Positions 1 to 64,000 of a DNA stretch of 64,000 bases are shown piece by piece (the stretch's first letter is position 1; every line of letters starts with the position of its first letter). This DNA comes from Chiloscyllium plagiosum. Its lineage: Eukaryota. The stretch spans positions 2,539,679 to 2,603,678 of the forward strand of contig NC_057759.1 in the NCBI RefSeq assembly GCF_004010195.1, given 5' to 3'. The notes beneath the pieces were generated by a model. It was not told the origin of the DNA. It ran no database searches and saw only the letters and a list, made by a program, of their open reading frames with translations. The position numbers were made by a program, and so were the translations under genes.

Positions 1-160
1 CCTCCACTGTTTCCCTTGTCCCCCCACTCTACACCTCTCCCCTGTTCCCTAGACCCCCTCCCTCTGTCCCCTCCCCTGTTTCCCCAAACTCTTACTCTAT
101 CCCCTCCACTGTTTTTACTCCTCACTCTGTCCTCCCCTCATTTCCTCTCAGGTTCTCTCC
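1..160. repeat. Pyrimidine-rich low-complexity repeat
   Basis: Repeated cccctc/ctgtcc/ctgttt motifs. Confidence 0.7.
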
Positions 161-164
161 ATTC

Positions 165-410
165 TAGAGACTTCAAAATTGAGGGCATAAGATGGGTGGT
201 GCATAGATGGAACGAATAGCCAGAGGAAGTCATGCAGGCGGGTATGGCTACAACATTTAAGAGACATTTGGACAGGTACATGCATAGGAAAGGTTTAGGG
301 GGATATGGGTGAACTGCAGACAAATGGAGCTGGTTCAGTTGAGGAAGTCTGGTCAACATGGATGAGTTGGGCTGACGTGTCTATTTCAGTGATGTATGAC
401 TCTATGACTC
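165..410 (+). mobile_element. CR1 (HER1-type) LINE 3' end
   Basis: acatttaagagacatttggacaggtacatg...ggatgagttgggctga..., ending in the tatgactctatgactc tail shared by many copies in this window. Confidence 0.8.
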
Positions 411-802
411 GATAATCAGGGAATTCATGCTGTCTTTGCCAGCAATGCCCTACATCCTTTGCCTGAATGAGGAGCCACGGTGTTGAGAAAACCGATGACT
501 CATTCACAGTCTTTGTTTGCTCCAATCTTTAACAATCCATCGGCTCGTCCTGCTGTTCCTTTCAAATATACATGGCACCTGTTGACCAAAACCTTCAGCA
601 TTCACACTGTCGTTGTCCCTGATGATGTTTATCGGTTTGTAATTAGACCTACACTTTTCCTTTCTTGGTAGGCAACAGTTTACAGATCAGTACGAGGCGG
701 TTTTAAAATATTAAAATCTACAACAAAGCCTGCATTTTCATAAGCCAATCCCTTAAATGTTGCCGTGGTATTTTAACTACCTCCGGACTGAGTGGCCAAC
801 TT

Positions 803-1135
803 TTCTTTTATTCAGTGGAGGAGGGCATGACCGAATAGGCCAGCATTTATTGTCCATTCCTAATGTCTCAGAGGGTACTTAAGATTCAACCACATTGCTG
901 TGGGTCTGGGGACACATGTAGACCTGATCAGGTAAGGATGGCAGGTTCCTTCCCTCAAGGACATTGGTGAACCAGATGGGTTTAATGGACAATCGAGTCA
1001 CGTTCAGTATCAGCGGTGTAATTCCAGAATGTTGTTGAATTTGAATTCCCCCATCTACCGTGATGGGATTCACACCGGGTCCCCAGAATATTACCGAGGT
1101 CTTTGGGTTAACAGTCCACTGATAAAACCAACAGG
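803..1135 (-). mobile_element. DeuSINE/SacSINE-like tRNA-derived SINE
   Basis: Core caaccacattgctgtgggtctgg...ggtaaggatggcag...ttccttccct recurs at about 36560 and 45170. It has a tRNA-like head and a LINE-type tail. Confidence 0.7.
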
Positions 1136-1970
1136 TAACCTATGCTCTTTTCTAAGTTGAAGTCTGCTGCTTTGGAAGTGTTTGACATCCCAACCCATTT
1201 TTTTGTGGCGTTTCCAAAGCATCGATCGTGAGAGAAATCTCATACATTCCCACAATGGGGTTCGAAATCTCAGAAAGATAGGAAAGGCTTCCAGCAGATT
1301 GTCGGTCTACGCTTTTCCTTAGAGACTCCCTGTCAGTCGTGTCTCCTCCATCCGGGTCGTCAATGGCTTGTGGCTTAGTGTCCATTCCGTCTGTGCGGTC
1401 AGAAGTTGCTAGTTGAAGCCTCACGCCGAGGGACACTTTCACTCTGAAAAGTAACCATTGAAATTGCCTGGTTTCTGTTAAAGTAACTCCTGCCCGTCAG
1501 ATCTGTCAGACACGTCCTGTTCAAAGTTAGTCAGAATCAGAGAGGTTCCTTATCGTCCATTCATTGAAAGGGGCAAGGGATGTATTCCTTCCCTTATACT
1601 TGGACCTACGCTCAATTTTCAGATAAGTACATGAGAGCGAAGGAGAGGCAGTATTAAAGTTCTAAAAAGCACTAGCAGCCTAAAGAGTTTGGTAAATTCA
1701 AAACCAAGCACGTGCGAGGTCCAGAAAAGATTGACAATCGCAGTCACGTGAAAAAAGCTTCCCCAGAAGAAAATGAGTGGCATCAAATGCCGTGTGAAAC
1801 AAGTTTTCTTTCATAACGTTCACAAGTTTGTTAACTATACACAAGAGTTATATTGTACCTCTTCACCGCACAGTTGATAGTGTTGAACGAAGCCCACCCC
1901 TCCTCCCCGTCTGTCTTATTGCATTTTACTTGCGTGGATTATTCTCGCAAAAGTTTTCATCTTCTCCATC

Positions 1971-2045
1971 TTATTTCTGCGATGGCTCACTGAGGTTCAG
2001 TGTGCCGTATGTGACAAAATAATCATCTGGGTCAGTCTTGGCATC
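1971..2045 (-). pseudogene. Terminal coding exon with ITIM (DAKTDPDDYFVTYGTLNLSEPSQK*)
   Basis: tctttcaattgcag|GAT...AAA TAA. VTYGTL fits the ITIM consensus V/I/L/S-x-Y-x-x-L/V. Confidence 0.7.
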
Positions 2046-2849
2046 CTGCAATTGAAAGATATCGGAATGAAACTGGAAACGAGTGGGAGCAGGAAGCTGA
2101 AGAGAAGGGAAAGATCTGTTGCGAAGCAGTTAGCATCGCGTATCTGGGGAAAATGGGAATGACCAGCAGACGTTCAGGTATTGAGAGTTCGAAATCTGGT
2201 GACACAGTGTTAATGTCCCTACCTCGCAGCCAGTAGGCCAGGGTTCAAGTCCCACACGCTCCTGCGGTGTGCGATAAACACTATAAAAAGCAGGAAGATG
2301 ATGTTGAGTGGGACAGGACTTTGTTGAGGTCACAGCTGGAGCACTGCATGCAATTACACACTCCACACTATAGGAAGGATATGATTGCATTGGAGGGGTG
2401 CAGAGGAGATTCATGAAGATACTCCCTGGGATGGAGCATTTCAGCGATGAAGAGAAGCTAGATAAGCTCGGCTTGTTTACTTTGGAGCAGAGAAGTCGAA
2501 TGTGGTTTTGATTTTTTTGCCATCCACTTATGGGATGGCAGCATCCCTGGCTGGGCCAGAATTTTGTTGCCCACTTTCTAGTTGCTCCCTTGAAAATACG
2601 ATGGTGAGCTGCATTCCTGAGCCACTGTAGTTCCCGTGTTGTAGGTGGACTCACAACTCACTTAGGGAGGGAATTCCAGCATTTCGACCCCGTGACACTG
2701 AAGGAATGGCTGATGTTTTTCCAAAGGATTGCGATTGGCTCAAAGCGGATCTCACAAGGGTAGTATTCCCATCTGCAGCTCTTGTGCGTCCACATTGAAG
2801 TAGTGTTACTGCTGCGACCCTTTGGGTACAAATGATAATGGACAATTGT

Positions 2850-3745
2850 ACGTGGAATGATACAGAGTGAATGGGCTATCGCATTGAGAAAGGGTGGCTG
2901 ATGATTTCCCACTGTGCTTAAAGGCAGACACAGAGTTGGGTGGAAGGGGAGTTGTGAAGGAAGATTCAGAGATTTTTCAGTATGATTTAGACAAGTTGAG
3001 CAATTGAGCCAAAGCATGGCAGATGCAGTTTAATGTACATCAGCATGAGGTTATTCAGTTGAGAGCAAAAACGATAAGGTGGATTATTATCTGAAGGACA
3101 ATGACTGGGAAAGGGGAGAAGTGCAGTCAGTTGCTGAAAGTGAACACTACAGGAGCAGCAGGCGGTCAACAAGTTAAATGGGATGTTGGCCTTCATAGTG
3201 AGAGGATTCTCACTATGATGTGGGATGATTTGCTGCAATTGGACGGGGTGGTATGTTACCCTAAATTGTTGTCTGTGCAGTGTGGGTTCACCTTATTTGA
3301 GGAAGAACATCCTGGCTATGGATGGTGTTTCCTAGATTGAGTCCTGAGATGGCAGGACCAACGGATGGAGTTTAGAAGAATGAGGGGAAATCAAATAGAA
3401 ATCTGTAAAACGCTAAGAGGACTAAAGAGGGTAAACACAAGAAGGATGTCCCCGATGAACAAAAGGGAATACAGAACCAGGGAGTAACACTCTAAAGGAG
3501 ACAGGGTAGGACTGAGACGTGGAGAAATGTCTTCACCTGGAGAGTGAGGAACCTGTGGAATTCCTGCTGCAGAAAGTGGTCGGCGTCAGGAGGCTGAATG
3601 TTTTTTCAAGAAGGACTGCTTAGGGGTAAAGGGAGAGCGTGGGGGAAGAGGGGCAGGGGAGTGAGTTGGATGATCCTATTGAATAGGGAGAGTAGGCTGG
3701 AAGGGCTGAGAGGATTACTCCTGCTCCGACTTTCTAACGTGTATA
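2850..3745 (+). mobile_element. Decayed CR1-group LINE 3' fragment
   Basis: Degenerate RT C-terminal region (W..WQMQFN, VQ.W.P.L) plus the 3' UTR ending actcctgctcc. Confidence 0.7.
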
Positions 3746-3811
3746 CTTCGATTGGTCTGATAAGAATCAACAGTTCCCCTTTTACACTGTGGATGCAAGG
3801 TATAAATCTAC

Positions 3812-3848
3812 CTGCACTTTCTGCGGCAATAGCCATAGCCTATTTCGA
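3812..3848 (-). pseudogene. Candidate cytoplasmic exon, 37 nt, phase 2-0 (RNRLWLLPQKVQ)
   Basis: acattttcag|TCGAAAT...GTGCAG|gtagat. It joins the phase-0 ITIM exon in frame. Confidence 0.45.
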
Positions 3849-3966
3849 CTGAAAATGTAACATTCCTTCTTCCTATCAGAGGAGAAACCAACATTTGCCT
3901 AAAAACTATAACAGAATGAGCTGCGAAGGAACACTTTGCAGACATTAAGAATTTGAGCGGACTCAC

Positions 3967-4030
3967 TGAGGGCTTATCAACATCAAAGATGTCGCTGAAT
4001 CTTTCAGCAGCGTAGCTGTGTTTTTGTCAA
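3967..4030 (-). pseudogene. Candidate cytoplasmic exon, 64 nt, phase 1-2
   Basis: Weak acceptor (ttttaaaag) and strong donor (CTCA|gtgagt). It is open (VDKNTATLLKDSATSLMLISP) and phase-compatible with the flanking exons. Confidence 0.3.
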
Positions 4031-4460
4031 CTTTTAAAAGATGTCAGTGCAACTCTTTCTGAATTGACCCTCTCAAACAATCCAGACACTTCAGAATATC
4101 GCATTTAGAAAACTCACTCTGATTAAATCCTTCCAGCTGTATTTTTTTAGGATGCGAGTCAATGTAACACCTTAGGCAGACCTTCTTAATCGCATCAGCC
4201 TTTACATCACTTGCCCGGCTGTTGTACATGAATTAACAGGAGTGAACCATGCAGATGACATACATTGGTGTCTTGGCCGCTGTATGCTGTTAGTTCCAAA
4301 TAGTTCAGTTGGTTGAAGGCTAGCTTTTGTCATGCATTGCATGCAAAACCTTGGGAATAGTGTGTGGATAATTTCCAAACCAGCTGAGTCCCTGAAGGAC
4401 TCTCCTTCTGAGCCTCTCCCTTTCATGGGGCATGATGGCTCCCAAGTTAAACCACCACCC

Positions 4461-4475
4461 TTCTCTCTCTTTTTC

Positions 4476-4508
<33 letters not shown>
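4461..4508. repeat. (CT)n microsatellite
   Basis: Direct reading. Confidence 0.9.
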
Positions 4509-5088
4509 AATGAGGGAGCAGGATGATGGTCTGGCAGAACATTAAAATTTCCTGTGCATTCATCAAGACAAAGACTAGGATGCGTTCTGAGAGACAGATT
4601 TCATTGTTCACCAGGTCAAGTTGAGTTCAAATGTCCCTTATGGGCTTTGACAAGTGTACATGTGATAATTTTCAGTTCATCTTTTTGAGCAAAAAATACC
4701 ATGCAGTGGTTTTATTTTCTCTGTCATCTTCACTCAGTAGATGATAGAATTTGGCAAATTGTCTTGCCTTGAATATTGAGTAACGAAAATAACACTTGCT
4801 TTCTTTCTCTCCACAGATGCTACCAGACCTGCAGAATTTCTCTAGAATTGTCCGAATTTGTTTCAGTTCTCTAGCAACTGCAATTCTTAGTTTTATATGA
4901 AAAATATTTATATCTGCCTCAGTTAGGCGTAAAATGCACTTTCCATTTCCTTTTTCACACACATAATGTTCAAAAATGTAATTGTGAAGCAACCACCATC
5001 GTAACCCACTCAACAACACACACGACTATATCCCTCTCTATTTGATCTGCGTGTTTTTTCCTTGTCACTGATAACATATAAAACATAC

Positions 5089-5112
5089 CTGAAACGTTTG
5101 CCTTTACTCTAT
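5089..5112 (-). pseudogene. Candidate cytoplasmic mini-exon, 24 nt, phase 1-1 (xRVKANVS)
   Basis: tttaatctcctacag|ATAGAGTAAAGGCAAACGTTTCAG|gtatgt, with good sites on both sides. Confidence 0.55.
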
Positions 5113-5944
5113 CTGTAGGAGATTAAAGGTACAGAGAAGTTCAGATCGGGGCTTGTTTCTGATTAGCTGGTTTACTCTCTATTCCTTGTAAATGGTGGAG
5201 AGTTATTTTGGCAAACCCTTTGTACCTTACACTCCAGTCACTAGAAACACTGCAGTATTTATGTGTCCGGAACTGGTCACACACAGAGACATTTCCACAG
5301 CAATCGGGAACACGCTATTGTTGGAGTTGCAATGATTTTCACCCTCTCTCTCTCGCACAATCATAATATTGAGAAGATGAGATTTTGACCAGTCTCCATT
5401 GTCTTCTTGATGGTGACTACTAAATAAACTAAAACCGGATAAAATGCACACAAGAAGCACCCATCGATCAGAAAGCTTCATTATAATGGGCTAAATTTAC
5501 ATGGATTAGATAGATTGATATACGGTGTCAATATCTATACCAGAGAGAGATAGGAGCTTGATTAGTGAGGGGGATCAAGGTTTATGGGGAGAAGAGAGGA
5601 GAATGAGGTTGAGAAACATTCTGCCGTGCTTGAGTGGCAGAGCTGACTGGATGAACTGAATGGCCGAATTCTGCTCCTCTATCTTATGGCCCTATCCAGA
5701 CAAACATATAAACATGCATAACGATAGATAACATTAGTGATAACTACGTTAGTTCCGACCACTCGAAGGCTATGGTAGAGGAAATGTGCTGCTCTCCATT
5801 ATCCTTAGCTCGAAGCACTTGTGTGTCTCAGGAACCGGATCTTTGCAGTATTCGCTCATTGTAACCAATGTCTGTTGGATTTCCCAACACCAGAGTACTG
5901 CAACGTCAGTTTCTAATGTTACTTAAGGTAATTCAACTCCAAAT

Positions 5945-6440
5945 TCTTCTGCACCATCTATAAGGCACAAGTCAAGAATGTGATGGAATGCTCCTCACTT
6001 GCCTGAATGAATGGAGACTCAAATAACACTCAAGACACCATCCAGGACAAATCAGCCCACTTCGTTGGAACTCCCTCCACCAATGACGTTCAGTAGCAGC
6101 AGTGTGTACTACCTTCGAGATGAACTGCAGAAATTTAGCAAAGATCCTCAGACATCACCTGAGATCCCCACAAATACTTCCATCTAAAAAGACAAGGCAG
6201 GTAACAGATATATATGCAAACACCATCAACTCCAAGTCACTCACCATGGAAATATATCGTCATTCATTCATAGTCGCTTGGTCATAATCATGACTTTCCC
6301 TTCCTAATGGCATTGTGGGTCACCCCACAGCAGGTGGACTACAGCGGTTCAAGAAAGTATCTCATCATCACCTTCTTCAATGAATCTAGGGACAAGCATT
6401 AAATGCTGGGCCCAGCCAGTGCCGCCCACAAAGTGAATTT
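5945..6440 (+). mobile_element. L2/CR1-group LINE 3' fragment
   Basis: ccatctataaggcacaagtcaagaatgtgatggaa...cagcggttcaagaa...aaatgctgggcccagccag. Homologous copies lie at 7945-8560, 17060-17960 and 20215-20740. Confidence 0.75.
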
Positions 6441-7099
6441 TAAATATAAATACATAACTTGAGATAAAATAAACTTTGGTGAGGCAAGTAAGCCATTCTG
6501 ATGAAGATCCAAGCACAGGATATTAACAGCCGGAGCACTCTGGAAAAGGTAGAGGTCTACAACACAGAAAAAGGCAAATCGACCCATCGAATGTGTGCCA
6601 GTCAAAACCAGGCATCTCACTATTCTCCAGTTACATTTCCTGAGGACTTCGCCCATAGCAAGTGCCAATCTAAATCCTTCGTCATTGTGATGATGGGCAG
6701 TAAGTTCCAGATACCCCACCACACTCTGGGAAAATAATATTTTTCTTCACATCTCCTTTACGTTCAATCTATGCCCCTCCCCCAGTCATTGGTTCCGCGT
6801 TTCAAGGGAAAAAAATGTTTCTTCCTGTTTACCATATCTATGCTTCCTCATTGTTTTATAGATCTCAACAAGAAGGAGTTCATGTCTTGGGTTAAAGGGT
6901 TTGAACGGTACAAGGGAGAAAGCGGGGAACTGGGGACTAAATTGGATGGTCAGCCATGATCCAATCAAGTGGTCGAGGCAGGCTAGAAAGGCCCAATTAC
7001 CTACTCCTGCATTCCAGCTTCTGTATTCCCCCTCAGCCTCTGCAGTTCGAAGGAAAACAGTCGCACTCCAGCCCATCTGATGGCTCAGATGTTTATCCA

Positions 7100-7610
7100 G
7101 AATTTCTATGCTAGAACAGATTGAGGGTAGGAAGAAGAATGTGCTAAAATTTAGAAAAAACGTGGGATACATAAATCCCCTAGTTGGGAAGGCATATATC
7201 CTGTGTTACTACAAGTAGCGAGGGAAGACATTGCTGCTCCATTGGCGATGGAATAGCACCAGATGATTGGAGGGTGGCAAATGCTGGAACGGGAATGGAG
7301 ATAATTCTGGAAATTACAGATCAGTCAGCCTTACGTCAGTGGTGGGCAATGTATTGGAGAGAATTCTGAGACTCAGGATTTATGATTACGTGGAAATCCA
7401 TAGTTTGATTAGAAATAGTCAGCTTGGCTTTGTGAGGGGTGGGCCATACCGCACAAACCTTATTGAATTAATTGAGGATATGAAGAAACATATTGATGAA
7501 GGTAGAGCAATGGCTGTGGTGGGCAAGGACATTAGCAAGGTGTTTGATAAGATTCCCCATTGTAGGCTTGGTCAGAAAATAATGAGGTATGGAATACAGG
7601 GAAAACTGCG
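7100..7610 (+). mobile_element. CR1 ORF2 RT fragment
   Basis: GNYRSVSLTSVVGNVLERIL...SQLGFVRG...SKVFDKIPH. Confidence 0.85.
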
Positions 7611-7614
7611 ATTT

Positions 7615-7940
7615 TTGAGAAGGTTGTAGCTCAGGCTGTTGTTCAGGTTGTAACTTTGCTCATTTAGCTGGTAGGTTTACTCTCAGATGTTCTGACACTA
7701 TACTAGGAAACATCATAAGTGAGCCTCTGGTGACGTGCCGGTGTTCTGTCCCGCTTTCTATTTATGTGTCTTTGTCTGCTAAGGTAGGTGATACCATTTC
7801 CATTTTTTTTAGAAATGTTGGTACATGAGGTCCAATTCGATGTGCTTATTGATGGAGTTCAGTTTGAATATCAGGCCTCTAGGAATTCTAATGCGTGTCT
7901 TTGTTTAGCATATGCTCGGATGGATGGGTTCTCCCGTTGA
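7615..7940 (-). mobile_element. Penelope-like element 3' fragment
   Basis: Translates AKQRHALEFLEA, resembling a GIY-YIG C-terminus, followed by terminal-repeat-like sequence. Confidence 0.55.
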
Positions 7941-7944
7941 ATTG

Positions 7945-8560
7945 GTGTCCTTCTTCGCCAAGCCAAAGTAATACTGTGGCAGCTACAGCAGGTCAGAAAC
8001 TGGGAATCATGCAGGGAACAATTCATCTCCTGATTCCCCAAAGCATGTCCACCACCGACAACGCACAAACAAGAGCGTGATAGAATATTCCTCTGGTTGT
8101 GTGCAAATTCAACAACACTAGAGAAGCTCAACATCATCCAGGGACAAAGCAAACTCCGCTCTAATTGGCATCAACTCCAGAAAAATTAACTCCCATCACC
8201 ACTGACGTTCTATCGCAGCAGTGTGTACCACCCACACGATTCACTGCAGAAATTCACCAAAAACCTGAGACAGCGCCTTTCAAACCGATGGCTGCTTCAA
8301 TCTAGAAGCAAAAGGGCAGCAGATACAGGGAGCACCATTCGCTGTAATTTTTCCTCCGAAACGCTCGCTATCATGACGTGGAAATAAATTGACTATTCCT
8401 TCGCTGTTGCTGGGTCAATATCCTGGAATTCCCTTCCGAAGGGCATCATGAGTCTACCTACATCAAATGGACTGTATCGGTTTGAAAGAGCAGCTCACTT
8501 CCACCTTCTCAAAGGGGCAATTAGGGACAGGGGAGTGGGCAATAAACGTTGGGCTCTGAG
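7945..8560 (+). mobile_element. L2/CR1-group LINE 3' fragment
   Basis: AGQKLGIM...LLIPQSMST plus the same 3' tail as 5945-6440. Confidence 0.75.
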
Positions 8561-9894
8561 TAAAAAAATAACTCTCAGTGACATCAGCATGCCTGTCATC
8601 CTTCACCAACCACTGCACCCTTTTTTTTGTTGTAAGTACAATGTAAGTTCAGTTTGTTCTTAAAAAGGGGAAGTGCGAAACATCCTCAGTAATGCTTAAA
8701 TTGGTGGTTCATGAAATCCCACTGAACAGAGACAGAAGGTAGCCATTTGGAGAAGTCAATCAGCAAACACGTGGTCTGGAGCTCCACGTGACTCCAAACA
8801 CATAAGGAAGTGAATTATTTCGGAATGCTCTGTGAAGGGGTTCAGCAAGACACTCACTTCGCAGAAATTCGTGTTTTTTTGACGAAATTCTCCCCAAATA
8901 ATGATTTTGTCAACAAAACTGCAAAAACACTGCTACTCCCAGACATTCATCCAAACTTGAACAATCAGCTTACTTTTCGGTCGAAACTGGATGAAAGGAA
9001 GGACTGCAGATGCTAGAGATCAGAGTCTAAGTTGGAGTAGGGCTGGAAAAGCACAACAGGTCAGGCAGCATCCGAGGAGCAGGCAAGTCGAAACGCCTGG
9101 CATTCTCTCCACAATCAACATTAATTTGACAATCGATGATATTTTGGTCAGAAGACCAGAGGAGATTGGGACAGAAAATGGTTATGCGTGGCTTTTGGAA
9201 ATTACAGGGAGGAAATCAGTGTGGGTAATGTAGCGCTATATGTGATGGGAAATGTACGACAGCAATAACAGTGATATTGGATCACATGGTGTGGAATCCA
9301 TCATGGGCAGAACAAAGATTACATTCGGAGTTTAGAAGAATGACGGGTTTTGGAATCTCATAGAAACCTATAAAATTCTTAGAGGACTAGACAAGGTAAA
9401 CACAGGAAGAATACTCTTGATGATAGGGTGGGAGGTGGTAGGGGAATCGAGAACCAGGAGATCACAGCCTAAAGGAGACGAGCTCTACTGAGATGGAGAG
9501 AAATGTCTTCATCTAGAGAGTGGGGAACCTGTGGAATTCTCTGTCACAGGAAGTGGTTGGGACCAGAACATTGAATGCTGTTTAGGAACGAGCTAGATAA
9601 AGTTCTTAGGGGTTAGAGAGTGGGAGGGCAGGAACTGAGCTGGATGATCAGTCACGATCCCAGTGAATGATCAGAGCAGCTGAATAGTGCCGAATGACCT
9701 ACTCCTACTCGTATTTTCTATATTCCATGTTAATAGAGTGTCGAGTTGGATGAGCTACCATCGTCATATTGAATGGCATTGCAGACTCGAAGCACTGAGT
9801 GCTCACATATTCCGGGTTCCTACGTTTCGATGTAACATGAAGGTTTAAGACACGGAATGAACTTGTTGACTTTATTTACCAAGTTCCATGTTCC

Positions 9895-10627
9895 CTATTT
9901 ATGGCATTTAATTCAGGAAAATGTGAGCCGTTACATTTTGGTCAGGCAGACCAGGATAGGAATGACATAGTTAATGCTCGGATCCTGAGGAGTGTTATCG
10001 AATATAAAGAACAAGGAATGCAGCAGCAAATCTGGAAAAGTGGTATTGCAGATGCACAGGGCGATGAGGAGCATATTTGGCATGCTTGCCTTCATTAGTC
10101 AGAGCACTGAGTACAGGAGTTGATTTGCCCTGCTCGAGGAAGGATTTTATTAAACTGGAAAGGGTTCAAAAAATTGACAAGGTTGTTAGCGAGACTAGAT
10201 CTTTTGATTGACAACAAGAGGCTAGATAAGCTGGGACTCTTATCCCTGGATTGTAGGAGGCTGAGGTGTGATCACATGGGGATTTATAAAATCATGAAGG
10301 GTATAGAGAAGGTGAATAACCAAAGCATTTTCCTTGGGTAAGGGAGTCTAAAACTAGACGGTACACAGTTTTATGGAGAAAGCGGGAAGGGACCCGAAAG
10401 GCAACGTTTTCACACAGATGTTGCTGTGTATATGAAATGAGCTGCACAGCAAGTGGTAGACGCGGATATAGTTGCAACATTTAAAAGACCTTTTGAGAGG
10501 TGCATGAGTAGGAAAAGTTTAAAAGGATATAGTCCAAATGGAGGCAAATTGGACTAGTTTATTTTGGAAACCTGGTTGGCATGGATGAGTTGGGCCTGTT
10601 TCCATGTTGGATAGCTCTGTGACTCTA
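9895..10627 (+). mobile_element. CR1 LINE 3' fragment
   Basis: MAFNSGKCEPLHFG and RLDKLGLLSLDCRRLRCD.. motifs, with a tgactct tail. Confidence 0.85.
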
Positions 10628-10711
10628 ACGTCCAAGGTTGTGTTGCTTTAATCTAGTGTGGTATTCAAGGTCAAAGCACCAACTTTGTACGTGAGCTGAT
10701 TGTTCAATTAC

Positions 10712-10982
10712 TCTTTGGATGATTTCTACTCCTTCACTGTGTAGAGGTACTGTTGACTCATTCCTCACCGAACAATGGTAAAACCCTTCATCCCTTCTGG
10801 TCATGGCTCAAATGTTGTAAACAAGTTCAGTGCTGTTGGAAACTTCCAATACAATTCCTCGCTTGAGCCCTTGTAGAATTGTAATAAATCGGCAAACAGC
10901 CTTAGGATTAAGGATCCTGTGTTTACTTCGATTAACTCACTTCTGAGTTGAATTATTAGAAATGGTTTTGACACTGGAATTG
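10712..10982 (-). pseudogene. Ig domain exon resembling FCRL D3 or PECAM type, with several frameshifts
   Basis: attttcag| then IPVSKPFLIIQ..ELIE..; in shifted frames GxLPIYY, FYK and SNSTELVYNI*AMTRRDEGFYHCSVRNESTVPLHSEGVEII; then gtaatt. Confidence 0.85.
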
Positions 10983-11455
10983 CTGAAAATATGAACAAAT
11001 GTGAGGTCCCTCTGTTAGGCGTAGTCAATTGCAAACTCAACTATGAATTTCATCAAAGTCACATACATTTTCATGTCCTTCTTTTCATTATTCATGCAGA
11101 GGATGTGGGCATCACTGGGTAGTCAGTCACTTATCTCCGGTCCCTAATGACACAGACGGCAGTTAAGGATTGTAATGCTGGAGTCACATTGATTCCCTTT
11201 TGAACTGAAAATCAGATTCAACCCAACACGAGGTAGGACTCTGACTTCGTAGGGCATAGAACAGTACAGCACAGGAACAAGTCGTTCAGCCGACCATATC
11301 TGTGTACGACCATGCTGTTATTCTATTCTGATCCAATCTGACTGCACATGGTCCATGACTCTCTATTTCTGCCTGTTCATTGTCTGTCTAAATATTTCTT
11401 AAACTCTACTATAGTACATGCTTCTACTTCTTCGTTCCAGGTACCTACCATCAGT

Positions 11456-11568
11456 GGGCGGCACGGTGGCACAGTGGTTAGCAGCGCTTTTTGCGCTTCG
11501 GCGGGTCGGTGTGGACTTGTTGGGCCGAAGGGCCTGTTTCCACACTGTAAAGTAATCTAAAAAAAAAA
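11456..11568 (+). mobile_element. HE1-type SINE, internally deleted, inside a minus-strand CR1 tail
   Basis: Head gggcggcacggtggcacagtggttagca is joined almost directly to the tail gggccgaagggcctgtttccacactgta, then aatct and an A-run. Confidence 0.8.
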
Positions 11569-13153
11569 CCTTGTCTCACATATCTCCTTTAAAGTCGCTC
11601 CCTTTCACCTGAAAGCTGTGTTCCCCTACTATTTGACACTTCCAAACTAGGCGAACGTTTCTGACTCTCCACCCTCTCCAGGCCTCTCATAATTGTATAT
11701 ACTTCGATCAGGTCACACCTCAGCCTCTGATGCTGTTAGTGAAAACAATTCAATTTTGTCCAACCTCACCTCATACCTAATACACGCCAATACAGGCAAG
11801 ATTCTGGCAAATCTCGTTTGCACTATCTCTGAAGCCTCCACACGCTTCCTATAATGTGGGGACGAGAACAGCACTCAAACTTCTTTACTGCCTAACGCTC
11901 CTGCAAAAGGGAGAGGCTCTCATAATGAGATACTGGAAAAACGTAGATTGTTTTGCTTTGGGCGGCGGAGGCTGTAGGGAAACTTGATAGAGGTATGTAA
12001 GGTTATGCTTTGCATAGATCGGATCACGCATGTAAAAGGGCCATGAGGGGAAATATTTTCACACAGACAGTAGTGAAAGTATAGAACGCGCTGCCCGACG
12101 GCGTGGTGGAAACTGGTACAATTACAGCATTTAAAAGTTATTTGGACACTTATATGGATAGGAACAGTTTAAAAGAGTATGTGCCATGCACAGGCAAGTG
12201 TGACTAGTTTAGGAAACCTGGTCAGAATGGACGAGTTGGGCTGAAGGGCCTGCTTGCATGTTGGAATCAATGTTTATGACTCTCACGGCTGCACCCTCTT
12301 CTCTGTACATCACTGCCACTTGGGGGTTTGTCCTGCTGCGAGGACAGCGACACCAACGGCACGGGTTCAAATTCTGCACTGGCTAGTATGACCATGAAGG
12401 GCTCTCCAATACATCTCTCGCCTCTCCTGATGTGTGATGATCCTCACATTAAATGACCACTAAGTGTCCTCACTCGCTGACGAGAGAGAGGGGCTGTGGT
12501 GACTTTGCTATCTTTCCCATTACTCATAAACCGTTAAAGGAAGTGATATTGACAAAGAAGACAGAGAGAGGATGTTTTTTTCCTGTGGCAGTCTAGAACG
12601 ATCAGTTATCGTTTCAGGATAAGGGAGTGAGGCAGATTGAGTACTGAAATGAGAAGGAATGGCTTCTCTCAAAGGGGGCGATAGTGATGATGAGACAGTG
12701 AATAAGCTTGGGTTGTTTATTCTTCGGCAGGGAAGTTGTTGGGGTGCGAGGTGGGGCGGGAAGTGACCTGATAGAGATGTGTAAGATTATGAAGGACATT
12801 CAAGGACATTTTCTCAGGGTAGAGGAGTCCAAATCTGGAGTGCATTATTTTAAAGTGAACGGCAGGCAGGAATTTGAGGATAGTGATGGGGGTCTTGAAT
12901 GCACTGCTGGGAGGAGTGAAGCCTCACAATGTGGACGTGGACAAGCACTTGGAATATAATAACATTCAAAGCTGCGGTCTTAGTGCAGGAAAGTGGGGCT
13001 CGTTTACAATTAATATTTCTTTGGCAATACAGACATAATGGGCTGAAGGAATTCTTCAGAACTGCATAATTCAGAATGTCTCCAGTATTTAGATCAACAA
13101 TTCAGAGAAATATAAATATTGTCTCCCGTTAGATTGTAACATTCGGTACGTAC

Positions 13154-13410
13154 CTTGAACCTGAACATCAACAGGCCTTGAGGTGTGTGGGTAATTTTTA
13201 CATCTTCACAATCCACTGTCATTGGTAATGTTTGCATTAATGCTGTATGAAGATTCGCGGTTTTTAGACGTCATTGAATGGATCATCTTGCCGTTTTTGT
13301 GAAAGGTAAATTCTCTCTCCCACCTTCTATTGTCTGTGTACGACATTTTAGTTCCATGATCTCTCCTTCGAACAGTGAAACTGGGACAACATGGAAAGCC
13401 ATATATGCAT
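13154..13410 (-). pseudogene. Ig domain exon resembling FcR D2, with a frameshift and a stop
   Basis: tcttag|...CAAG|gtacgt, 257 nt (not a multiple of 3). Reads DAYMAFHVVPVSLFEGEIMELKCRTQ / NRRWEREFTFHKNGKMIHSMTSKNRESSYSINANITNDSGL*RCKNYPHTSRPVDVQVQ, matching the FEG..L.C, F.KNGK, DSG.Y.C and V.VQ motifs. Confidence 0.9.
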
Positions 13411-13927
13411 CTAAGATTGAAAGCAAAAGTTGCATTATTATGAGAAGGTGTACAAATATAACAGAAATTGACAATTCATAAAAAAAACTTTGTAAGAGTA
13501 AAAGACAAGGACAATGATTATTACAATAGCAGCAGGAGGTAGATAAGAGTGCATATCAGCAAGATAAATAGGAATGGGACTGACAATTCATACTGATATC
13601 ATATGACACTCAGACCTCAGAGTAAAGGATTCTGTTGGCAATAGTGATTGTGAATTTTAGTTGATGCAATCAGTTAGTTGGATAAGAATGTGAAGTGATG
13701 TGTTGACAGACAAGAAAAGAGCACCACTTTCTGGGTAAAAGCACCTCTCCTCATCTTATTCCTACCCCATCTCCTTGAGACTGTGACACCCCCCGTCCCC
13801 CGGGTCTGGACATCTATCCCACTCACAGGGTTATTGGGAACATCCTTCTTGTTTTTACCCTGTCTAGTCATAGAGTCAAACAGCATGGAAAGAAAGTCTT
13901 TGATCCAATCAGTCCATGCACCCAAAT

Positions 13928-14225
13928 GGCTGGCACGGTGGATCAGTGGTTAGCACTGCTGCTTCACGACACCAGGGTCCCAGCTTCGATTCCAATCTCG
14001 GGGACTCTCTGTGTGGAGTTTGCATATTCTCCCCGAGTCTGCGTGGGATTGCTCCCGTTTCCTCCCACAGTCCAAAGATGTACAAATCAGGTGAATTGGC
14101 CATGCTGGCTTGCCCATAATGCTTTAGTCAAAGTAGAAACGGGTCTTGTGGGTTACTCTTCGGAGGGTCGGTGTGGAGTGGTTGGGCCGAAGGGCCTGTT
14201 CCCATACTGTAGGGGACCTGATCTA
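13928..14225 (+). mobile_element. HE1 V-SINE
   Basis: tRNA head, V-domain tgtgtggagtttgcatattctcccc...tcctcccacagtccaaaga, and HER1-type tail. Confidence 0.9.
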
Positions 14226-14295
14226 GTTTTCCATACACTGCTCCAACCTATTACGTTTAACGCATATTTTCCAAACCTTTCCTATTCATACGTTT

Positions 14296-15300
14296 AGGAG
14301 AAGGAGAGGAGTGCAGCTGCTGGAAAGTCAGAATCAAAAAGTGTGGCACAGGAAAAACATAGCAGATCAGGCAGCATCCGAGGAACAGGAGAGTCATTGA
14401 ATCAGGTATAGGCCCTTGGTCAGGAATGTGGGGGTGGGTTTTCTTTAGAGGGCGGAAGGGAAGGGTGCAGTGGATTGGATGGCGAGGAAGTCGGATTGGT
14501 ATGACAGGTCAAGAGGGCATTTCCGAGTTGTAAAGTTGAATTTGGGATGAGGTGGCGGGATGAGAGATCTGGAAACTAGTGAAGTTGATGTTGATGCCGT
14601 GTGTTTGGAGGGTTCCAAGGCAGAAAATGAGGCCTGCTTCGTTCAGTCGTCAGGTGGCTTGGATTTGGAGGTAGAGGAGGCCCAGCATGTATATGACCTT
14701 TGGCAAGTGTGATGGGTGTTGAAATGGACGGCCACAGGACAGTCGGGTGTTTGGTGCGTGTGACCCAGAGTTATTCCCTGAAATGATCCGCAAGTTGGCA
14801 TCCTGTCTCACCAATGTAGAGGAGGCCACATCGAGAACAACGGAACAGTTGGGTGGATATGCAAGAAAATCTCTGCCAGATTTGAAATGATCTTTTAGAG
14901 CTTGAGGACGAAGCTGTGGGCGCAGGTTTTACATCTCGTGTGACAGCAACCGAAGGTGCTAGGTTTAGTTGGTGGGTAGGTGAGGGGCGTGAAACTAACA
15001 AGGGAGTCACAGAGTGAATAGTCTCTGTGGAACACATGTAGGGGTAGGAACCCAAATATATCTGGTGGCAAGGTCTAATTGTCGATGATGGAAATGGCGG
15101 AGGATAATGCTCTGTCTCCACAGATTAGTGGAATGGTAGGTAAGGATCTGGGGATTCCATGGTTTTTTTGCGGTGGAAGTGGTGGTTTTCAAGTGCAGAG
15201 GTATGGTAAGTGGAGGAGGTGTAATGCAAGGCATTGCTGATCACGTTGGAGGGGAAATTACGGTCCTTAAAATAGGCGAGAATCTGGGATGTCCTGGAGT
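14296..15300 (-). mobile_element. Penelope-like element 3' part (GIY-YIG endonuclease plus pLTR)
   Basis: FRCSRCGLLYIGETGCQLADHFRE, with a terminal repeat at about 14296-14430. Confidence 0.85.
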
Positions 15301-16820
15301 GAACTTATCCAAATGTCTGCTAAACCTTGTTATTGCAATTGCATCCAACAATTCCTCTGGCAGTTTATTCACCAGGCCCACCACTCTGTATTAAGTAAAT
15401 TGCGCAAAAGGCTTTTTAAAAAAGTGTTTCTCTGCTTACATTTAAAATATGCAGTTTAGTTTTGAAGTCCGACCCTAGGGAAAAGACCTTATCTATGCCC
15501 CTCCTGATTTGGTAATAATCAATAAGGTCATCCCTCAACCTCCTCTGCTACAGTACAGAATGTAACTGAATTTCTAATCCAATTTCATCTCCATTCCAAG
15601 TAACATATGGGTAAATCATTTCGGAACCCTCTCTAGTTTTACAATATCCTTCCTGTAAAAGGGGTGACCAGAATTGCACTCAGTATTCCACAAGAGGCCT
15701 CAGCAACATCCTGCACAACCTCAATATAACATCCCAACTCCTACAATCAAAGGTCTGAGCAATAAAGTCATGCATATTGAATGCCTTCTTAAACAAACTT
15801 TGACGCAAATTTAAAGAATTATATAACTGAACCCCCATGACTCTGTGTTCTACAGCACTACCCAAGGCCCAATCATTAACTGAATAAACCTTGTCCTTGT
15901 TTGTATTACCAAAATGCAATATCCCACATTTATGCAAATTGAACTCCATCTGCCACTCCTCTGCCCAGATCCAGATCTCTATGTAATCTCAGTTTACCCT
16001 TTCCACTTTTCGCTACACCACGAATTTCGGTGTCTTATGCAAACTTACTAATCATATCATTAATTTTCTCATCCAAATCATTTATATAAATGACAAACAA
16101 CATTGCACTGAGCAATGATCCCATCGGAAAGCCACTGGTCATAGGCCTCCAATCTAAAAAAATACATACCGCCATTACTGTTTTCTGCTGTTAAAGCAAT
16201 TTTGTATCCAACTGACAATCCTGAATCCTAAGTGATCTAAATGCACTAATGAGTCTACTATGCGGAACTTTGTCAACGATTCTACGAAAGCCCAACTAAA
16301 TAACGTCTAACACTCTGCCCTCATCCATCTCTTTGGTTACTACATTAAAACTTCAATTAGGTTTGAGAGATCCGATATCTCTTGTAAGAAACCATGCTGA
16401 CTCCTCTTAATCAATCCTTGCCTCTCCAAATGTGCATAAACCCTTCCTTTCAGAACCATTTCCAACAACTTACCCATCAGTGATGCAAGACAGACTGACC
16501 TATCGTTTCCATGCTTCTACTTACAGTCTTTCTTTAACAACGACACAACATTAGCCACCTTCCAGTCCACCGTGATAATAAATGATAGAATTATTGCTGT
16601 TAAAAGCCCCACAATTGCCTCCCTAACGTCCCATAACATCCTGACAATTTGATCAGGTCCTGCTAATTTATCAACATTTATGTTTTCTCAGACCTTCAAC
16701 GCTTCCTCGTCTGTAATGTGAACTGTTCTTAAAACATCTTTACTTATTTCCTTGAGGTCTCAAGCCTCCACTGTTTTCTCAACAGTCAAAACTGACGCGA
16801 AATATTAATTTACTTTCTCC
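15300..16820 (-). mobile_element. CR1 ORF2 RT fragment
   Basis: MEFNLHKCGILHFG...LLRPLVEY plus degenerate upstream RT motifs. Confidence 0.85.
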
Positions 16821-17059
16821 TGGTAGAACGGTAAAATTTTCTATCAGATTCCCTCCTCATTCTTCTGAAGTCCAGTGAATGTAATCCTAAGCAATCCAAT
16901 TTGTCTTCATCCGTCAGTCATGCCATCCCAGGAATCAGTCTTGGAAACCTTCGCGCTCCTTCTCCATAGCAGAACATCCTTCCTCAGAATCTGAGAACCA
17001 AACTGCACACACAATATCTAGGGTGTGGATTCACACTTGACAATTGCAGCAAATATTTC

Positions 17060-17965
17060 TTTTATTCACTCAAGGCCTATGGGCATCCATGTTTGTCTCT
17101 AGTTGCTCCCCTGAGAGGGTGGTAGTGAGATGCCTTCATGGATGTGCTGGAGATAGATCCACAATGCCCTGAGGGAGGGAATTCCAGTATTTTGACAAAG
17201 CATTACTGAAGGTACTATTGATATATTTCGAAATCATGATGGTACTATTGATATATTTCGAATCAAGAGGGGAACCTTGGAGGGCGTGGTGTCCCATGTA
17301 TCTGCTGTCCATGTTCTTCTGGATGGAAATGGTCGTGGATTTGGAATGAACTATCATAGGATCCTTGATGAATTTCTGCAGTGCATCTTGCTGATGGTAC
17401 AAAATGCTGAGACGATGATGGAGGGAGTGGATGTTCGTGGATGTGGCACCAATCAAACGAGTGTTGCTTTGTCCCTGAACGGTAGTGAGCATCTCGAGTC
17501 TTGTTGGGGATGCACCAATCAAGGCAAGTGGGGAGTATTCCATTACATTCCCATCTTCTACCTTGTCAGGAGATGAGTTACTCACTGTAGGATTTCCAAC
17601 CTCTGACTTGCTCTTGGAGTCACTGTGTTTATGCAATGAATCCAGTTGAGTTTCTGGCGAACAAGATGCTGACATTTGGGGATTCAGTGATGGCAGCAAC
17701 ATTGAATGCCAAGAGCATGGCGGGTTGATATTCTGTTGTGGGAGTTGCCATTGCCTGGCATTTGTATAACACCTGGCACAAGTATTATTTGCCACTTGGT
17801 AGTCCAGCCCTGGTATTGTTCAGATCATGCTGCATTTGAACATGGACTACTTCAGTCTCTGTGAAGTAGAGAAAAGTGCTGAACGTTGTGCAATCATCAG
17901 TGAACATCCGCACGTCTGACCTTATGATGGAGGGAAGATCATTGATGAAGCAACCCTGCTCCTGT
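17060..17965 (-). mobile_element. L2/CR1-group LINE RT and 3' fragment
   Basis: CFINDLPSIIRSDVRMFTDDCT. It contains a ~30-bp tandem duplication (ggtactattgatatatttcgaa) at about 17211-17265. Confidence 0.85.
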
Positions 17966-18068
17966 CCTCGACTCTCCATCACTGGGAGGGCCCTGAGAAA
18001 ACAACGTACACAGACGTAGCATCGAATTGTCAAAACATTCACTGGCACTAACTGAGTAAAGGAATTAC

Positions 18069-18336
18069 CAATCTGGTACTGTGAGACTTAGAGTGTTCGA
18101 AACCCACTTTATAAAGCCAATTCTTAACTCACATCGATAAGATACTTCATCTGAATACGCTGCAATTTCGATGGTGAGTGCCCCATATATAGGTTCTTCG
18201 ATTCACCCATTATTTCGATATCATTGGAAATGGTTTCCGCTCAGTTTCTGGGATTGGGTCTGGCAATTCATTATAATCCTTTCATAACTGACAACATGTT
18301 GTGGTTTTGCTTCCAAAGTTAGCGTTTCGTCAGAAA
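18069..18336 (-). pseudogene. Ig C2-type domain exon with two TGA stops
   Basis: tttctcttgtag| then SDETLTLEAKPQHVVSYERIIMNCQTQSQKLSGNHFQ*YRNNG*IEEPIYGALTIEIAAYSDEVSYRCELRIGFIKWVSNTLSLTVPD, then gtaatt. It has the C...(W)YRN...D..SY.C pattern. The donor is 1 nt off the expected phase. Confidence 0.85.
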
Positions 18337-19053
18337 CTACAAGAGAAATGTGTCAAAAGTTGGACACAAAATCGGATTAGATAACAACAAATTGCAGATG
18401 AGAAATCAATTGTGTTGGTTCTCAGTGATATCAGAGCTGTGCAGGACTTTGTTCAGGATATTTTCTTCAGAGAGGTTTGGTGGTTGGGGAGGGTGGTACT
18501 GACAGAGATGTGTGACATTCTGTGGGACATGGACAGGGTAGATTGGAAGCAGCTGTTCCCCCCAGTTGAATTGTCAATAACGAGGGGGCATCATTTTGAA
18601 ATGAAAGGCAGGAGGTTTTGAGAAGGATATCCGTATTTTTCTACCCAAAGGGTGGTAGGCGTGACTGACTCAGCCTTGACTGATCTCTATAATAAGAAAT
18701 TCCTCTAATAGGAGACTCCCCCTCTGACCTCGACTCTCCCACACAAGACGAAACAAGCTCTCTCCGCAACGTACCGCCCCCTGTCAATCCCTGTAAGGGT
18801 CTTCAAGAAGGTTACCTCCTATTCTTCTAAATTCCAGTGAGGAGAGACCCATCTACTTAACCTCTCCTCATGAGAAATTACCAAGTACCAGTTCAGGTGC
18901 CTAACCTTATGGAAGTGTCTTATGCTGAAAAAATGCATACTTGGCTGAAAATAGTCTGGGAGGTCAGGAAAACAATTAAATCAAGGTGCACTCCACTTCC
19001 ATATAGCATTTTCTGTGTAATGTGAAGTCAATCTGGACTACATGTGACTACAG

Positions 19054-19236
19054 CTGGAAATGTGTTGCTGGAAAAGCGCAGCAGGTCAGGCAGCATCCAG
19101 GGAACAGGAGAATCAACGTTTCGGGCATAGAAACGTCGGTTCTCCTGTTCCCTGGATGCTGCCTGACCTGCTGCGCTTTTCCAGCAACACATTTCCAGCT
19201 CTGATCTCCAGCATCTGCAGACCTCACTTTCTCCTC
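19054..19236. mobile_element. Penelope pLTR-derived hairpin element with 16-bp target-site duplication
   Basis: Inverted arms at about 19052-19122 and 19130-19200. The flanking direct repeat ctacatgtgactacag is at 19038-19053 and 19237-19252. Confidence 0.85.
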
Positions 19237-19362
19237 CTACATGTGACTACAGACCCACAGGAATGTGGTTGATCCTTAACTGCCCTTTGTGATGGGCAAC
19301 AAGTGCTGGCCTAGATAGTGATGTCCTCATCCCACAAACTATATTTTAAGAAGTACACTTAC

Positions 19363-19602
19363 CAGTGATGACAGCTTTAATAGGTTTACTCCAGTTCCAT
19401 GGGAAGGTTGTGTTGCAGGAGTAAGACCCACCACTTTCACTGTTTGCAAGCATTTCATAAACATTACTTTGTGTCTCAGTGATGTTCACGCTATTTTTGT
19501 ACTAAGAAACCATTTTTCCTTTATCTGTTCGACACTTCAATTTTACAGTCTATCCTTCTTTTATGAACCTACTTGTGGGACATACATAAAGCACGTTCCC
19601 TC
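19363..19602 (-). pseudogene. Ig C2-type domain exon with two TAG stops
   Basis: 240 nt, ag|...G|gtaagt, phase 1-1. Reads GGNVLYVCPTSRFIKEG*TVKLKCRTDKGKMVS*YKNSVNITETQSNVYEMLANSESGGSYSCNTTFPWNWSKPIKAVIT. Both Ig cysteines are present and one stop sits at the conserved Trp of WYKN. Confidence 0.85.
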
Positions 19603-20214
19603 CTAACGCCGAAGAGACAGACAGACGGACAGAGAGAAGCAGGAAGGTTAATAATTCGGTCATTGCAACTTTTTGGACTCTCTCTGCTACAAACACAATG
19701 TGCAGTTCAGCTTCAGTGTCCCAGCATATGGAGCTTCATTTCGAATTGACTTCTGACTGAATGATCCAGTCAATTAAAAATTCTGAAATTGATTAATTTC
19801 GTTTTCACCTAACCCTGGATTTCTTGACGTGTCATCTCTGTACTATCAATCATTTCGCTAATTTCATTTTATTTGAAAAGACAATCACTGATAGGCATCG
19901 GGGAATCTACTTTTCTGATGAGTTAACTGCACCGATTATGTTTAGCCTTTTAAGGACACCTTTATTGGAGTGTGAAACCTTGTCTGCCATACTCAACGCT
20001 CTGGTTAAATTACAAATTGACCTGTGAATTTCAAAATTAAAACTCCCATGTTGTTTTTTTACTGTGCTCTCCAGAAAATCTCCCCGACCCCATGCAAAGG
20101 TTATTCAGTTTACCAGGCAGTGGTTATCTCCAATAAGAAGGAATCCAACCATCACCCTTTGCTTTCAGTGGTGTTCACATCAATGAACCATTGCCCTCCT
20201 CCCACCAAAGCCTC

Positions 20215-20740
20215 AAAAAGGTCTGTCCACCATCGAAACAAGACAGTTCAGGAGAGTGATGGAAAACTCCCCATTTGATAAGTGCAGCTCCAACAACAAA
20301 TGAGAAAGCTTGACACCATACAATACAAAGCAGCCTCCGCTTGATAGAAACCACATCCACAAACATCTACTTCCTCCATGCTCAGTAGCAGCAGTCTATA
20401 CTGTCTACAAGATGTACAGCAGAAATTCAACAAAGAACCTCAGACTGTAACTCCCAAACTTCCTTCTAGACGGATAAGAACAGACATGGGAATACCACCA
20501 CCTGCAAGTTCACCTCCGAGCCACTCACCATGCGAACTTGGAAATATATCGAATTTTCCTTCAGTGTCGCTGGTGTCAAAATCCTGGAGTTCCTTCGCTA
20601 AAACTATTATGGGTCTATCTACAACGCACAGACTGCAGCGGTTCAAGAAGACAGCTCACCACCAACTTTCAAGTACAACTCTGGACAGACAGTAAACCAT
20701 GGGCCCAGCCAGCGAAGCGATGTGCCATGGCTGAATTAAA
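20215..20740 (+). mobile_element. L2/CR1-group LINE 3' fragment
   Basis: Homologous to 5945-6440. Confidence 0.75.
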
Positions 20741-22281
20741 TTTCATCTGTCATGTGCCTGTCTAATATAGATTATTATATTCCCCTCTATTATTGTCCCG
20801 CAGTCTCATCCTCGTTTGTGGCTTTTCCAAGTGTTCTGATCTCTTGTATTCAATTGAAGACCAGAACTGAAGTCAATGTCCATTTATATTTATCATAACG
20901 GTTATCGCAGCTATTTATGATCTATATGAGCAACTTTTCAGTACTGATGTCCTGTCAAAAAATAGACAGTACCATCCATTTTCTTCATCCATGTCCGCAA
21001 ATAAATTGCCTCAATGCTTACTGCCATTATCTATCAGGATCGGCCCCTTGAATTGCGCTGGTGCTGTTGGATTTGTAATATAATATTTTACCTTTAGCTT
21101 CTCAAGACTTTTTGAATAAATGAACTATAGAAATTCGGTTAAAACCTTCGTTTTACTTCTTATCTATCAATTCATCTATTATTGACAATGCCTTCGTACT
21201 TTAAAACCATAAGACCATGAGAGCTTTTAGCCCCTTCAGCGCTCTCCATTATCCAATTATATCATGGCAGATTCGTCATTCCTCACGTTCCCTTTCCGAC
21301 CCTTTCCTTTGATTCCTTGACTGGTCCAAAGTCTTTTAAGTCTCAGCCTTAAGTATACGCAAGGACTCTTCCCCCCACACAGCATTCTGTGGCAAGGAGT
21401 TCCAAAGACTCACAACTCTCAGAGAAGAAACTCCTCCGAATCTGTCTTCCATTTATGCCCCTTTATTCAGAGACTACGCTCTCTGGCCCTAGGCTTTCCC
21501 ATGAGGACAAACATTCTCTCAGCATTGATCCTACATGTTTCAGTTAGATCATCTCTCATTCTTCTTAACTTCATTAATTGAGCATGAACCTGTTCAGCCT
21601 TTTGACAAAAAACAATTCCACTCTACCAGCGATCATCGCAGTGAACCTTTCTTGAATGCCTCAAAGGAAGTTTTCTCTTTCCTTAAAATAGGAAATAAAA
21701 TTGTTCACTGTTTTGTAGTCCCAATGCAGTTCCCCAGCATCTTATACACTTGCAATAAGACTTTCTTACTCTTCATCTTCAATCCTTTACAACAAGGACT
21801 AACAATCCCTCTGCCCTCCCTGATTACCTGCTGCCGCCATGTGCTAGCTTTCTGCCTTTCGTGAACATTCCCCGCCATGTATCCTTGTATTGTAGCTCGC
21901 TGCGGTTTTTTTGTCCATTTAAATTAGACAATATTCTCCCTTCTAAAGTGATCGTAACTTTGTGCTTCCCCAAACACCTTGTTTTAAATCTCAACTCATT
22001 TGAAGTATTGTAGTGGAGTTAAACTTTGATACAGATATGCTGAATGGACTCTGTCCAATGTGAGTCATGATTTGTCCACATTGTAACGGCTGGATAATGC
22101 TCACTGGAGAAGAGTTGAAAACGATTCTGATCTCTGAGAGACTATCCCTAACAGAGGACCAGAAAGACTCGAATCAAGTTCCATTTGATGTGCATTTGGG
22201 AAAAGTTCAGTGAAAAAAAATGTGCCCAACAAGACTCCGAATTTTCAAACGATTTTCAAAGAAATGTGCAATTCCTCCTAC

Positions 22282-22311
22282 CTTTGGTGATCCCATAGAG
22301 AGCAAGATTCA
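22282..22311 (-). pseudogene. Candidate leader mini-exon, 30 nt, phase 1-1 (xNLALYGITK)
   Basis: ttctgtcttctag|TGAATCTTGCTCTCTATGGGATCACCAAAG|gtagga. It is open, in frame and hydrophobic. Confidence 0.5.
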
Positions 22312-22766
22312 CTAGAAGACAGAAGTGAATTGAAGTGCAAATGTCAATATTTCTGTCGGTGTCTTTGAAACATCAAAGCAATGTAAGTGAAGAAGCAACA
22401 GAGAAGCAGCACATGTCCTGTCAATAACTCAATGGCAACTGTTGACTCTTTATTCCCATTTAAGTGCAAATGCGAATTGCATTATGATCCCATTGATTTC
22501 TCGCTCTTTTCTCATGCCGCCATCAACTTTTGCTTTGTACATTTCTGTCTGTTATTTGTTCCATTTTCCCCTCCTGTTTTCTCTCTGGTCAGGTTCCCAT
22601 TCCCATGCCATTCTTCTTTAACAAGTAAAGGAGTCCATAAATCTAACTTTTTTGAAAAATAAAGTATGTTTGGGAAGGCTCTTACAAAACGAATCAAGTT
22701 CACATGGCTTTCTGGTTCTTGCCTCGAACAGATTCTTGGAAACCCCCGAAGTCAGCCAAGACTTAC

Positions 22767-22808
22767 CAATGATCTCTACACTGAGTTTTTTGGATTGAAG
22801 ACAAGAGG
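22767..22808 (-). pseudogene. Candidate leader mini-exon, 42 nt, phase 1-1 (TSCLQSKKLSVEII)
   Basis: ctgtag|CCTCTTGT...ATCATTG|gtaagt. It is open, in frame with S1, and has a strong donor. Confidence 0.45.
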
Positions 22809-23631
22809 CTACAGTTACAGCAGGGCTCTTCTCGGAACATGTGTGCTCAGTTTCAACATACATACACATCTTCCCCTGCATTTAAAGTCATTTCGCATGA
22901 GAGTTAGGACCATCTTCAATTTTAATTCAGAGCCAGAGAGGTCTGTAGCACAGGAAAAAGGCCCATCAGCCCGTAATCCTTGTGCTGTACAAAAACAGCT
23001 ACCTCAATATTCTTTAATCCCATTTTCCCAGCATGTGGCCCAAAGTATTGGCAACACAAGTGCACATCTAAATCCTTCTTCAATGTGATGAGTGTTTCTG
23101 CCTCTCCCACTCTTACGGGCAGTGATTTCCAGATTCCCTACCACCCTTTGGGAGAAAACCTTTTTCCACAAATCCCCCTCTAAACCTCGTGCTCCTTACC
23201 TTCAGTCTATGCTCTCCCAAACCTGTCATACATTCCTCCAGCAAGGTGGAAACGCATCTTCCTGCCTACCTTATCTATGCCCCACATTACTTTATATATC
23301 TCAATCATGTCTCCCCACCCTCCCCACTCAATCTGGTCTGCTCTGAGGAAAACAAACCCAGTCTGTCCAATCTCTCTCCAGCACTGAAACTCTCCAGCCT
23401 CCAAGGCAATAACCGGCTTAATCTCCTAATGTTGATGAAAAATGATGGTATTTCCATTCACTACCCAGTGAGATTTCTTGCCTTATATATTGTTAGACTG
23501 TGCTTTCCTTTGAAGGATTCTGAAATTCTAATGATCCTCTCCGTTGCCCTTACATTTTAGTCATATGCACAGTGCATCTTTTCCCGAGAAAGGAAAATTG
23601 TATGCACAAAGTAGAATCAAAGAACATTCAC

Positions 23632-23725
23632 CTCTCTCTCTTTCTCTCTCTTTCTTTGCTTCACCTCTGTCTCTCTCTCTCTCACACACACACATACACA
23701 CTCACTCTCTCCCCTCCTCTCCCTC
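23632..23725. repeat. (CT)n(CA)n compound microsatellite
   Basis: Direct reading. Confidence 0.85.
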
Positions 23726-23839
23726 ACCCCTCTGGAAAAGCTATCGTCAAAGCTCCAAACTATTTTTGTTGTCGATTTTTGCAAAGTTTGTAATTTTATG
23801 TTGGCCACAGTAATTAGTTCCTGCTTTACAAGAACTGAG

Positions 23840-23848
23840 GAGGAAGTG
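23840..23848 (+). promoter_or_regulatory. PU.1/ETS-like motif in the first intron
   Basis: GAGGAAGTG about 90 nt inside intron 1 of the putative leukocyte receptor. Motif match only. Confidence 0.25.
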
Positions 23849-23938
23849 TTTGATTAGCTGCTGCCAAATGTAACCTCGTGTGAACGGGGGACAAAGCAGA
23901 TTTGTCAGGGACAAGGTTCCTCTTTAACATACACTTAC

Positions 23939-23969
23939 TGGCGATCAGAAGCGCGGACATATGCGACAT
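23939..23969 (-). pseudogene. Leader exon S1 (MSHMSALLIA, phase 1)
   Basis: ggaaATG TCG CAT ATG TCC GCG CTT CTG ATC GCC A|gtaagt. It has 31 coding nt, a consensus donor and a hydrophobic end. A TATA-like TATAGATAAA lies about 80-90 nt upstream on the minus strand. Confidence 0.65.
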
Positions 23970-25649
23970 TTCCGACGCGGTTTTGTAGCAAAGCAGTTTC
24001 TAACTCATTGTGATCTGGTGCCAGCTACTACAATGCCTTCTCTCTCACAAATTTATCTATAAAAGAAGGCGATAAGTACAGAAACAGCAAAAAGAGCCTG
24101 CTTTCTGAATAGTCTACTAGCATCTTCAAATTAATTTCGCGAGAATAGCAGTATGTCACTCAGCTCCTCGGACCTTTTTTTGCCATTCAACGCCTGATCT
24201 GCGGCCTATCTCCACATACCTTCCTCTCGGCCTTATCCCCTTCTTATCATTGTTGAACAAATATTGATCCCTCTTGAATGAAATCTAACAACTGATTGAG
24301 CATCCACTGGCATTTGTGGAAAACATTTTCAAACCGTTAGCGCCCTTTGTGGGTGGAAGTGATTCCAAACATCTCCCCTGAATAGTCCAGTCCTAAGTCT
24401 CAAATAATGTTCTCTCCATTTGTAGAATCGCCAACCAGTGGAAATACTTCTCTTTATCCACCCTGTCTTTTCCCATTAATACCTTCAATCAGATCACCCC
24501 TTAACCGTCTAAATTCTGGAGAAAACCGGACTCTTTTCTGTTATATCTCCTCATAATGTAATCCCTGAAGTCCAGGTCCCATTATTCCCATTATTCCAGG
24601 TCCCATATATTGTACTTCCTCTAAAGCCAATGTGTCCTTCCTAGCACTGAGTTTGGCACGGCAGTGCTCTCGTTAGTAAAGAAAAACAAAAATCGCTGGA
24701 GAAACTCAGCAAGTCTGATAGCATCCTTGGGAGGGAGAGACAGAGAGAGAAAAAAAACTGAGTTAATTCTACAGCTTATAAAGACAGGAAGCGTTTGGCG
24801 AATCTCAGCGGGTGTGGCAGCATATGTGCAGAGATACACAAACTGATATGGACCAAACACAGACAAATGAACCTAGTTCAGTTTGGGAAACCTGGTTGGG
24901 ATGGATCAATTGAGACGAATGACCGGTTTCTGCTCTATAGGACTCTATGACTCAAGTTCACGTAACTGACCAGGATCAGAATCTTACCTGCTCCCTGAAA
25001 ATTTCGAAGCATTTTGAGGCACAGTGCTTAGGGACCCTGAGCTCATTCCTTTGGACACAGACTTTGCTGCTGACAGGATTAAAAAGAAACCGTAGGCAAC
25101 TTCCGAGAAAGAGATCGAGAGAGAGAGGCAACTTCCCCTGATTCATGGAATTCATATGCACTCCTAAACTGACCCAACCCCTCCCCGACGAGGGAACCCC
25201 ACATCAGCCATGCAAGGCCTTTGGAAATAACCTTATAAGAGTTTAACAGCCAGCACCGAGACTGAATGCACCTCTGCAGCTGTCGTGACGATGATTTAAT
25301 ATCAGGGCTTGTTCTGCTGTTAAACCAGCAACATCTGTGACTAAAATAGAATTCACTGGAGAAAGTGAAAGCAAAGAATGTCATGCAGCCCACCAAGACA
25401 GAGTGACTCTACATTCCCCACATTAGCACACACCCATTTTATAACTCAATTCCAGTTCACCACAATGAACAACCCCTTTGTACTTTGCGTCAGCAGTAAC
25501 CTTTTCCATTAACCCCATCTCTGTCGACAGTACCACAAAGACCATTTTTCCCATCCCTTTCAGTTCTGAAGACATCATTGGAGTCGAAGTGTTAACTCTG
25601 GTTCTCTCTGATTTTCTTTTGAACTTCCTGTATTGATAACCAGTAGCAC

Positions 25650-26935
25650 AGAACATAGAAAATTACAGCACAGTAACAGCCCCTTCTGCCTCTGATGCGA
25701 TATCAAACAGAACACCAAAGGAAACTAATCCCTTTTGTTTCCTCTTGGTCTATTTCCCTCCATTCCTTGAATTTTACAAATGCTTACATAAAATTCCCTC
25801 AAATGCCTTTGTTGTGCCTGCCTCAATCAGGATCCCTGGCAGCGCCTTCCAGACTCCACCATGCTGTGTAAAAACAATTTGTTCCTCACATCTTTTTTGA
25901 TCTTTTCCCGCTCACATTAAATGTATGCCCCTTCGTATCAGAAATTTGAACCGTGGGAAAAAGACTCTGACTGTGAACCCAATCCATGCAAAGCATGATC
26001 TTATAGACTTTTATGAAGTTTCCCCACTGCCTCCGCCGCTAAAGAGAAAACAATCCAAGTTTTTTCTCGCCTCTCATTATAGCTCGTACCCTCTAATCCA
26101 GACAGCATCCTGGTAAACCTATTCTGCATTATTCCAAATCCTCCACATCCTTCCTAAAAGTGGCGAACAGATTTAAACACAATACTCTAAGTGTGGCCTA
26201 ACCAATTTCTTCTAAAGCTGCAATATTACACCCTGACTCTTGTACTGAATTCCCCATTCAATAAACGCATGCCATGCACCTTCTTTAGCACCCTATCAAC
26301 TTACATGGCTACTTTAGGCAACATATTGACTAGAACATCAAGATCCCTTTGTATATTAGAGCTGGATGATTAACTGGATGTAATATTCCTTAACGTTTGA
26401 TTTCCCAAAGGGCAGCACCTCACATCTTCATGGATTAAACATCATCTGCCATTTCTCTGCCTATATCTACAACTGATCTGCAACGTGCTGTATCCTATGA
26501 CAACCTTCTACACTAACCATTACTCCACTGATATTTGCATAATCTGCAATCTTACTAACCCACCCAGCTACACTTGTATCTATGTTATTTATGTGATCAC
26601 AAACAGCAGAGATGCCAGTACAGATCCCTGTGGAACAGCCCTAGTCACGGACCTCCAGCCTCAAGATTAGAGTGGTGCTGGAAAAGCACTACAGAATCCG
26701 AGGAGCAGAAAAATCGACTTTTCGGGCAAAAGCACTGCTGTGCTTTTCCAGTTGCACTCTCATCTTAACTTTGATCTCCAGCATCTGCAGTCCTCACTTT
26801 CGCCTACAGACCTCCAACCTGAAGACCATCCTCCCACCACTACCTTCTGTCTTCTTTGGGCAAACCAATTCTGCATCCACGCAACCATGCATGTTAATCT
26901 TCTGGATGAGCCTACCACGCGGGGCCTTGCAGACT
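25650..26935 (-). mobile_element. CR1 LINE 3' fragment interrupted by a Penelope pLTR hairpin (about 26665-26805)
   Basis: WMQNWFAQRRQKVVVGGWSSGWRSV. The insertion is flanked by a degenerate duplication, gacctccagcctcaaga / gacctccaacctgaaga. Confidence 0.8.
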
Positions 26936-28547
26936 TACTTTTGTTTTCGTTTATTCTATTGCTCATGCTCACACTCACGATTCAGAAAATAACATTGTGA
27001 CAAATCCAGTTTGCACGTAACATTTTTTGGACACAGTCTAAAAGTAATGATTTGATATTTCCAACTCGATACTGTGCCACTGGCCCATCTGGCTTTATTT
27101 TTTCAGCACATAGTGGTTTTTTTATTGTTAGTGTTCAGATAATCAGAGCTGACACGGGTCCAGGAATGCGATTATCTGAATTGCAGTCTTCATTAACACA
27201 AACACTGTGGGGGATGCTGTGGACCTGAAACAAACAAAAAGAAAGTGTTGGAAAAACTCGGCTGGTCTGGCAGCATCTGTGGAGAGAAAGATAAATAGAG
27301 TTAACGTTACAGGCTACAAAGACAGAAAGTGTAACAGCTGGTAGCATTCGTGAGTATGGACAGAACAGAATTAACGTTACAGATTATAGACGCAGAAAGC
27401 ACTGGAGAAACTCAAGAGGTCTGCCTGTCAGTGTGAATAGAGACAGAACAGAGTTAATGTTGCCGGTTATAAATTCAGTAATCACAGCTGTTGCGTGTGA
27501 CCAACCTTCTGCATCCATTATAAGGACAGTGGAGAGTTCTGTATAGTACTGCAGATATAGAAACAACGCTTCCCAGGGTAACTGAAGCAATCTGGGTGTA
27601 CTTGTGTATGAATCTTGGGAAGATAGTGAAATAACTCCATTAGACCGCTATCCCATCACCAATTCGCCTTAATTTACATGTGCGAAGAACATCACACTGA
27701 CCACTCTGGCTTCGAGACGGTTCCTACAGTAAACATAACCCCTACCATGCCAGTTTATAGCTTCAGCCAGGGCTCCCCGATCGGATCAGGCTGGAAACAC
27801 CAATCTTGTAACTTACATTCATGAGGTTCACCTGGCTGACCTCAGTCCAAACACTAACCCCCACCTTCCCTCAGTCCTGATACATAGGCCTGTTCTTTAT
27901 TGTATAGCATATCCTGGGGCGTTTTAGCATCAGCGACAGTCCCTATGACACTGCCTTCAATACGGACGCCATGTATGGATCATAGCCTGTCTCTTACTCG
28001 CAGAGTGTGTGGGAAGAAATTCATCACCTCCTTCAGTCGGTAACAGCGTTGAGGCTGTGCCATGTGCCATGTCCATATCTTCAACGCAAGGCGGAGGGGG
28101 AGCACCACGGTTTCTGACAGCCTTGCTGAATGTTCTGAGGGGTTTGGTTAGGTTTTGCTCCAGTCCCTTTGGTGAGGCTGCAGCCTTTATGTGATCCATG
28201 TGCTTGTTCAGGTTTGCAACTTCTAGTCAAAATTTGTATACCATTGGACGAACTTCGTGTCGACCATGCCTCGCACCCATTTAGAGCCATTCCCATGGTT
28301 TAGACACCAGGCTTCGTCCCCAAAAGGAAACTGCCTCTCACTTAGAGGAGTCTTGGGTCCAGCACTGAGTCTTCCTGATGCCATTTCACCCTTTCCCTCA
28401 GGTTCAGAAAGATCAGGTTCTGCGTGGTGTGAAGACTTCTCCCCATTGCATTAGAGCAGTCCCTGTAGCTGTGTGAGGAGTTGTCCAGTAACCGAACAGG
28501 AACCGGGACAGGTTGGTATTGAGTGAAACTGTAGGCCGTTTCTTTAA

Positions 28548-28715
28548 GGAGAATGTGAGGAGCTCAGATGCTGGAGATCAGAGTCAAAAATTGGAAAGGT
28601 ACAGAAGTTCAGGCAGCATCTGCAGAGCAGAGAAATTGATGTTTCGGTCATTTCTCATGAAGGGCGTCTGCCCTAAACATCAACTCCCCTGCTTTGCTTT
28701 CCCATCGCCGCACGT
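28548..28715. mobile_element. Penelope pLTR hairpin inserted in the Gypsy integrase
   Basis: gagaatgtgaggagctcagatgctggagatcagag... followed by its inverted partial copy. Confidence 0.7.
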
Positions 28716-29379
28716 TTTGACGATGTTTCTTTTAGTCTTCCTTCAAAGTTGGTTTGTTCTTTCTGCCAGCTCACTGGAAGATGGATGTAAGCAGCTATCT
28801 TTACATGTCAAATGCCATTTGCCTTTCGGAAATTGTAGTGTTTGTACAACAGGTCAGGTGGATCTCGTTGAGAATGAGATCCCTGATTGGGGCCGTTAGA
28901 TTTGACCAATTAGTGAGCTCTCTCTGACAGATGCAAACAGGAGTCTTAGATGGTACTCCAGAAAGCATTCTCATAATGATACAAACACCCGTGTACATTC
29001 ATTTTAGCATATGTTTCGGAATCCTTATCCAGTTACAATTGCACGGCTAATGTCCAGCTTTGTGAAGAACAGTATTCCAGCAGATTTTCATTTTAGTCCT
29101 CTATTTGAGGGATTGGGCAGTTATCCAGCTGCGAAAAGCAGTTGATTATTTGCAAAACCCACAAAGTCAAACTGACTTGTTGTGCCTCATAATTGGTACG
29201 ACCAGTGCTGCCCATTCCACAAACTGGACAGGTTTGAGGACTTCAAAATTTTACAGTTTTCTGATATCTCCCTCTTGATTTGCACAGAAGATGAAGGGCA
29301 CTAGACTGGCTTTGCAGAATTATGGAATTGTTTCTTTGCCTCTTTGGTGATCCCTGCAGCCTGGATGAGTGATTCACAG

Positions 29380-29660
29380 CACCGGTTAGCAGGGTTTGAC
29401 TCCGTCCGCAGCCAACTGTCTGTGTGGAGTTTGCATATTCGCCCCATAGCTCCATGGGTTTCCTCCAGGAGCTGCGGTTTCCTCCCACAGTCCAAGGATG
29501 TGCAGGTTAGTTTGAATGGCCAAGCTGAATTGCCCTGTACGCAGCTTAATCCTGTGAAATGCAGGGTTACAGGATGGGTCTGGATGCAATACAATTTGAA
29601 AGGACGGTATCGATTCGATTGGCCAATTGCCCTTTTTTTCATACAGTAGGGATTCTTTTC
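29380..29660 (+). mobile_element. HE1 V-SINE
   Basis: V-domain tgtctgtgtggagtttgcatattc...tcctcccacagtccaagg. Confidence 0.85.
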
Positions 29661-31384
29661 TATCAGCTTGTTGGAAAAGTTGTCAATATTTAATTAGAAC
29701 TTTACTCGAGCAGCAATTTCCCAATCACAAAATTTTGAGCGAATCAAGTTGAATCTTTCTCAAACAATTTCGCCATCAAGCCTGGGCCCGGGCCTTTTAG
29801 TCCAATCAGCGGTAACGGAACCAATTGCTTCTCATAAGACACCAGAACCGAAGTTGTACCCTTAATCTGTCAGGGGTATAAAGTAATTTAACTGTTCCAA
29901 ATCAGCTGTAGGTGGGCTTGCCCGGGTGTGCACCATCCCGGATACTTGCCTATGTGTCCTCTTACTCAATGCATGCCGACTGGGCATCATGTGCTATCTT
30001 TTTTCCACATACCAAAAGAAACTCAATCGCCTGCCTGCCTGCATACGTATAATTTTTAAACGTGAACCATCCTATCCACCATCAATCACTTTGGTATGTC
30101 TCCACAATCCATCCTTGCCAATTCATGCCTTTTACATCATACATCCCTTCATTCAGATTCAGGAGCCTAGATTTTAGTTCAACTACTTGGTTCTTCACCT
30201 TCATGAAGAATGCTGTCATGTAATGATCATTCTTACTCAGAGGACGTTTGCATTACAAGAATGTTAATGCATCATTTCTCATTGCAAAGTATTCCATTTA
30301 GAATATGCAGTAGTCCAGTTGCTTCTTCAAGATTATAGAACCAGCCTTCACTCTCGCCAACACCTTCTAAAGGGTAATCAGGAACAGGTAATAATTACTT
30401 GCCAGTCAACGAAACCGATATCCGTCAAATTAATTTTTTAAAAATACGCATACACATACACATGGAAATACTCCACAATGTTGTTTTGTCAAATAGCTAT
30501 GTCAAATAAAGACACCCAAGATTACAGTTGCATCGTGATTGCAAGCATCTCTGTTGCTTTTCTGCATATATGATTATGCTTGTAGGAAGGCTAATGGAAT
30601 GTTAGCCATTATTACAAGATGATTTGAGCATAGGAGCAGTGAGGTCTTGTTTCAAACACACCGGACTTTGGATAGGTTGTAGCTGCAAGTCTATGTGCAG
30701 TTTGGGTCTCCTTATCTCAGGAAAGACGTTATGTCCATGTAGACAGAGATCAATGAATATTCACCAGATCTGTCCCTCAGATGGGGACAATATCCTTTGA
30801 AGAGACAGTGGGCAAACTGGGCCTATGTTGTCAAGGGTTTGGATGGATGAGCAACGATATCATTGAAAATACATAAACACAATTTTTAAAGAAACATGTT
30901 ACCTATAGTTTGAATTTTTGCTGTTTGGGGGAGAGTAGAACCAGACAGGATTTTAATATTAGTGGGACTTCGGATCAAGATGAGATTTCTTTTTTGTTTT
31001 GCCCGTTGAATTGTAATCCTTTAGAATTGTGTACCTGCAGGAGGCTAGGGTCGTTCCATCACTGAGTATGGTTAAGGTCGAGGCTGGTAGATTCCTGATT
31101 ATCAATCGTTAACTAGGTTTAGGAGATGGAGTGTGTAAGATATATTGTAGTGTTCTAACATCCATTATCATATTCAATGAGACGGAAGGTTCAAGGGGCT
31201 GAGTGGCTCACTCCTGTTCTTACATTCCTCCATTAGGAAGCAGCACTTCTGGTTTCTTTTCTCCCAGAAATGCACTCAACTACTTTCCTTCCCTAACAAC
31301 GAAACACTGTTCTAAAACGCACAATTTATAAATTTGTCACCTCAAAGACTTATTATCTGAACTAGTGGCCATGTAAATGTAATC

Positions 31385-31970
31385 ATAGGGTCATAGAGAT
31401 GTACAGCATGGAAACTGACCGTTCGGTCGAATTTGTCCACGCCCAACAGGTATCCTAAATCAAGCTCGTCCCATTCGCCAGTGGCGAAATCCTTCTAACC
31501 ATTCCTATTCACGTACCTATCCAGATGCCTTTTAAATGTTGCAATTGTATCAACCTCTACCTCTTTCTCTGTTATCTCATTGCACACACACATACCAGCC
31601 TTTGTGTGAAAAGGTTGCCGGTTAGGTCCCTTTTAAATGCGTATCCTTTCACCCTAAACCTATGCCTTCTAGTTCTGGACCACCTCCTCGACCACCCAAA
31701 AAACCCCACTTCCCCCTGAAAACCACCACTCAAGGGAAAAGATTTTTTTTAAACTATGTCCAAGCCAATGATGATATTATAACCTCCATAATGTCACCCC
31801 TTAGCCACTGACGTTTCAGGGAAAACAGCCCCAACCTACTCAGCCTCTCCTTATAGCTCAAACTCTCCAATCCTGATAACATCCTTGCAAATCTTTTCGG
31901 AGCCATTTCAAGTTTCACAACATTCTTCCTGTAGGAGGGAGACCATAAATTGCATGCAATATTCCGAATG
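31385..31970 (-). mobile_element. CR1 LINE 3' fragment
   Basis: WSPSYRKNVVKLE...LSYKERLSRLGLFSLKRQWLRGD plus tail. Confidence 0.85.
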
Positions 31971-32212
31971 TGTGAGATTAGACCCCAGCTGTCTTTTGTC
32001 TCAATGATGGATTGAAGATTATTTACGATTGAATCAAGCCTCATCAAAGCAAGTATTTCCAGTAAATACATCTGACAAATATGTCTTTCTTTAAATGACA
32101 ACTTCATTGCATTTTAATTTAACTATTGGCCTGGTAAAGCAGCATTATCAATTTTGTTTAGTTATCGTATATTACAAGTAATTTGGAGTCTAACTGTAGA
32201 AATGGTGCATTG

Positions 32213-32283
32213 AAGATAGATAGATAGATCGATCGATAGATAGATAGATAGATAGATAGATANNNNNNNNNNNNNNNNNNNNN

Positions 32284-32373
<90 letters not shown>

Positions 32374-32422
32374 CATACATACATACATACATACATGCAT
32401 TCATAGGCAGACAGACAGACAG
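32213..32422. repeat. (TAGA)n-(TACA)n-(CAGA)n microsatellite containing an assembly gap (N at 32263-32283)
   Basis: Direct reading. Confidence 0.97.
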
Positions 32423-33924
32423 ATATGTTATTTTCTGCTTAAATTTCTAACATCATTTTTCACAAGACATACTTAACAATTAAAATTGCACCATTTCGTT
32501 CATACTGTAACTGCTGAATCCTGATTTAATGTGCAGGACTTCCTTTCTTACTTTCAGGTGCCTACCCATTTTTGAAAAAAAGACGATCAATTAAATCAAA
32601 TGATTTGTTGTCGAACATCATGCTGAGAATGGAATTATCCCCAGTGACGTTTAAAACTTAGAAACAAGATTAAATCACAAACGTTTAGTCTTAGTCCTTG
32701 TGGAAAAATAATACACTAATTAGACAACAACTCAATTAAAATAACGATCAAGCAATACATTTAAATCCTACTGCATCTGACAATTCTTCCCACTAAATTT
32801 GTGTCAGAACTCAGACACATATAAATCATTTTCCGAGTTACTTACATCGCCATTTTAATGCAAGGGGAAATCCAGCTAATGTTTACATATAAGACCCGGG
32901 TCAAGAACGGAAGGGTGTGAATTATTCCCAGAAACGAAACAATCCTGAAGTTAGTAGACCCTCCTAGTGTCTATCTTCCCACACACTGAAAAACACTGCA
33001 AGAATCTTTACGCTCCTTTTTTCATTATCTTTTAATCTCGTACCATAGACTGTTGGGTGTTTTATTTTTCCAAGATGCGTGAAAGCGGTGTTGTAATTGC
33101 AATAAAATTACGATTGAAAACATGCACTGAAACAAAACTGTATTGCAGTTTTAGATGGGTAGAAATCAGTGCTCGTTGGAATTGCATCTCACTCCGAAGT
33201 GTGCAATAGACAGAACTGTATCTGGAAACCTTTCTTCATAAAATAAAAGTGGAGGACATCGTGCAACATTGCACGTATGACCCCCTGACAGGTGTAATTT
33301 CTCACTGGAGGCAACACCTCAACATTTATGAAATACCCACGATTAAGTAATTATCTTGCTGCAATTGTCTCTTGCCCTCATCTGAGATAAAAGAAAAGAA
33401 AAGATTAAGATCCATCAGCATAGGTTCCAGTGCTTAAGCTCATGTGCATTGCTGAGAAATAAAGAATATAGCCCTGTCTGACAGTGAGAATCAGCAGACA
33501 GACGCATACTATCACAGCCCTTAGAATTCACAAGACTGAATCACAGATTGCAGCAGTGCTATAATATCACGTAGCAAGGAAAGATTCTTTTACGGTCAGA
33601 TACATTCAAAGAGGGAGTGATTCCCTCAATTCTGCAGCTTTGATTATGGTTTATTTCTTTCCTTTCTTGAATTTATGTACGTCCAGTTGCCCATTCATTA
33701 AATAATCTGTGTCAAATATACCCGCTAGCAGATGGTATTAAGTTCTGGAAGTAGTTGAGGCGGGTACATTAACAACATTTAAATGGTATTTGGAGTATTA
33801 CATGTATAAGAAAGATATAGAAGGATACGGATTAAGAACAGGGAAATGGGGTTCTAATGGGTGGACGTTTTGGTCAGCATTGACTGGTTTGCGCCGAAGG
33901 CCCTATCTCCGTGCTGTGGGACTC

Positions 33925-34410
33925 AGTGACCTAAACAACCTTTCGACGTGAAGCAGCATTTCACCTGCACCTCCTCCAATTTTATGTATTGAATTCACTG
34001 TACCCAATGTGGCATACTCTAGACTGGCGAAACCAAACACAGAGAGGGTTTCCATTTCACAGAGCACCTCCAATTTGTTCATAAGCAGGACCCCAATCTT
34101 TCTGCAAAAAGTCATTTTAACACAGCCTCCTGTTCACATGCCCATGTGTCTGTCATCCACATATTGTATTGTTCCAGTGAATCACACTGCAAACTGAAGG
34201 AACGACATCTCATCTTCAGACTAAGCAGTTTACTGTCGTTTGGACTTCATATTGGCTCAACACCTTCAAATTGTGAACCCATTCCTTCCTTTTTTTAGCT
34301 TGTTACAAAATGTCATCATGTCCTCTTTCCCCTCACACTACCCCCCCCCCAACCCCCCAACACCCTCCACTTCCAGTTGAGTTTGTCTGTCCTTTCAAGT
34401 CTGGCAGGAG
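33925..34410 (+). mobile_element. Penelope-like GIY-YIG fragment
   Basis: TFDVKQHFTCTSSNFMY*IHCTQCGIL*TGETKHR. A pLTR resumes at about 34975-35070. Confidence 0.75.
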
Positions 34411-34963
34411 TATTATGGACCAGGTCGGGCTCAATTAAAATATTTCAAGAAAGTAGCCCAGACCCTAACTTTGCGAAGTGATTTAAGCAGGTTTAGAGAG
34501 GATATTCCAGGAGTGACGCAGCTGATTAAACTACTTAGCTTTAAACAAACCAGAATTGATTTACAAAATCATTAAATGAAACACGAGATTGTCCCAACTT
34601 ACTGATGCTGTTCCAAATACTTGTAATAATTTCCATAAACTTTTCTTGACGCAAAAGGTAAAATCGAACACTGGTTCTCACAGGAGAGATGTCAGAGAGA
34701 GGGTACCAGCATGGGCCTGCTACTTTGGGTCCAACAGCTTCACAAAGACTGCTTGCTAATATCAAACCAGACCAGACAGAAGCTGAGCTACTCCACTTTC
34801 ATTGCGCAAGTGTTTTTTTTTTCAGTTTAAAACGTGAAAGCGTTTTGTCTGAGGCAGTACCTGTCAGTTGTATTCAAATTGGCTGTAAAACCCCTCAAGC
34901 CTAGACAATTTGCAAACACTACTTTTGCAATCTCTCTAAAAATGCTAAGTATGGCATCGTGAC
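34411..34963. mobile_element. Probable solo LTR inserted in the Penelope element
   Basis: About 550 bp bounded by t(a)ttatg...cgtgaca (degenerate TG..CA inverted ends) with near-matching 4-bp flanks ggag/tgag. It interrupts otherwise continuous Penelope sequence. Confidence 0.5.
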
Positions 34964-35784
34964 ATGAGACGTACCATTCCTGATGCAGAGCTTACGCTCG
35001 AAAGATCGACTCTACTGCTCCGCGGATGCTGCCTGACTGGTTTTGCTTTTCCAGCACAACACTCTTCGACATACTATTATTCAGTCATTCCCACTTTCCA
35101 GACACTTAATGTGAACTATCGACGTCTTTTCTCCACCAGCACTCTACATCCAGTACCCTCACAGCCCCCATTCCAAACTATAACATAAATGCTGACCCTC
35201 TCCATACTTCTCCAGCTCTGATGAAGAGTCATCGAGACTCAAATTATTAGCTTGCTCTGTCTCCGTGGATGGTGCCTGACCCGCTGTGAATTCGAACATT
35301 GGCTGTTTTCAATAAGAAATATTGTGCTAACTTTCTCTATGTGTGTGAATGGGAGAAGGTGTGAGAAGATGGTCAATGTCAGTTCCGATACATTAACATT
35401 CCCATCAGTCTCCCACATACACACGCACACACACACACAAACACGGACAGAGAACTACATGCACAAACACACACAGAGCCACAGACGTTCACACACAAAT
35501 ATTCACCCTGCAACCGTCAGAACGGGTCATACCCCGAGTGGTTTGGACGAATTGTGAAAGTTCTTTGAGAGATGTGGAATAGTGAGTATATTACCTTTAT
35601 ACTCATGTCCCTCTCCCTTGTTCTGAATCTGCTCCATTCTGTCTCTCCTTGACCCTATCTCCAATTATTTGTCTTTCTCTCTGCTTCTCATCCCCTTTGC
35701 ATCTTAGGTTTCTTTTCTCGCTGTCTGCCTGCCGAGACAGACAGACAGATTGGTTTTCTTCTCAACATTTGAAAAAGAAACAAA

Positions 35785-36550
35785 GATGTTAGGAATCAGA
35801 AACAAAATTCAAAATTGCTCGAGAAACTCAGCGGATCAGTGTACATCTTTGGAGAGAAAGCTGAGTTAACGTTTTGGGTCCAGTGACCCTTCTTCTGACC
35901 ATGGTTTTTTGGGGACTGGGATACGGACACAAGGAGAAGGTGTTCAGGAAGAGACATTTTTGAACTTGATATTGAGTCCAGACAGCTGCAGGGTCCCCAG
36001 GCAAAAAGTGAGACGCTGTTCTTCCAGTTTTTGCTGTTCTTCCAGCTTGTGTGGAGCTTCCAGCTTGTGCTGGGGTTTGCTGGAACAAGACGCCGAGATG
36101 GAATTGTTGATCAGGTTGGAATAGCGTGTATACTAAAATGCAGGCAATTGGAAGCCTGGTCATTGTTGTCAACATAATGTATGTGTTCCTGACACTAATG
36201 TCCTTACCTCAACCTCTCACTCCAGCATTGTCATCACACAAGGCTGCTACCTCAAACAATTCATTGTCGGCCACTGACAGTACCCACGAGCAGCCATTCA
36301 TTCTCTCAGACCCATTCCTTTGTCTGCTTTTCACTCTTTCTGGGTCCGCACTCCACCTATCATTCACCCCTCTACCCACCAACCACCCCAAGAGTTTCTG
36401 CAGCACATTTACCAAACATTTTCCTCACTACCACAAATTCTGAAGAAGCGTTACTTCTTCAGAAATATTAAGTTTGCTTTCTCTCCACAGATGCCGCCTG
36501 CCCTGCTGATTTTTACAGTCATTTCTACTATACTTTTAAATTTCATTTTC
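35785..36550. mobile_element. Penelope-like fragments with inverted pLTRs at both ends
   Basis: gagaaactcagcggatcagtgtacatctttggagagaaag at the left end and its inverse, ctttctctccacagatgccgcctgccctgctg, at the right. Confidence 0.6.
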
Positions 36551-36555
36551 GTTTA

Positions 36556-36875
36556 AATCACTAATGGGATGTGGGCATCTCCGGCTCAGCCAGGCAGGTT
36601 TTACTGACTATCCTGAATTACGTGGAGGGCAGTTAATGGTAAACCACATTGCTGTGAGTCTGGAGTCACAGATAGGCCACACCAGGTAAAATGGCAAATT
36701 TCTTTCCCTGATGGTCATAAGTTAACCAGATGGGACTTTCCTACAAAGATTGTCTTTAAACTCTGAATTACAGGATTTATTTCAATTGAAGTCAAACCCC
36801 TCTGCCTATCTTGGCAGGATTTGAACCTGGATAATTGTTTGCGTCCAGGATAATAGCAAAGTGATAATGCCATTG
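36556..36875 (-). mobile_element. DeuSINE/SacSINE-like SINE
   Basis: Homologous to 803-1135. Confidence 0.7.
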
Positions 36876-37662
36876 GGACTTCGCCTCTCTTGGGAATAAG
36901 TTAGGAATCAATATTCAACTTTGGCTGCCCATTAGGCATGCTCAAAGACTTAACCATTGCATATAATACTCTAGTCATCAAACCATTCAGTCCTCTTCCT
37001 CAAGGAAGATCCTGTAAACCACAGGAAAAGAATGAAGTGATCAGGAAGGAGATGATTCGGAAGAAACAGAACCAAGGAAAAGAAATGTGGCGCTGGGCTA
37101 ATCTGTCCATCCAATCATTTTGTAATCTATCGTGGTTCCAGTCACCAATCAGCTGAACTACGATGCTTCGACTCGACTTCTCGTCAAGAAGTGACGGTCA
37201 GATCCAAAAATAAAACCCCAAGTCTCTTTTTGTGTGAATGCATTGATCTTGCATGTTGAGCGTATTGAATATGGTTGCACCCCTTTATTGACGCAGTGAT
37301 ATAGAGTTAATGTTGTTGGGCTGGAACATTCGGGTTAATGGTCTGACGATGTTAATTATAATCTCACTGCGATAGCTGGTAAAATTTGAACCCAAGACAA
37401 ATCTGTTGTCATAAATCGCACAACACTAGGATATAGTCCAATAGTTCATTTGAAAGCACTAGCTTTCATGTGGTTGTGGAGTAAAAGATTGTAAGACACA
37501 GAATTTATAACAAACATTCACAGTATGATGTAAGTGAAATTATATATTGAAAAAGGCCTAGATTGTCGGTTAAGTCTCTCATCTTTTAGAATGACCATGC
37601 TGGTTTCAGTTCTTTCATATGTAAATCCCAGAACCTTTTTTTAAATGTATATTCTCAAGTGA

Positions 37663-37888
37663 AGATTAGATTAGATTAGATTACTTACAGTGTGGAAACA
37701 GGCCCTTCAATTCACCTAACCTGCACATTTTTGGATTGTGGGAGGAAACCGGAGCACCCGGAGGAAACCCACGCAGACACGGGGAGAATGTGCAAACTCC
37801 ACACAGAGAGTCGCCTGAGGCGGGAATTGAACCCGGGTCTCTGGCGCTGTGAAGCAGCAGTGCTAACCACTGCGCTACCGTCCCGCCC
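37663..37888 (-). mobile_element. Young HE1 V-SINE with internal deletion and (AATCT)n tail
   Basis: Near-consensus head and V-domain with CpGs retained, joined to gaagggcctgtttccacactgtaagtaatctaatct. Confidence 0.9.
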
Positions 37889-38325
37889 ACAAATTTTAAC
37901 AATAGGTGCCATGTCAGCCCCGATAATGCACTAAAGGTGTGAGGTGCCTTGTGTGAGGATGTCTGTGCCCCAGTGTTCAAACGGATTCTATTTTTAAAAT
38001 AAAAGGGATTTACAGAATCTTTCATGGACTGATGCAGTTTTTGAGCCAAATAAAATGTAATTCTGCAAGTATAAATTCACCCCACAAAGTTATATGTGTG
38101 TTTGTGCATGTGGGTGTGTGTACGGGTTGGGGTGGGTATGAGTGTCTGTGATTTTGTGCGTGTGTTTGTGTGTGTGTAAAGGGGTATAAGTCTGTGAGAG
38201 GGTGTGGTGTTGGTGAGAGGGTGGAAGTGTATGTGTGAGAGCATGAGAGAGGATCTCTTTGAGTATATTGGTCTAGGGGAGTGTGTGTGTGTCTGCAGGT
38301 GCGTGTGTGTGCGTATGTATATATA

Positions 38326-39028
38326 CAGAGGAACTTCGATTAGCCAAATGTCAATTATCCGAATATCGGATTATCCAATTGAGATCTCGCAGTCCGATAG
38401 AAACATTGCATCAAAGACATATTTCCAACAGTGATCGTGTCTTCTGTTTACAGTGATTAAACAGGCACCATATGCAAATGACTGACCTCCTTCCCTCCCT
38501 CTCTCCCCACACTTTCCCTGGAGTTCTGCAGAAGGGTGCACCCTAAACCCCCCTTCCCCAGATAAGCTCTCTAACATTGTCCAATACAGGGCAAACACGG
38601 ATCCTGTCAAAACGGTGAAGTAAAAAGGTGTGTATGTGGCTGTGGGGAGACTCACCCTTCCCAAAGGGAGCAGCAGCAGTCTTATTGTTTGTGCCCAGTC
38701 CAGCTGCCCCAGAGATTGGATGGGTGTGGACAGGGGACGCACGGACAGCGAGCGGGGAGACAGTGTTGAACAGGGTTGGGTTGGGTGGGGGCGGGGTCGG
38801 GGACCCAGTGTTGGATGGGGCTAGAGTCAGGCATGAGGTAGTGTTGGGGCGCGGGCGGTTTTGCACGAGGGCGTTGACCTGTCTGCAATGTGCTGCTGCC
38901 TCGTCTCCTGAATGGGGAGCAGACTTTAAAAACTCTGAGCCCAGAAGAAAGGCATTTAATCGATTAACTGAATATTCGATAATCTGAACAAATTAGTGTC
39001 CGCCCATCTCGGATAATCGAGGTTCATG
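38326..39028. mobile_element. Tc1/mariner-Tigger-like MITE
   Basis: TA|CAGAGGAACTTCGATTAGCC at the left and GGATAATCGAGGTTC at the right form terminal inverted repeats. Internal attatccga/tcggataat subrepeats are present and there is no transposase. Confidence 0.75.
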
Positions 39029-39399
39029 CATGTGAGTGTGTGTGTGTTTGCATTTGTGCAGTGTGACATGAAACTAAGGTCCCAGTTGAGGCCATCCCCA
39101 GGATACCGAAGTGGGTAGTATGCCACTTTGTGCTGTTGCCTGTCCCGGTGTTTCATGCTTCACAAGTAAATTTGAAAAATGTGGTTGTTTTGCTGAATGC
39201 AAGTGACTGGTTGGCTCTTTTAATTCAGTGGAATTTTGGCATACTGCCTGTGGGAGTGGCAGAGTCAGAATCATTGGTGACCTTTAAGCGGCAATTGGAT
39301 AGGTACCTGGAAAGGTGCTCAAACTAGGACAAATGCTCGGCACAACATCGTGGGCCGAAGGGCTTGTTCTAAGCTGTATTGTTCGATGTTCTATAGCAC

Positions 39400-40155
39400 T
39401 GAGGCGAGGCGCCAACTCGTGAACACCGCCTCCTACTGCCCCCTTGAATACGACAGCGCCTCCGATCGTCTCCCAGGTCAACCATAAACTCATCACATCA
39501 GGCTATCTCCTAACCACAGACTCCAACCTTGTAGTAAGGGAAGACTGCACTGGCCGGTTCTACCTCCAACCCAAAATTCACAAACCTGACAGCCCCTGTC
39601 AATACATCCTGTCCACCTGTTCAGCCCAACCAAAATTATCTCTGCATATCCGAACACCTTCCTGTTCTCCTTTTGTCTGGGAACTCTCCATATACCACCC
39701 ACGCCGCCCAACTATACCATGACTATTGGTTCCCCGTCTCCCAAATTACCTCACCTTCACTATGGACATCCTGTCCATACACATGTCCATCCACTGTGGC
39801 GAAGGCATCCAAGTCTTCTGTTTCTTCCTCTCTCGCAAACCCAACCAGTATTGCTCCACCGACACACTCATTTGATTCACAGAGCTATTCCTCACCTTCA
39901 ACAACTTCTTCTTCCATTTCTCCCATTTCCTGCAGACCAAAGGGTTAGCCATGGGCACCCGCATAGTCCACAACTATTCCTGCCTCTTTGTTAGATACAT
40001 GGAACAGTCCATCTTCTGCCGTTATACTGGCAAAATTCCTCACTTTTTCCTCTGCTGCATTGAAGACTGTTTTGGTGGCACCTCATGCTCCCATGAGCAG
40101 GGTGAAAAGTTCTTCAATTTTGCAAACACATTCCAGCCTGACCTCAAATTCACCT
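39400..40155 (+). mobile_element. Penelope-like reverse transcriptase fragment
   Basis: GRFYLQPKIHKPD, FTMDI.S, FLQTKGLAMGT..., FFLCCIEDCFG (degenerate YIDD) and PDLKFT. Confidence 0.9.
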
Positions 40156-43100
40156 CATAGTGTCATCGAGTCATAGAGATGTACAGCATGGAAACAGACC
40201 CTTGGGTCCAACCGGTCCATGCCGACCAGATATCCCAACCCAATCTTGTCCCATCTTCCAGCACGCAGCCCATATCCCTCCAAACTCTTCCTATTCATAT
40301 ACTCATCCTAATACCTCTTAAATGCTGCAATTGTACTAGCCTCCACCACACCCTCTGGCAGCTCATTCCATACACATATCACCCTCTGCGTGAAAAGGTT
40401 GCCCCTTAGTCTCCGACGCTCCAGGGAAAACAACCCCAGCCTGTACAGCAACTCCCAATAGCTCAAATCCTCCAAAACGTGCAACGTTCTTGTATATCTT
40501 TTCTGTACCCTTTCAAGCTTTGCAACATCTTTCCGATAGGTAAGAGACCAGAATTGCACGCAATATGCGGACAGTGGCCTAACCAATGTCCTGTACACCA
40601 AAACATGACTCCCAACTCCTGTATTCAATATCTGACCAATAAAGGAAAGCATACCAAATGCCTTCTTCACTATCCTATCTGCCTGCGACTCCACTTTCAA
40701 GGAGCTATTAACCTGCACTCCAAGGTCTTTTTGTTCTGCAACACTCCCTAGGACCTTATCATTGAGAGTATAAGTCCTGTTAAGATTTGCTTTCCCAAAA
40801 TGCAGCATCTCGCATTTATCTGAAGTAAATTCCATCTGCCACTTCTCAGCTCATTGACCTATCTGGTCCAAATTCTGTTGTAATTTGCGGTAACCCTCTT
40901 CGCTGTCCACTACACCTCCCATTTTGGAGTCATCTGCAAACTTACTAACTGTACCTCTTATGTTCGCATCCAAATCATTTATGTAAATGACAAAAAGTAG
41001 CGGGACCAACACCGATCCTTGGTCACAGGCGTCCAGTCTGAACAACAACCGTCGACCACCACATCTACCTTTGAGGCAAGTCTGTACCAAATGGCTAGTT
41101 TTCCCTGTATTCCATGAGATCTAACCTTACTAATCAGTCTCCCATGGGGAACCTTGTCAAACGCCTTACTGAAGTCCATATAGGTCACATCTACTGCTCT
41201 GCCCTTATCAATCTTCTTTGTTACTTCTTCAAAAAACTCAATCAATTTTGCGAGACATGATTTCCCACGCACAAAGTCATGGTGACTATCCCGAATCAGT
41301 CCTTGCCTTTCCAAATGCATGTGCTTCTTGTCCCTCAGGATTCCCTCCAACAACTTTACCACCACTGAGGTCAGGCTCAACGGTCTATAATTCCCTGGCT
41401 TGTGTTTACCGCCCTTCTTAAACAGTGGCACTGCACCACGTTTGCAAACCTCCAGTCTTCTCGCACCTCACCTGTGACTATCGATGATACAAATAACTCA
41501 GCAAGAGGCCCAGCAATCACTTCTCTAGCTTCCCACAGAGTTCTTGGGTACATCTGATCAGATCCTGAGGATTTATCCACCTTTAACCGTTTCAAGACAT
41601 CCAGCACTTACTTCTCTGTCACTATCTATTTCCCTACAGTCTATGTCTTCCATATCCTATTCCACAGTAAATACTGATGCAAAATATTCATTTAGTATCT
41701 CCCCCATTTTCTGTGACTCCACACAAAAGCCGCTTTGCTGATCTTTGAGGATCCCTATTCTCTCCCTAGTTACCCATTTGCCCTTAATGTATTTGTAAAA
41801 ACTCTTTGGATTCTCCTTAATTCTATTTTCCAAAACTACCTCATGTCCCCTTTTTGTACTCCTGATTTCCCTCTTAAGTATACTCCTCCTTCCTTTAATC
41901 TCTTCTAAGGATTCACTCGATCTATCCTGTCTATACCTGACATATGCTTCCTTCTTTTTCTTCACCAAACCCTCCATTTCTGTGGTCATCCAGCATTCCA
42001 TGTATCTACCAGCCTTCCCTTTCACCCCGACATGAATATACTTTCTCTGGATTATTGTTATCTCATTTCTGAAGGCTTCCCATTTTCCATCCGTCCCTTT
42101 ACCTGCGAACATCTGCCTCCAATCAGCTTTCGAAAGTTCTTGCCTAATGAGGTCAAAATTGTCCTTTCTCCGATTTAGAACTTCAACTTTTAGATTTGGT
42201 CTATCCTTTTTCATCACTATTTTAAAACGAGCAGAATTATGGTCGCTGACCCCAAAAAGTGCTGACACCTCCGTCACCTGTCCTGCCTTATTTCCCAAGA
42301 GTAGGTCAGGTTTTGCACCTTTTCTAGTCGGTACATCAATATGCTGAATCAGAAAATTGTCTTGTACGTACTTAAGAAATTCCTCTCCATCTAAACCTTT
42401 AACACTACGGCAGTCCCATTCTACGTTTGGAAAGTTAAAATCCCCTACCATAACTACCCTATTAATCTTACAAATAGCTGAGATCACCTTACAAGTTTGT
42501 TTCTCAATTTCCCTATGACTCTTAGGGGGGTCTATAATACAATCCCAATCAGGTGATCATCCCTTTCTTATTTCTCAGTACCACCCAAATAACTTCCCTG
42601 GATGCATTTCCCGAGAATATACTCCCTCAGTACAGCTGCAATGCTATCCCTTACCAAAAATGCCACTCTCCCTCCCCTCTTGCCTCCCTTCCTATCCTTC
42701 CTGTAGCATTTGTATCCTGGAAAATTAAGCTACCAGTCTTGCCCTTCCCTGAGCCATGTTTCTGTAATTGCTATGATTTTCCAGTCCCATGTTCCTAACC
42801 ATGCCCTAAGTTCATCTGCCTTCCCTGTTAGGCCCCTTGCATTGAAATAAATGCAGTTTAATTTATTTGTCCTACCTTGTCCCTGCCTACCCTGACTGTT
42901 TGACTCACTTCTGTTCTCAACTGTACCAGTCTCAGATTGATCTCTTTCCTCACTCCCTCCCTGGGTCCCACCTCTCCACCTTACTCCCAAGCAGATCTAG
43001 CAAATCTCCCTGCCAGTATATTAGTTCCCTTCCAATTTCCGTGCAATCCGTCCTTCTTTTGCAGGTCACTTCTACCACAAAAGAGATTCCAATGATCCAA

Positions 43101-43370
43101 AAATGTGTATCCTTCTCCACATACACCAGCTACTCAGCCATACATTCATCTGCTCTATCATCCTATTCGTACCTTCACTAGCTCGTAACACTGGGAGTAA
43201 TCCTGATATTACTGCCCTTGAGGGCCTCCTTTTCAAATTTCTGCCTTACACTCTGTAATCTCCCTTCAGAATCTCAACCTTTTCCCTTCACATATCGTTG
43301 GTTCCAATGTGGACAATGACCACTTGCTGGCCCCTCTCCCCCGTGAGAACATTCTGCACCCTCTCTGAGA
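40156..43370 (-). mobile_element. Long CR1 (HER1-type) LINE: ORF1 end, AP endonuclease, RT and 3' tail, frameshifted
   Basis: YFNARGL...IAITETWL, VGDFNFP, SDHN, NYRPLSLTSVV, DFSKAFDKVPH, QGSVLVPLLFVIYINDL and SKFADDSK, with a tatgactc tail. Confidence 0.95.
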
Positions 43371-43540
43371 CATCTCACCCTCCCCTTCCTAAACCTCTCC
43401 ATCTCCATGTTCAGCACTCAACTCAACATGGACATTTAATTCAAGGACACTGGCTCACCCAGTCACGTGGACTACAACTCATCCCAACCCTCTCCTGTGA
43501 AATTCTATCCATTAATCCCAATTCCTCCAGCTCAGGGCAT
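43371..43540 (+). mobile_element. Continuation of the Penelope RT after the CR1 insertion
   Basis: LPFLNLSISM...L.MDI.FK.TGS.SHVDYNSS.P, the segment that normally follows LKFT. Confidence 0.75.
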
Positions 43541-45025
43541 AGTTAGGAACAAGGGACGGGGATTATTTCGGAATTACTGAATCGTGGCTCAGGGATGCAC
43601 AGGACTAGCAGCTTAATGTTCCAGGACACAAATGCTATAGGAAGGATAGAAGGGGAGTGAGAGAGGAGGAGGACTGGCACGTTGGCAAGGGATAACACTA
43701 CGACTGTACTTGGGGTGGGGGGGAGGGGTGGAAGGGAAGTTATTTGGTTGGAACTGAGAAACAAGAAAGGGATGATCACGTTGTTAGTATTGTTCTATAG
43801 TCCCGAGTAGTCAGCCGGAAATTGTGAAACAATTTTGTAAGGAGGTTTCAATTATGTGTAAGAGTAATAAGATGGTTATGGTGTAGGATTTTCAAGTTCC
43901 AAACAAAGACTGGCACTGTCATAGTGTTAAGAGTTTACATGGAGAAGAATTTAAGTGTGTACAAGAATACTTTCTGATTCAGTACGTACCTCCTAGACAA
44001 GGTGTAAGAAATGACCGACCCTTTGGAAATAAGGCAGGGCAGGTGACTGAGGTATCTGTGGGGCAACACTTTGGAGTCAGCAACCATAATTCTGTTAGTT
44101 TCAAAATAGTAATTGAAAAGAATAGACAGGATCTAAAACTTGAATTTGAAAATTGAAGGAAGAGCAGTTTTAACAGTATTAGGCAAGAAATTTCAAAAGT
44201 TCATTGGGGCGGATGTTTGCAGTTATATAGATGGCTAGAAAATGGGAACCCTTAAAAGAATGACGCAACGAGAGTACCGACACAGTATGTTTTTGTTAGG
44301 GTGAAATGAAAGTCTTGTAAGTGGAGGGAATTTTGGATGACGGGAGATATTTAGGCATTCATTAAGAAAAAGAAGGAAGCATATATCAGATATAGATAGC
44401 AGATATTGAGTGAATCCTTAGAATGGTATGAAGGCAGTAGTATACGTAAGAGGGAAATCAGGAGGGCAAAAAGGCGAAATGAGTTGGCTTTTCAAAATAG
44501 TTAAGGAGAGCCAAATGGATTTTATAAATAACTTGAGAACAAAAGACGAACTTGGGTGTGAATAGGGCTCCTCAAAGATCAGCAAGGCAGTCTCCGTGTG
44601 GAACCACAGGAGAGGGGGGAGATACGAAACGCGAATTTTTCATCAATGGAAAAGGATATGGAAGATATAGAATGTGGGGAAACAGATGGTGACATCTTGA
44701 AAATGGCCATATTAGAGAGATGGAGAGGTGCTGGATGTCTGAAATGCATAAAGGTTTAAAAAAATCTCTAGAATCTGATCATGTGTACCCTCTAAATCTG
44801 TGGAAAGTTAGGCAAGTGACTGCTGAGCCTAGTGCTGAGACATTCGAATCTTCTATTATTGCAGGTGAAGTGCCAGAAGACTGGAGGTTGGCTAAGATAA
44901 GAAAATGCCTGGAACGAGAGATCGGTGAGCTTGACATTAGTGGTGGGCAAGTTGTTGGATGGAGTCCTGAGGGAAAGGATTTGCATGCATCAGAAAGGCA
45001 AGGATTGATTAGTGATAGTCAACAC
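43540..45025 (+). mobile_element. Second, more decayed CR1 ORF2 fragment (endonuclease to start of RT)
   Basis: Homologous and inverted relative to about 41280-42800. Confidence 0.85.
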
Positions 45026-45164
45026 TCTAAGCAATGTTTCATTTGGAGTGATTTTTCTATAGTTCCGAATTGTGCAAGAATGCAACTATCACGTTTTTGA
45101 ATATTCAATTGGATAGTGCAAATTAACATTCAGGAAATGATTTGGATGGGGAAGGGGCAGATTT

Positions 45165-45490
45165 TTCTTATTCATTTACGGGATGTGGGCACCGCTGCTT
45201 GCGACAGCGTTTATTTCTCAGATGGCTATTAATAACCAACTGCATTGCAGAGGTGTAGGTGCAGAGCAGTTAAGGATGGCAAATTTCCTCCTCTGAAGGA
45301 CATAATTACGTAGGCCAGATGGGACTTTCTCCAACAATCGACAATGGTTTCATGGTCATCATTAAAATCTGATTTCCAGATCATTATTTGATTCAGATTC
45401 CACCATCTGTCATGGAGGGATTTTAACAGCAGTCCAAGACATGACTTTCTGTCTGTATTAACTCTGTCTAGCTATAATACGCTATGACAC
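45165..45490 (-). mobile_element. DeuSINE/SacSINE-like SINE
   Basis: Homologous to 803-1135. Confidence 0.65.
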
Positions 45491-45675
45491 CGATAGATCT
45501 GATAGCCCACAAAGGAAGGAACACTTTATTTTTAAAAGAAAGGCACAACAAGCTTTGTAAGAGAGAAGCTGAATGTTGGATTTTATTACAAATTCGATTA
45601 CAATGTCATAATTTGGAATTTGCTGGTGAACACTAGTGCAGACACTTCCAATTGTTCCCTACCACCCCCACCCCC

Positions 45676-46012
45676 CAATCTATCATGCAAACCCTGCAGT
45701 GTGGGAAAAGAGTGTTTGGCCCAACAGGGCCACACTACTCTGATCAGTAACCCACACAGACCCATTCCCTACCATATTACCCCGATTAAGGCACCTAACT
45801 TATGCATCCCAGAATACTATAGGCAATGTAGCATAGCTAGTTCAACAAATCTGCACGTCTTTAGATTGTAGGAGGAAACGAAAGCACAAAGCGGTCAACC
45901 CAAGCAGACACAGGAAGAATTGCGAAGTCCACACAAACAGTGGCCCGGTGCTGGAATCAAACCCAGGTCCCTGGCGATATGAGGCAACAATGCTAACCAA
46001 AGAGCCATGGTT
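45676..46012 (-). mobile_element. HE1 V-SINE
   Basis: Reverse complement of head, V-domain and tail. Confidence 0.85.
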
Positions 46013-46794
46013 TCACACGTAAACAACAGATCCAGCTGTATTTTGGACAATTCATAGAAGATTCATCTGGTTGGTTCCAGGGCTTATAGGATGCACGTTC
46101 TAGTCAGAGATTATCCAGGCTGGGCCTGTTCACAACGCTGCTAAGATGATTGAGAGATTATTTTAAATATTAAAGAAGATAGTTATTGATACGCTTGAGA
46201 TTGTAAAGATATCTGGGGCTGCAGAGCTGGAATGGGGTCGAATTATGATAAAGATCAGAAGGAAGTTCTACTCGTGGTTGTTTACAGGGTGGAGTTGCTC
46301 ATCTTTGGAATTGTTACTCTTGGAAAATAGTGGGAGCTGTGTTACTGATGGTCATGCAGCGATGTGGTCATCAGAAACTGGCTTTCACAACATAAGATGT
46401 AGGAACAGGAGTAAGTCATTCGACCCCTCAATCTTGCTGTGACACCCTATAGGATTGTGGCTGATCCCACATTCCTCACATCCACTTTCCTATCTTTTAC
46501 CATAATTCCTGACTCATGAAGAATCTATCTGACTCACCCTCAAATGTAAACAAGGACTCTGCCCCACCACACAGTTCTGTGTGGCATGGAGTTCCAAAAA
46601 ATTCCAACTCTCTGACTGAAGAAATTCTTCAAGTCTTCAATTAGTGTCCCATATTCTGAGACTGTGCCCTCTGGTTCTGGAGTCTCCAATGAGGGAGAAA
46701 CATCCTCTCAGCAATGACCCTATAAAGCCCCTTTCTGGTTCAATGAGATCCCCTCTCATTCTTCTGATCACCAGTGAGTCGAGTCCCAATTTTG

Positions 46795-47130
46795 TTTTAG
46801 ATTTCCTACAGTGTGGAAAAAGGCCTTCAGCCCGAACAGTCCACCCCGACCATACGAAGAGTAACCCGCCCAGACCTATTTCCCTCTGACTAATGCACCT
46901 AACACTATGATTAGTACAGTAACCAACCCAGACCAATGCACCTAACACAATAGGCAATTTAACATGGCCAATTCACCTGACTTGCACATCTTTGTGATGT
47001 GGGAGGAAACTGGAGCAAACCCACGCAGACACGAGGAGAATGTGCACACTCCACACAGACCATCACCGAAGCTGCAAGCGAACCTGAGACCCTGGTGCTG
47101 TGAGACAGCAGTGCTAACCACTGTGCCATC
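46795..47130 (-). mobile_element. HE1 V-SINE
   Basis: Reverse complement of head (gcacagtggttagcactgctg), V-domain and tail. Confidence 0.85.
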
Positions 47131-49194
47131 GTGCTTATTGGGCAATCCCGTCATACCGGAGATGATCCTAGTGAACCCTGTCTGGCACAGACCAATGAAA
47201 TGGCCTCTTTCCTTAAAAAGGGGGAGCAAAACTGCTCTCCACGCTCCAGATGTGGTCTCCCAGCATCTTGGACAGTTGCAGTAAGTCTTCCCTGAATTTG
47301 GCAGGACACGTCAATTGAGTGTAAATTAGATATATCAAACACTTGCCCTTATCAGTCAAGGCATCAGTTCAGTTCGATGTTTGCATTGCTATCAAGGTTA
47401 AGTTTACGTTAGAGTTATACAAGTAATCTGCTCTCAAAAATAAAACGCACGCATACTTTCCCTCAGTCAAAAATGAAGTTCTGCAACATGATTTTAAAAA
47501 TATGTGAAACTTTGCATCCGTCAGAATACCACAGTTTTAGCACATATCAAAATATTCTTTGTGGTGTTATACAATTTGGGACAACATTTTCTGTTCCCTC
47601 AAGCATTTGATTTCTTTCATTAAATTAAGTCATTTCGCAGTTTGCGCATACACCTGCAAGAGGATCAGGATGGCCTTCGAAAAATGAAATAGTGCAGATG
47701 CCATGAATCTGAAACAAACACAAGAAGTGCTGGAGAACCTCAGCAGGTATGACAGCATTCGCAGAGATGGCGAGAGAAACAGAGTTAATGTATATTTTCC
47801 AGTGATCCTTCTGCAGAGGGAGGTTTACCAGAATGTTGTCTTGGTATGGGAGAGTTTCATTTATAGCAAGAGATTGGACGGATTGGAATTATGTTTTTCT
47901 TAGAGCAGAAGAAATTGAGGGACATACTTGAGACCTATACAATTATGAAAGACGAAGATAGAGTAGATAGGAAGAAACTTTATTTTTAACATGAAACGTT
48001 GACTGCATTTTTCTATCTCTCTCTCTCTCCACAAAAGGTGCCAAACCTGTTGCGTATCCCCAGAACTTTGTGTTTCTATCCTGTAATGTTAATTGTTTTC
48101 TCTCTCTCTCTCTCTCACCACATCAAGACCTCCACCCACCACCATGCTGCCAGACCTGCTGAGATTTTCATGTAATTTCTGCGTTTGTTTCAGACCTTCA
48201 GCATCACCAGTTTGTTTGCTTTATCTTGGTGGATATACATTTGTTCATTGTTTGCAACTCTTTGTCCAGTTATGGTCTTCTTAGCTGAGGAAGGATGTTC
48301 TGGCTATGGAGGGAGTGCAGCGACGTTTGCCTCAGCTGATTCCGGGATAGCAGGACTTATGGATGAAGGGACCTTGGATCGATTCGAATTATATCCACTC
48401 GATTTTCTATTTTTAAATGAGGGGTGTCTCATAGAAACAGATAAAATTTAAACCGGAGAAGACAGAGATAAACACAGAGGAGGTTGGGTACCTGTGGGGG
48501 TGGGGGGCGGTGAGCTCACAACCAAAGTATTGCAATCTGATGGAGACCCCGCAGTAGTGAGACAGGGATAAATATCTTCTCCCACTGAGTAGCGAGCCAG
48601 TGGAAGTCTTTGCCACAGAATGTGTTGGGACCAGAACATTGAATTGTGTTCGAGAAGGAGTTGAATCAAGTTCTTTGAGGCTGAAACGGGATACAGGGGA
48701 CTGAGCTGGATGATCCTATTGAATGGACAGAACGGGCCAGTAGGGTCAAATGCCCTACTCTTGCTCCTATGACCTATGTTTCTCAGGCACAATAACAAAT
48801 GAAGAACTCTTGGCATAGCATTGTCGCAGAAAAACTTGCAGGCAGATCTACAGCAATTCCTCAATAAGAGTGTGACTTAATCTGCTGTAGTTATCATGTC
48901 GAAGACTATGTAACGGTTCCGTTTTCAGGTACCAATGGCACACATGAAAACGTAGTTCTCTTTCTTCAGACACGGGAAAAGACATTTTACACTGCATTTA
49001 ACCTTTGCTCTGAAAACTATCTCTCTTTTCCTTCCGAATATGAGTGTACTGTTGTGAAGGAGGCACGTGAACATTGAGACTAACTTCTAGTTGAAGTGGA
49101 TGAAATACAGCGGAAATAGCTAGAAATAGGGTTACAAAGTTCACACTGCAACAGACAGGATTGTTTTTTCTGATGGATGTACATCCCTCCGCAG

Positions 49195-50080
49195 ATCATC
49201 GAGTCACAGAGCCATAGAGCATGGAAAAGGAGCCTTCAGTCCAACTCATCCATGCTGACCTCGTTTCCCAAACTGAACTAATCTCATTTGCCTGCAGTTA
49301 GCCGATATCCATCCAAACCTTCCCTCTTCACGTACCTGCTCAAATGTATTTTGTGCGTAACACTTTTTCACACCTCTACGTTTCTTTCTGGCAGTTCTAT
49401 CCACATATGAACCATTTGATGTGTGAAAAATTTGCCTCTCAAGTCACTTTTATTTTTTTTGTCTTCTCACCTTACAATTATGCACTCTAATTCTGAAATC
49501 ACTTACACTGGGGAATGACCTTGGCTTTTCACGTTATTTGTGTCCCTCATAATTTTAAATACCTCTGTAAGGTCACCCCTCAACCTCTCATGCATTAAAA
49601 AAAACAGTTTACCTATCCTCTCCATATAACTCAAATATTTCAGTCCTGGTAACATCCTTGTAAATATTTTCTTCACATTTTCCAATTTAATAATATCATT
49701 CCTGGAACAGGGAGAACAGAATGAAATTCAATAATCTAAAAGTGGCCTTACCAACATCCTATATAACAACATGACATCCCAACTCCTATTTTCAATGATC
49801 TGATCAATGACAATAAGAGTGTCAAATGCCTTTTTCACCACCCTGTCTACTTGTGGCGCAACGTTATGCAAATGCACTCTAATGTCTCTCTGCTCAACAG
49901 TCGCCAGACACCTACTATTAACTGTTTATGTCCTACCCGGGCTGACCTTATTAAAATTCAACACCTCATATTTATCTAAATTAAACTCCATTTGCCACTT
50001 CTCAAACGATTGGCCCAATTGATCAAGCTTCCTTGAAATCATCGATAACATTCATTGCTGCCAAGTTTACCACAAATTGT
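49195..50080 (-). mobile_element. CR1 LINE 3' fragment
   Basis: KKIFTRMLPGLKYLSYMERIGKL...RLRGDLTEVFKIMR plus tail. Confidence 0.85.
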
Positions 50081-50687
50081 TTTTTATCTCGTTGATGTTA
50101 ACCCTACTGAGAATCCTCTTGCAAGGATGCCTGCCTTGAAAAAGTTTTCCTCCTCTCCCTACAAGAATCTCAGGGAGCCCATTTCGCACTGAAACTCCCA
50201 GGTACTCTATGCTACTTTCTCCCCACCCCCACCCTCCTCTCCTTTATCTCTCCACCCTTTAGGCACTCTGCCAGTATTCATGATAGAGGGCGTTTGCCCG
50301 AAACGTCGATTTACCTGCTCCTCGGATGCTGCCTGAACTGTTGTAATTTTCCAACACCACTCTAATCCAGAATCTGGTTTCCAGTATCCGCAGCCCTTGT
50401 TTTTACCTCGTTTATTTTAACCCTACTGCGAATCCTCTAGCAAGGATGACTGCCTTGAAGAAGTTTTCCTCCTCTCTCTACAAGAGTCTCAGGGAGTTCC
50501 TCTCCCTCTGCAACTCCCAGGTAATCTATGCTACATATTCCCCACCCCCACCTTCCTCTCATTTATCTCTCCAACCTTCAGCCACTCTGCCTGTAGTCCT
50601 GATGAAGGGCTTTTGCCCGAAACATCGATTTTCCTGCTCCTCGGATGCTGCCTGAACTGCTATGCTTTTCCAGCACCACTCTAATCC
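50081..50687 (+). mobile_element. Head-to-tail dimer of a 319-bp non-autonomous Penelope-derived unit
   Basis: accctactg at 50101 and 50420, and gcccgaaac at 50296 and 50615. Each unit ends in pLTR sequence. Confidence 0.85.
50594..50630 (+). ncRNA. Minimal type I hammerhead ribozyme motif
   Basis: AGUC-CUGAUGA-A-GGGC(UUUU)GCCC-GAAAC-AUC/GAUU: both core boxes, helix II, and helix I formed by AGUC with GAUU. The sister copy has GAAACGUC/GAUU but a damaged CUGAUGA. Confidence 0.65.
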
Positions 50688-53102
50688 CGACAGGAAGCAC
50701 CACTGTCGCAGCAAACACACGTCTTTTCTGCCTTCAGTAATTACTGAGAAAGCAGGTAAAAACACAGGCGATCCCGGGTCAATTCGTAAGTTGGTTCCCA
50801 AACTAGGTTCGTGACGAAGTTAGGGGTGTGGTGGTGGTGTGGGGCTGTGTGACCAAAGACCATTGACCAATAGGGTACCACATGAAGCAGTACTGGCTCC
50901 CTTATTGTTTGCAGTATCCATAAACAATTTGAATGAGAATGTGTGAGAGATGATAAATTTATTTTGTGGATGAAGAGGAAGGTGTTGCATTAGAGGAGGA
51001 TACAGACAAATTGCTCAAATGGGCAGATCCTGCATTTATCTGAAAAGGGACTCCTTGAACGTTAAACGATTGAACATCGTCAGATGGGCAAATGGTGTTT
51101 AACTTTGATAAAAGGCAGGTGATGTACTTTTGAAGAAGGAATAAGACAAGGGAGTACTCAAGGCAGAACAGTAGGAAGCTCAGAGCGATTTAGCGGTGCT
51201 TATCCACATATATCAGAAACTGGCCATAGAGACTAAACGGGAAGTTAAGAAGGTTAATGGTTCGCTTGAACATAAGTTTAATTCTAATCACTTAAAAGTG
51301 AAAAGCCTGAGGTTTAGAGGAGGATTTGAGGATTGTTTTGTCCAGAGAGATTAAAGTGGTGGGATTACTCTTGTGAAAGTAGTTGTGGCAGGAACCATCG
51401 CAACTTCCAAAAAAAATTTGGATAAGCCATTGATGATGTAGACCAACGTGGAGGGGCCAAATGGCCTAGTTTTCCTATTTCTAATGGGCTTACGAAGTGT
51501 CTGAACTGCTGTAGATTTAAAGTACCTCATGCTGTACAGACTCATTCGGCCGAAGGTCTTCTTCTGTATTGTATGATTCTATGATTTAATGTTCTTTTTT
51601 CTTTGCTCAGACTTGTTTTAGGATCGTGCAATTCAAATCGTTAACCAAGATTCTTTGCAAAATACTATAAACTTTTCCAAATCTGGATGCATCTCAGGTG
51701 TTATGTGATAACTCCAGACCATTGTTCTGGGTCAGCAATATTCACGAACCGATCTTCTTCCAACGAATGAAAGGCAGTGTTTGCCAATTTTGGTCAGAGT
51801 TCTTTAGGTGGTAAACAGTAATCGAGTCGATGTATGGGTTTCAGTGAGACTTTTCATAAGGCGCCACATGACAGACTGACCATAAAAATAAGAGCACACT
51901 GGAATATGAACTGAAGGATCAGTAATTGGCCTCAGGGTGTTGGTCGAGAACTGTCAGTTTTTAGCTTCTCACTTGTGTAGTGAGTAAAGAGCCGAGAAAC
52001 AGGATAAGTGCAACCATACCTTTGTTGGCAGCATGGAACAGGATAAGCCCAATGGCCTCCATCCATGTTGTCAACATTGATGAGTTTAAGTATTGGATGG
52101 TCATTGCTTATGGTTACTAACTATCTTCAGCCAAGCATAGGGGGGTGGAAAATGTATTGGGGCTTTGCCTCAAGTGTGTGGCACAGTATTAAACGTGGAG
52201 CAACAATTGTCCTCAGTATCTTTCAGGGACCTCAACGTGAGATCACACTAAATGTAAAGTAAGTGTGCTCCTTCCTGTCCTGTAAAATAAATGTTTATAA
52301 AATTGTGTAAAAAGTCATTGACTTCCACAAGTCCATTTCTTTCCTTGAGACGAGCTATTGAGCTGTTCTGTAGAAAGTGGCGAATATTTTACATACAAAG
52401 TAGGCAGTAGACTAACATTGTCCTGTTCTCACTGCTGTACAAGGTGAAATTTTTGCATCACTACATCGAATCAGCAGTTTAGATTATGAAACTCACGATG
52501 ATACATGCAATATTGTTATTGGCTGGCTGACTTGTTTGCGTTTTATCGAAAATGTCTGTATCATGATGCATCCCTTTATCCATTCCCCCACAACTTCTTA
52601 CTTACGTAATTGTATAGTGAATGTTCGCAATCTGCTCGGTGTAAGACCGCCAGACTTTGAAATTTAAATTCAACACAAATCTGGAACTGCAATTAAAAAA
52701 ATCGAACCTTTATTCCAGAAACATTACTGACGATCTCTGGTTTAATAGTGCACCGAAAGTATCTCTCGGCCATCAGCTCCCCACACTGTAGATGCACAAT
52801 AAAGAAATGCCAGGCAGCAACACAACTTCATGGTATGGTCTCTAAGAATGAGTTTTAGGAATTGCTGTTTACCTGAAGGTTGTGTTTGTGCAAATTTCCT
52901 TTCCATCCTGACATGAAATATTCAGCTCTCAATAACCATGGTTTACAAATCATGCACTCAATGCGTCATTATGTGTACATCGAGACTACGCAGCAGCTCC
53001 CAGTCACAGGATTTAAGATTTGGGTATCATATAATCACAGAATCATAGAGTGCCGTAGCAACTCCTCTGCACATGAAGTCTGTCCCAGCAAACTAAACGA
53101 AC

Positions 53103-56100
53103 TTTGTATCTGAGAGAGAACAGCAGTGCTTCAGTCGCTGATGGAGATCAGCGGTGTCTTTGCAACTGAGCGAGAACGGCAAGGCCTGTGTATCTGAGGG
53201 AGAACAGCAAGGCCTGACTAACTGAGGAAGAAGAGCAGAGCTTGAGTAGCCTTAGGAGACCTGCAGTGCCAGTGTATGTCAGAGAGAACAGAAGTGCCTT
53301 CGTATCTGAAAGAGAACAATAGTGCCTGGGTAGCTGAGGGAGATCAGCGTTGTCTTTGTAACTGAGCGAGAACAGCAAGGCCTGTGTATCTGAGGGAGAA
53401 CAGCAGTGCCTGACTAACTCAGGGAATACAGCAGTGTTTGAGTAACTGAAGGAGACCTGCAGTGCCAGTGTAAGTGAGAGAGAACAGCAATGCCTTTTTA
53501 TCTGAAAGGGAACAGCAGTGTCTGAGTAGGTGAAGGAGAATAGCAGTGCCTGTGTATCTGAGGGAGAACAGCAGTGCCTGTGTATCTGGGAGGGAACAGA
53601 AGTGCATGTGTATCTATGAGAGAACAGCAATACCTCTGTAGCCGGGAAGGAAAAACAGTGCCTGTGTATCTGAAAGAGAACAGCAGTACCTCTGTAGCAG
53701 GGAGCCAACAGAAGTCCCTGAGTAGCGCAGGGAAAACAGCAGTGCCTGTGCATCTCAGAGAGAACAGCAGGGTCTGTGTTTCTCAGAGAGTACAGCAGTG
53801 TCTTTGTGTCAGAGAGAGAACAGCGGTGTTTTTGTATCTGAGTCAGAACAGCAGTGTCTGAGCATTTGAGAGAGAACAGCAGGGCTTCTTTAGCAAGGAG
53901 ACAACAGTAGTGCCTGTTTATCTTAGAGAGACCAGCAGTGCCTGAGTATCTCAGAGAGAGCAGAAGTGCCTGTGCATCTGAGAGAGAACAGCATGGCCTG
54001 TGTTTCTCAGAGAGAACAGCAGTGTCTTTATATCTGAGAAAGAACAGCGGTATATTTGAATCTGAGAGATAACCGCTGTGTCTGAGAATCTTAGAGAGAA
54101 CAGCAGTGCCTCTGTAGCAGGGACAGAACAGTAATACCTGTGTATCTGAGAGAAAACAGCAGTGTCTGTGTATGTGAGAGAGAACGGCAAGGCCTGCGTA
54201 TCTGAGGGAGAACAGCAAGGCCTGACTAACTGAGGGGGAAGAGCAGTGCTTTAGTAGCCGAAGGAGACCTGCAGTGCCTGTGTATGTGAGAGGGAACAGA
54301 AGTGCCTATGTATCTGAGAGAGAACAGCAGTGCTTGAGTAGCTGAGGGAGATCAGCGTTGTCTTTGTAACTGAGCGATTACAGCAAGGCCTGACTAACTG
54401 AGGGAATACAGCAGAGTGTGGGTAACTGAAGGGGACCTGCAGTGCCAGTGTATGTGAGAGAGAACAGGAGTGCCTTTGGAACTGAGAGGGTACTGCAGAG
54501 CCTGAGTAGGTGAGGGAGAACAGCAGTGCCTGTGTATCTGGTTGGAAACAGAAGTGTGTGTATATCTGTGAGATAACAGCAGTACCTGTGTAGCGGGGAG
54601 GTAACAGCAGTGCCTATGTATCTGAGGGAGAACAGCAGTACCTCTGTAGCAGGCAGCGAACAGAAGTGCCTGAGTAGCGGAGGGAAAGCAGCAGTGCCTG
54701 TGCATCTGAGAGAGAACAGCAATGCCTGCGTTTCTCGGAGAAAACAGCAGTGCCTTTGTGGCTGAGAGAGAACCGCAATGCCTGAGCCTTGGAGAGAGAA
54801 CAGCAGTGCCTGTGTATCTGAGAGAGAACAGCAGGGCCTGTGTATATGAGAGAGAACAGTAGGGCCTGTGTTTTTCAGAGATAAGAGCAGTGTATTTGTA
54901 TCTGAGAGAGAACAGCGGTAGCTTTGTATCTGAGCGAGAACCGCAATGTCTGAGCATCTGAGAGAGAAGACCTGTGCCTCTGTAGCAGGGTGGGAACAGT
55001 AGTGCCTGTGTACCTGAGAGAGAACAGCAGTGCCTATCTGTCTGAGAAAGAACAGCAGTGCCTGTGTATCTGAGGGAGTTCAGCAGTGCCTGCGTATCTG
55101 AGGGAGAACAGCAGTGCCTGTGTATCTGAGAGAGAACAGCAGTGTCTTTGTGTCTGAGAGAGAACAGCAGTGTCTGAGTCGGGGATGGAAACAGCAGTGC
55201 CTCTGCATCTGAGAAAGTGCATCAGAGCCTTTGTATCTGAGAGAGAACAGCAGTGTCTTTGTATCTGAGAGAGAACAGCAGTGCTGTGTATCTGAGAGAG
55301 ACCAGCAGTGCCTGAGTATCTGAGGTGGATTCGCAGTATCGGTGCGTCTGAGAGAGAACAACAGTAGCTGTATACGTGAGAGAGAACAGCAGTGCCTGTA
55401 TATCTGAGAGAGAACAGTTGTGCCTCTGTAGCTGGGAGAGAAAAGTAGTGCCTCTGTAGCAGGAAGACAGCAGCAGTGTCTATGTATCTGAGAGAGAACA
55501 GCAACGTCTGAGCAGCTGAGGGAGATCAGCGGTTTCTTTGTGTCAGAGAGCGAACAGCAGGGCCTATGTATGTGAGGGAGTTCAGCCGTGCCTCGGTCTC
55601 TGATTGAGAACAGAAATGCCTACGTAACTGAGTGACAACAGCAGTGTCTGTGAATCTGAGAGAGAACAACAGTACCTATGTACCTGAGAGTGACCAGCAG
55701 TGCCTCTGTATCTGAGAAAGAGCATCGGAGGCTGTGTATCTGTGAAAGAACAGCAGTGTCTTTGTATCTGAGCGAGAACAGCAGTGCCTGTGTATCTGAA
55801 AGAGCAGAGCCATGACTCTGTAACAGGGAGAGAACAGCAATGTCTATGTATCTGAGAGAGAACATCAGTACCTTTGCAACAGAGTATCAACAACAGTGTC
55901 TTTGTATCTGAGAAAGAACAGTAGTGTCCTTTTAACTGAGAGAGAACAGCAGAATCTTTGTATCTGAGAGGGACCAGCAGTGCCTGTGTATCTGAGAGAG
56001 AAGTGCGGTGACTCTGTAGCAGGGAGAAAACTGCAGTGCCTATGTATCTGAGAGAGAACAGCAGTGTCTGTGTATCTGAGAGAGAACTGCAGTGCCTGTG

Positions 56101-59100
56101 TATCTGAGGGAGTTCAGCAGTGCCTGTGTATCTGAGGGAGTTCAGCAGTGCCTGTTTATCTGAAAGAGAACAGCGGTGTCTTTGTCTCTGAGAGGGGACA
56201 GCAGTGCCTGAGTAGCTGAGGGTGAACATCAGTGCCACTGTATTTGAGAGAGAACAGCAGGGCCTCTGTATCTGAGAGAAGACAGCAGTATCTTTATATC
56301 TGAGAGGGATCAGCAGTGCCATTGCATCTGAAGGGAACAGCAGTGTCTCTCTATCAAAGAAAGAAGAGCAGGGCCAGTCTATCTGAGAGAGAACAGCAGG
56401 GCCTGTGTATGTGAGGGAGTTCGGCAGTGCCTGGGTCTCTGAATGAGAACAGCAGTGCCTATGTAACTGAGTGACAACAGCAGTGTCGGTGTATCTGAGA
56501 GAGAACAGCAGTACCTCTTTAGCTGGGAGTGAACAGCAGTGCCTATGTATCTGTGAAAGTGCATCAGAGCCTGTGTATCTGAGAGAGAACAGCAATGTTT
56601 TTGTATCTGAGAGAGAACAGCAGTGTCTTTGTATCTGAGAGGGAACAGCAGTGCCTGAGTGGCTGAGGGAGAACAGCAGATAACTTTGTACATGATGGAG
56701 AACAGCAGAGCCTCTGTATCAAAGAGAGATGGGCATGGTCTGTGTATCTGAGAGAGAACAGCAGTGCCTCTGGAGCAGGGAGAGAATAACAGCGCCTGTG
56801 TATATGAGAGAGAACAGACGCGGATTTTATCTGAGGGAGAACAGAAATGCCTGTGTATATGTAAGAGACCAGCAGTGCCTCTGTATCAGAGAGAGAACAG
56901 GACCACCTTTGTATCTGATAGAGAATGGCAGTTTCTCTGTTTCAGAAATGGAACAGCAGTACCTGCGCATCTGAGAGAGTACGGCAATGACATTGTATCT
57001 GAGAGGGGAATTCCGTACCTGTGTTGGTGAGAGAGAACAGTACTGCCTTTGTAACCGGGGGAGGAATTCAGTACCTGTATTGCTGAGAGAGAACAGCAAT
57101 GCCGTTATGTCTGAGACAGAACTGCAGTGCCTATGTTCCTGAAAGAGAACAGCAATGCCTCTGTATCAGAGAGAGAACAGCAGTGTCTGTGTGTCTGAGA
57201 GAAAACAGCAATGCCTCTGTTTCGGAGCGAGTACCTTTGTATCTCAGAAAGGACAGCAGTGCCTGTATATCTGGATGAGACAAACAGTCCCTCTGTGAGA
57301 ATGTGAACAGCAGTGCCTCTCTATCCGAGAGCGAACACCAGTGCCAGAGGTTCTGAGAGAAGACCAACAATGCATGGTTATCTGAGAGAAATCAGAAGTG
57401 CCTTTCTATCTGTATCTGAAAGAGAACAGCAGTGCCATCGTATCTGAGAGAGAAGTAACATTGCGTCTGAGAGAGTACTGCAGTACCTATATTTCTAAGA
57501 GAGAAGAGCAATGCCCTTATATCTGAGAGAGAACAGCAGTGCCTATGTATCTGAGACAGAACAGCAAAGCCTGTGGATCTGAGAGGGAACTGCAGTGCCA
57601 TTGTATCTGGGAGAGACCAGTAGTGTCTATGTCTCTGAGAGAGAGCAGCAATGCCCATGTATCAGAGAGAGAACACCAGTTCCTGTTTATCCGGGAATAA
57701 ACAGCAATGCCTCTATATCTGAGCGAGGACTGAATGCCTTTGTATCTGAGGGAGAACAGAAATGCCTGTGCGTCGGAGAGAGAACAGCAATGCCTCTGTA
57801 TTAGAGCGAGAACAGTAGTGCATCTGTATCTGAGACAGAACAACAGTAACATTGTTTCTGAGAAAGGAGAGTGGTACCTGTATTCTAAGAGAGAACAGCT
57901 GTGGCTCTGCATCAGAGAGAGAACAGCAATGCCTCTGCATCAGGCAGAGAGCAGCAGTATCTTTCTATCTGAGTGAGAACAGCTGTAACTCTGGTTCACA
58001 GAGAGAACAGCAGTGCCTGTGTCTCTGAGAGAGGACAGCAGTACTTTGTTTCTGAGAGAGCAGCAGTGCCTTTGAAACTGAGAGAGAGCAGCAGACTCTG
58101 TGTCTGAGAAAGAACAGCAATGCCTCTGTTTTAGAGCAGAACAGAAGTACCTTTGTTTCTCAACGAGGACAGCAGTGCCTGTGTATCTGGAAGTGACCAC
58201 CAGTGCCTCTGTGAGAGGTCGAACACCAGTGCCTGTGTATCTGAGAGTGAACAGCAGTGCCTGTGTACCTGAGAGCGAACAGCAGTGCCTGTATTTGAGA
58301 GCGAACAGCAGTGCCTGAGAATCTGAGAGAAGAATAGCAGTGCCTGTGTTTCTGAGAAAGTACAGTAGTGTCAGTGTCTCTGAGGGAGAGAACAGCAGGG
58401 CCTTTGTATTAGAGAGAGAACAGCAGTGCCTGTGTTCCTGAAAGAGGATAACAATGCCACCGTATCAGAGTGAGAGCAGCAGTGTATGTGTATCTGAGAG
58501 AGAACAGCGAAACATTTGTATATGAGCGAAAACAGCAGTACCCTTATATCTGAGAGGCAATGGTCATGCCTCTGTATCTGAGAGAAAACAGCAATGCTGT
58601 TGTATCTGAGAGAGAACTGCAGTGCCTGTGTTCCTGAAAAAGGACAACAATGCCACTATATCAGAGTGAGAGCAGCAGTGTATGTGTATCTGAGAGAGAA
58701 CAGCACTACATTTGTATTGCAGAGAGGACAGCAGTGCCTGTGTTTCTGAGAAAGTACAGTAGTGCCAGTGTCTCTGAGGGAGACAACAGCAGAGCCTTTT
58801 TTTTTTATCAGAGAAAGAACAACAGTGCCTGTGTTTATGAACGAAAACAGCACTACCCTTCTAGCTGAGAGAAAATGGTAGAACCCGTGTAACTGCGTGA
58901 GAACTGCAGTGCCATTGTATCTGAGAGAGGACAGCAGTACCTGCGTTTCTGAGCAAGACCAACAATGCCTTGGTATCTGAAAGGAAACTGGAGTGCTTTG
59001 TATCTGAGAGAGAACGGCAGTGCCTCTGTTTCAGAGAGAGAAGAGCAGTACCTGTGTAACTGAGAGAGGACAGCAGTACCTGTGATTCTGAGAATGGCAG

Positions 59101-62100
59101 TGCCTTTGGACCTGAGAAAGGATGGCAGTTCCTGTGTATCAGTGAGGGAACAACAATGTCTGCAAATCAGTGAGAGAAAAGCATTGCGTATGTGTCTGAA
59201 AGAGAACAGCAGTGCCTTGTTTCTGAGAGAGAACAGCAGTGCCTCTGAGTCAGTGAGAGAACAGCATTGTGTATTTGTCTGAGAGTAAATAGTAGTGCCT
59301 GTGTATCTGATAGAGAACATTTGAGCCTTGGCATCTGAGAGAGAACCGCAGGTTTTGTGTTTTTGAGAGAGAAAAACAATGACTGTGTATCTGAGAGAGA
59401 ACAGCAGTGCCTGTGTATGTGGAAGAGACCAGCAGTGTCTCTGTATCAGAGAAAGAACAACAGTGCCGGTGTATCTGAGAGAGAACAGCATTGCCTGTGT
59501 ATCTGAGAGACTACAACAGTGCATTGGTATGTGAGTTAGAACAGCAGTGCCCGTGTATCTGGAAGAGACCAGCAACGACTCTGCATCAGAGGACGGAGCG
59601 CAGAGCCTTTGTATCTGACAGACAACAGCAATGTGTCTGCATCCGAAATAGAACAGCAGTGTAAGTGTGTCTCAAAAGGAATAGCAGTGCCAGTGTGTCT
59701 TAGCCCAAAACACCAGTGCGTTTGTGCCTGAGAGAGAACAGCAGTAACATTGCGTCTGAGAGAGGACAGCAGCACCTGTATTTCTAAAAGAGAACAGTAG
59801 TGCCCTTACATCAGAGAGAGAGCAGCAGTGCCTGATTATCAGAGACAGGACAACAATGTCTGTGGATCTGAGAGGGAACTGCAGTGCCACTGCATCTGGG
59901 AGGGACCAGCAGCGACTATGTCTCTGAGAGAGAGCAGCAATGCCTCTGCATAAGAGAGAGAAAAGCAGTTCCTGTTTATCTGGGAAAGGACAGCTTTGCC
60001 TTTGTATCTGAGTGAGGACTGAATGCCTTTGTATCTGCGAGAGAACAGCAATGCCTGTCTGTCGGAGAGAAAACAGCAATTCTCTGTATGTGAGCGAGAA
60101 CAACAGTGCCACTAAAACTGAGACAGAACAGCAATAAGATTGCGTCTGAGAGAGGGCAGCAGTTCCTGTATTTCTAAGAGACAACAGTATCTGTGTATCT
60201 GAGAGATAACAGCAGTGCCTGTGCATTTGAGATAGAACACAAATGCCTCAGCATCAGAAAGAGAACAGCAGATCCTGTATGTCTGAGAGAGAACAGCATT
60301 GTCTTTTTATCTGAGGGAGAACAGCAGTGCCAGTGTGTTTGTAAGAGACCAGCAGTGCCTCTGTATCTGAGAGAGAACAGGAGTGTCTTTGTATCTGAGA
60401 GAGAACGGCAGTGCCTCTGTTTCGGAGAGAGAACAGCAGTACCTGCGTATCTGAGAGAGTACGGCAGTGCCATTGTATCTGCGAGAGGAATTCAATACCT
60501 GTGTTGCTGAGAAAGAACAACAGTGCCTTTATATCTGAGAGAGGAATGCAGTGCCCACATATCTGAGAGAGAACAGCAATGCCGTTGAGTCTGAGAGAGA
60601 ACTGCAGAGCCTATGCACCTGAGAGAGAACAGCAATGCCTCTGCATCAGAGAGAGAACAGCAGTGTTTGTGCATCTAGAAGAGACGATCAGTGCCTCTGT
60701 GAACGAGTGAACAGCAGTGCCTGCGTATCTGGGAGCGAACAGCTGTGCCTAAGCATCTGAGAGAAGAACAAAATTGCCTGTGTATCTGAGAGAGAACAGC
60801 AGTGCCACTGTATCTGATAGAGGACAGCAGTGCCTTTGTATCTGAGAGAGAACAACAGCGCCTGTGTATCAGAGAGAGAACAGCAGTGTTTGTGTATCTA
60901 GAAGAGACCATCAGTGCCTCTGTGAACGAGTGAACAGCAGTGCCTTTGTATCTGAGAGAGAACAGCAGTGCCTGTGTATCTGAGAGAGAACAGCAGTGTA
61001 ATTGTATCTGATAGAGAACAGCAGTGCCATTGTATCTGAGAGAGGACAACAGTGCCTTTGTACCTGAGAGAGAACAGCGGTGTCTGTGTAACTGAGGGAG
61101 AACAGCAGTGCCATTGTATCTGAGACAGGACAGCAGTGCCCATGTACCTGAGAGAGAACAGCAATGCCTCTGTATCGGAGAGAGAACATCAGTGCCTGAG
61201 TACCTGAGAGAGAACAGCACAGCCACTCTTTTTAAGAGAGGACAGTAGTACCTCTGTTTCCTCAAGAGAATAACTGGGCCTCTGTATCAGAGAGAGAACA
61301 GCAGTGACTTTGTACCTGTAAGAGACCAGCAGTGCTCTGTATCAGGAAGAGAACAGGAGTGCCTTTGTGTCTGAGGGAGAACAGCAGTGCCTGTAGATAT
61401 CAGAGAGCACAGATGTGCTTGGGTATCTGAAGGAGAACGTCTGAGCGTTAACATCTGAAAGAGAACAGCAGGTTTTGTTAGTCTGAGAGAGAAAAACACT
61501 GCCTGTGTATGAGATAGACAACAGCAGTGGCTGTGTATTTGAGGGAGATCAGCAGTCATTGTTTATCTGAGAGAGAACAGAGGTGCCTGTGTATCAGGAA
61601 AGGAACCAGAAGTGACTGTGTATCAGAGAGAAACCAGCAGCGCCTTTGTGTCTGAGGCAGAAAAGCAGTGCGTGTCTATCAGAGGGAGAACAGCAGTGTC
61701 TGTGCATCTGACAGAGAACAGCAGTGCCTGTGTATGTGAGCGAGAATAGCAATGCCTGTGCATCGGAGAGAGAACAGGGATGCCTCTCTATCGGATATAA
61801 AACAGTAGTGCCTGAATATATGAAGCAGAATTGCAGTCCCAGTATATCAGAGACAGAATAGCAGTGCCTGTGTATCTGAGAGGGAACAACAGTCATTGTT
61901 TATCTCTTGGGGAACAGCAATGTCTGTGTACCTGAGAAAGAACAGCAATGTCTGTGCATCTGGAAGAGAACAGCACTGCCTGTGTATCTGAGAGAGAACA
62001 GCAGTGCCTCTGTATCGGAGATAACTCAGCAGTGCCTGTGTGTCTGTGACAGAATAGTAATGTCTGTGCATCTGAGGGAGAACAGCAGTGCCTTTTATCT

Positions 62101-64000
62101 GAGACAGAACAGCAGTGACTGTGTATCTGAGAGAGAACAGCAAAGCCTCTGTATCTGAGAGAGAACAGCAGTTCATTTGTATCTGAGAGAGAACAGCAGT
62201 ACCATGGAAGTAGAAATTCAGTTAACTGGGAAGATGATAAAAGCTAGAATTATTTTCCATGGAGCAGAAAACATTGAGCGCAGATTCAATAGAGATGATC
62301 AGATGCCTGAGAGAGAAAACAACAGTGCCTGAATATCTGAAAGAGAACAGCAGTTCCTTTTCCTCTGAGAAGAACAGCAGTTGTGCAACTGAGAGAGAAC
62401 AACAGCACTTGTGTATCTGAGCGAGAACAGCAATGACTGTGTATCAGAGAGAGAGCAACAGTGCCCGACTATCTGAGAGAGAACAGCAGTGTCTGTGCAG
62501 CTGAGGGAGAACAAAATTGCCTTTAGATATCAGAGAGCAGAGCAGTGCCTGTGTATGTGAGAGAGAGCAGCAGAGCCTTTGTATGTGAGAGAGAATAGCA
62601 ATGTCTCTGCATCAGAAAGAGAACAGCAGTGCATGTATATCTCAGAGAGAATATCACTGCTTGTGTGTCGGAAACCCCAAACAGCAGTGCGCTTGTGTCT
62701 GAGAGAGAACAGCGCTGCCTGTGTATCTGAGAGTGATTAGCAATGCCTCTGTCAGAAAGAGAACAGCAGTGCCTAAGTATCTGAGAGTGAATAGCAGAGC
62801 CTGCGTATCTGAGAGAGAACAGCAGTGTCAGCGTATCTTAGAGAGAACAGCAGTTTTTTCTGTGTCTGAGAGATAACAGCAATGCCTCTGCATCTGGAAG
62901 GGACCAGCAGTGACTGTGTATCAGAAAAAGAACAGCAGTGTAATTGTATCTGAGAGAGAACAGCACTGCCTGTGTATCTGAGAGAGAACAGCGATGCCTC
63001 TGTGTCTGAGACAGAATAGTAGTGCCTGTGCATTTGAGGGAGAACAGCAGTTTCTTTAATCTGAGACAGAACAGCAATGCCTCTGTATCTGAGCGAGGAC
63101 TGAATGCCTTTGTATCTGAAGGAGAACAGCAGTGCCTGCGTGTCAGAGAGAGACGAGCAATGCCTCTGCATCAGAGCGAGAACAGCAGTGCCTGTACACC
63201 GGAGAGGGAACAGCATTGCATTTTTATCTGAAAGAGAACAGCAGTGCCTGTGTCTCTGAGAGAGAATGGCAGTGACTCTGTTTCGAAGAGAGAGCAGCAG
63301 TACCTGCATATCTGAGATAGAACAGCAGTACAATTGTATCTGAGAGAGGAATTCAGTACCTGTGTTGCTGAGATAGAACAGAAGTACAATTGTCTCGGAG
63401 AGAGGAATTCAGTACCTGTGTTGCTGAGAGAGAACAGCAATGCCGTTTTGTCTGAGAGAACTGCAGTGCCTATGTACCTGAGAGAGAACAGCAATACCTC
63501 TGTTTCAGAGCGAGAACAGAAGTACCTTTGTATCTCAGAGAGGACAGCAGTGCTTGTGCATCTGGATGAGACCATCAGTGCCTCTGTGAGAGAGTAAACA
63601 GCAGTGCCTGCATATCTAACAGCGAACAGCAGTGTCTGAGGTTGTGAGAGAGACCGGCAGTTCCATTGTATCTGATAGAGGACAGCAGTGCCTGTGTATC
63701 TGAGAAAGTACAGCAGTGCCAGTGTCTCTGAGAGAGAGAACAGCAGAGCCTTTTTATTAGAGAAAGAACAGCAGTGCCCGTGTTTATGAGCGAAAACAGC
63801 AGTATCCTTCTATCTGAGAGAGAATGGTAGTGACTGTGTAACTGCATGAGAACAGCAGTGCCGTTGTATCTGAGAGAGGACAGCAGTACCTGTGTTTCTG
63901 AGAGAGACCAGCAATGCCTTTGTATCTGAAAGAGAACTGTAGTGCCCGTGTGTCTGTAAGGGACCAGCAGTGCCAATGTATCAGAGAGAGAACTGGAGTG
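53103..64000. repeat. 28-bp satellite array, consensus GAACAGCAGTGCCTGTGTATCTGAGAGA, running off the window end
   Basis: 28-bp periodicity (e.g. 55023, 55051, 55079, 55107) over about 10.9 kb with diverged monomers. Confidence 0.97.

Follow-up and report, generated by a model that had tools for sequence, protein, structure and literature searches.

A Decayed Gene from a Probable FCRL-Type Receptor Cluster in the Shark Chiloscyllium plagiosum

Introduction

Tetrapod FCRL genes, such as human FCRL3, FCRL4, and FCRL5, an alligator FCRL5-like gene (P0166), and the Xenopus XFL genes, have a split leader and phase-1 Ig exons. Their products show the domain order D1-D2-D3-D3-(D4/5)-membrane-proximal, an uncharged transmembrane (TM) segment, and a multi-exon tail with LVYSxV, xTYAxL, and terminal xIYEN-type motifs, and the genes occur in lineage-specific clusters marked by exon shuffling and many pseudogenes. 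According to PMC4950983, the ITIMs of human FCRL2-5 dock SHP-1/SHP-2 and weaken BCR signaling, and FCRL4 and FCRL5 bind IgA and IgG via their N-terminal domains. A 30/21-bp leader is found in mammalian FCRL1-6 and FcgRI, and in only a fraction of XFL genes (PMC2413239).

For sharks, a 2014 survey reports no FcRL in the genomes (PMC4016189), and a 2026 review repeats the absence (PMC13337447). PMC6795676 cites a 1988 title, 'Fc receptor for shark IgM', and for shark B cells PMC11372145 mentions genes under the automatic names fcgr1a-like, fcrl3, and fcrl5, without a family analysis. Teleost LITRs resemble the genes treated here in description, as multi-Ig leukocyte receptors that occur in clusters and are kin to FcR/FCRL (PMC4810170). 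Our literature search found no published description of these genes, and the excerpts consulted of PMC5278576, PMC7916592, PMC4810170, and PMC10562807 hold nothing on them.

We analyzed a stretch of 64,000 nucleotides from Chiloscyllium plagiosum, hereafter the window (C50:2,539,679-2,603,678, on the 8.08-Mb contig C50), and searched 3.56 Gb of genome sequence for its relatives. The gene that it contains is a broken, noncoding duplicate, and its intact relatives on the same contig are, with good probability, inhibitory B-cell surface receptors of FCRL type.

A Decayed Copy in the Window

The window copy occupies the minus strand between positions 1,926 and 23,969 (Table 1), where its exons are a leader pair, four that encode Ig domains, and a final one for the end of the tail. 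A preliminary description had read them as a hidden four-Ig receptor gene with an ITIM tail. The exons were found, and domain profiles built from tetrapod FCRL only gave 15.1, 7.6, 6.8, and 5.7 bits for the four Ig exons, each above the highest score (3.1 bits) reached when the best score was taken in each of 20 block shuffles. They are not intact, and no TM exon accompanies them: none of 13 genome matches to the TM exon falls inside the window. Of the FcR-family motifs that had been listed, DSG.Y.C reads DSGL*RC in the third Ig exon. Colinear comparison with a paralogue indicates that the ancestral gene had seven Ig domains, of which four remain, so that the supposed four-Ig gene is the decayed remnant of a seven-Ig gene.

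Table 1. Features of the window copy, in window positions
Feature	Position	Strand	State or basis
Leader exon 1	23939..23969	-	31 nt, ATG, phase-1 donor; aligned to paralogue leader exons
Leader exon 2	22282..22311	-	30-nt mini-exon
Ig exon s1, FcR D1-like	19363..19608 (approximate)	-	Two stops (19552, 19504); acceptor changed from the ancestral AG to GG
Ig exon s2, FcR D2-like	18073..18336	-	Stops at 18223 and 18205; donor GT>AT at 18072
Ig exon s3, FcR D2-like	13154..13410	-	Lacks 1 nt near 13341; interrupted by a stop at 13208
Ig exon s6, FCRL D4/D5 or PECAM membrane-proximal type	~10718..10982	-	Three frameshifting deletions; donor deleted
Tail exon CY3 remnant (LVYSxV motif exon)	5398..5441	-	Acceptor deleted
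Tail exon CY4 remnant	3866..3898	-	2-nt deletion; donor GT>GA
Last exon CY5	1926..2045	-	Retains the ITIM VTYGTL; ends early at a TAA (1973-1971) and has lost the terminal tyrosine motif
Deletion site, ~5.5 kb, Ig exons s4 and s5 (D3-like) lost	11874..12029	.	Colinear blocks against the paralogue at C50:7.07 Mb
Deletion site, ~3.3 kb, Ig exon s7 lost	7937..7961	.	Colinear blocks
Deletion site, ~1.84 kb, TM exon lost together with CY1 and CY2 of the tail	7108..7109	.	Colinear blocks
Upstream DNA, duplicated along with the gene	23970..33750	-	Blocks 70-79% identical to paralogue flanks

Exons of the closest paralogues align to the window copy at 78-86% identity, and every remaining Ig exon of the copy (4/4) is interrupted by a stop or a frameshift. 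The s6 exon has deletions of 11, 1, and 1 nt, together with a 30-nt deletion that took the donor. In the last exon the frame closes prematurely at 1971, ahead of the ancestral stop at 1928-1926, and the second tyrosine is absent. Because each of the four Ig exons is broken by a stop or frameshift, and two of them have lost their donors, no Ig domain can be made by the window copy; it makes no receptor. The s2 and s3 lesions are not an assembly slip, since DNA contigs from two other runs, which cover s2 or s3, show both the stops of s2 and the frameshifted region of s3 nearly unchanged (1-2 differences); at position 1973 in the last exon, one DNA run has a sense codon where the window has a stop. 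Less in keeping with a dead copy, values of dN/dS for window exons (0.78, 0.48) are no higher than among intact copies. A single-cell run at ~2% depth placed almost no reads on the window exons and likewise almost none on an intact paralogue. The copy is a heavily decayed, noncoding pseudogene, a conclusion that we regard as close to certain.

Two candidate features were discarded. An AG..GT stretch of 24 nt (5112-5089) was rejected as an exon, because the paralogues do not keep its donor, and what seemed an in-exon signal peptide before s1 is a polypyrimidine tract read in frame.

The Cluster on Contig C50

The window copy belongs to a cluster of at least 13-15 close copies on C50. DNA searches of the genome returned 4 matches to s1, 11 to s2, 11 to s3, 15 to s6, 13 to the TM exon, and 12 to the last exon; most are on C50, where close-copy matches lie mainly between 0.69 and 7.13 Mb. 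With a divergent subfamily included (~40% identical; about 30 exons, mostly broken), the cluster is spread over 0.16-7.13 Mb. By manual count of the match table, the s6 exon of this subfamily matches ~29 places on C50, most of them fragmentary or with stops, and an intact-looking member with five Ig domains (C50:2.503-2.526 Mb) lies directly downstream of the window gene.

Roughly six of the copies inspected appear intact, and intact homologues with the same exon order occur on C50, as the preliminary description had anticipated in placing intact paralogues nearby. Coding capacity seems preserved in those at 1.49, 4.91, 6.98, 7.07, and 2.52 Mb, two of which would do so with a broken s3 left out by splicing. 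At 3.86 Mb, the CY2 acceptor is AA and the assembly has a gap; the copies at 2.43, 2.46, 2.89, 4.14, 6.13, 6.40, and 7.03 Mb are incomplete or carry damage. The cluster presumably grew by segmental duplication combined with birth-and-death. The family is not hidden from databases: paralogues are already there as automatic models, including C. plagiosum proteins identical to neighboring copies, under mixed names (FCRL, PECAM-like, perlecan-like). Homologues are present in Chiloscyllium punctatum, Hemiscyllium, Stegostoma, Rhincodon, Mustelus, Carcharodon, Pristiophorus, Scyliorhinus, and the ray Narcine.

The paralogues have the split leader, phase-1 Ig exons, and several short cytoplasmic exons that had been expected. 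The leader is split 31 + 30 nt in five paralogues, as in the window copy, and the intact copies have 5-8 Ig exons, one phase-1 exon per Ig domain, with full lengths for s1-s7 of 246, 267, 258, 282, 273, 285, and 303 nt. The TM exon (99-102 nt) is uncharged, and the tail consists of five exons, CY1-CY5 (31, 74, 60, 35, and 120 nt), with three ITIM-type motifs (LEYAxV, LVYSxV, ITYATL) followed by a terminal NxYxNI (YxN) motif. The cluster has in common with tetrapod FCRL the leader and Ig exon structure, the domain order, the uncharged TM and tail motif layout, the lineage-specific clustered organization with exon shuffling and many pseudogenes, and, if a link by gene name holds (see below), B-cell expression. 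It differs in its leader exon 2 of 30 nt rather than 21, in having two tandem D2-type domains, and in an s6 closer to shark PECAM. The NxxR motif of the paired activating members in Xenopus was found in 0/13 close TM exons, in a DNA search that could miss a different TM type.

Among paralogues, dN/dS is 0.76, 0.51, and 0.79 for s1-s3 and 0.54, 0.41, 0.31, and 0.34 for s4-s7; the distal N-terminal domains evolve fastest, and dN/dS never exceeds 1. An AlphaFold model (pLDDT 67.6, pTM 0.37) gave only generic multi-Ig matches in Foldseek, with TM scores of ~0.2.

Family Assignment

The sequence comparisons make it highly probable that the cluster is of FCRL type. Searched against the PDB, an intact paralogue matched human FCRL5 best (E 1.7e-65), colinear over five domains, and then FCRL4 and FcgRI. 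The earlier reading of the window exons as parts of one FcR/FCRL-type inhibitory receptor gene from a shark family is upheld. In the PDB, the top or near-top matches of single-domain profiles were FcgR, FceRI, and FCRL5, and s1-s3 match the D1/D2 domains of classical Fc receptors (FcgRI-III, FceRI) with E values of 1e-5 to 1e-9; the shark copies differ from these receptors in their 5-8 domains, their long four-tyrosine tail, and the lack of an FcR-gamma-type TM. The best matches of the shark profiles were FCRL D1 for s1, D2 for s2 and s3, D3 for s4/s5, and the membrane-proximal domain of alligator/frog FCRL for s7. All domain classes but s6 (six of seven), and likewise the tail, are closest to tetrapod FCRL, and the domains stand in the order of that family. 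Among 141 references the tail scored best with alligator FCRL (28.2 bits; PECAM ≤3.0). The reference set was narrow, with a single mammal, bird, and crocodilian, teleost PECAM from Poecilia only, and no LITR.

Trees place s2 and s3 with D2 (support 96/89) and s7 with the alligator/frog membrane-proximal domain (99/98 and 97/97), the second tree leaving out five long-branch or window rows; s1, s4, and s5 were placed without support, and the s1 branches are long. As to whether any domain falls outside the FcR family, s2/s3 and s7 group with FCRL, and s6 groups with shark PECAM1, being closest to the membrane-proximal domain of that locus (62 versus 41 bits; tree 96/90).

FCRL and PECAM-1 have long been known to be linked in structure. 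It is improbable that the cluster is an expanded offshoot of PECAM1/Allergin-1, encoding homophilic or adhesion-linked ITIM receptors. The affinity of s6 speaks for this origin, as do its weak matches to Ig_C17orf99, the PECAM-like names of many RefSeq models, and Atlas feature scores that are nearly equal for FCRL clusters (0.98) and PECAM clusters (0.97). PECAM1 proper, however, has its own locus at C24:48.0-48.1 Mb, found with teleost PECAM1, which did not match C50; and a whole-family profile scores 278, 202, and 162 bits against frog, otter, and ostrich FCRL, versus 151 for the best PECAM. The likeness to PECAM1/MILR1 comes down to one related domain and an ITIM tail in small exons, whereas the other domains and the tail score much lower with PECAM1/MILR1 than with FCRL. 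That the genes descend from an elasmobranch sister lineage predating the FCRL/PECAM1 split, or are mosaics with one shuffled PECAM-type exon, seems if anything a shade less probable still: the mixed affinity of s6, the long and unplaced s1 branches, and the 30-nt leader exon 2 could be so explained, but the first and third domains of the C24 PECAM1 in the same genome pair with teleost PECAM (97/87, 99/91), and the shark tail and s7 match alligator and frog FCRL in detail. The leader exon runs against the 30/21-bp rule of FCRL; it was not treated as excluding FCRL, because that rule is not universal in the family.

In favor of a window copy still working as a secreted decoy or regulatory transcript, the deletion of the TM exon with CY1 and CY2 joins phase-1 ends and keeps the reading phase, secreted FcR-like forms are described in Xenopus (PMC2413239), and the last-exon stop is missing in one DNA run. 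Such a role is nonetheless very unlikely: the broken Ig exons and two lost donors stand against it, and a protein role is already refuted by the sequence. FCRL-type descent with decay in the window remains the preferred reading.

Genes of the FcR/FCRL family are expected near SLAM/CD2, IGSF9, DUSP23, TAGLN2, or ARHGEF11. With the synteny probes PF09128, PF05007, and PF11628, no FCRL-type neighbor gene was found on C50; their matches fell on C35 and a pair of unplaced contigs (ARHGEF-type), on C29 (PIGM), and on C12 (a zeta/gamma-type TM). A Pfam scan of sampled C50 sequence, which covered 298 out of 673 candidate frames, returned histones, Ig exons, and retroelements only.

Expression and Proposed Function

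In one RNA-type run from a related shark, contigs are spliced CY1-CY2 and CY2-CY3. Two cluster genes may correspond to B-cell markers among the rows listed from a bamboo-shark single-cell table (PMC11372145 supplement), LOC122544513 and LOC122544517, a link to the C50 proteins XP_043539685-735 made by product name and numbering only; two top shark B-cell markers, labeled PECAM-like and perlecan-like, are probably FCRL-type cluster genes.

We propose that the intact proteins bind ligand through their variable N-terminal D1/D2-type domains, and that the tail tyrosines, once phosphorylated, would recruit SHP-1/SHP-2-type phosphatases, as in human FCRL2-5, which would damp antigen-receptor signaling. 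The same brake is inferred for the shark receptors because their tails share the human FCRL motif layout. A variable surface molecule, of a pathogen or of self, has somewhat better than an even chance of being the ligand, and shark immunoglobulin is a less probable candidate. The former is favored over a fixed Ig Fc because the dN/dS pattern and copy turnover resemble those of XFL, in which Fc-contact residues are not conserved (PMC2413239).

A bolder scenario, which we consider speculative and rather unlikely, would have an all-inhibitory, chromosome-scale shark FCRL cluster made up of two ancient subfamilies and confined to B cells ever since the ancestor of jawed vertebrates, with one member the long-sought Fc receptor for shark IgM, and C50, with further FcR/LRC-like genes, a relic of the source region of both the FcR and LRC families.

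Significance

The window copy is an ordinary pseudogene, in itself a signpost and an example of birth-and-death decay; the interest lies in the family. Two FCRL-related genes have reportedly been described in the elephant shark in a 2021 Immunogenetics paper. If that report is right, shark FCRLs are already in print, and only the cluster size, its anatomy, and the B-cell link are new here. Judged by sequence, the C50 cluster would contradict both the survey and the review that deny FCRL to sharks. It supplies named candidates for tests of shark Ig binding. Because FCRL-type inhibitory receptors, with a domain and a tail common to alligator and frog FCRL, appear to occur across sharks and a ray, the FCRL family would date to the jawed-vertebrate ancestor.

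Divergent Subfamily and Exon Duplications

The FCRL-type cluster on the contig of the window (C50) includes a divergent subfamily, with approximately 29 copies of its s6 exon spread along the contig. One intact-looking five-Ig gene of this subfamily is nearest to catshark P0032, and has a damaged twin at 7.03 Mb. Two exons of the gene at 4.91 Mb are doubled: a tail exon with LVYSEV and an Ig exon of D3 type. An identical copy of the transmembrane (TM) exon of the 7.07-Mb gene lies on contig C7, possibly a wrongly placed haplotype piece. In window positions 24,000-64,000, the frames tested revealed neither another exon of the family nor a host gene detectable by Pfam, but only repeats and upstream duplicated DNA.

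Ig receptor and neighboring features in the C. plagiosum genome (G000)
Feature	Location	Strand	Extracted pieces
Divergent five-Ig gene	C50:2,503,000-2,526,100	minus	L108-L110
Third-kind Ig receptor exons	C50:4.04 Mb	minus	L143, L144
Third-kind Ig receptor exons	C50:5.13-5.15 Mb	minus	L146-L148
Doubled exons, 4.91-Mb gene	C50:4,896,711 and 4,895,999		L070
Histone H3- and H4-type frames	C50:7.21 Mb		L192:2169-2468 and 3486-3806
Five Ig exons, uncharged TM, LLYSKV motif	C50:7,252,000-7,260,600	minus	L196, L197
Presumed HECTD4-like exon	C50:8.065 Mb (contig end)		L162:5008-5610
TM exon copy	C7:22,479,348-22,479,498		L236
Presumed C17orf99-like exon	C24:37.39 Mb		
PECAM1 locus	C24:47.99-48.10 Mb		L074-L081, L093-L098

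Other Ig Receptor Genes and Their Surroundings

The PECAM1 locus contains two copies of the first domain, followed by two further Ig exons that are presumably MILR1-like. The HECTD4-like exon has no Pfam match. The histone-type frames appear damaged; a histone cluster also adjoins human FCGR1A, a weak hint of synteny.

Ig receptor exons of a third kind comprise D2-like and D5/C17orf99-like domains, an uncharged TM exon, and an IVYSAV motif. The LLYSKV gene has weak and mixed matches (FCRL5, CEA, FceRI, and PirB/LILR); at a guess, it could correspond to LOC122544480, a myeloid marker named "IGSF1-like" in a bamboo-shark single-cell study (PMC11372145).

Follow-up and report, generated by a model that had tools for sequence, protein, structure and literature searches.

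The window analysed is a stretch of DNA of 64,000 nucleotides, and the locus described here is a tandem array at 50081–50687, for which Tandem Repeats Finder reported a period of 319, 1.9 copies, 86% matches, 0% indels and a score of 948. BLAST aligned the two copies with 86.6% identity across 291 nt (E 1e-98), with 39 mismatches in the 291 aligned positions. An initial annotation had described two 319-bp units in head-to-tail order; the repeat is confirmed, but the array holds 1.9 units, and a spacer of ∼25 nt (50372–50396) occurs once in it. The left edge of the array falls at 50077–50081 and the right edge at 50690–50693, giving a total length of 610–617 nt, and the segments follow one another in the order U1–P1–spacer–U2–P2, all on the plus strand. 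Segment U comprises a T-rich leader and a putative ORF start; its first copy (50077–50203, the left edge being uncertain within 50077–50081) has an ATG at 50127, and its second copy (50397–50522) has an ATG at 50446, from which a 69-codon frame continues across the junction with the next segment. Segment P, the pLTR segment, has a pyrimidine-rich 3′ region, a hammerhead and a downstream pLTR stretch (50204–50371 in copy 1 and 50523–50690 in copy 2). U meets P at a GT (50202–50203 and 50521–50522) at the same unit position in both copies, a placement that was derived from read depth and from the ends of sequenced pieces.

The spacer is element-derived, is matched by other relics in the window and has high depth in all four of the sequencing runs considered below. 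To the left of the array is a decayed LINE 3′ fragment (49194–50076, minus strand), which lies outside the unit, matches other LINE copies in the window and adjoins the array with its truncated 5′ end. We take this fragment to be of the CR1 type; the RT ORF of a related LINE copy near 41 kb matches RVT_1. A continuation of the LINE was looked for on the right side of the array and is absent there. The right flank (50694–50900) is near single copy and is common, together with the right end of the array, to a second organism. Elsewhere in the window, a broken LINE with endonuclease and RVT_1 pieces is found at 40308–42487 (minus strand), and a 28-bp satellite of ∼391 copies (68% matches) occupies 53105–64000 and continues past the window end; the satellite has long Cys/Leu/Ser/Arg frames on its minus strand, which are probably non-coding.

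Each unit carries a motif of the minimal type I hammerhead kind, as the initial annotation had proposed, at 50276–50311 and 50595–50630 (plus strand). An Rfam search of 46000–55000 at E ≤ 5 gave two weak unrelated matches and no hammerhead; the call thus rests on a position-by-position comparison with the minimal motif of metazoan PLE pLTRs, as defined in PMC4209133 (Cervera and de la Pena 2014; publications are cited here and below for those parts of their text that were accessible). In this comparison every feature of the motif (CUGANGA core, extra base, stem II with G10.1–C11.1, GAAA, palindromic 15.2–16.2 and UH) is intact in at least one copy, and all are intact together in neither. Both motifs have a 4-bp stem II, one extra base ahead of stem II and no loop 3. 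Copy 1 reads A-C-G-U at positions 15.1–16.1, which agrees with the earlier proposal that helix III is reduced to an ACGU palindrome for pairing between copies. A descriptor allowing one substitution matched once in 1–53000 of the window and in none of 20 shuffles.

The lesions in the two motifs differ. A single damaging change had been proposed for each copy; this holds for copy 2, in which positions 3–15.2 are intact and G16.2 is replaced by A at 50624 (cut site after 50626), but copy 1 has three changes (C3>A, G8>A and A9>G), with its GUC intact and its cut site after 50307. The base at 50624 is G in 55–59% of the DNA depth in the public runs. Changes at C3–G8 and at 15.2–16.2 are known from hammerhead biochemistry to be disabling. 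Both hammerheads being damaged, the locus should not release monomer and is probably inactive in this respect, which is in line with the suspicion first raised from the sequence. U3–A8 covariation is mentioned for hammerheads in the accessible text of PMC4209133. On paper, the lesions of the two copies are complementary: in a pairing check, the catalytic strand of copy 2 can join the cut site of copy 1 by a 4-bp helix I and the two inner pairs of helix III, and of the four inter-copy helix III pairs three are kept; the reverse core, with the catalytic strand of copy 1 and the cut site of copy 2, is broken. At most one cross-copy core would thus be possible, and as this would make one cut only, no monomer would be freed. 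Forcing the cross-copy fold costs 12.5 kcal/mol above the minimum-energy fold.

The parentage of segment P was examined within the window. The end of a relic (14307–14496) is 69% identical to segment P (126 of 182 columns), with a score of 101 versus a shuffle maximum of 60. In the whole relic (14307–15300, minus strand), a pLTR-like end comes after broken frames that contain a Cys-rich linker and GIY-YIG-like motifs, and the upstream side of the relic is joined to LINE sequence. The broken frames carry CCHTRCKTC and RCSRCGLLYIGETG; from a reading of the translation by eye, we take these to represent a Penelope-like element (PLE), with its Cys-rich linker and its GIY-YIG stretch. Pfam gave no match to the relic in any of the three frames, a protein search with the relic peptide gave none, and protein searches returned no full-length parent element. 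The likeness of segment P to this relic end, downstream of the GIY-YIG-like motifs, favours the Penelope derivation put forward in the initial annotation. The parent clade is probably Neptune-like, with the relic being a relative of the parent and not the parent itself; the linker rule is shared with Nematis. A linker motif of the CCHTRCKTC kind marks the Neptune and Nematis clades in the accessible text of PMC8557442.

Six further loci in the window match the ribozyme-bearing part (73–85% over 39–98 nt), one of them being an inverted pair. Two pLTR ends face each other head to head at 19062–19224, forming an inverted pair whose centre lies close to the ribozyme; a short direct repeat (CTACATGTGA-like) borders the pair on either outer side. 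Two further inverted pLTR stubs lie at 26665–26830 and 28591–28693, and the former seems to have landed within a LINE, a word being repeated at its edges. A second family of pLTR-like type has left stubs at 47708–48194 and 35790–35920, including a pair of inverted arms separated by 385 nt.

The initial annotation had explained the unit as an ORF-start fragment fused to a pLTR. Three protein searches with the 69-codon frame of copy 2 found no homologue supporting an ORF start, so that the label for segment U is putative; Pfam gave nothing significant for this frame. Two protein matches of the frame were rejected as low-complexity repeats. In rotifer PLEs the pLTR plus tail includes the first 12–22 codons, according to the accessible text of PMC3846280; a deletion fusing an ORF start to the pLTR is therefore unnecessary. 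By analogy, segment U may natively be part of the end of the element, in which case the junction would be an ordinary tandem joint requiring no internal deletion.

To place the locus in a wider context, public sequencing runs were compared with 50372–50900 at 80% likeness; the data comprise contigs and polyA single-cell RNA reads, and four of the 24 runs listed (X1, X10, X15 and X21) were used, X21 being the single-cell RNA run (2% of the run). Record 8 of X1 is identical across 50659–50900, that is across the right edge and flank, with a depth of 6.88, and organism A (X1) thus carries the locus. Record 16 of X10 covers 50618–50900 with 18 other letters and four gaps; the right end of the insertion is therefore older than the split of organisms A and B. 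The summed depth reaches ∼1e7 across the ribozyme and 2–4e5 across U and the 5′ part of P, values that are inflated by overlapping short contigs and are not copy numbers. The ribozyme-bearing module is clearly very abundant, and the unit is assigned to a very abundant Penelope-like family as its terminal module. Loose piece ends accumulate at 50597, immediately ahead of the ribozyme core. No X21 reads lie on the flank beyond 50713, which in polyA single-cell data from 2% of a run is not firm on expression, and no RNA run among the matches listed contains the sequence (best share 0.36; small shares were left unused).

These data also bear on whether the array is an artefact of assembly, or the motif a matter of chance. 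No contig among those listed spans the whole dimer, and Rfam is silent on the motif; against this, 39 of 291 sites differ between the copies, each of which has private changes, the right edge was recovered from independent runs of two organisms and the motif is missing from all 20 shuffles. We consider an artefact or a chance motif very improbable.

Two occurrences of the U|P junction motif are seen across the window, versus 0.05 expected. In X1 the depth is 3.4–4.1e5 on one side of the junction and 2.4–3.8e5 on the other and drops to 3.6e4 in one junction bin and 5.4e4 in the other, the minimum for the second junction lying in bins 50498–50533; the dip is several-fold in both X1 and X10, and X15 dips too. 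The dip may be caused in part by the mismatches of copy 2 itself near the junction, and the residual depth can be explained by pieces that end there from both sides. None of the 24 long pieces listed crosses 50522 (141,048 other pieces lie outside this list). Nine of these 24 belong to records that are long enough to cross the junction (records 1, 4 and 5 of X1, 10, 11 and 15 of X10 and 19, 20 and 21 of X15); records 17 and 22 of X15 were left out of the nine, as by their strand orientation they stop short of the junction. In X21, the minus-strand RNA reads add up to 93 read-bases in the junction bin; exactly this depth results from four reads ending and five reads starting at the GT, none of them crossing, if clipping at the GT is assumed for these nine reads.

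A dispersed non-autonomous retrozyme family, with tens of loci or more, a 319-nt unit and some intact members making monomers or circular RNA, would be the strong form of the idea in the initial annotation, and the collapse in depth together with the lack of crossing pieces tells against a family that shares the junction studied. The in vitro record is also unfavourable, with just one of nine Xenopus dimers cleaved in the available text of bioRxiv 10.64898/2026.07.22.740005. Minimal hammerheads in print cleave weakly even as dimers (PMC4209133 and PMC6765202, as far as accessible). Such a family would nevertheless fit the size and G+C of the unit (49%), which match those of published non-LTR retrozymes (PMC7229834, accessible part), and some depth does remain in the junction bin. 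The 319-nt stretch between the cut sites folds somewhat better than shuffles (z −2.3, with two of 100 shuffles equally good), which is weak support for structure. Taking both sides together, we consider a dispersed family with this unit unlikely.

Other joints between U and P are found at different points in organisms A, B and C (for example 50437–50597, 50474–50604, 50485–50597 and 50497–50546). Joints of this type thus recur in the family, and the junction studied is a minority form, present at anything from one locus to a small family. The joint from 50473/50474 to 50603/50604 has a depth of 513 in X1 and of 135 in X10, the intervening letters not being known; as a possible multi-copy mini-unit it is more promising than the junction on which this analysis centres. 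Given 513 versus 6.9 for single copy in X1, some forms of the joint may be multi-copy, which would also suit a dispersed family. The junction pattern gave no matches in viral, metagenome and prokaryote collections. The family patterns gave none in the viral and prokaryote collections and one in the metagenomes, L001, which is alike in the ribozyme core only; these blanks are no evidence, since the collections are not expected to include the host. The L001 match (1178–1206) is a solo minimal-hammerhead-like core; the metagenome contig that carries it is eukaryote-like and unrelated, with no other likeness by eye.

The two copies have decayed independently. At 14 of the 14 sites listed at which copy 2 departs from at least 90% of the run depth, the common letter is found in copy 1, and the one departure shared by both copies, at 50656, is a polymorphic site (53–58%). 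As all 14 listed differences are unshared, the duplication is placed early, at most about one fifth into the history of the locus (95% bound 0.19); this comparison covers 24 of the 34 element rows, the ten omitted being minor variants below 20% in X1, and a shared change could be hidden among these ten or the 49 further difference rows that lie outside those listed. By subtraction, copy 2 has ∼15 private changes and copy 1 ∼24 in 291 nt.

The geometry restricts how the dimer can have arisen. Once 319 is subtracted from the length of the array, no more than 298 nt remain, whereas local copying would need 319 nt; a single local duplication is thus ruled out as the source, as the array falls short of two units and the spacer occurs once. 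No element remnant above shuffle level was found in either flank, and a displaced left remnant was sought beyond the LINE and is absent. The longest word common to both edges is 5 nt, so that no target-site duplication exceeds this length; in PLEs such a duplication is optional (PMC3846280, accessible text). The left edge adjoins a truncated LINE, and loss of part of a longer array is therefore conceivable.

Such a loss is one step of a history in which an ordinary partial-tandem Penelope insertion (P–spacer–U plus a 5′-truncated P) underwent early unequal crossing-over between P segments and later lost its left end, with neither circular RNA nor a family being involved. Partial tandems are the usual form of PLE insertions (PMC8557442 and PMC3846280, in the parts available), and local amplification by unequal crossover is named as a route in the accessible text of bioRxiv 10.64898/2026.07.22.740005. 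The many different points at which U is joined to P, the lack of a second locus with the studied junction in the run data, the truncated LINE at the left edge and the missing target-site duplication all suit this history. It requires three events, however, with the duplication confined to the first fifth of the history of the locus, and the deletion would have to be traceless across 48500–50076, where the remnant score is 23 versus a shuffle maximum of 33–40. We regard it as possible but doubtful.

As a single event, the dimer is most simply explained by more-than-unit copying from a circular or multimeric RNA in which the junction was already present, and we give an even chance to the array being an old, single retrotransposed insertion copied from such an RNA of the 319-nt Penelope terminal module. 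The inserted module would comprise the 3′ region, minimal hammerhead, spacer and downstream extension of a Penelope-like element. The U|P junction would have a single origin, for which a tandem joint at the GT overlap is the simplest account; back-splicing was considered as another source, as CAG-GT resembles a donor. The circular or multimeric RNA bearing this junction would then have been copied for more than one round by the reverse transcriptase of the element acting in trans, giving a U–P–spacer–U–P product whose ends are not in phase with the junction. If both units of a pair were intact, the hammerheads would pair via A-C-G-U, cut after GUC and release 319 nt; the copies at this locus have decayed. 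A circle model with more-than-unit copying is proposed in the accessible text of PMC4209133.

As a single locus and a decayed copy the array means little, and its useful trait is its geometry. A repeated junction, out-of-phase ends and independently aged copies are the footprint expected of more-than-unit copying of circular or multimeric RNA, a process that has been proposed and not demonstrated for PLEs (PMC4209133) and for retrozymes, as far as the accessible texts go; one locus is insufficient to establish this model. Going further, the GT junction could be the fossil seal of a 319-nt circular RNA and each distinct U-to-P joint in the three organisms the birth of a separate mini-retrozyme lineage, a speculation that we think quite unlikely. 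If it were true, these genomes would hold a countable record of retrozymes repeatedly born from PLE ends and spread by rolling circle, and the circle model could be tested from junction and end-phase statistics alone.

Non-LTR retrozymes as derivatives of PLEs are already in print, including one chondrichthyan, and the idea is thus not new: in its available text, the preprint of Li, Clavereau and Pollet (bioRxiv 10.64898/2026.07.22.740005) reports them in 20 of 31 vertebrates as derived from PLE pLTRs, with the one chondrichthyan surveyed being positive (mean consensus 363 bp) and most families having at most seven units. The 319-bp unit itself may be among the tables of this preprint. A literature search combining ribozyme, cartilaginous fishes and Penelope found no publication. 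The array has much in common with the animal non-LTR retrozymes of Cervera and de la Pena 2020 (PMC7229834, accessible part) and of the same preprint: a head-to-tail unit of ∼300 nt with G+C below 50%, one type I hammerhead per unit and a probable origin in the PLE terminal repeat. At 319 bp with a G+C of 48.9%, the unit lies within the size and composition described for this class (150–450 bp, G+C <50%, no protein), and with 1.9 copies at a period of 319 it is tandemly repeated, as the accessible text of bioRxiv 10.64898/2026.07.22.740005 asks of non-LTR retrozymes. Unlike the retrozymes of PMC7229834, which have the canonical motif in the text available, the array has the minimal PLE type. 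It shares with the minimal hammerheads of PMC4209133 (accessible part) the extra base between 9 and 10.1, the G10.1–C11.1 pair, the palindromic 15.2–16.2 without loop 3, a short helix I and the dimer-only architecture; its helix II is 4 bp, in contrast to 7–8 bp in the Schistosoma examples given there, and, unlike in the PLE hammerheads of that paper, its two motifs have a spacing of 319 nt, lack an intervening ORF and are both mutated.

The 5′-truncated ends and short-overlap joint recall the partial tandems of endonuclease-bearing PLEs, as described in the available parts of Arkhipova et al. 2013 (PMC3846280) and Craig et al. 2021 (PMC8557442), as do a terminal repeat that possibly holds the first codons and an insertion beside a LINE without target-site duplication. 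A single ordinary partial tandem of the kind in these papers differs from the array, which has the identical joint twice and outer ends that are out of phase. The rule for an 'active' retrozyme in the accessible text of bioRxiv 10.64898/2026.07.22.740005 is that two or more consecutive units each have a complete type I hammerhead; neither unit here does, and the array is known from the DNA of one locus. As two complete ribozymes are lacking, we file the array among decayed tandems of Penelope terminal modules, although it behaves like a non-LTR retrozyme insertion.
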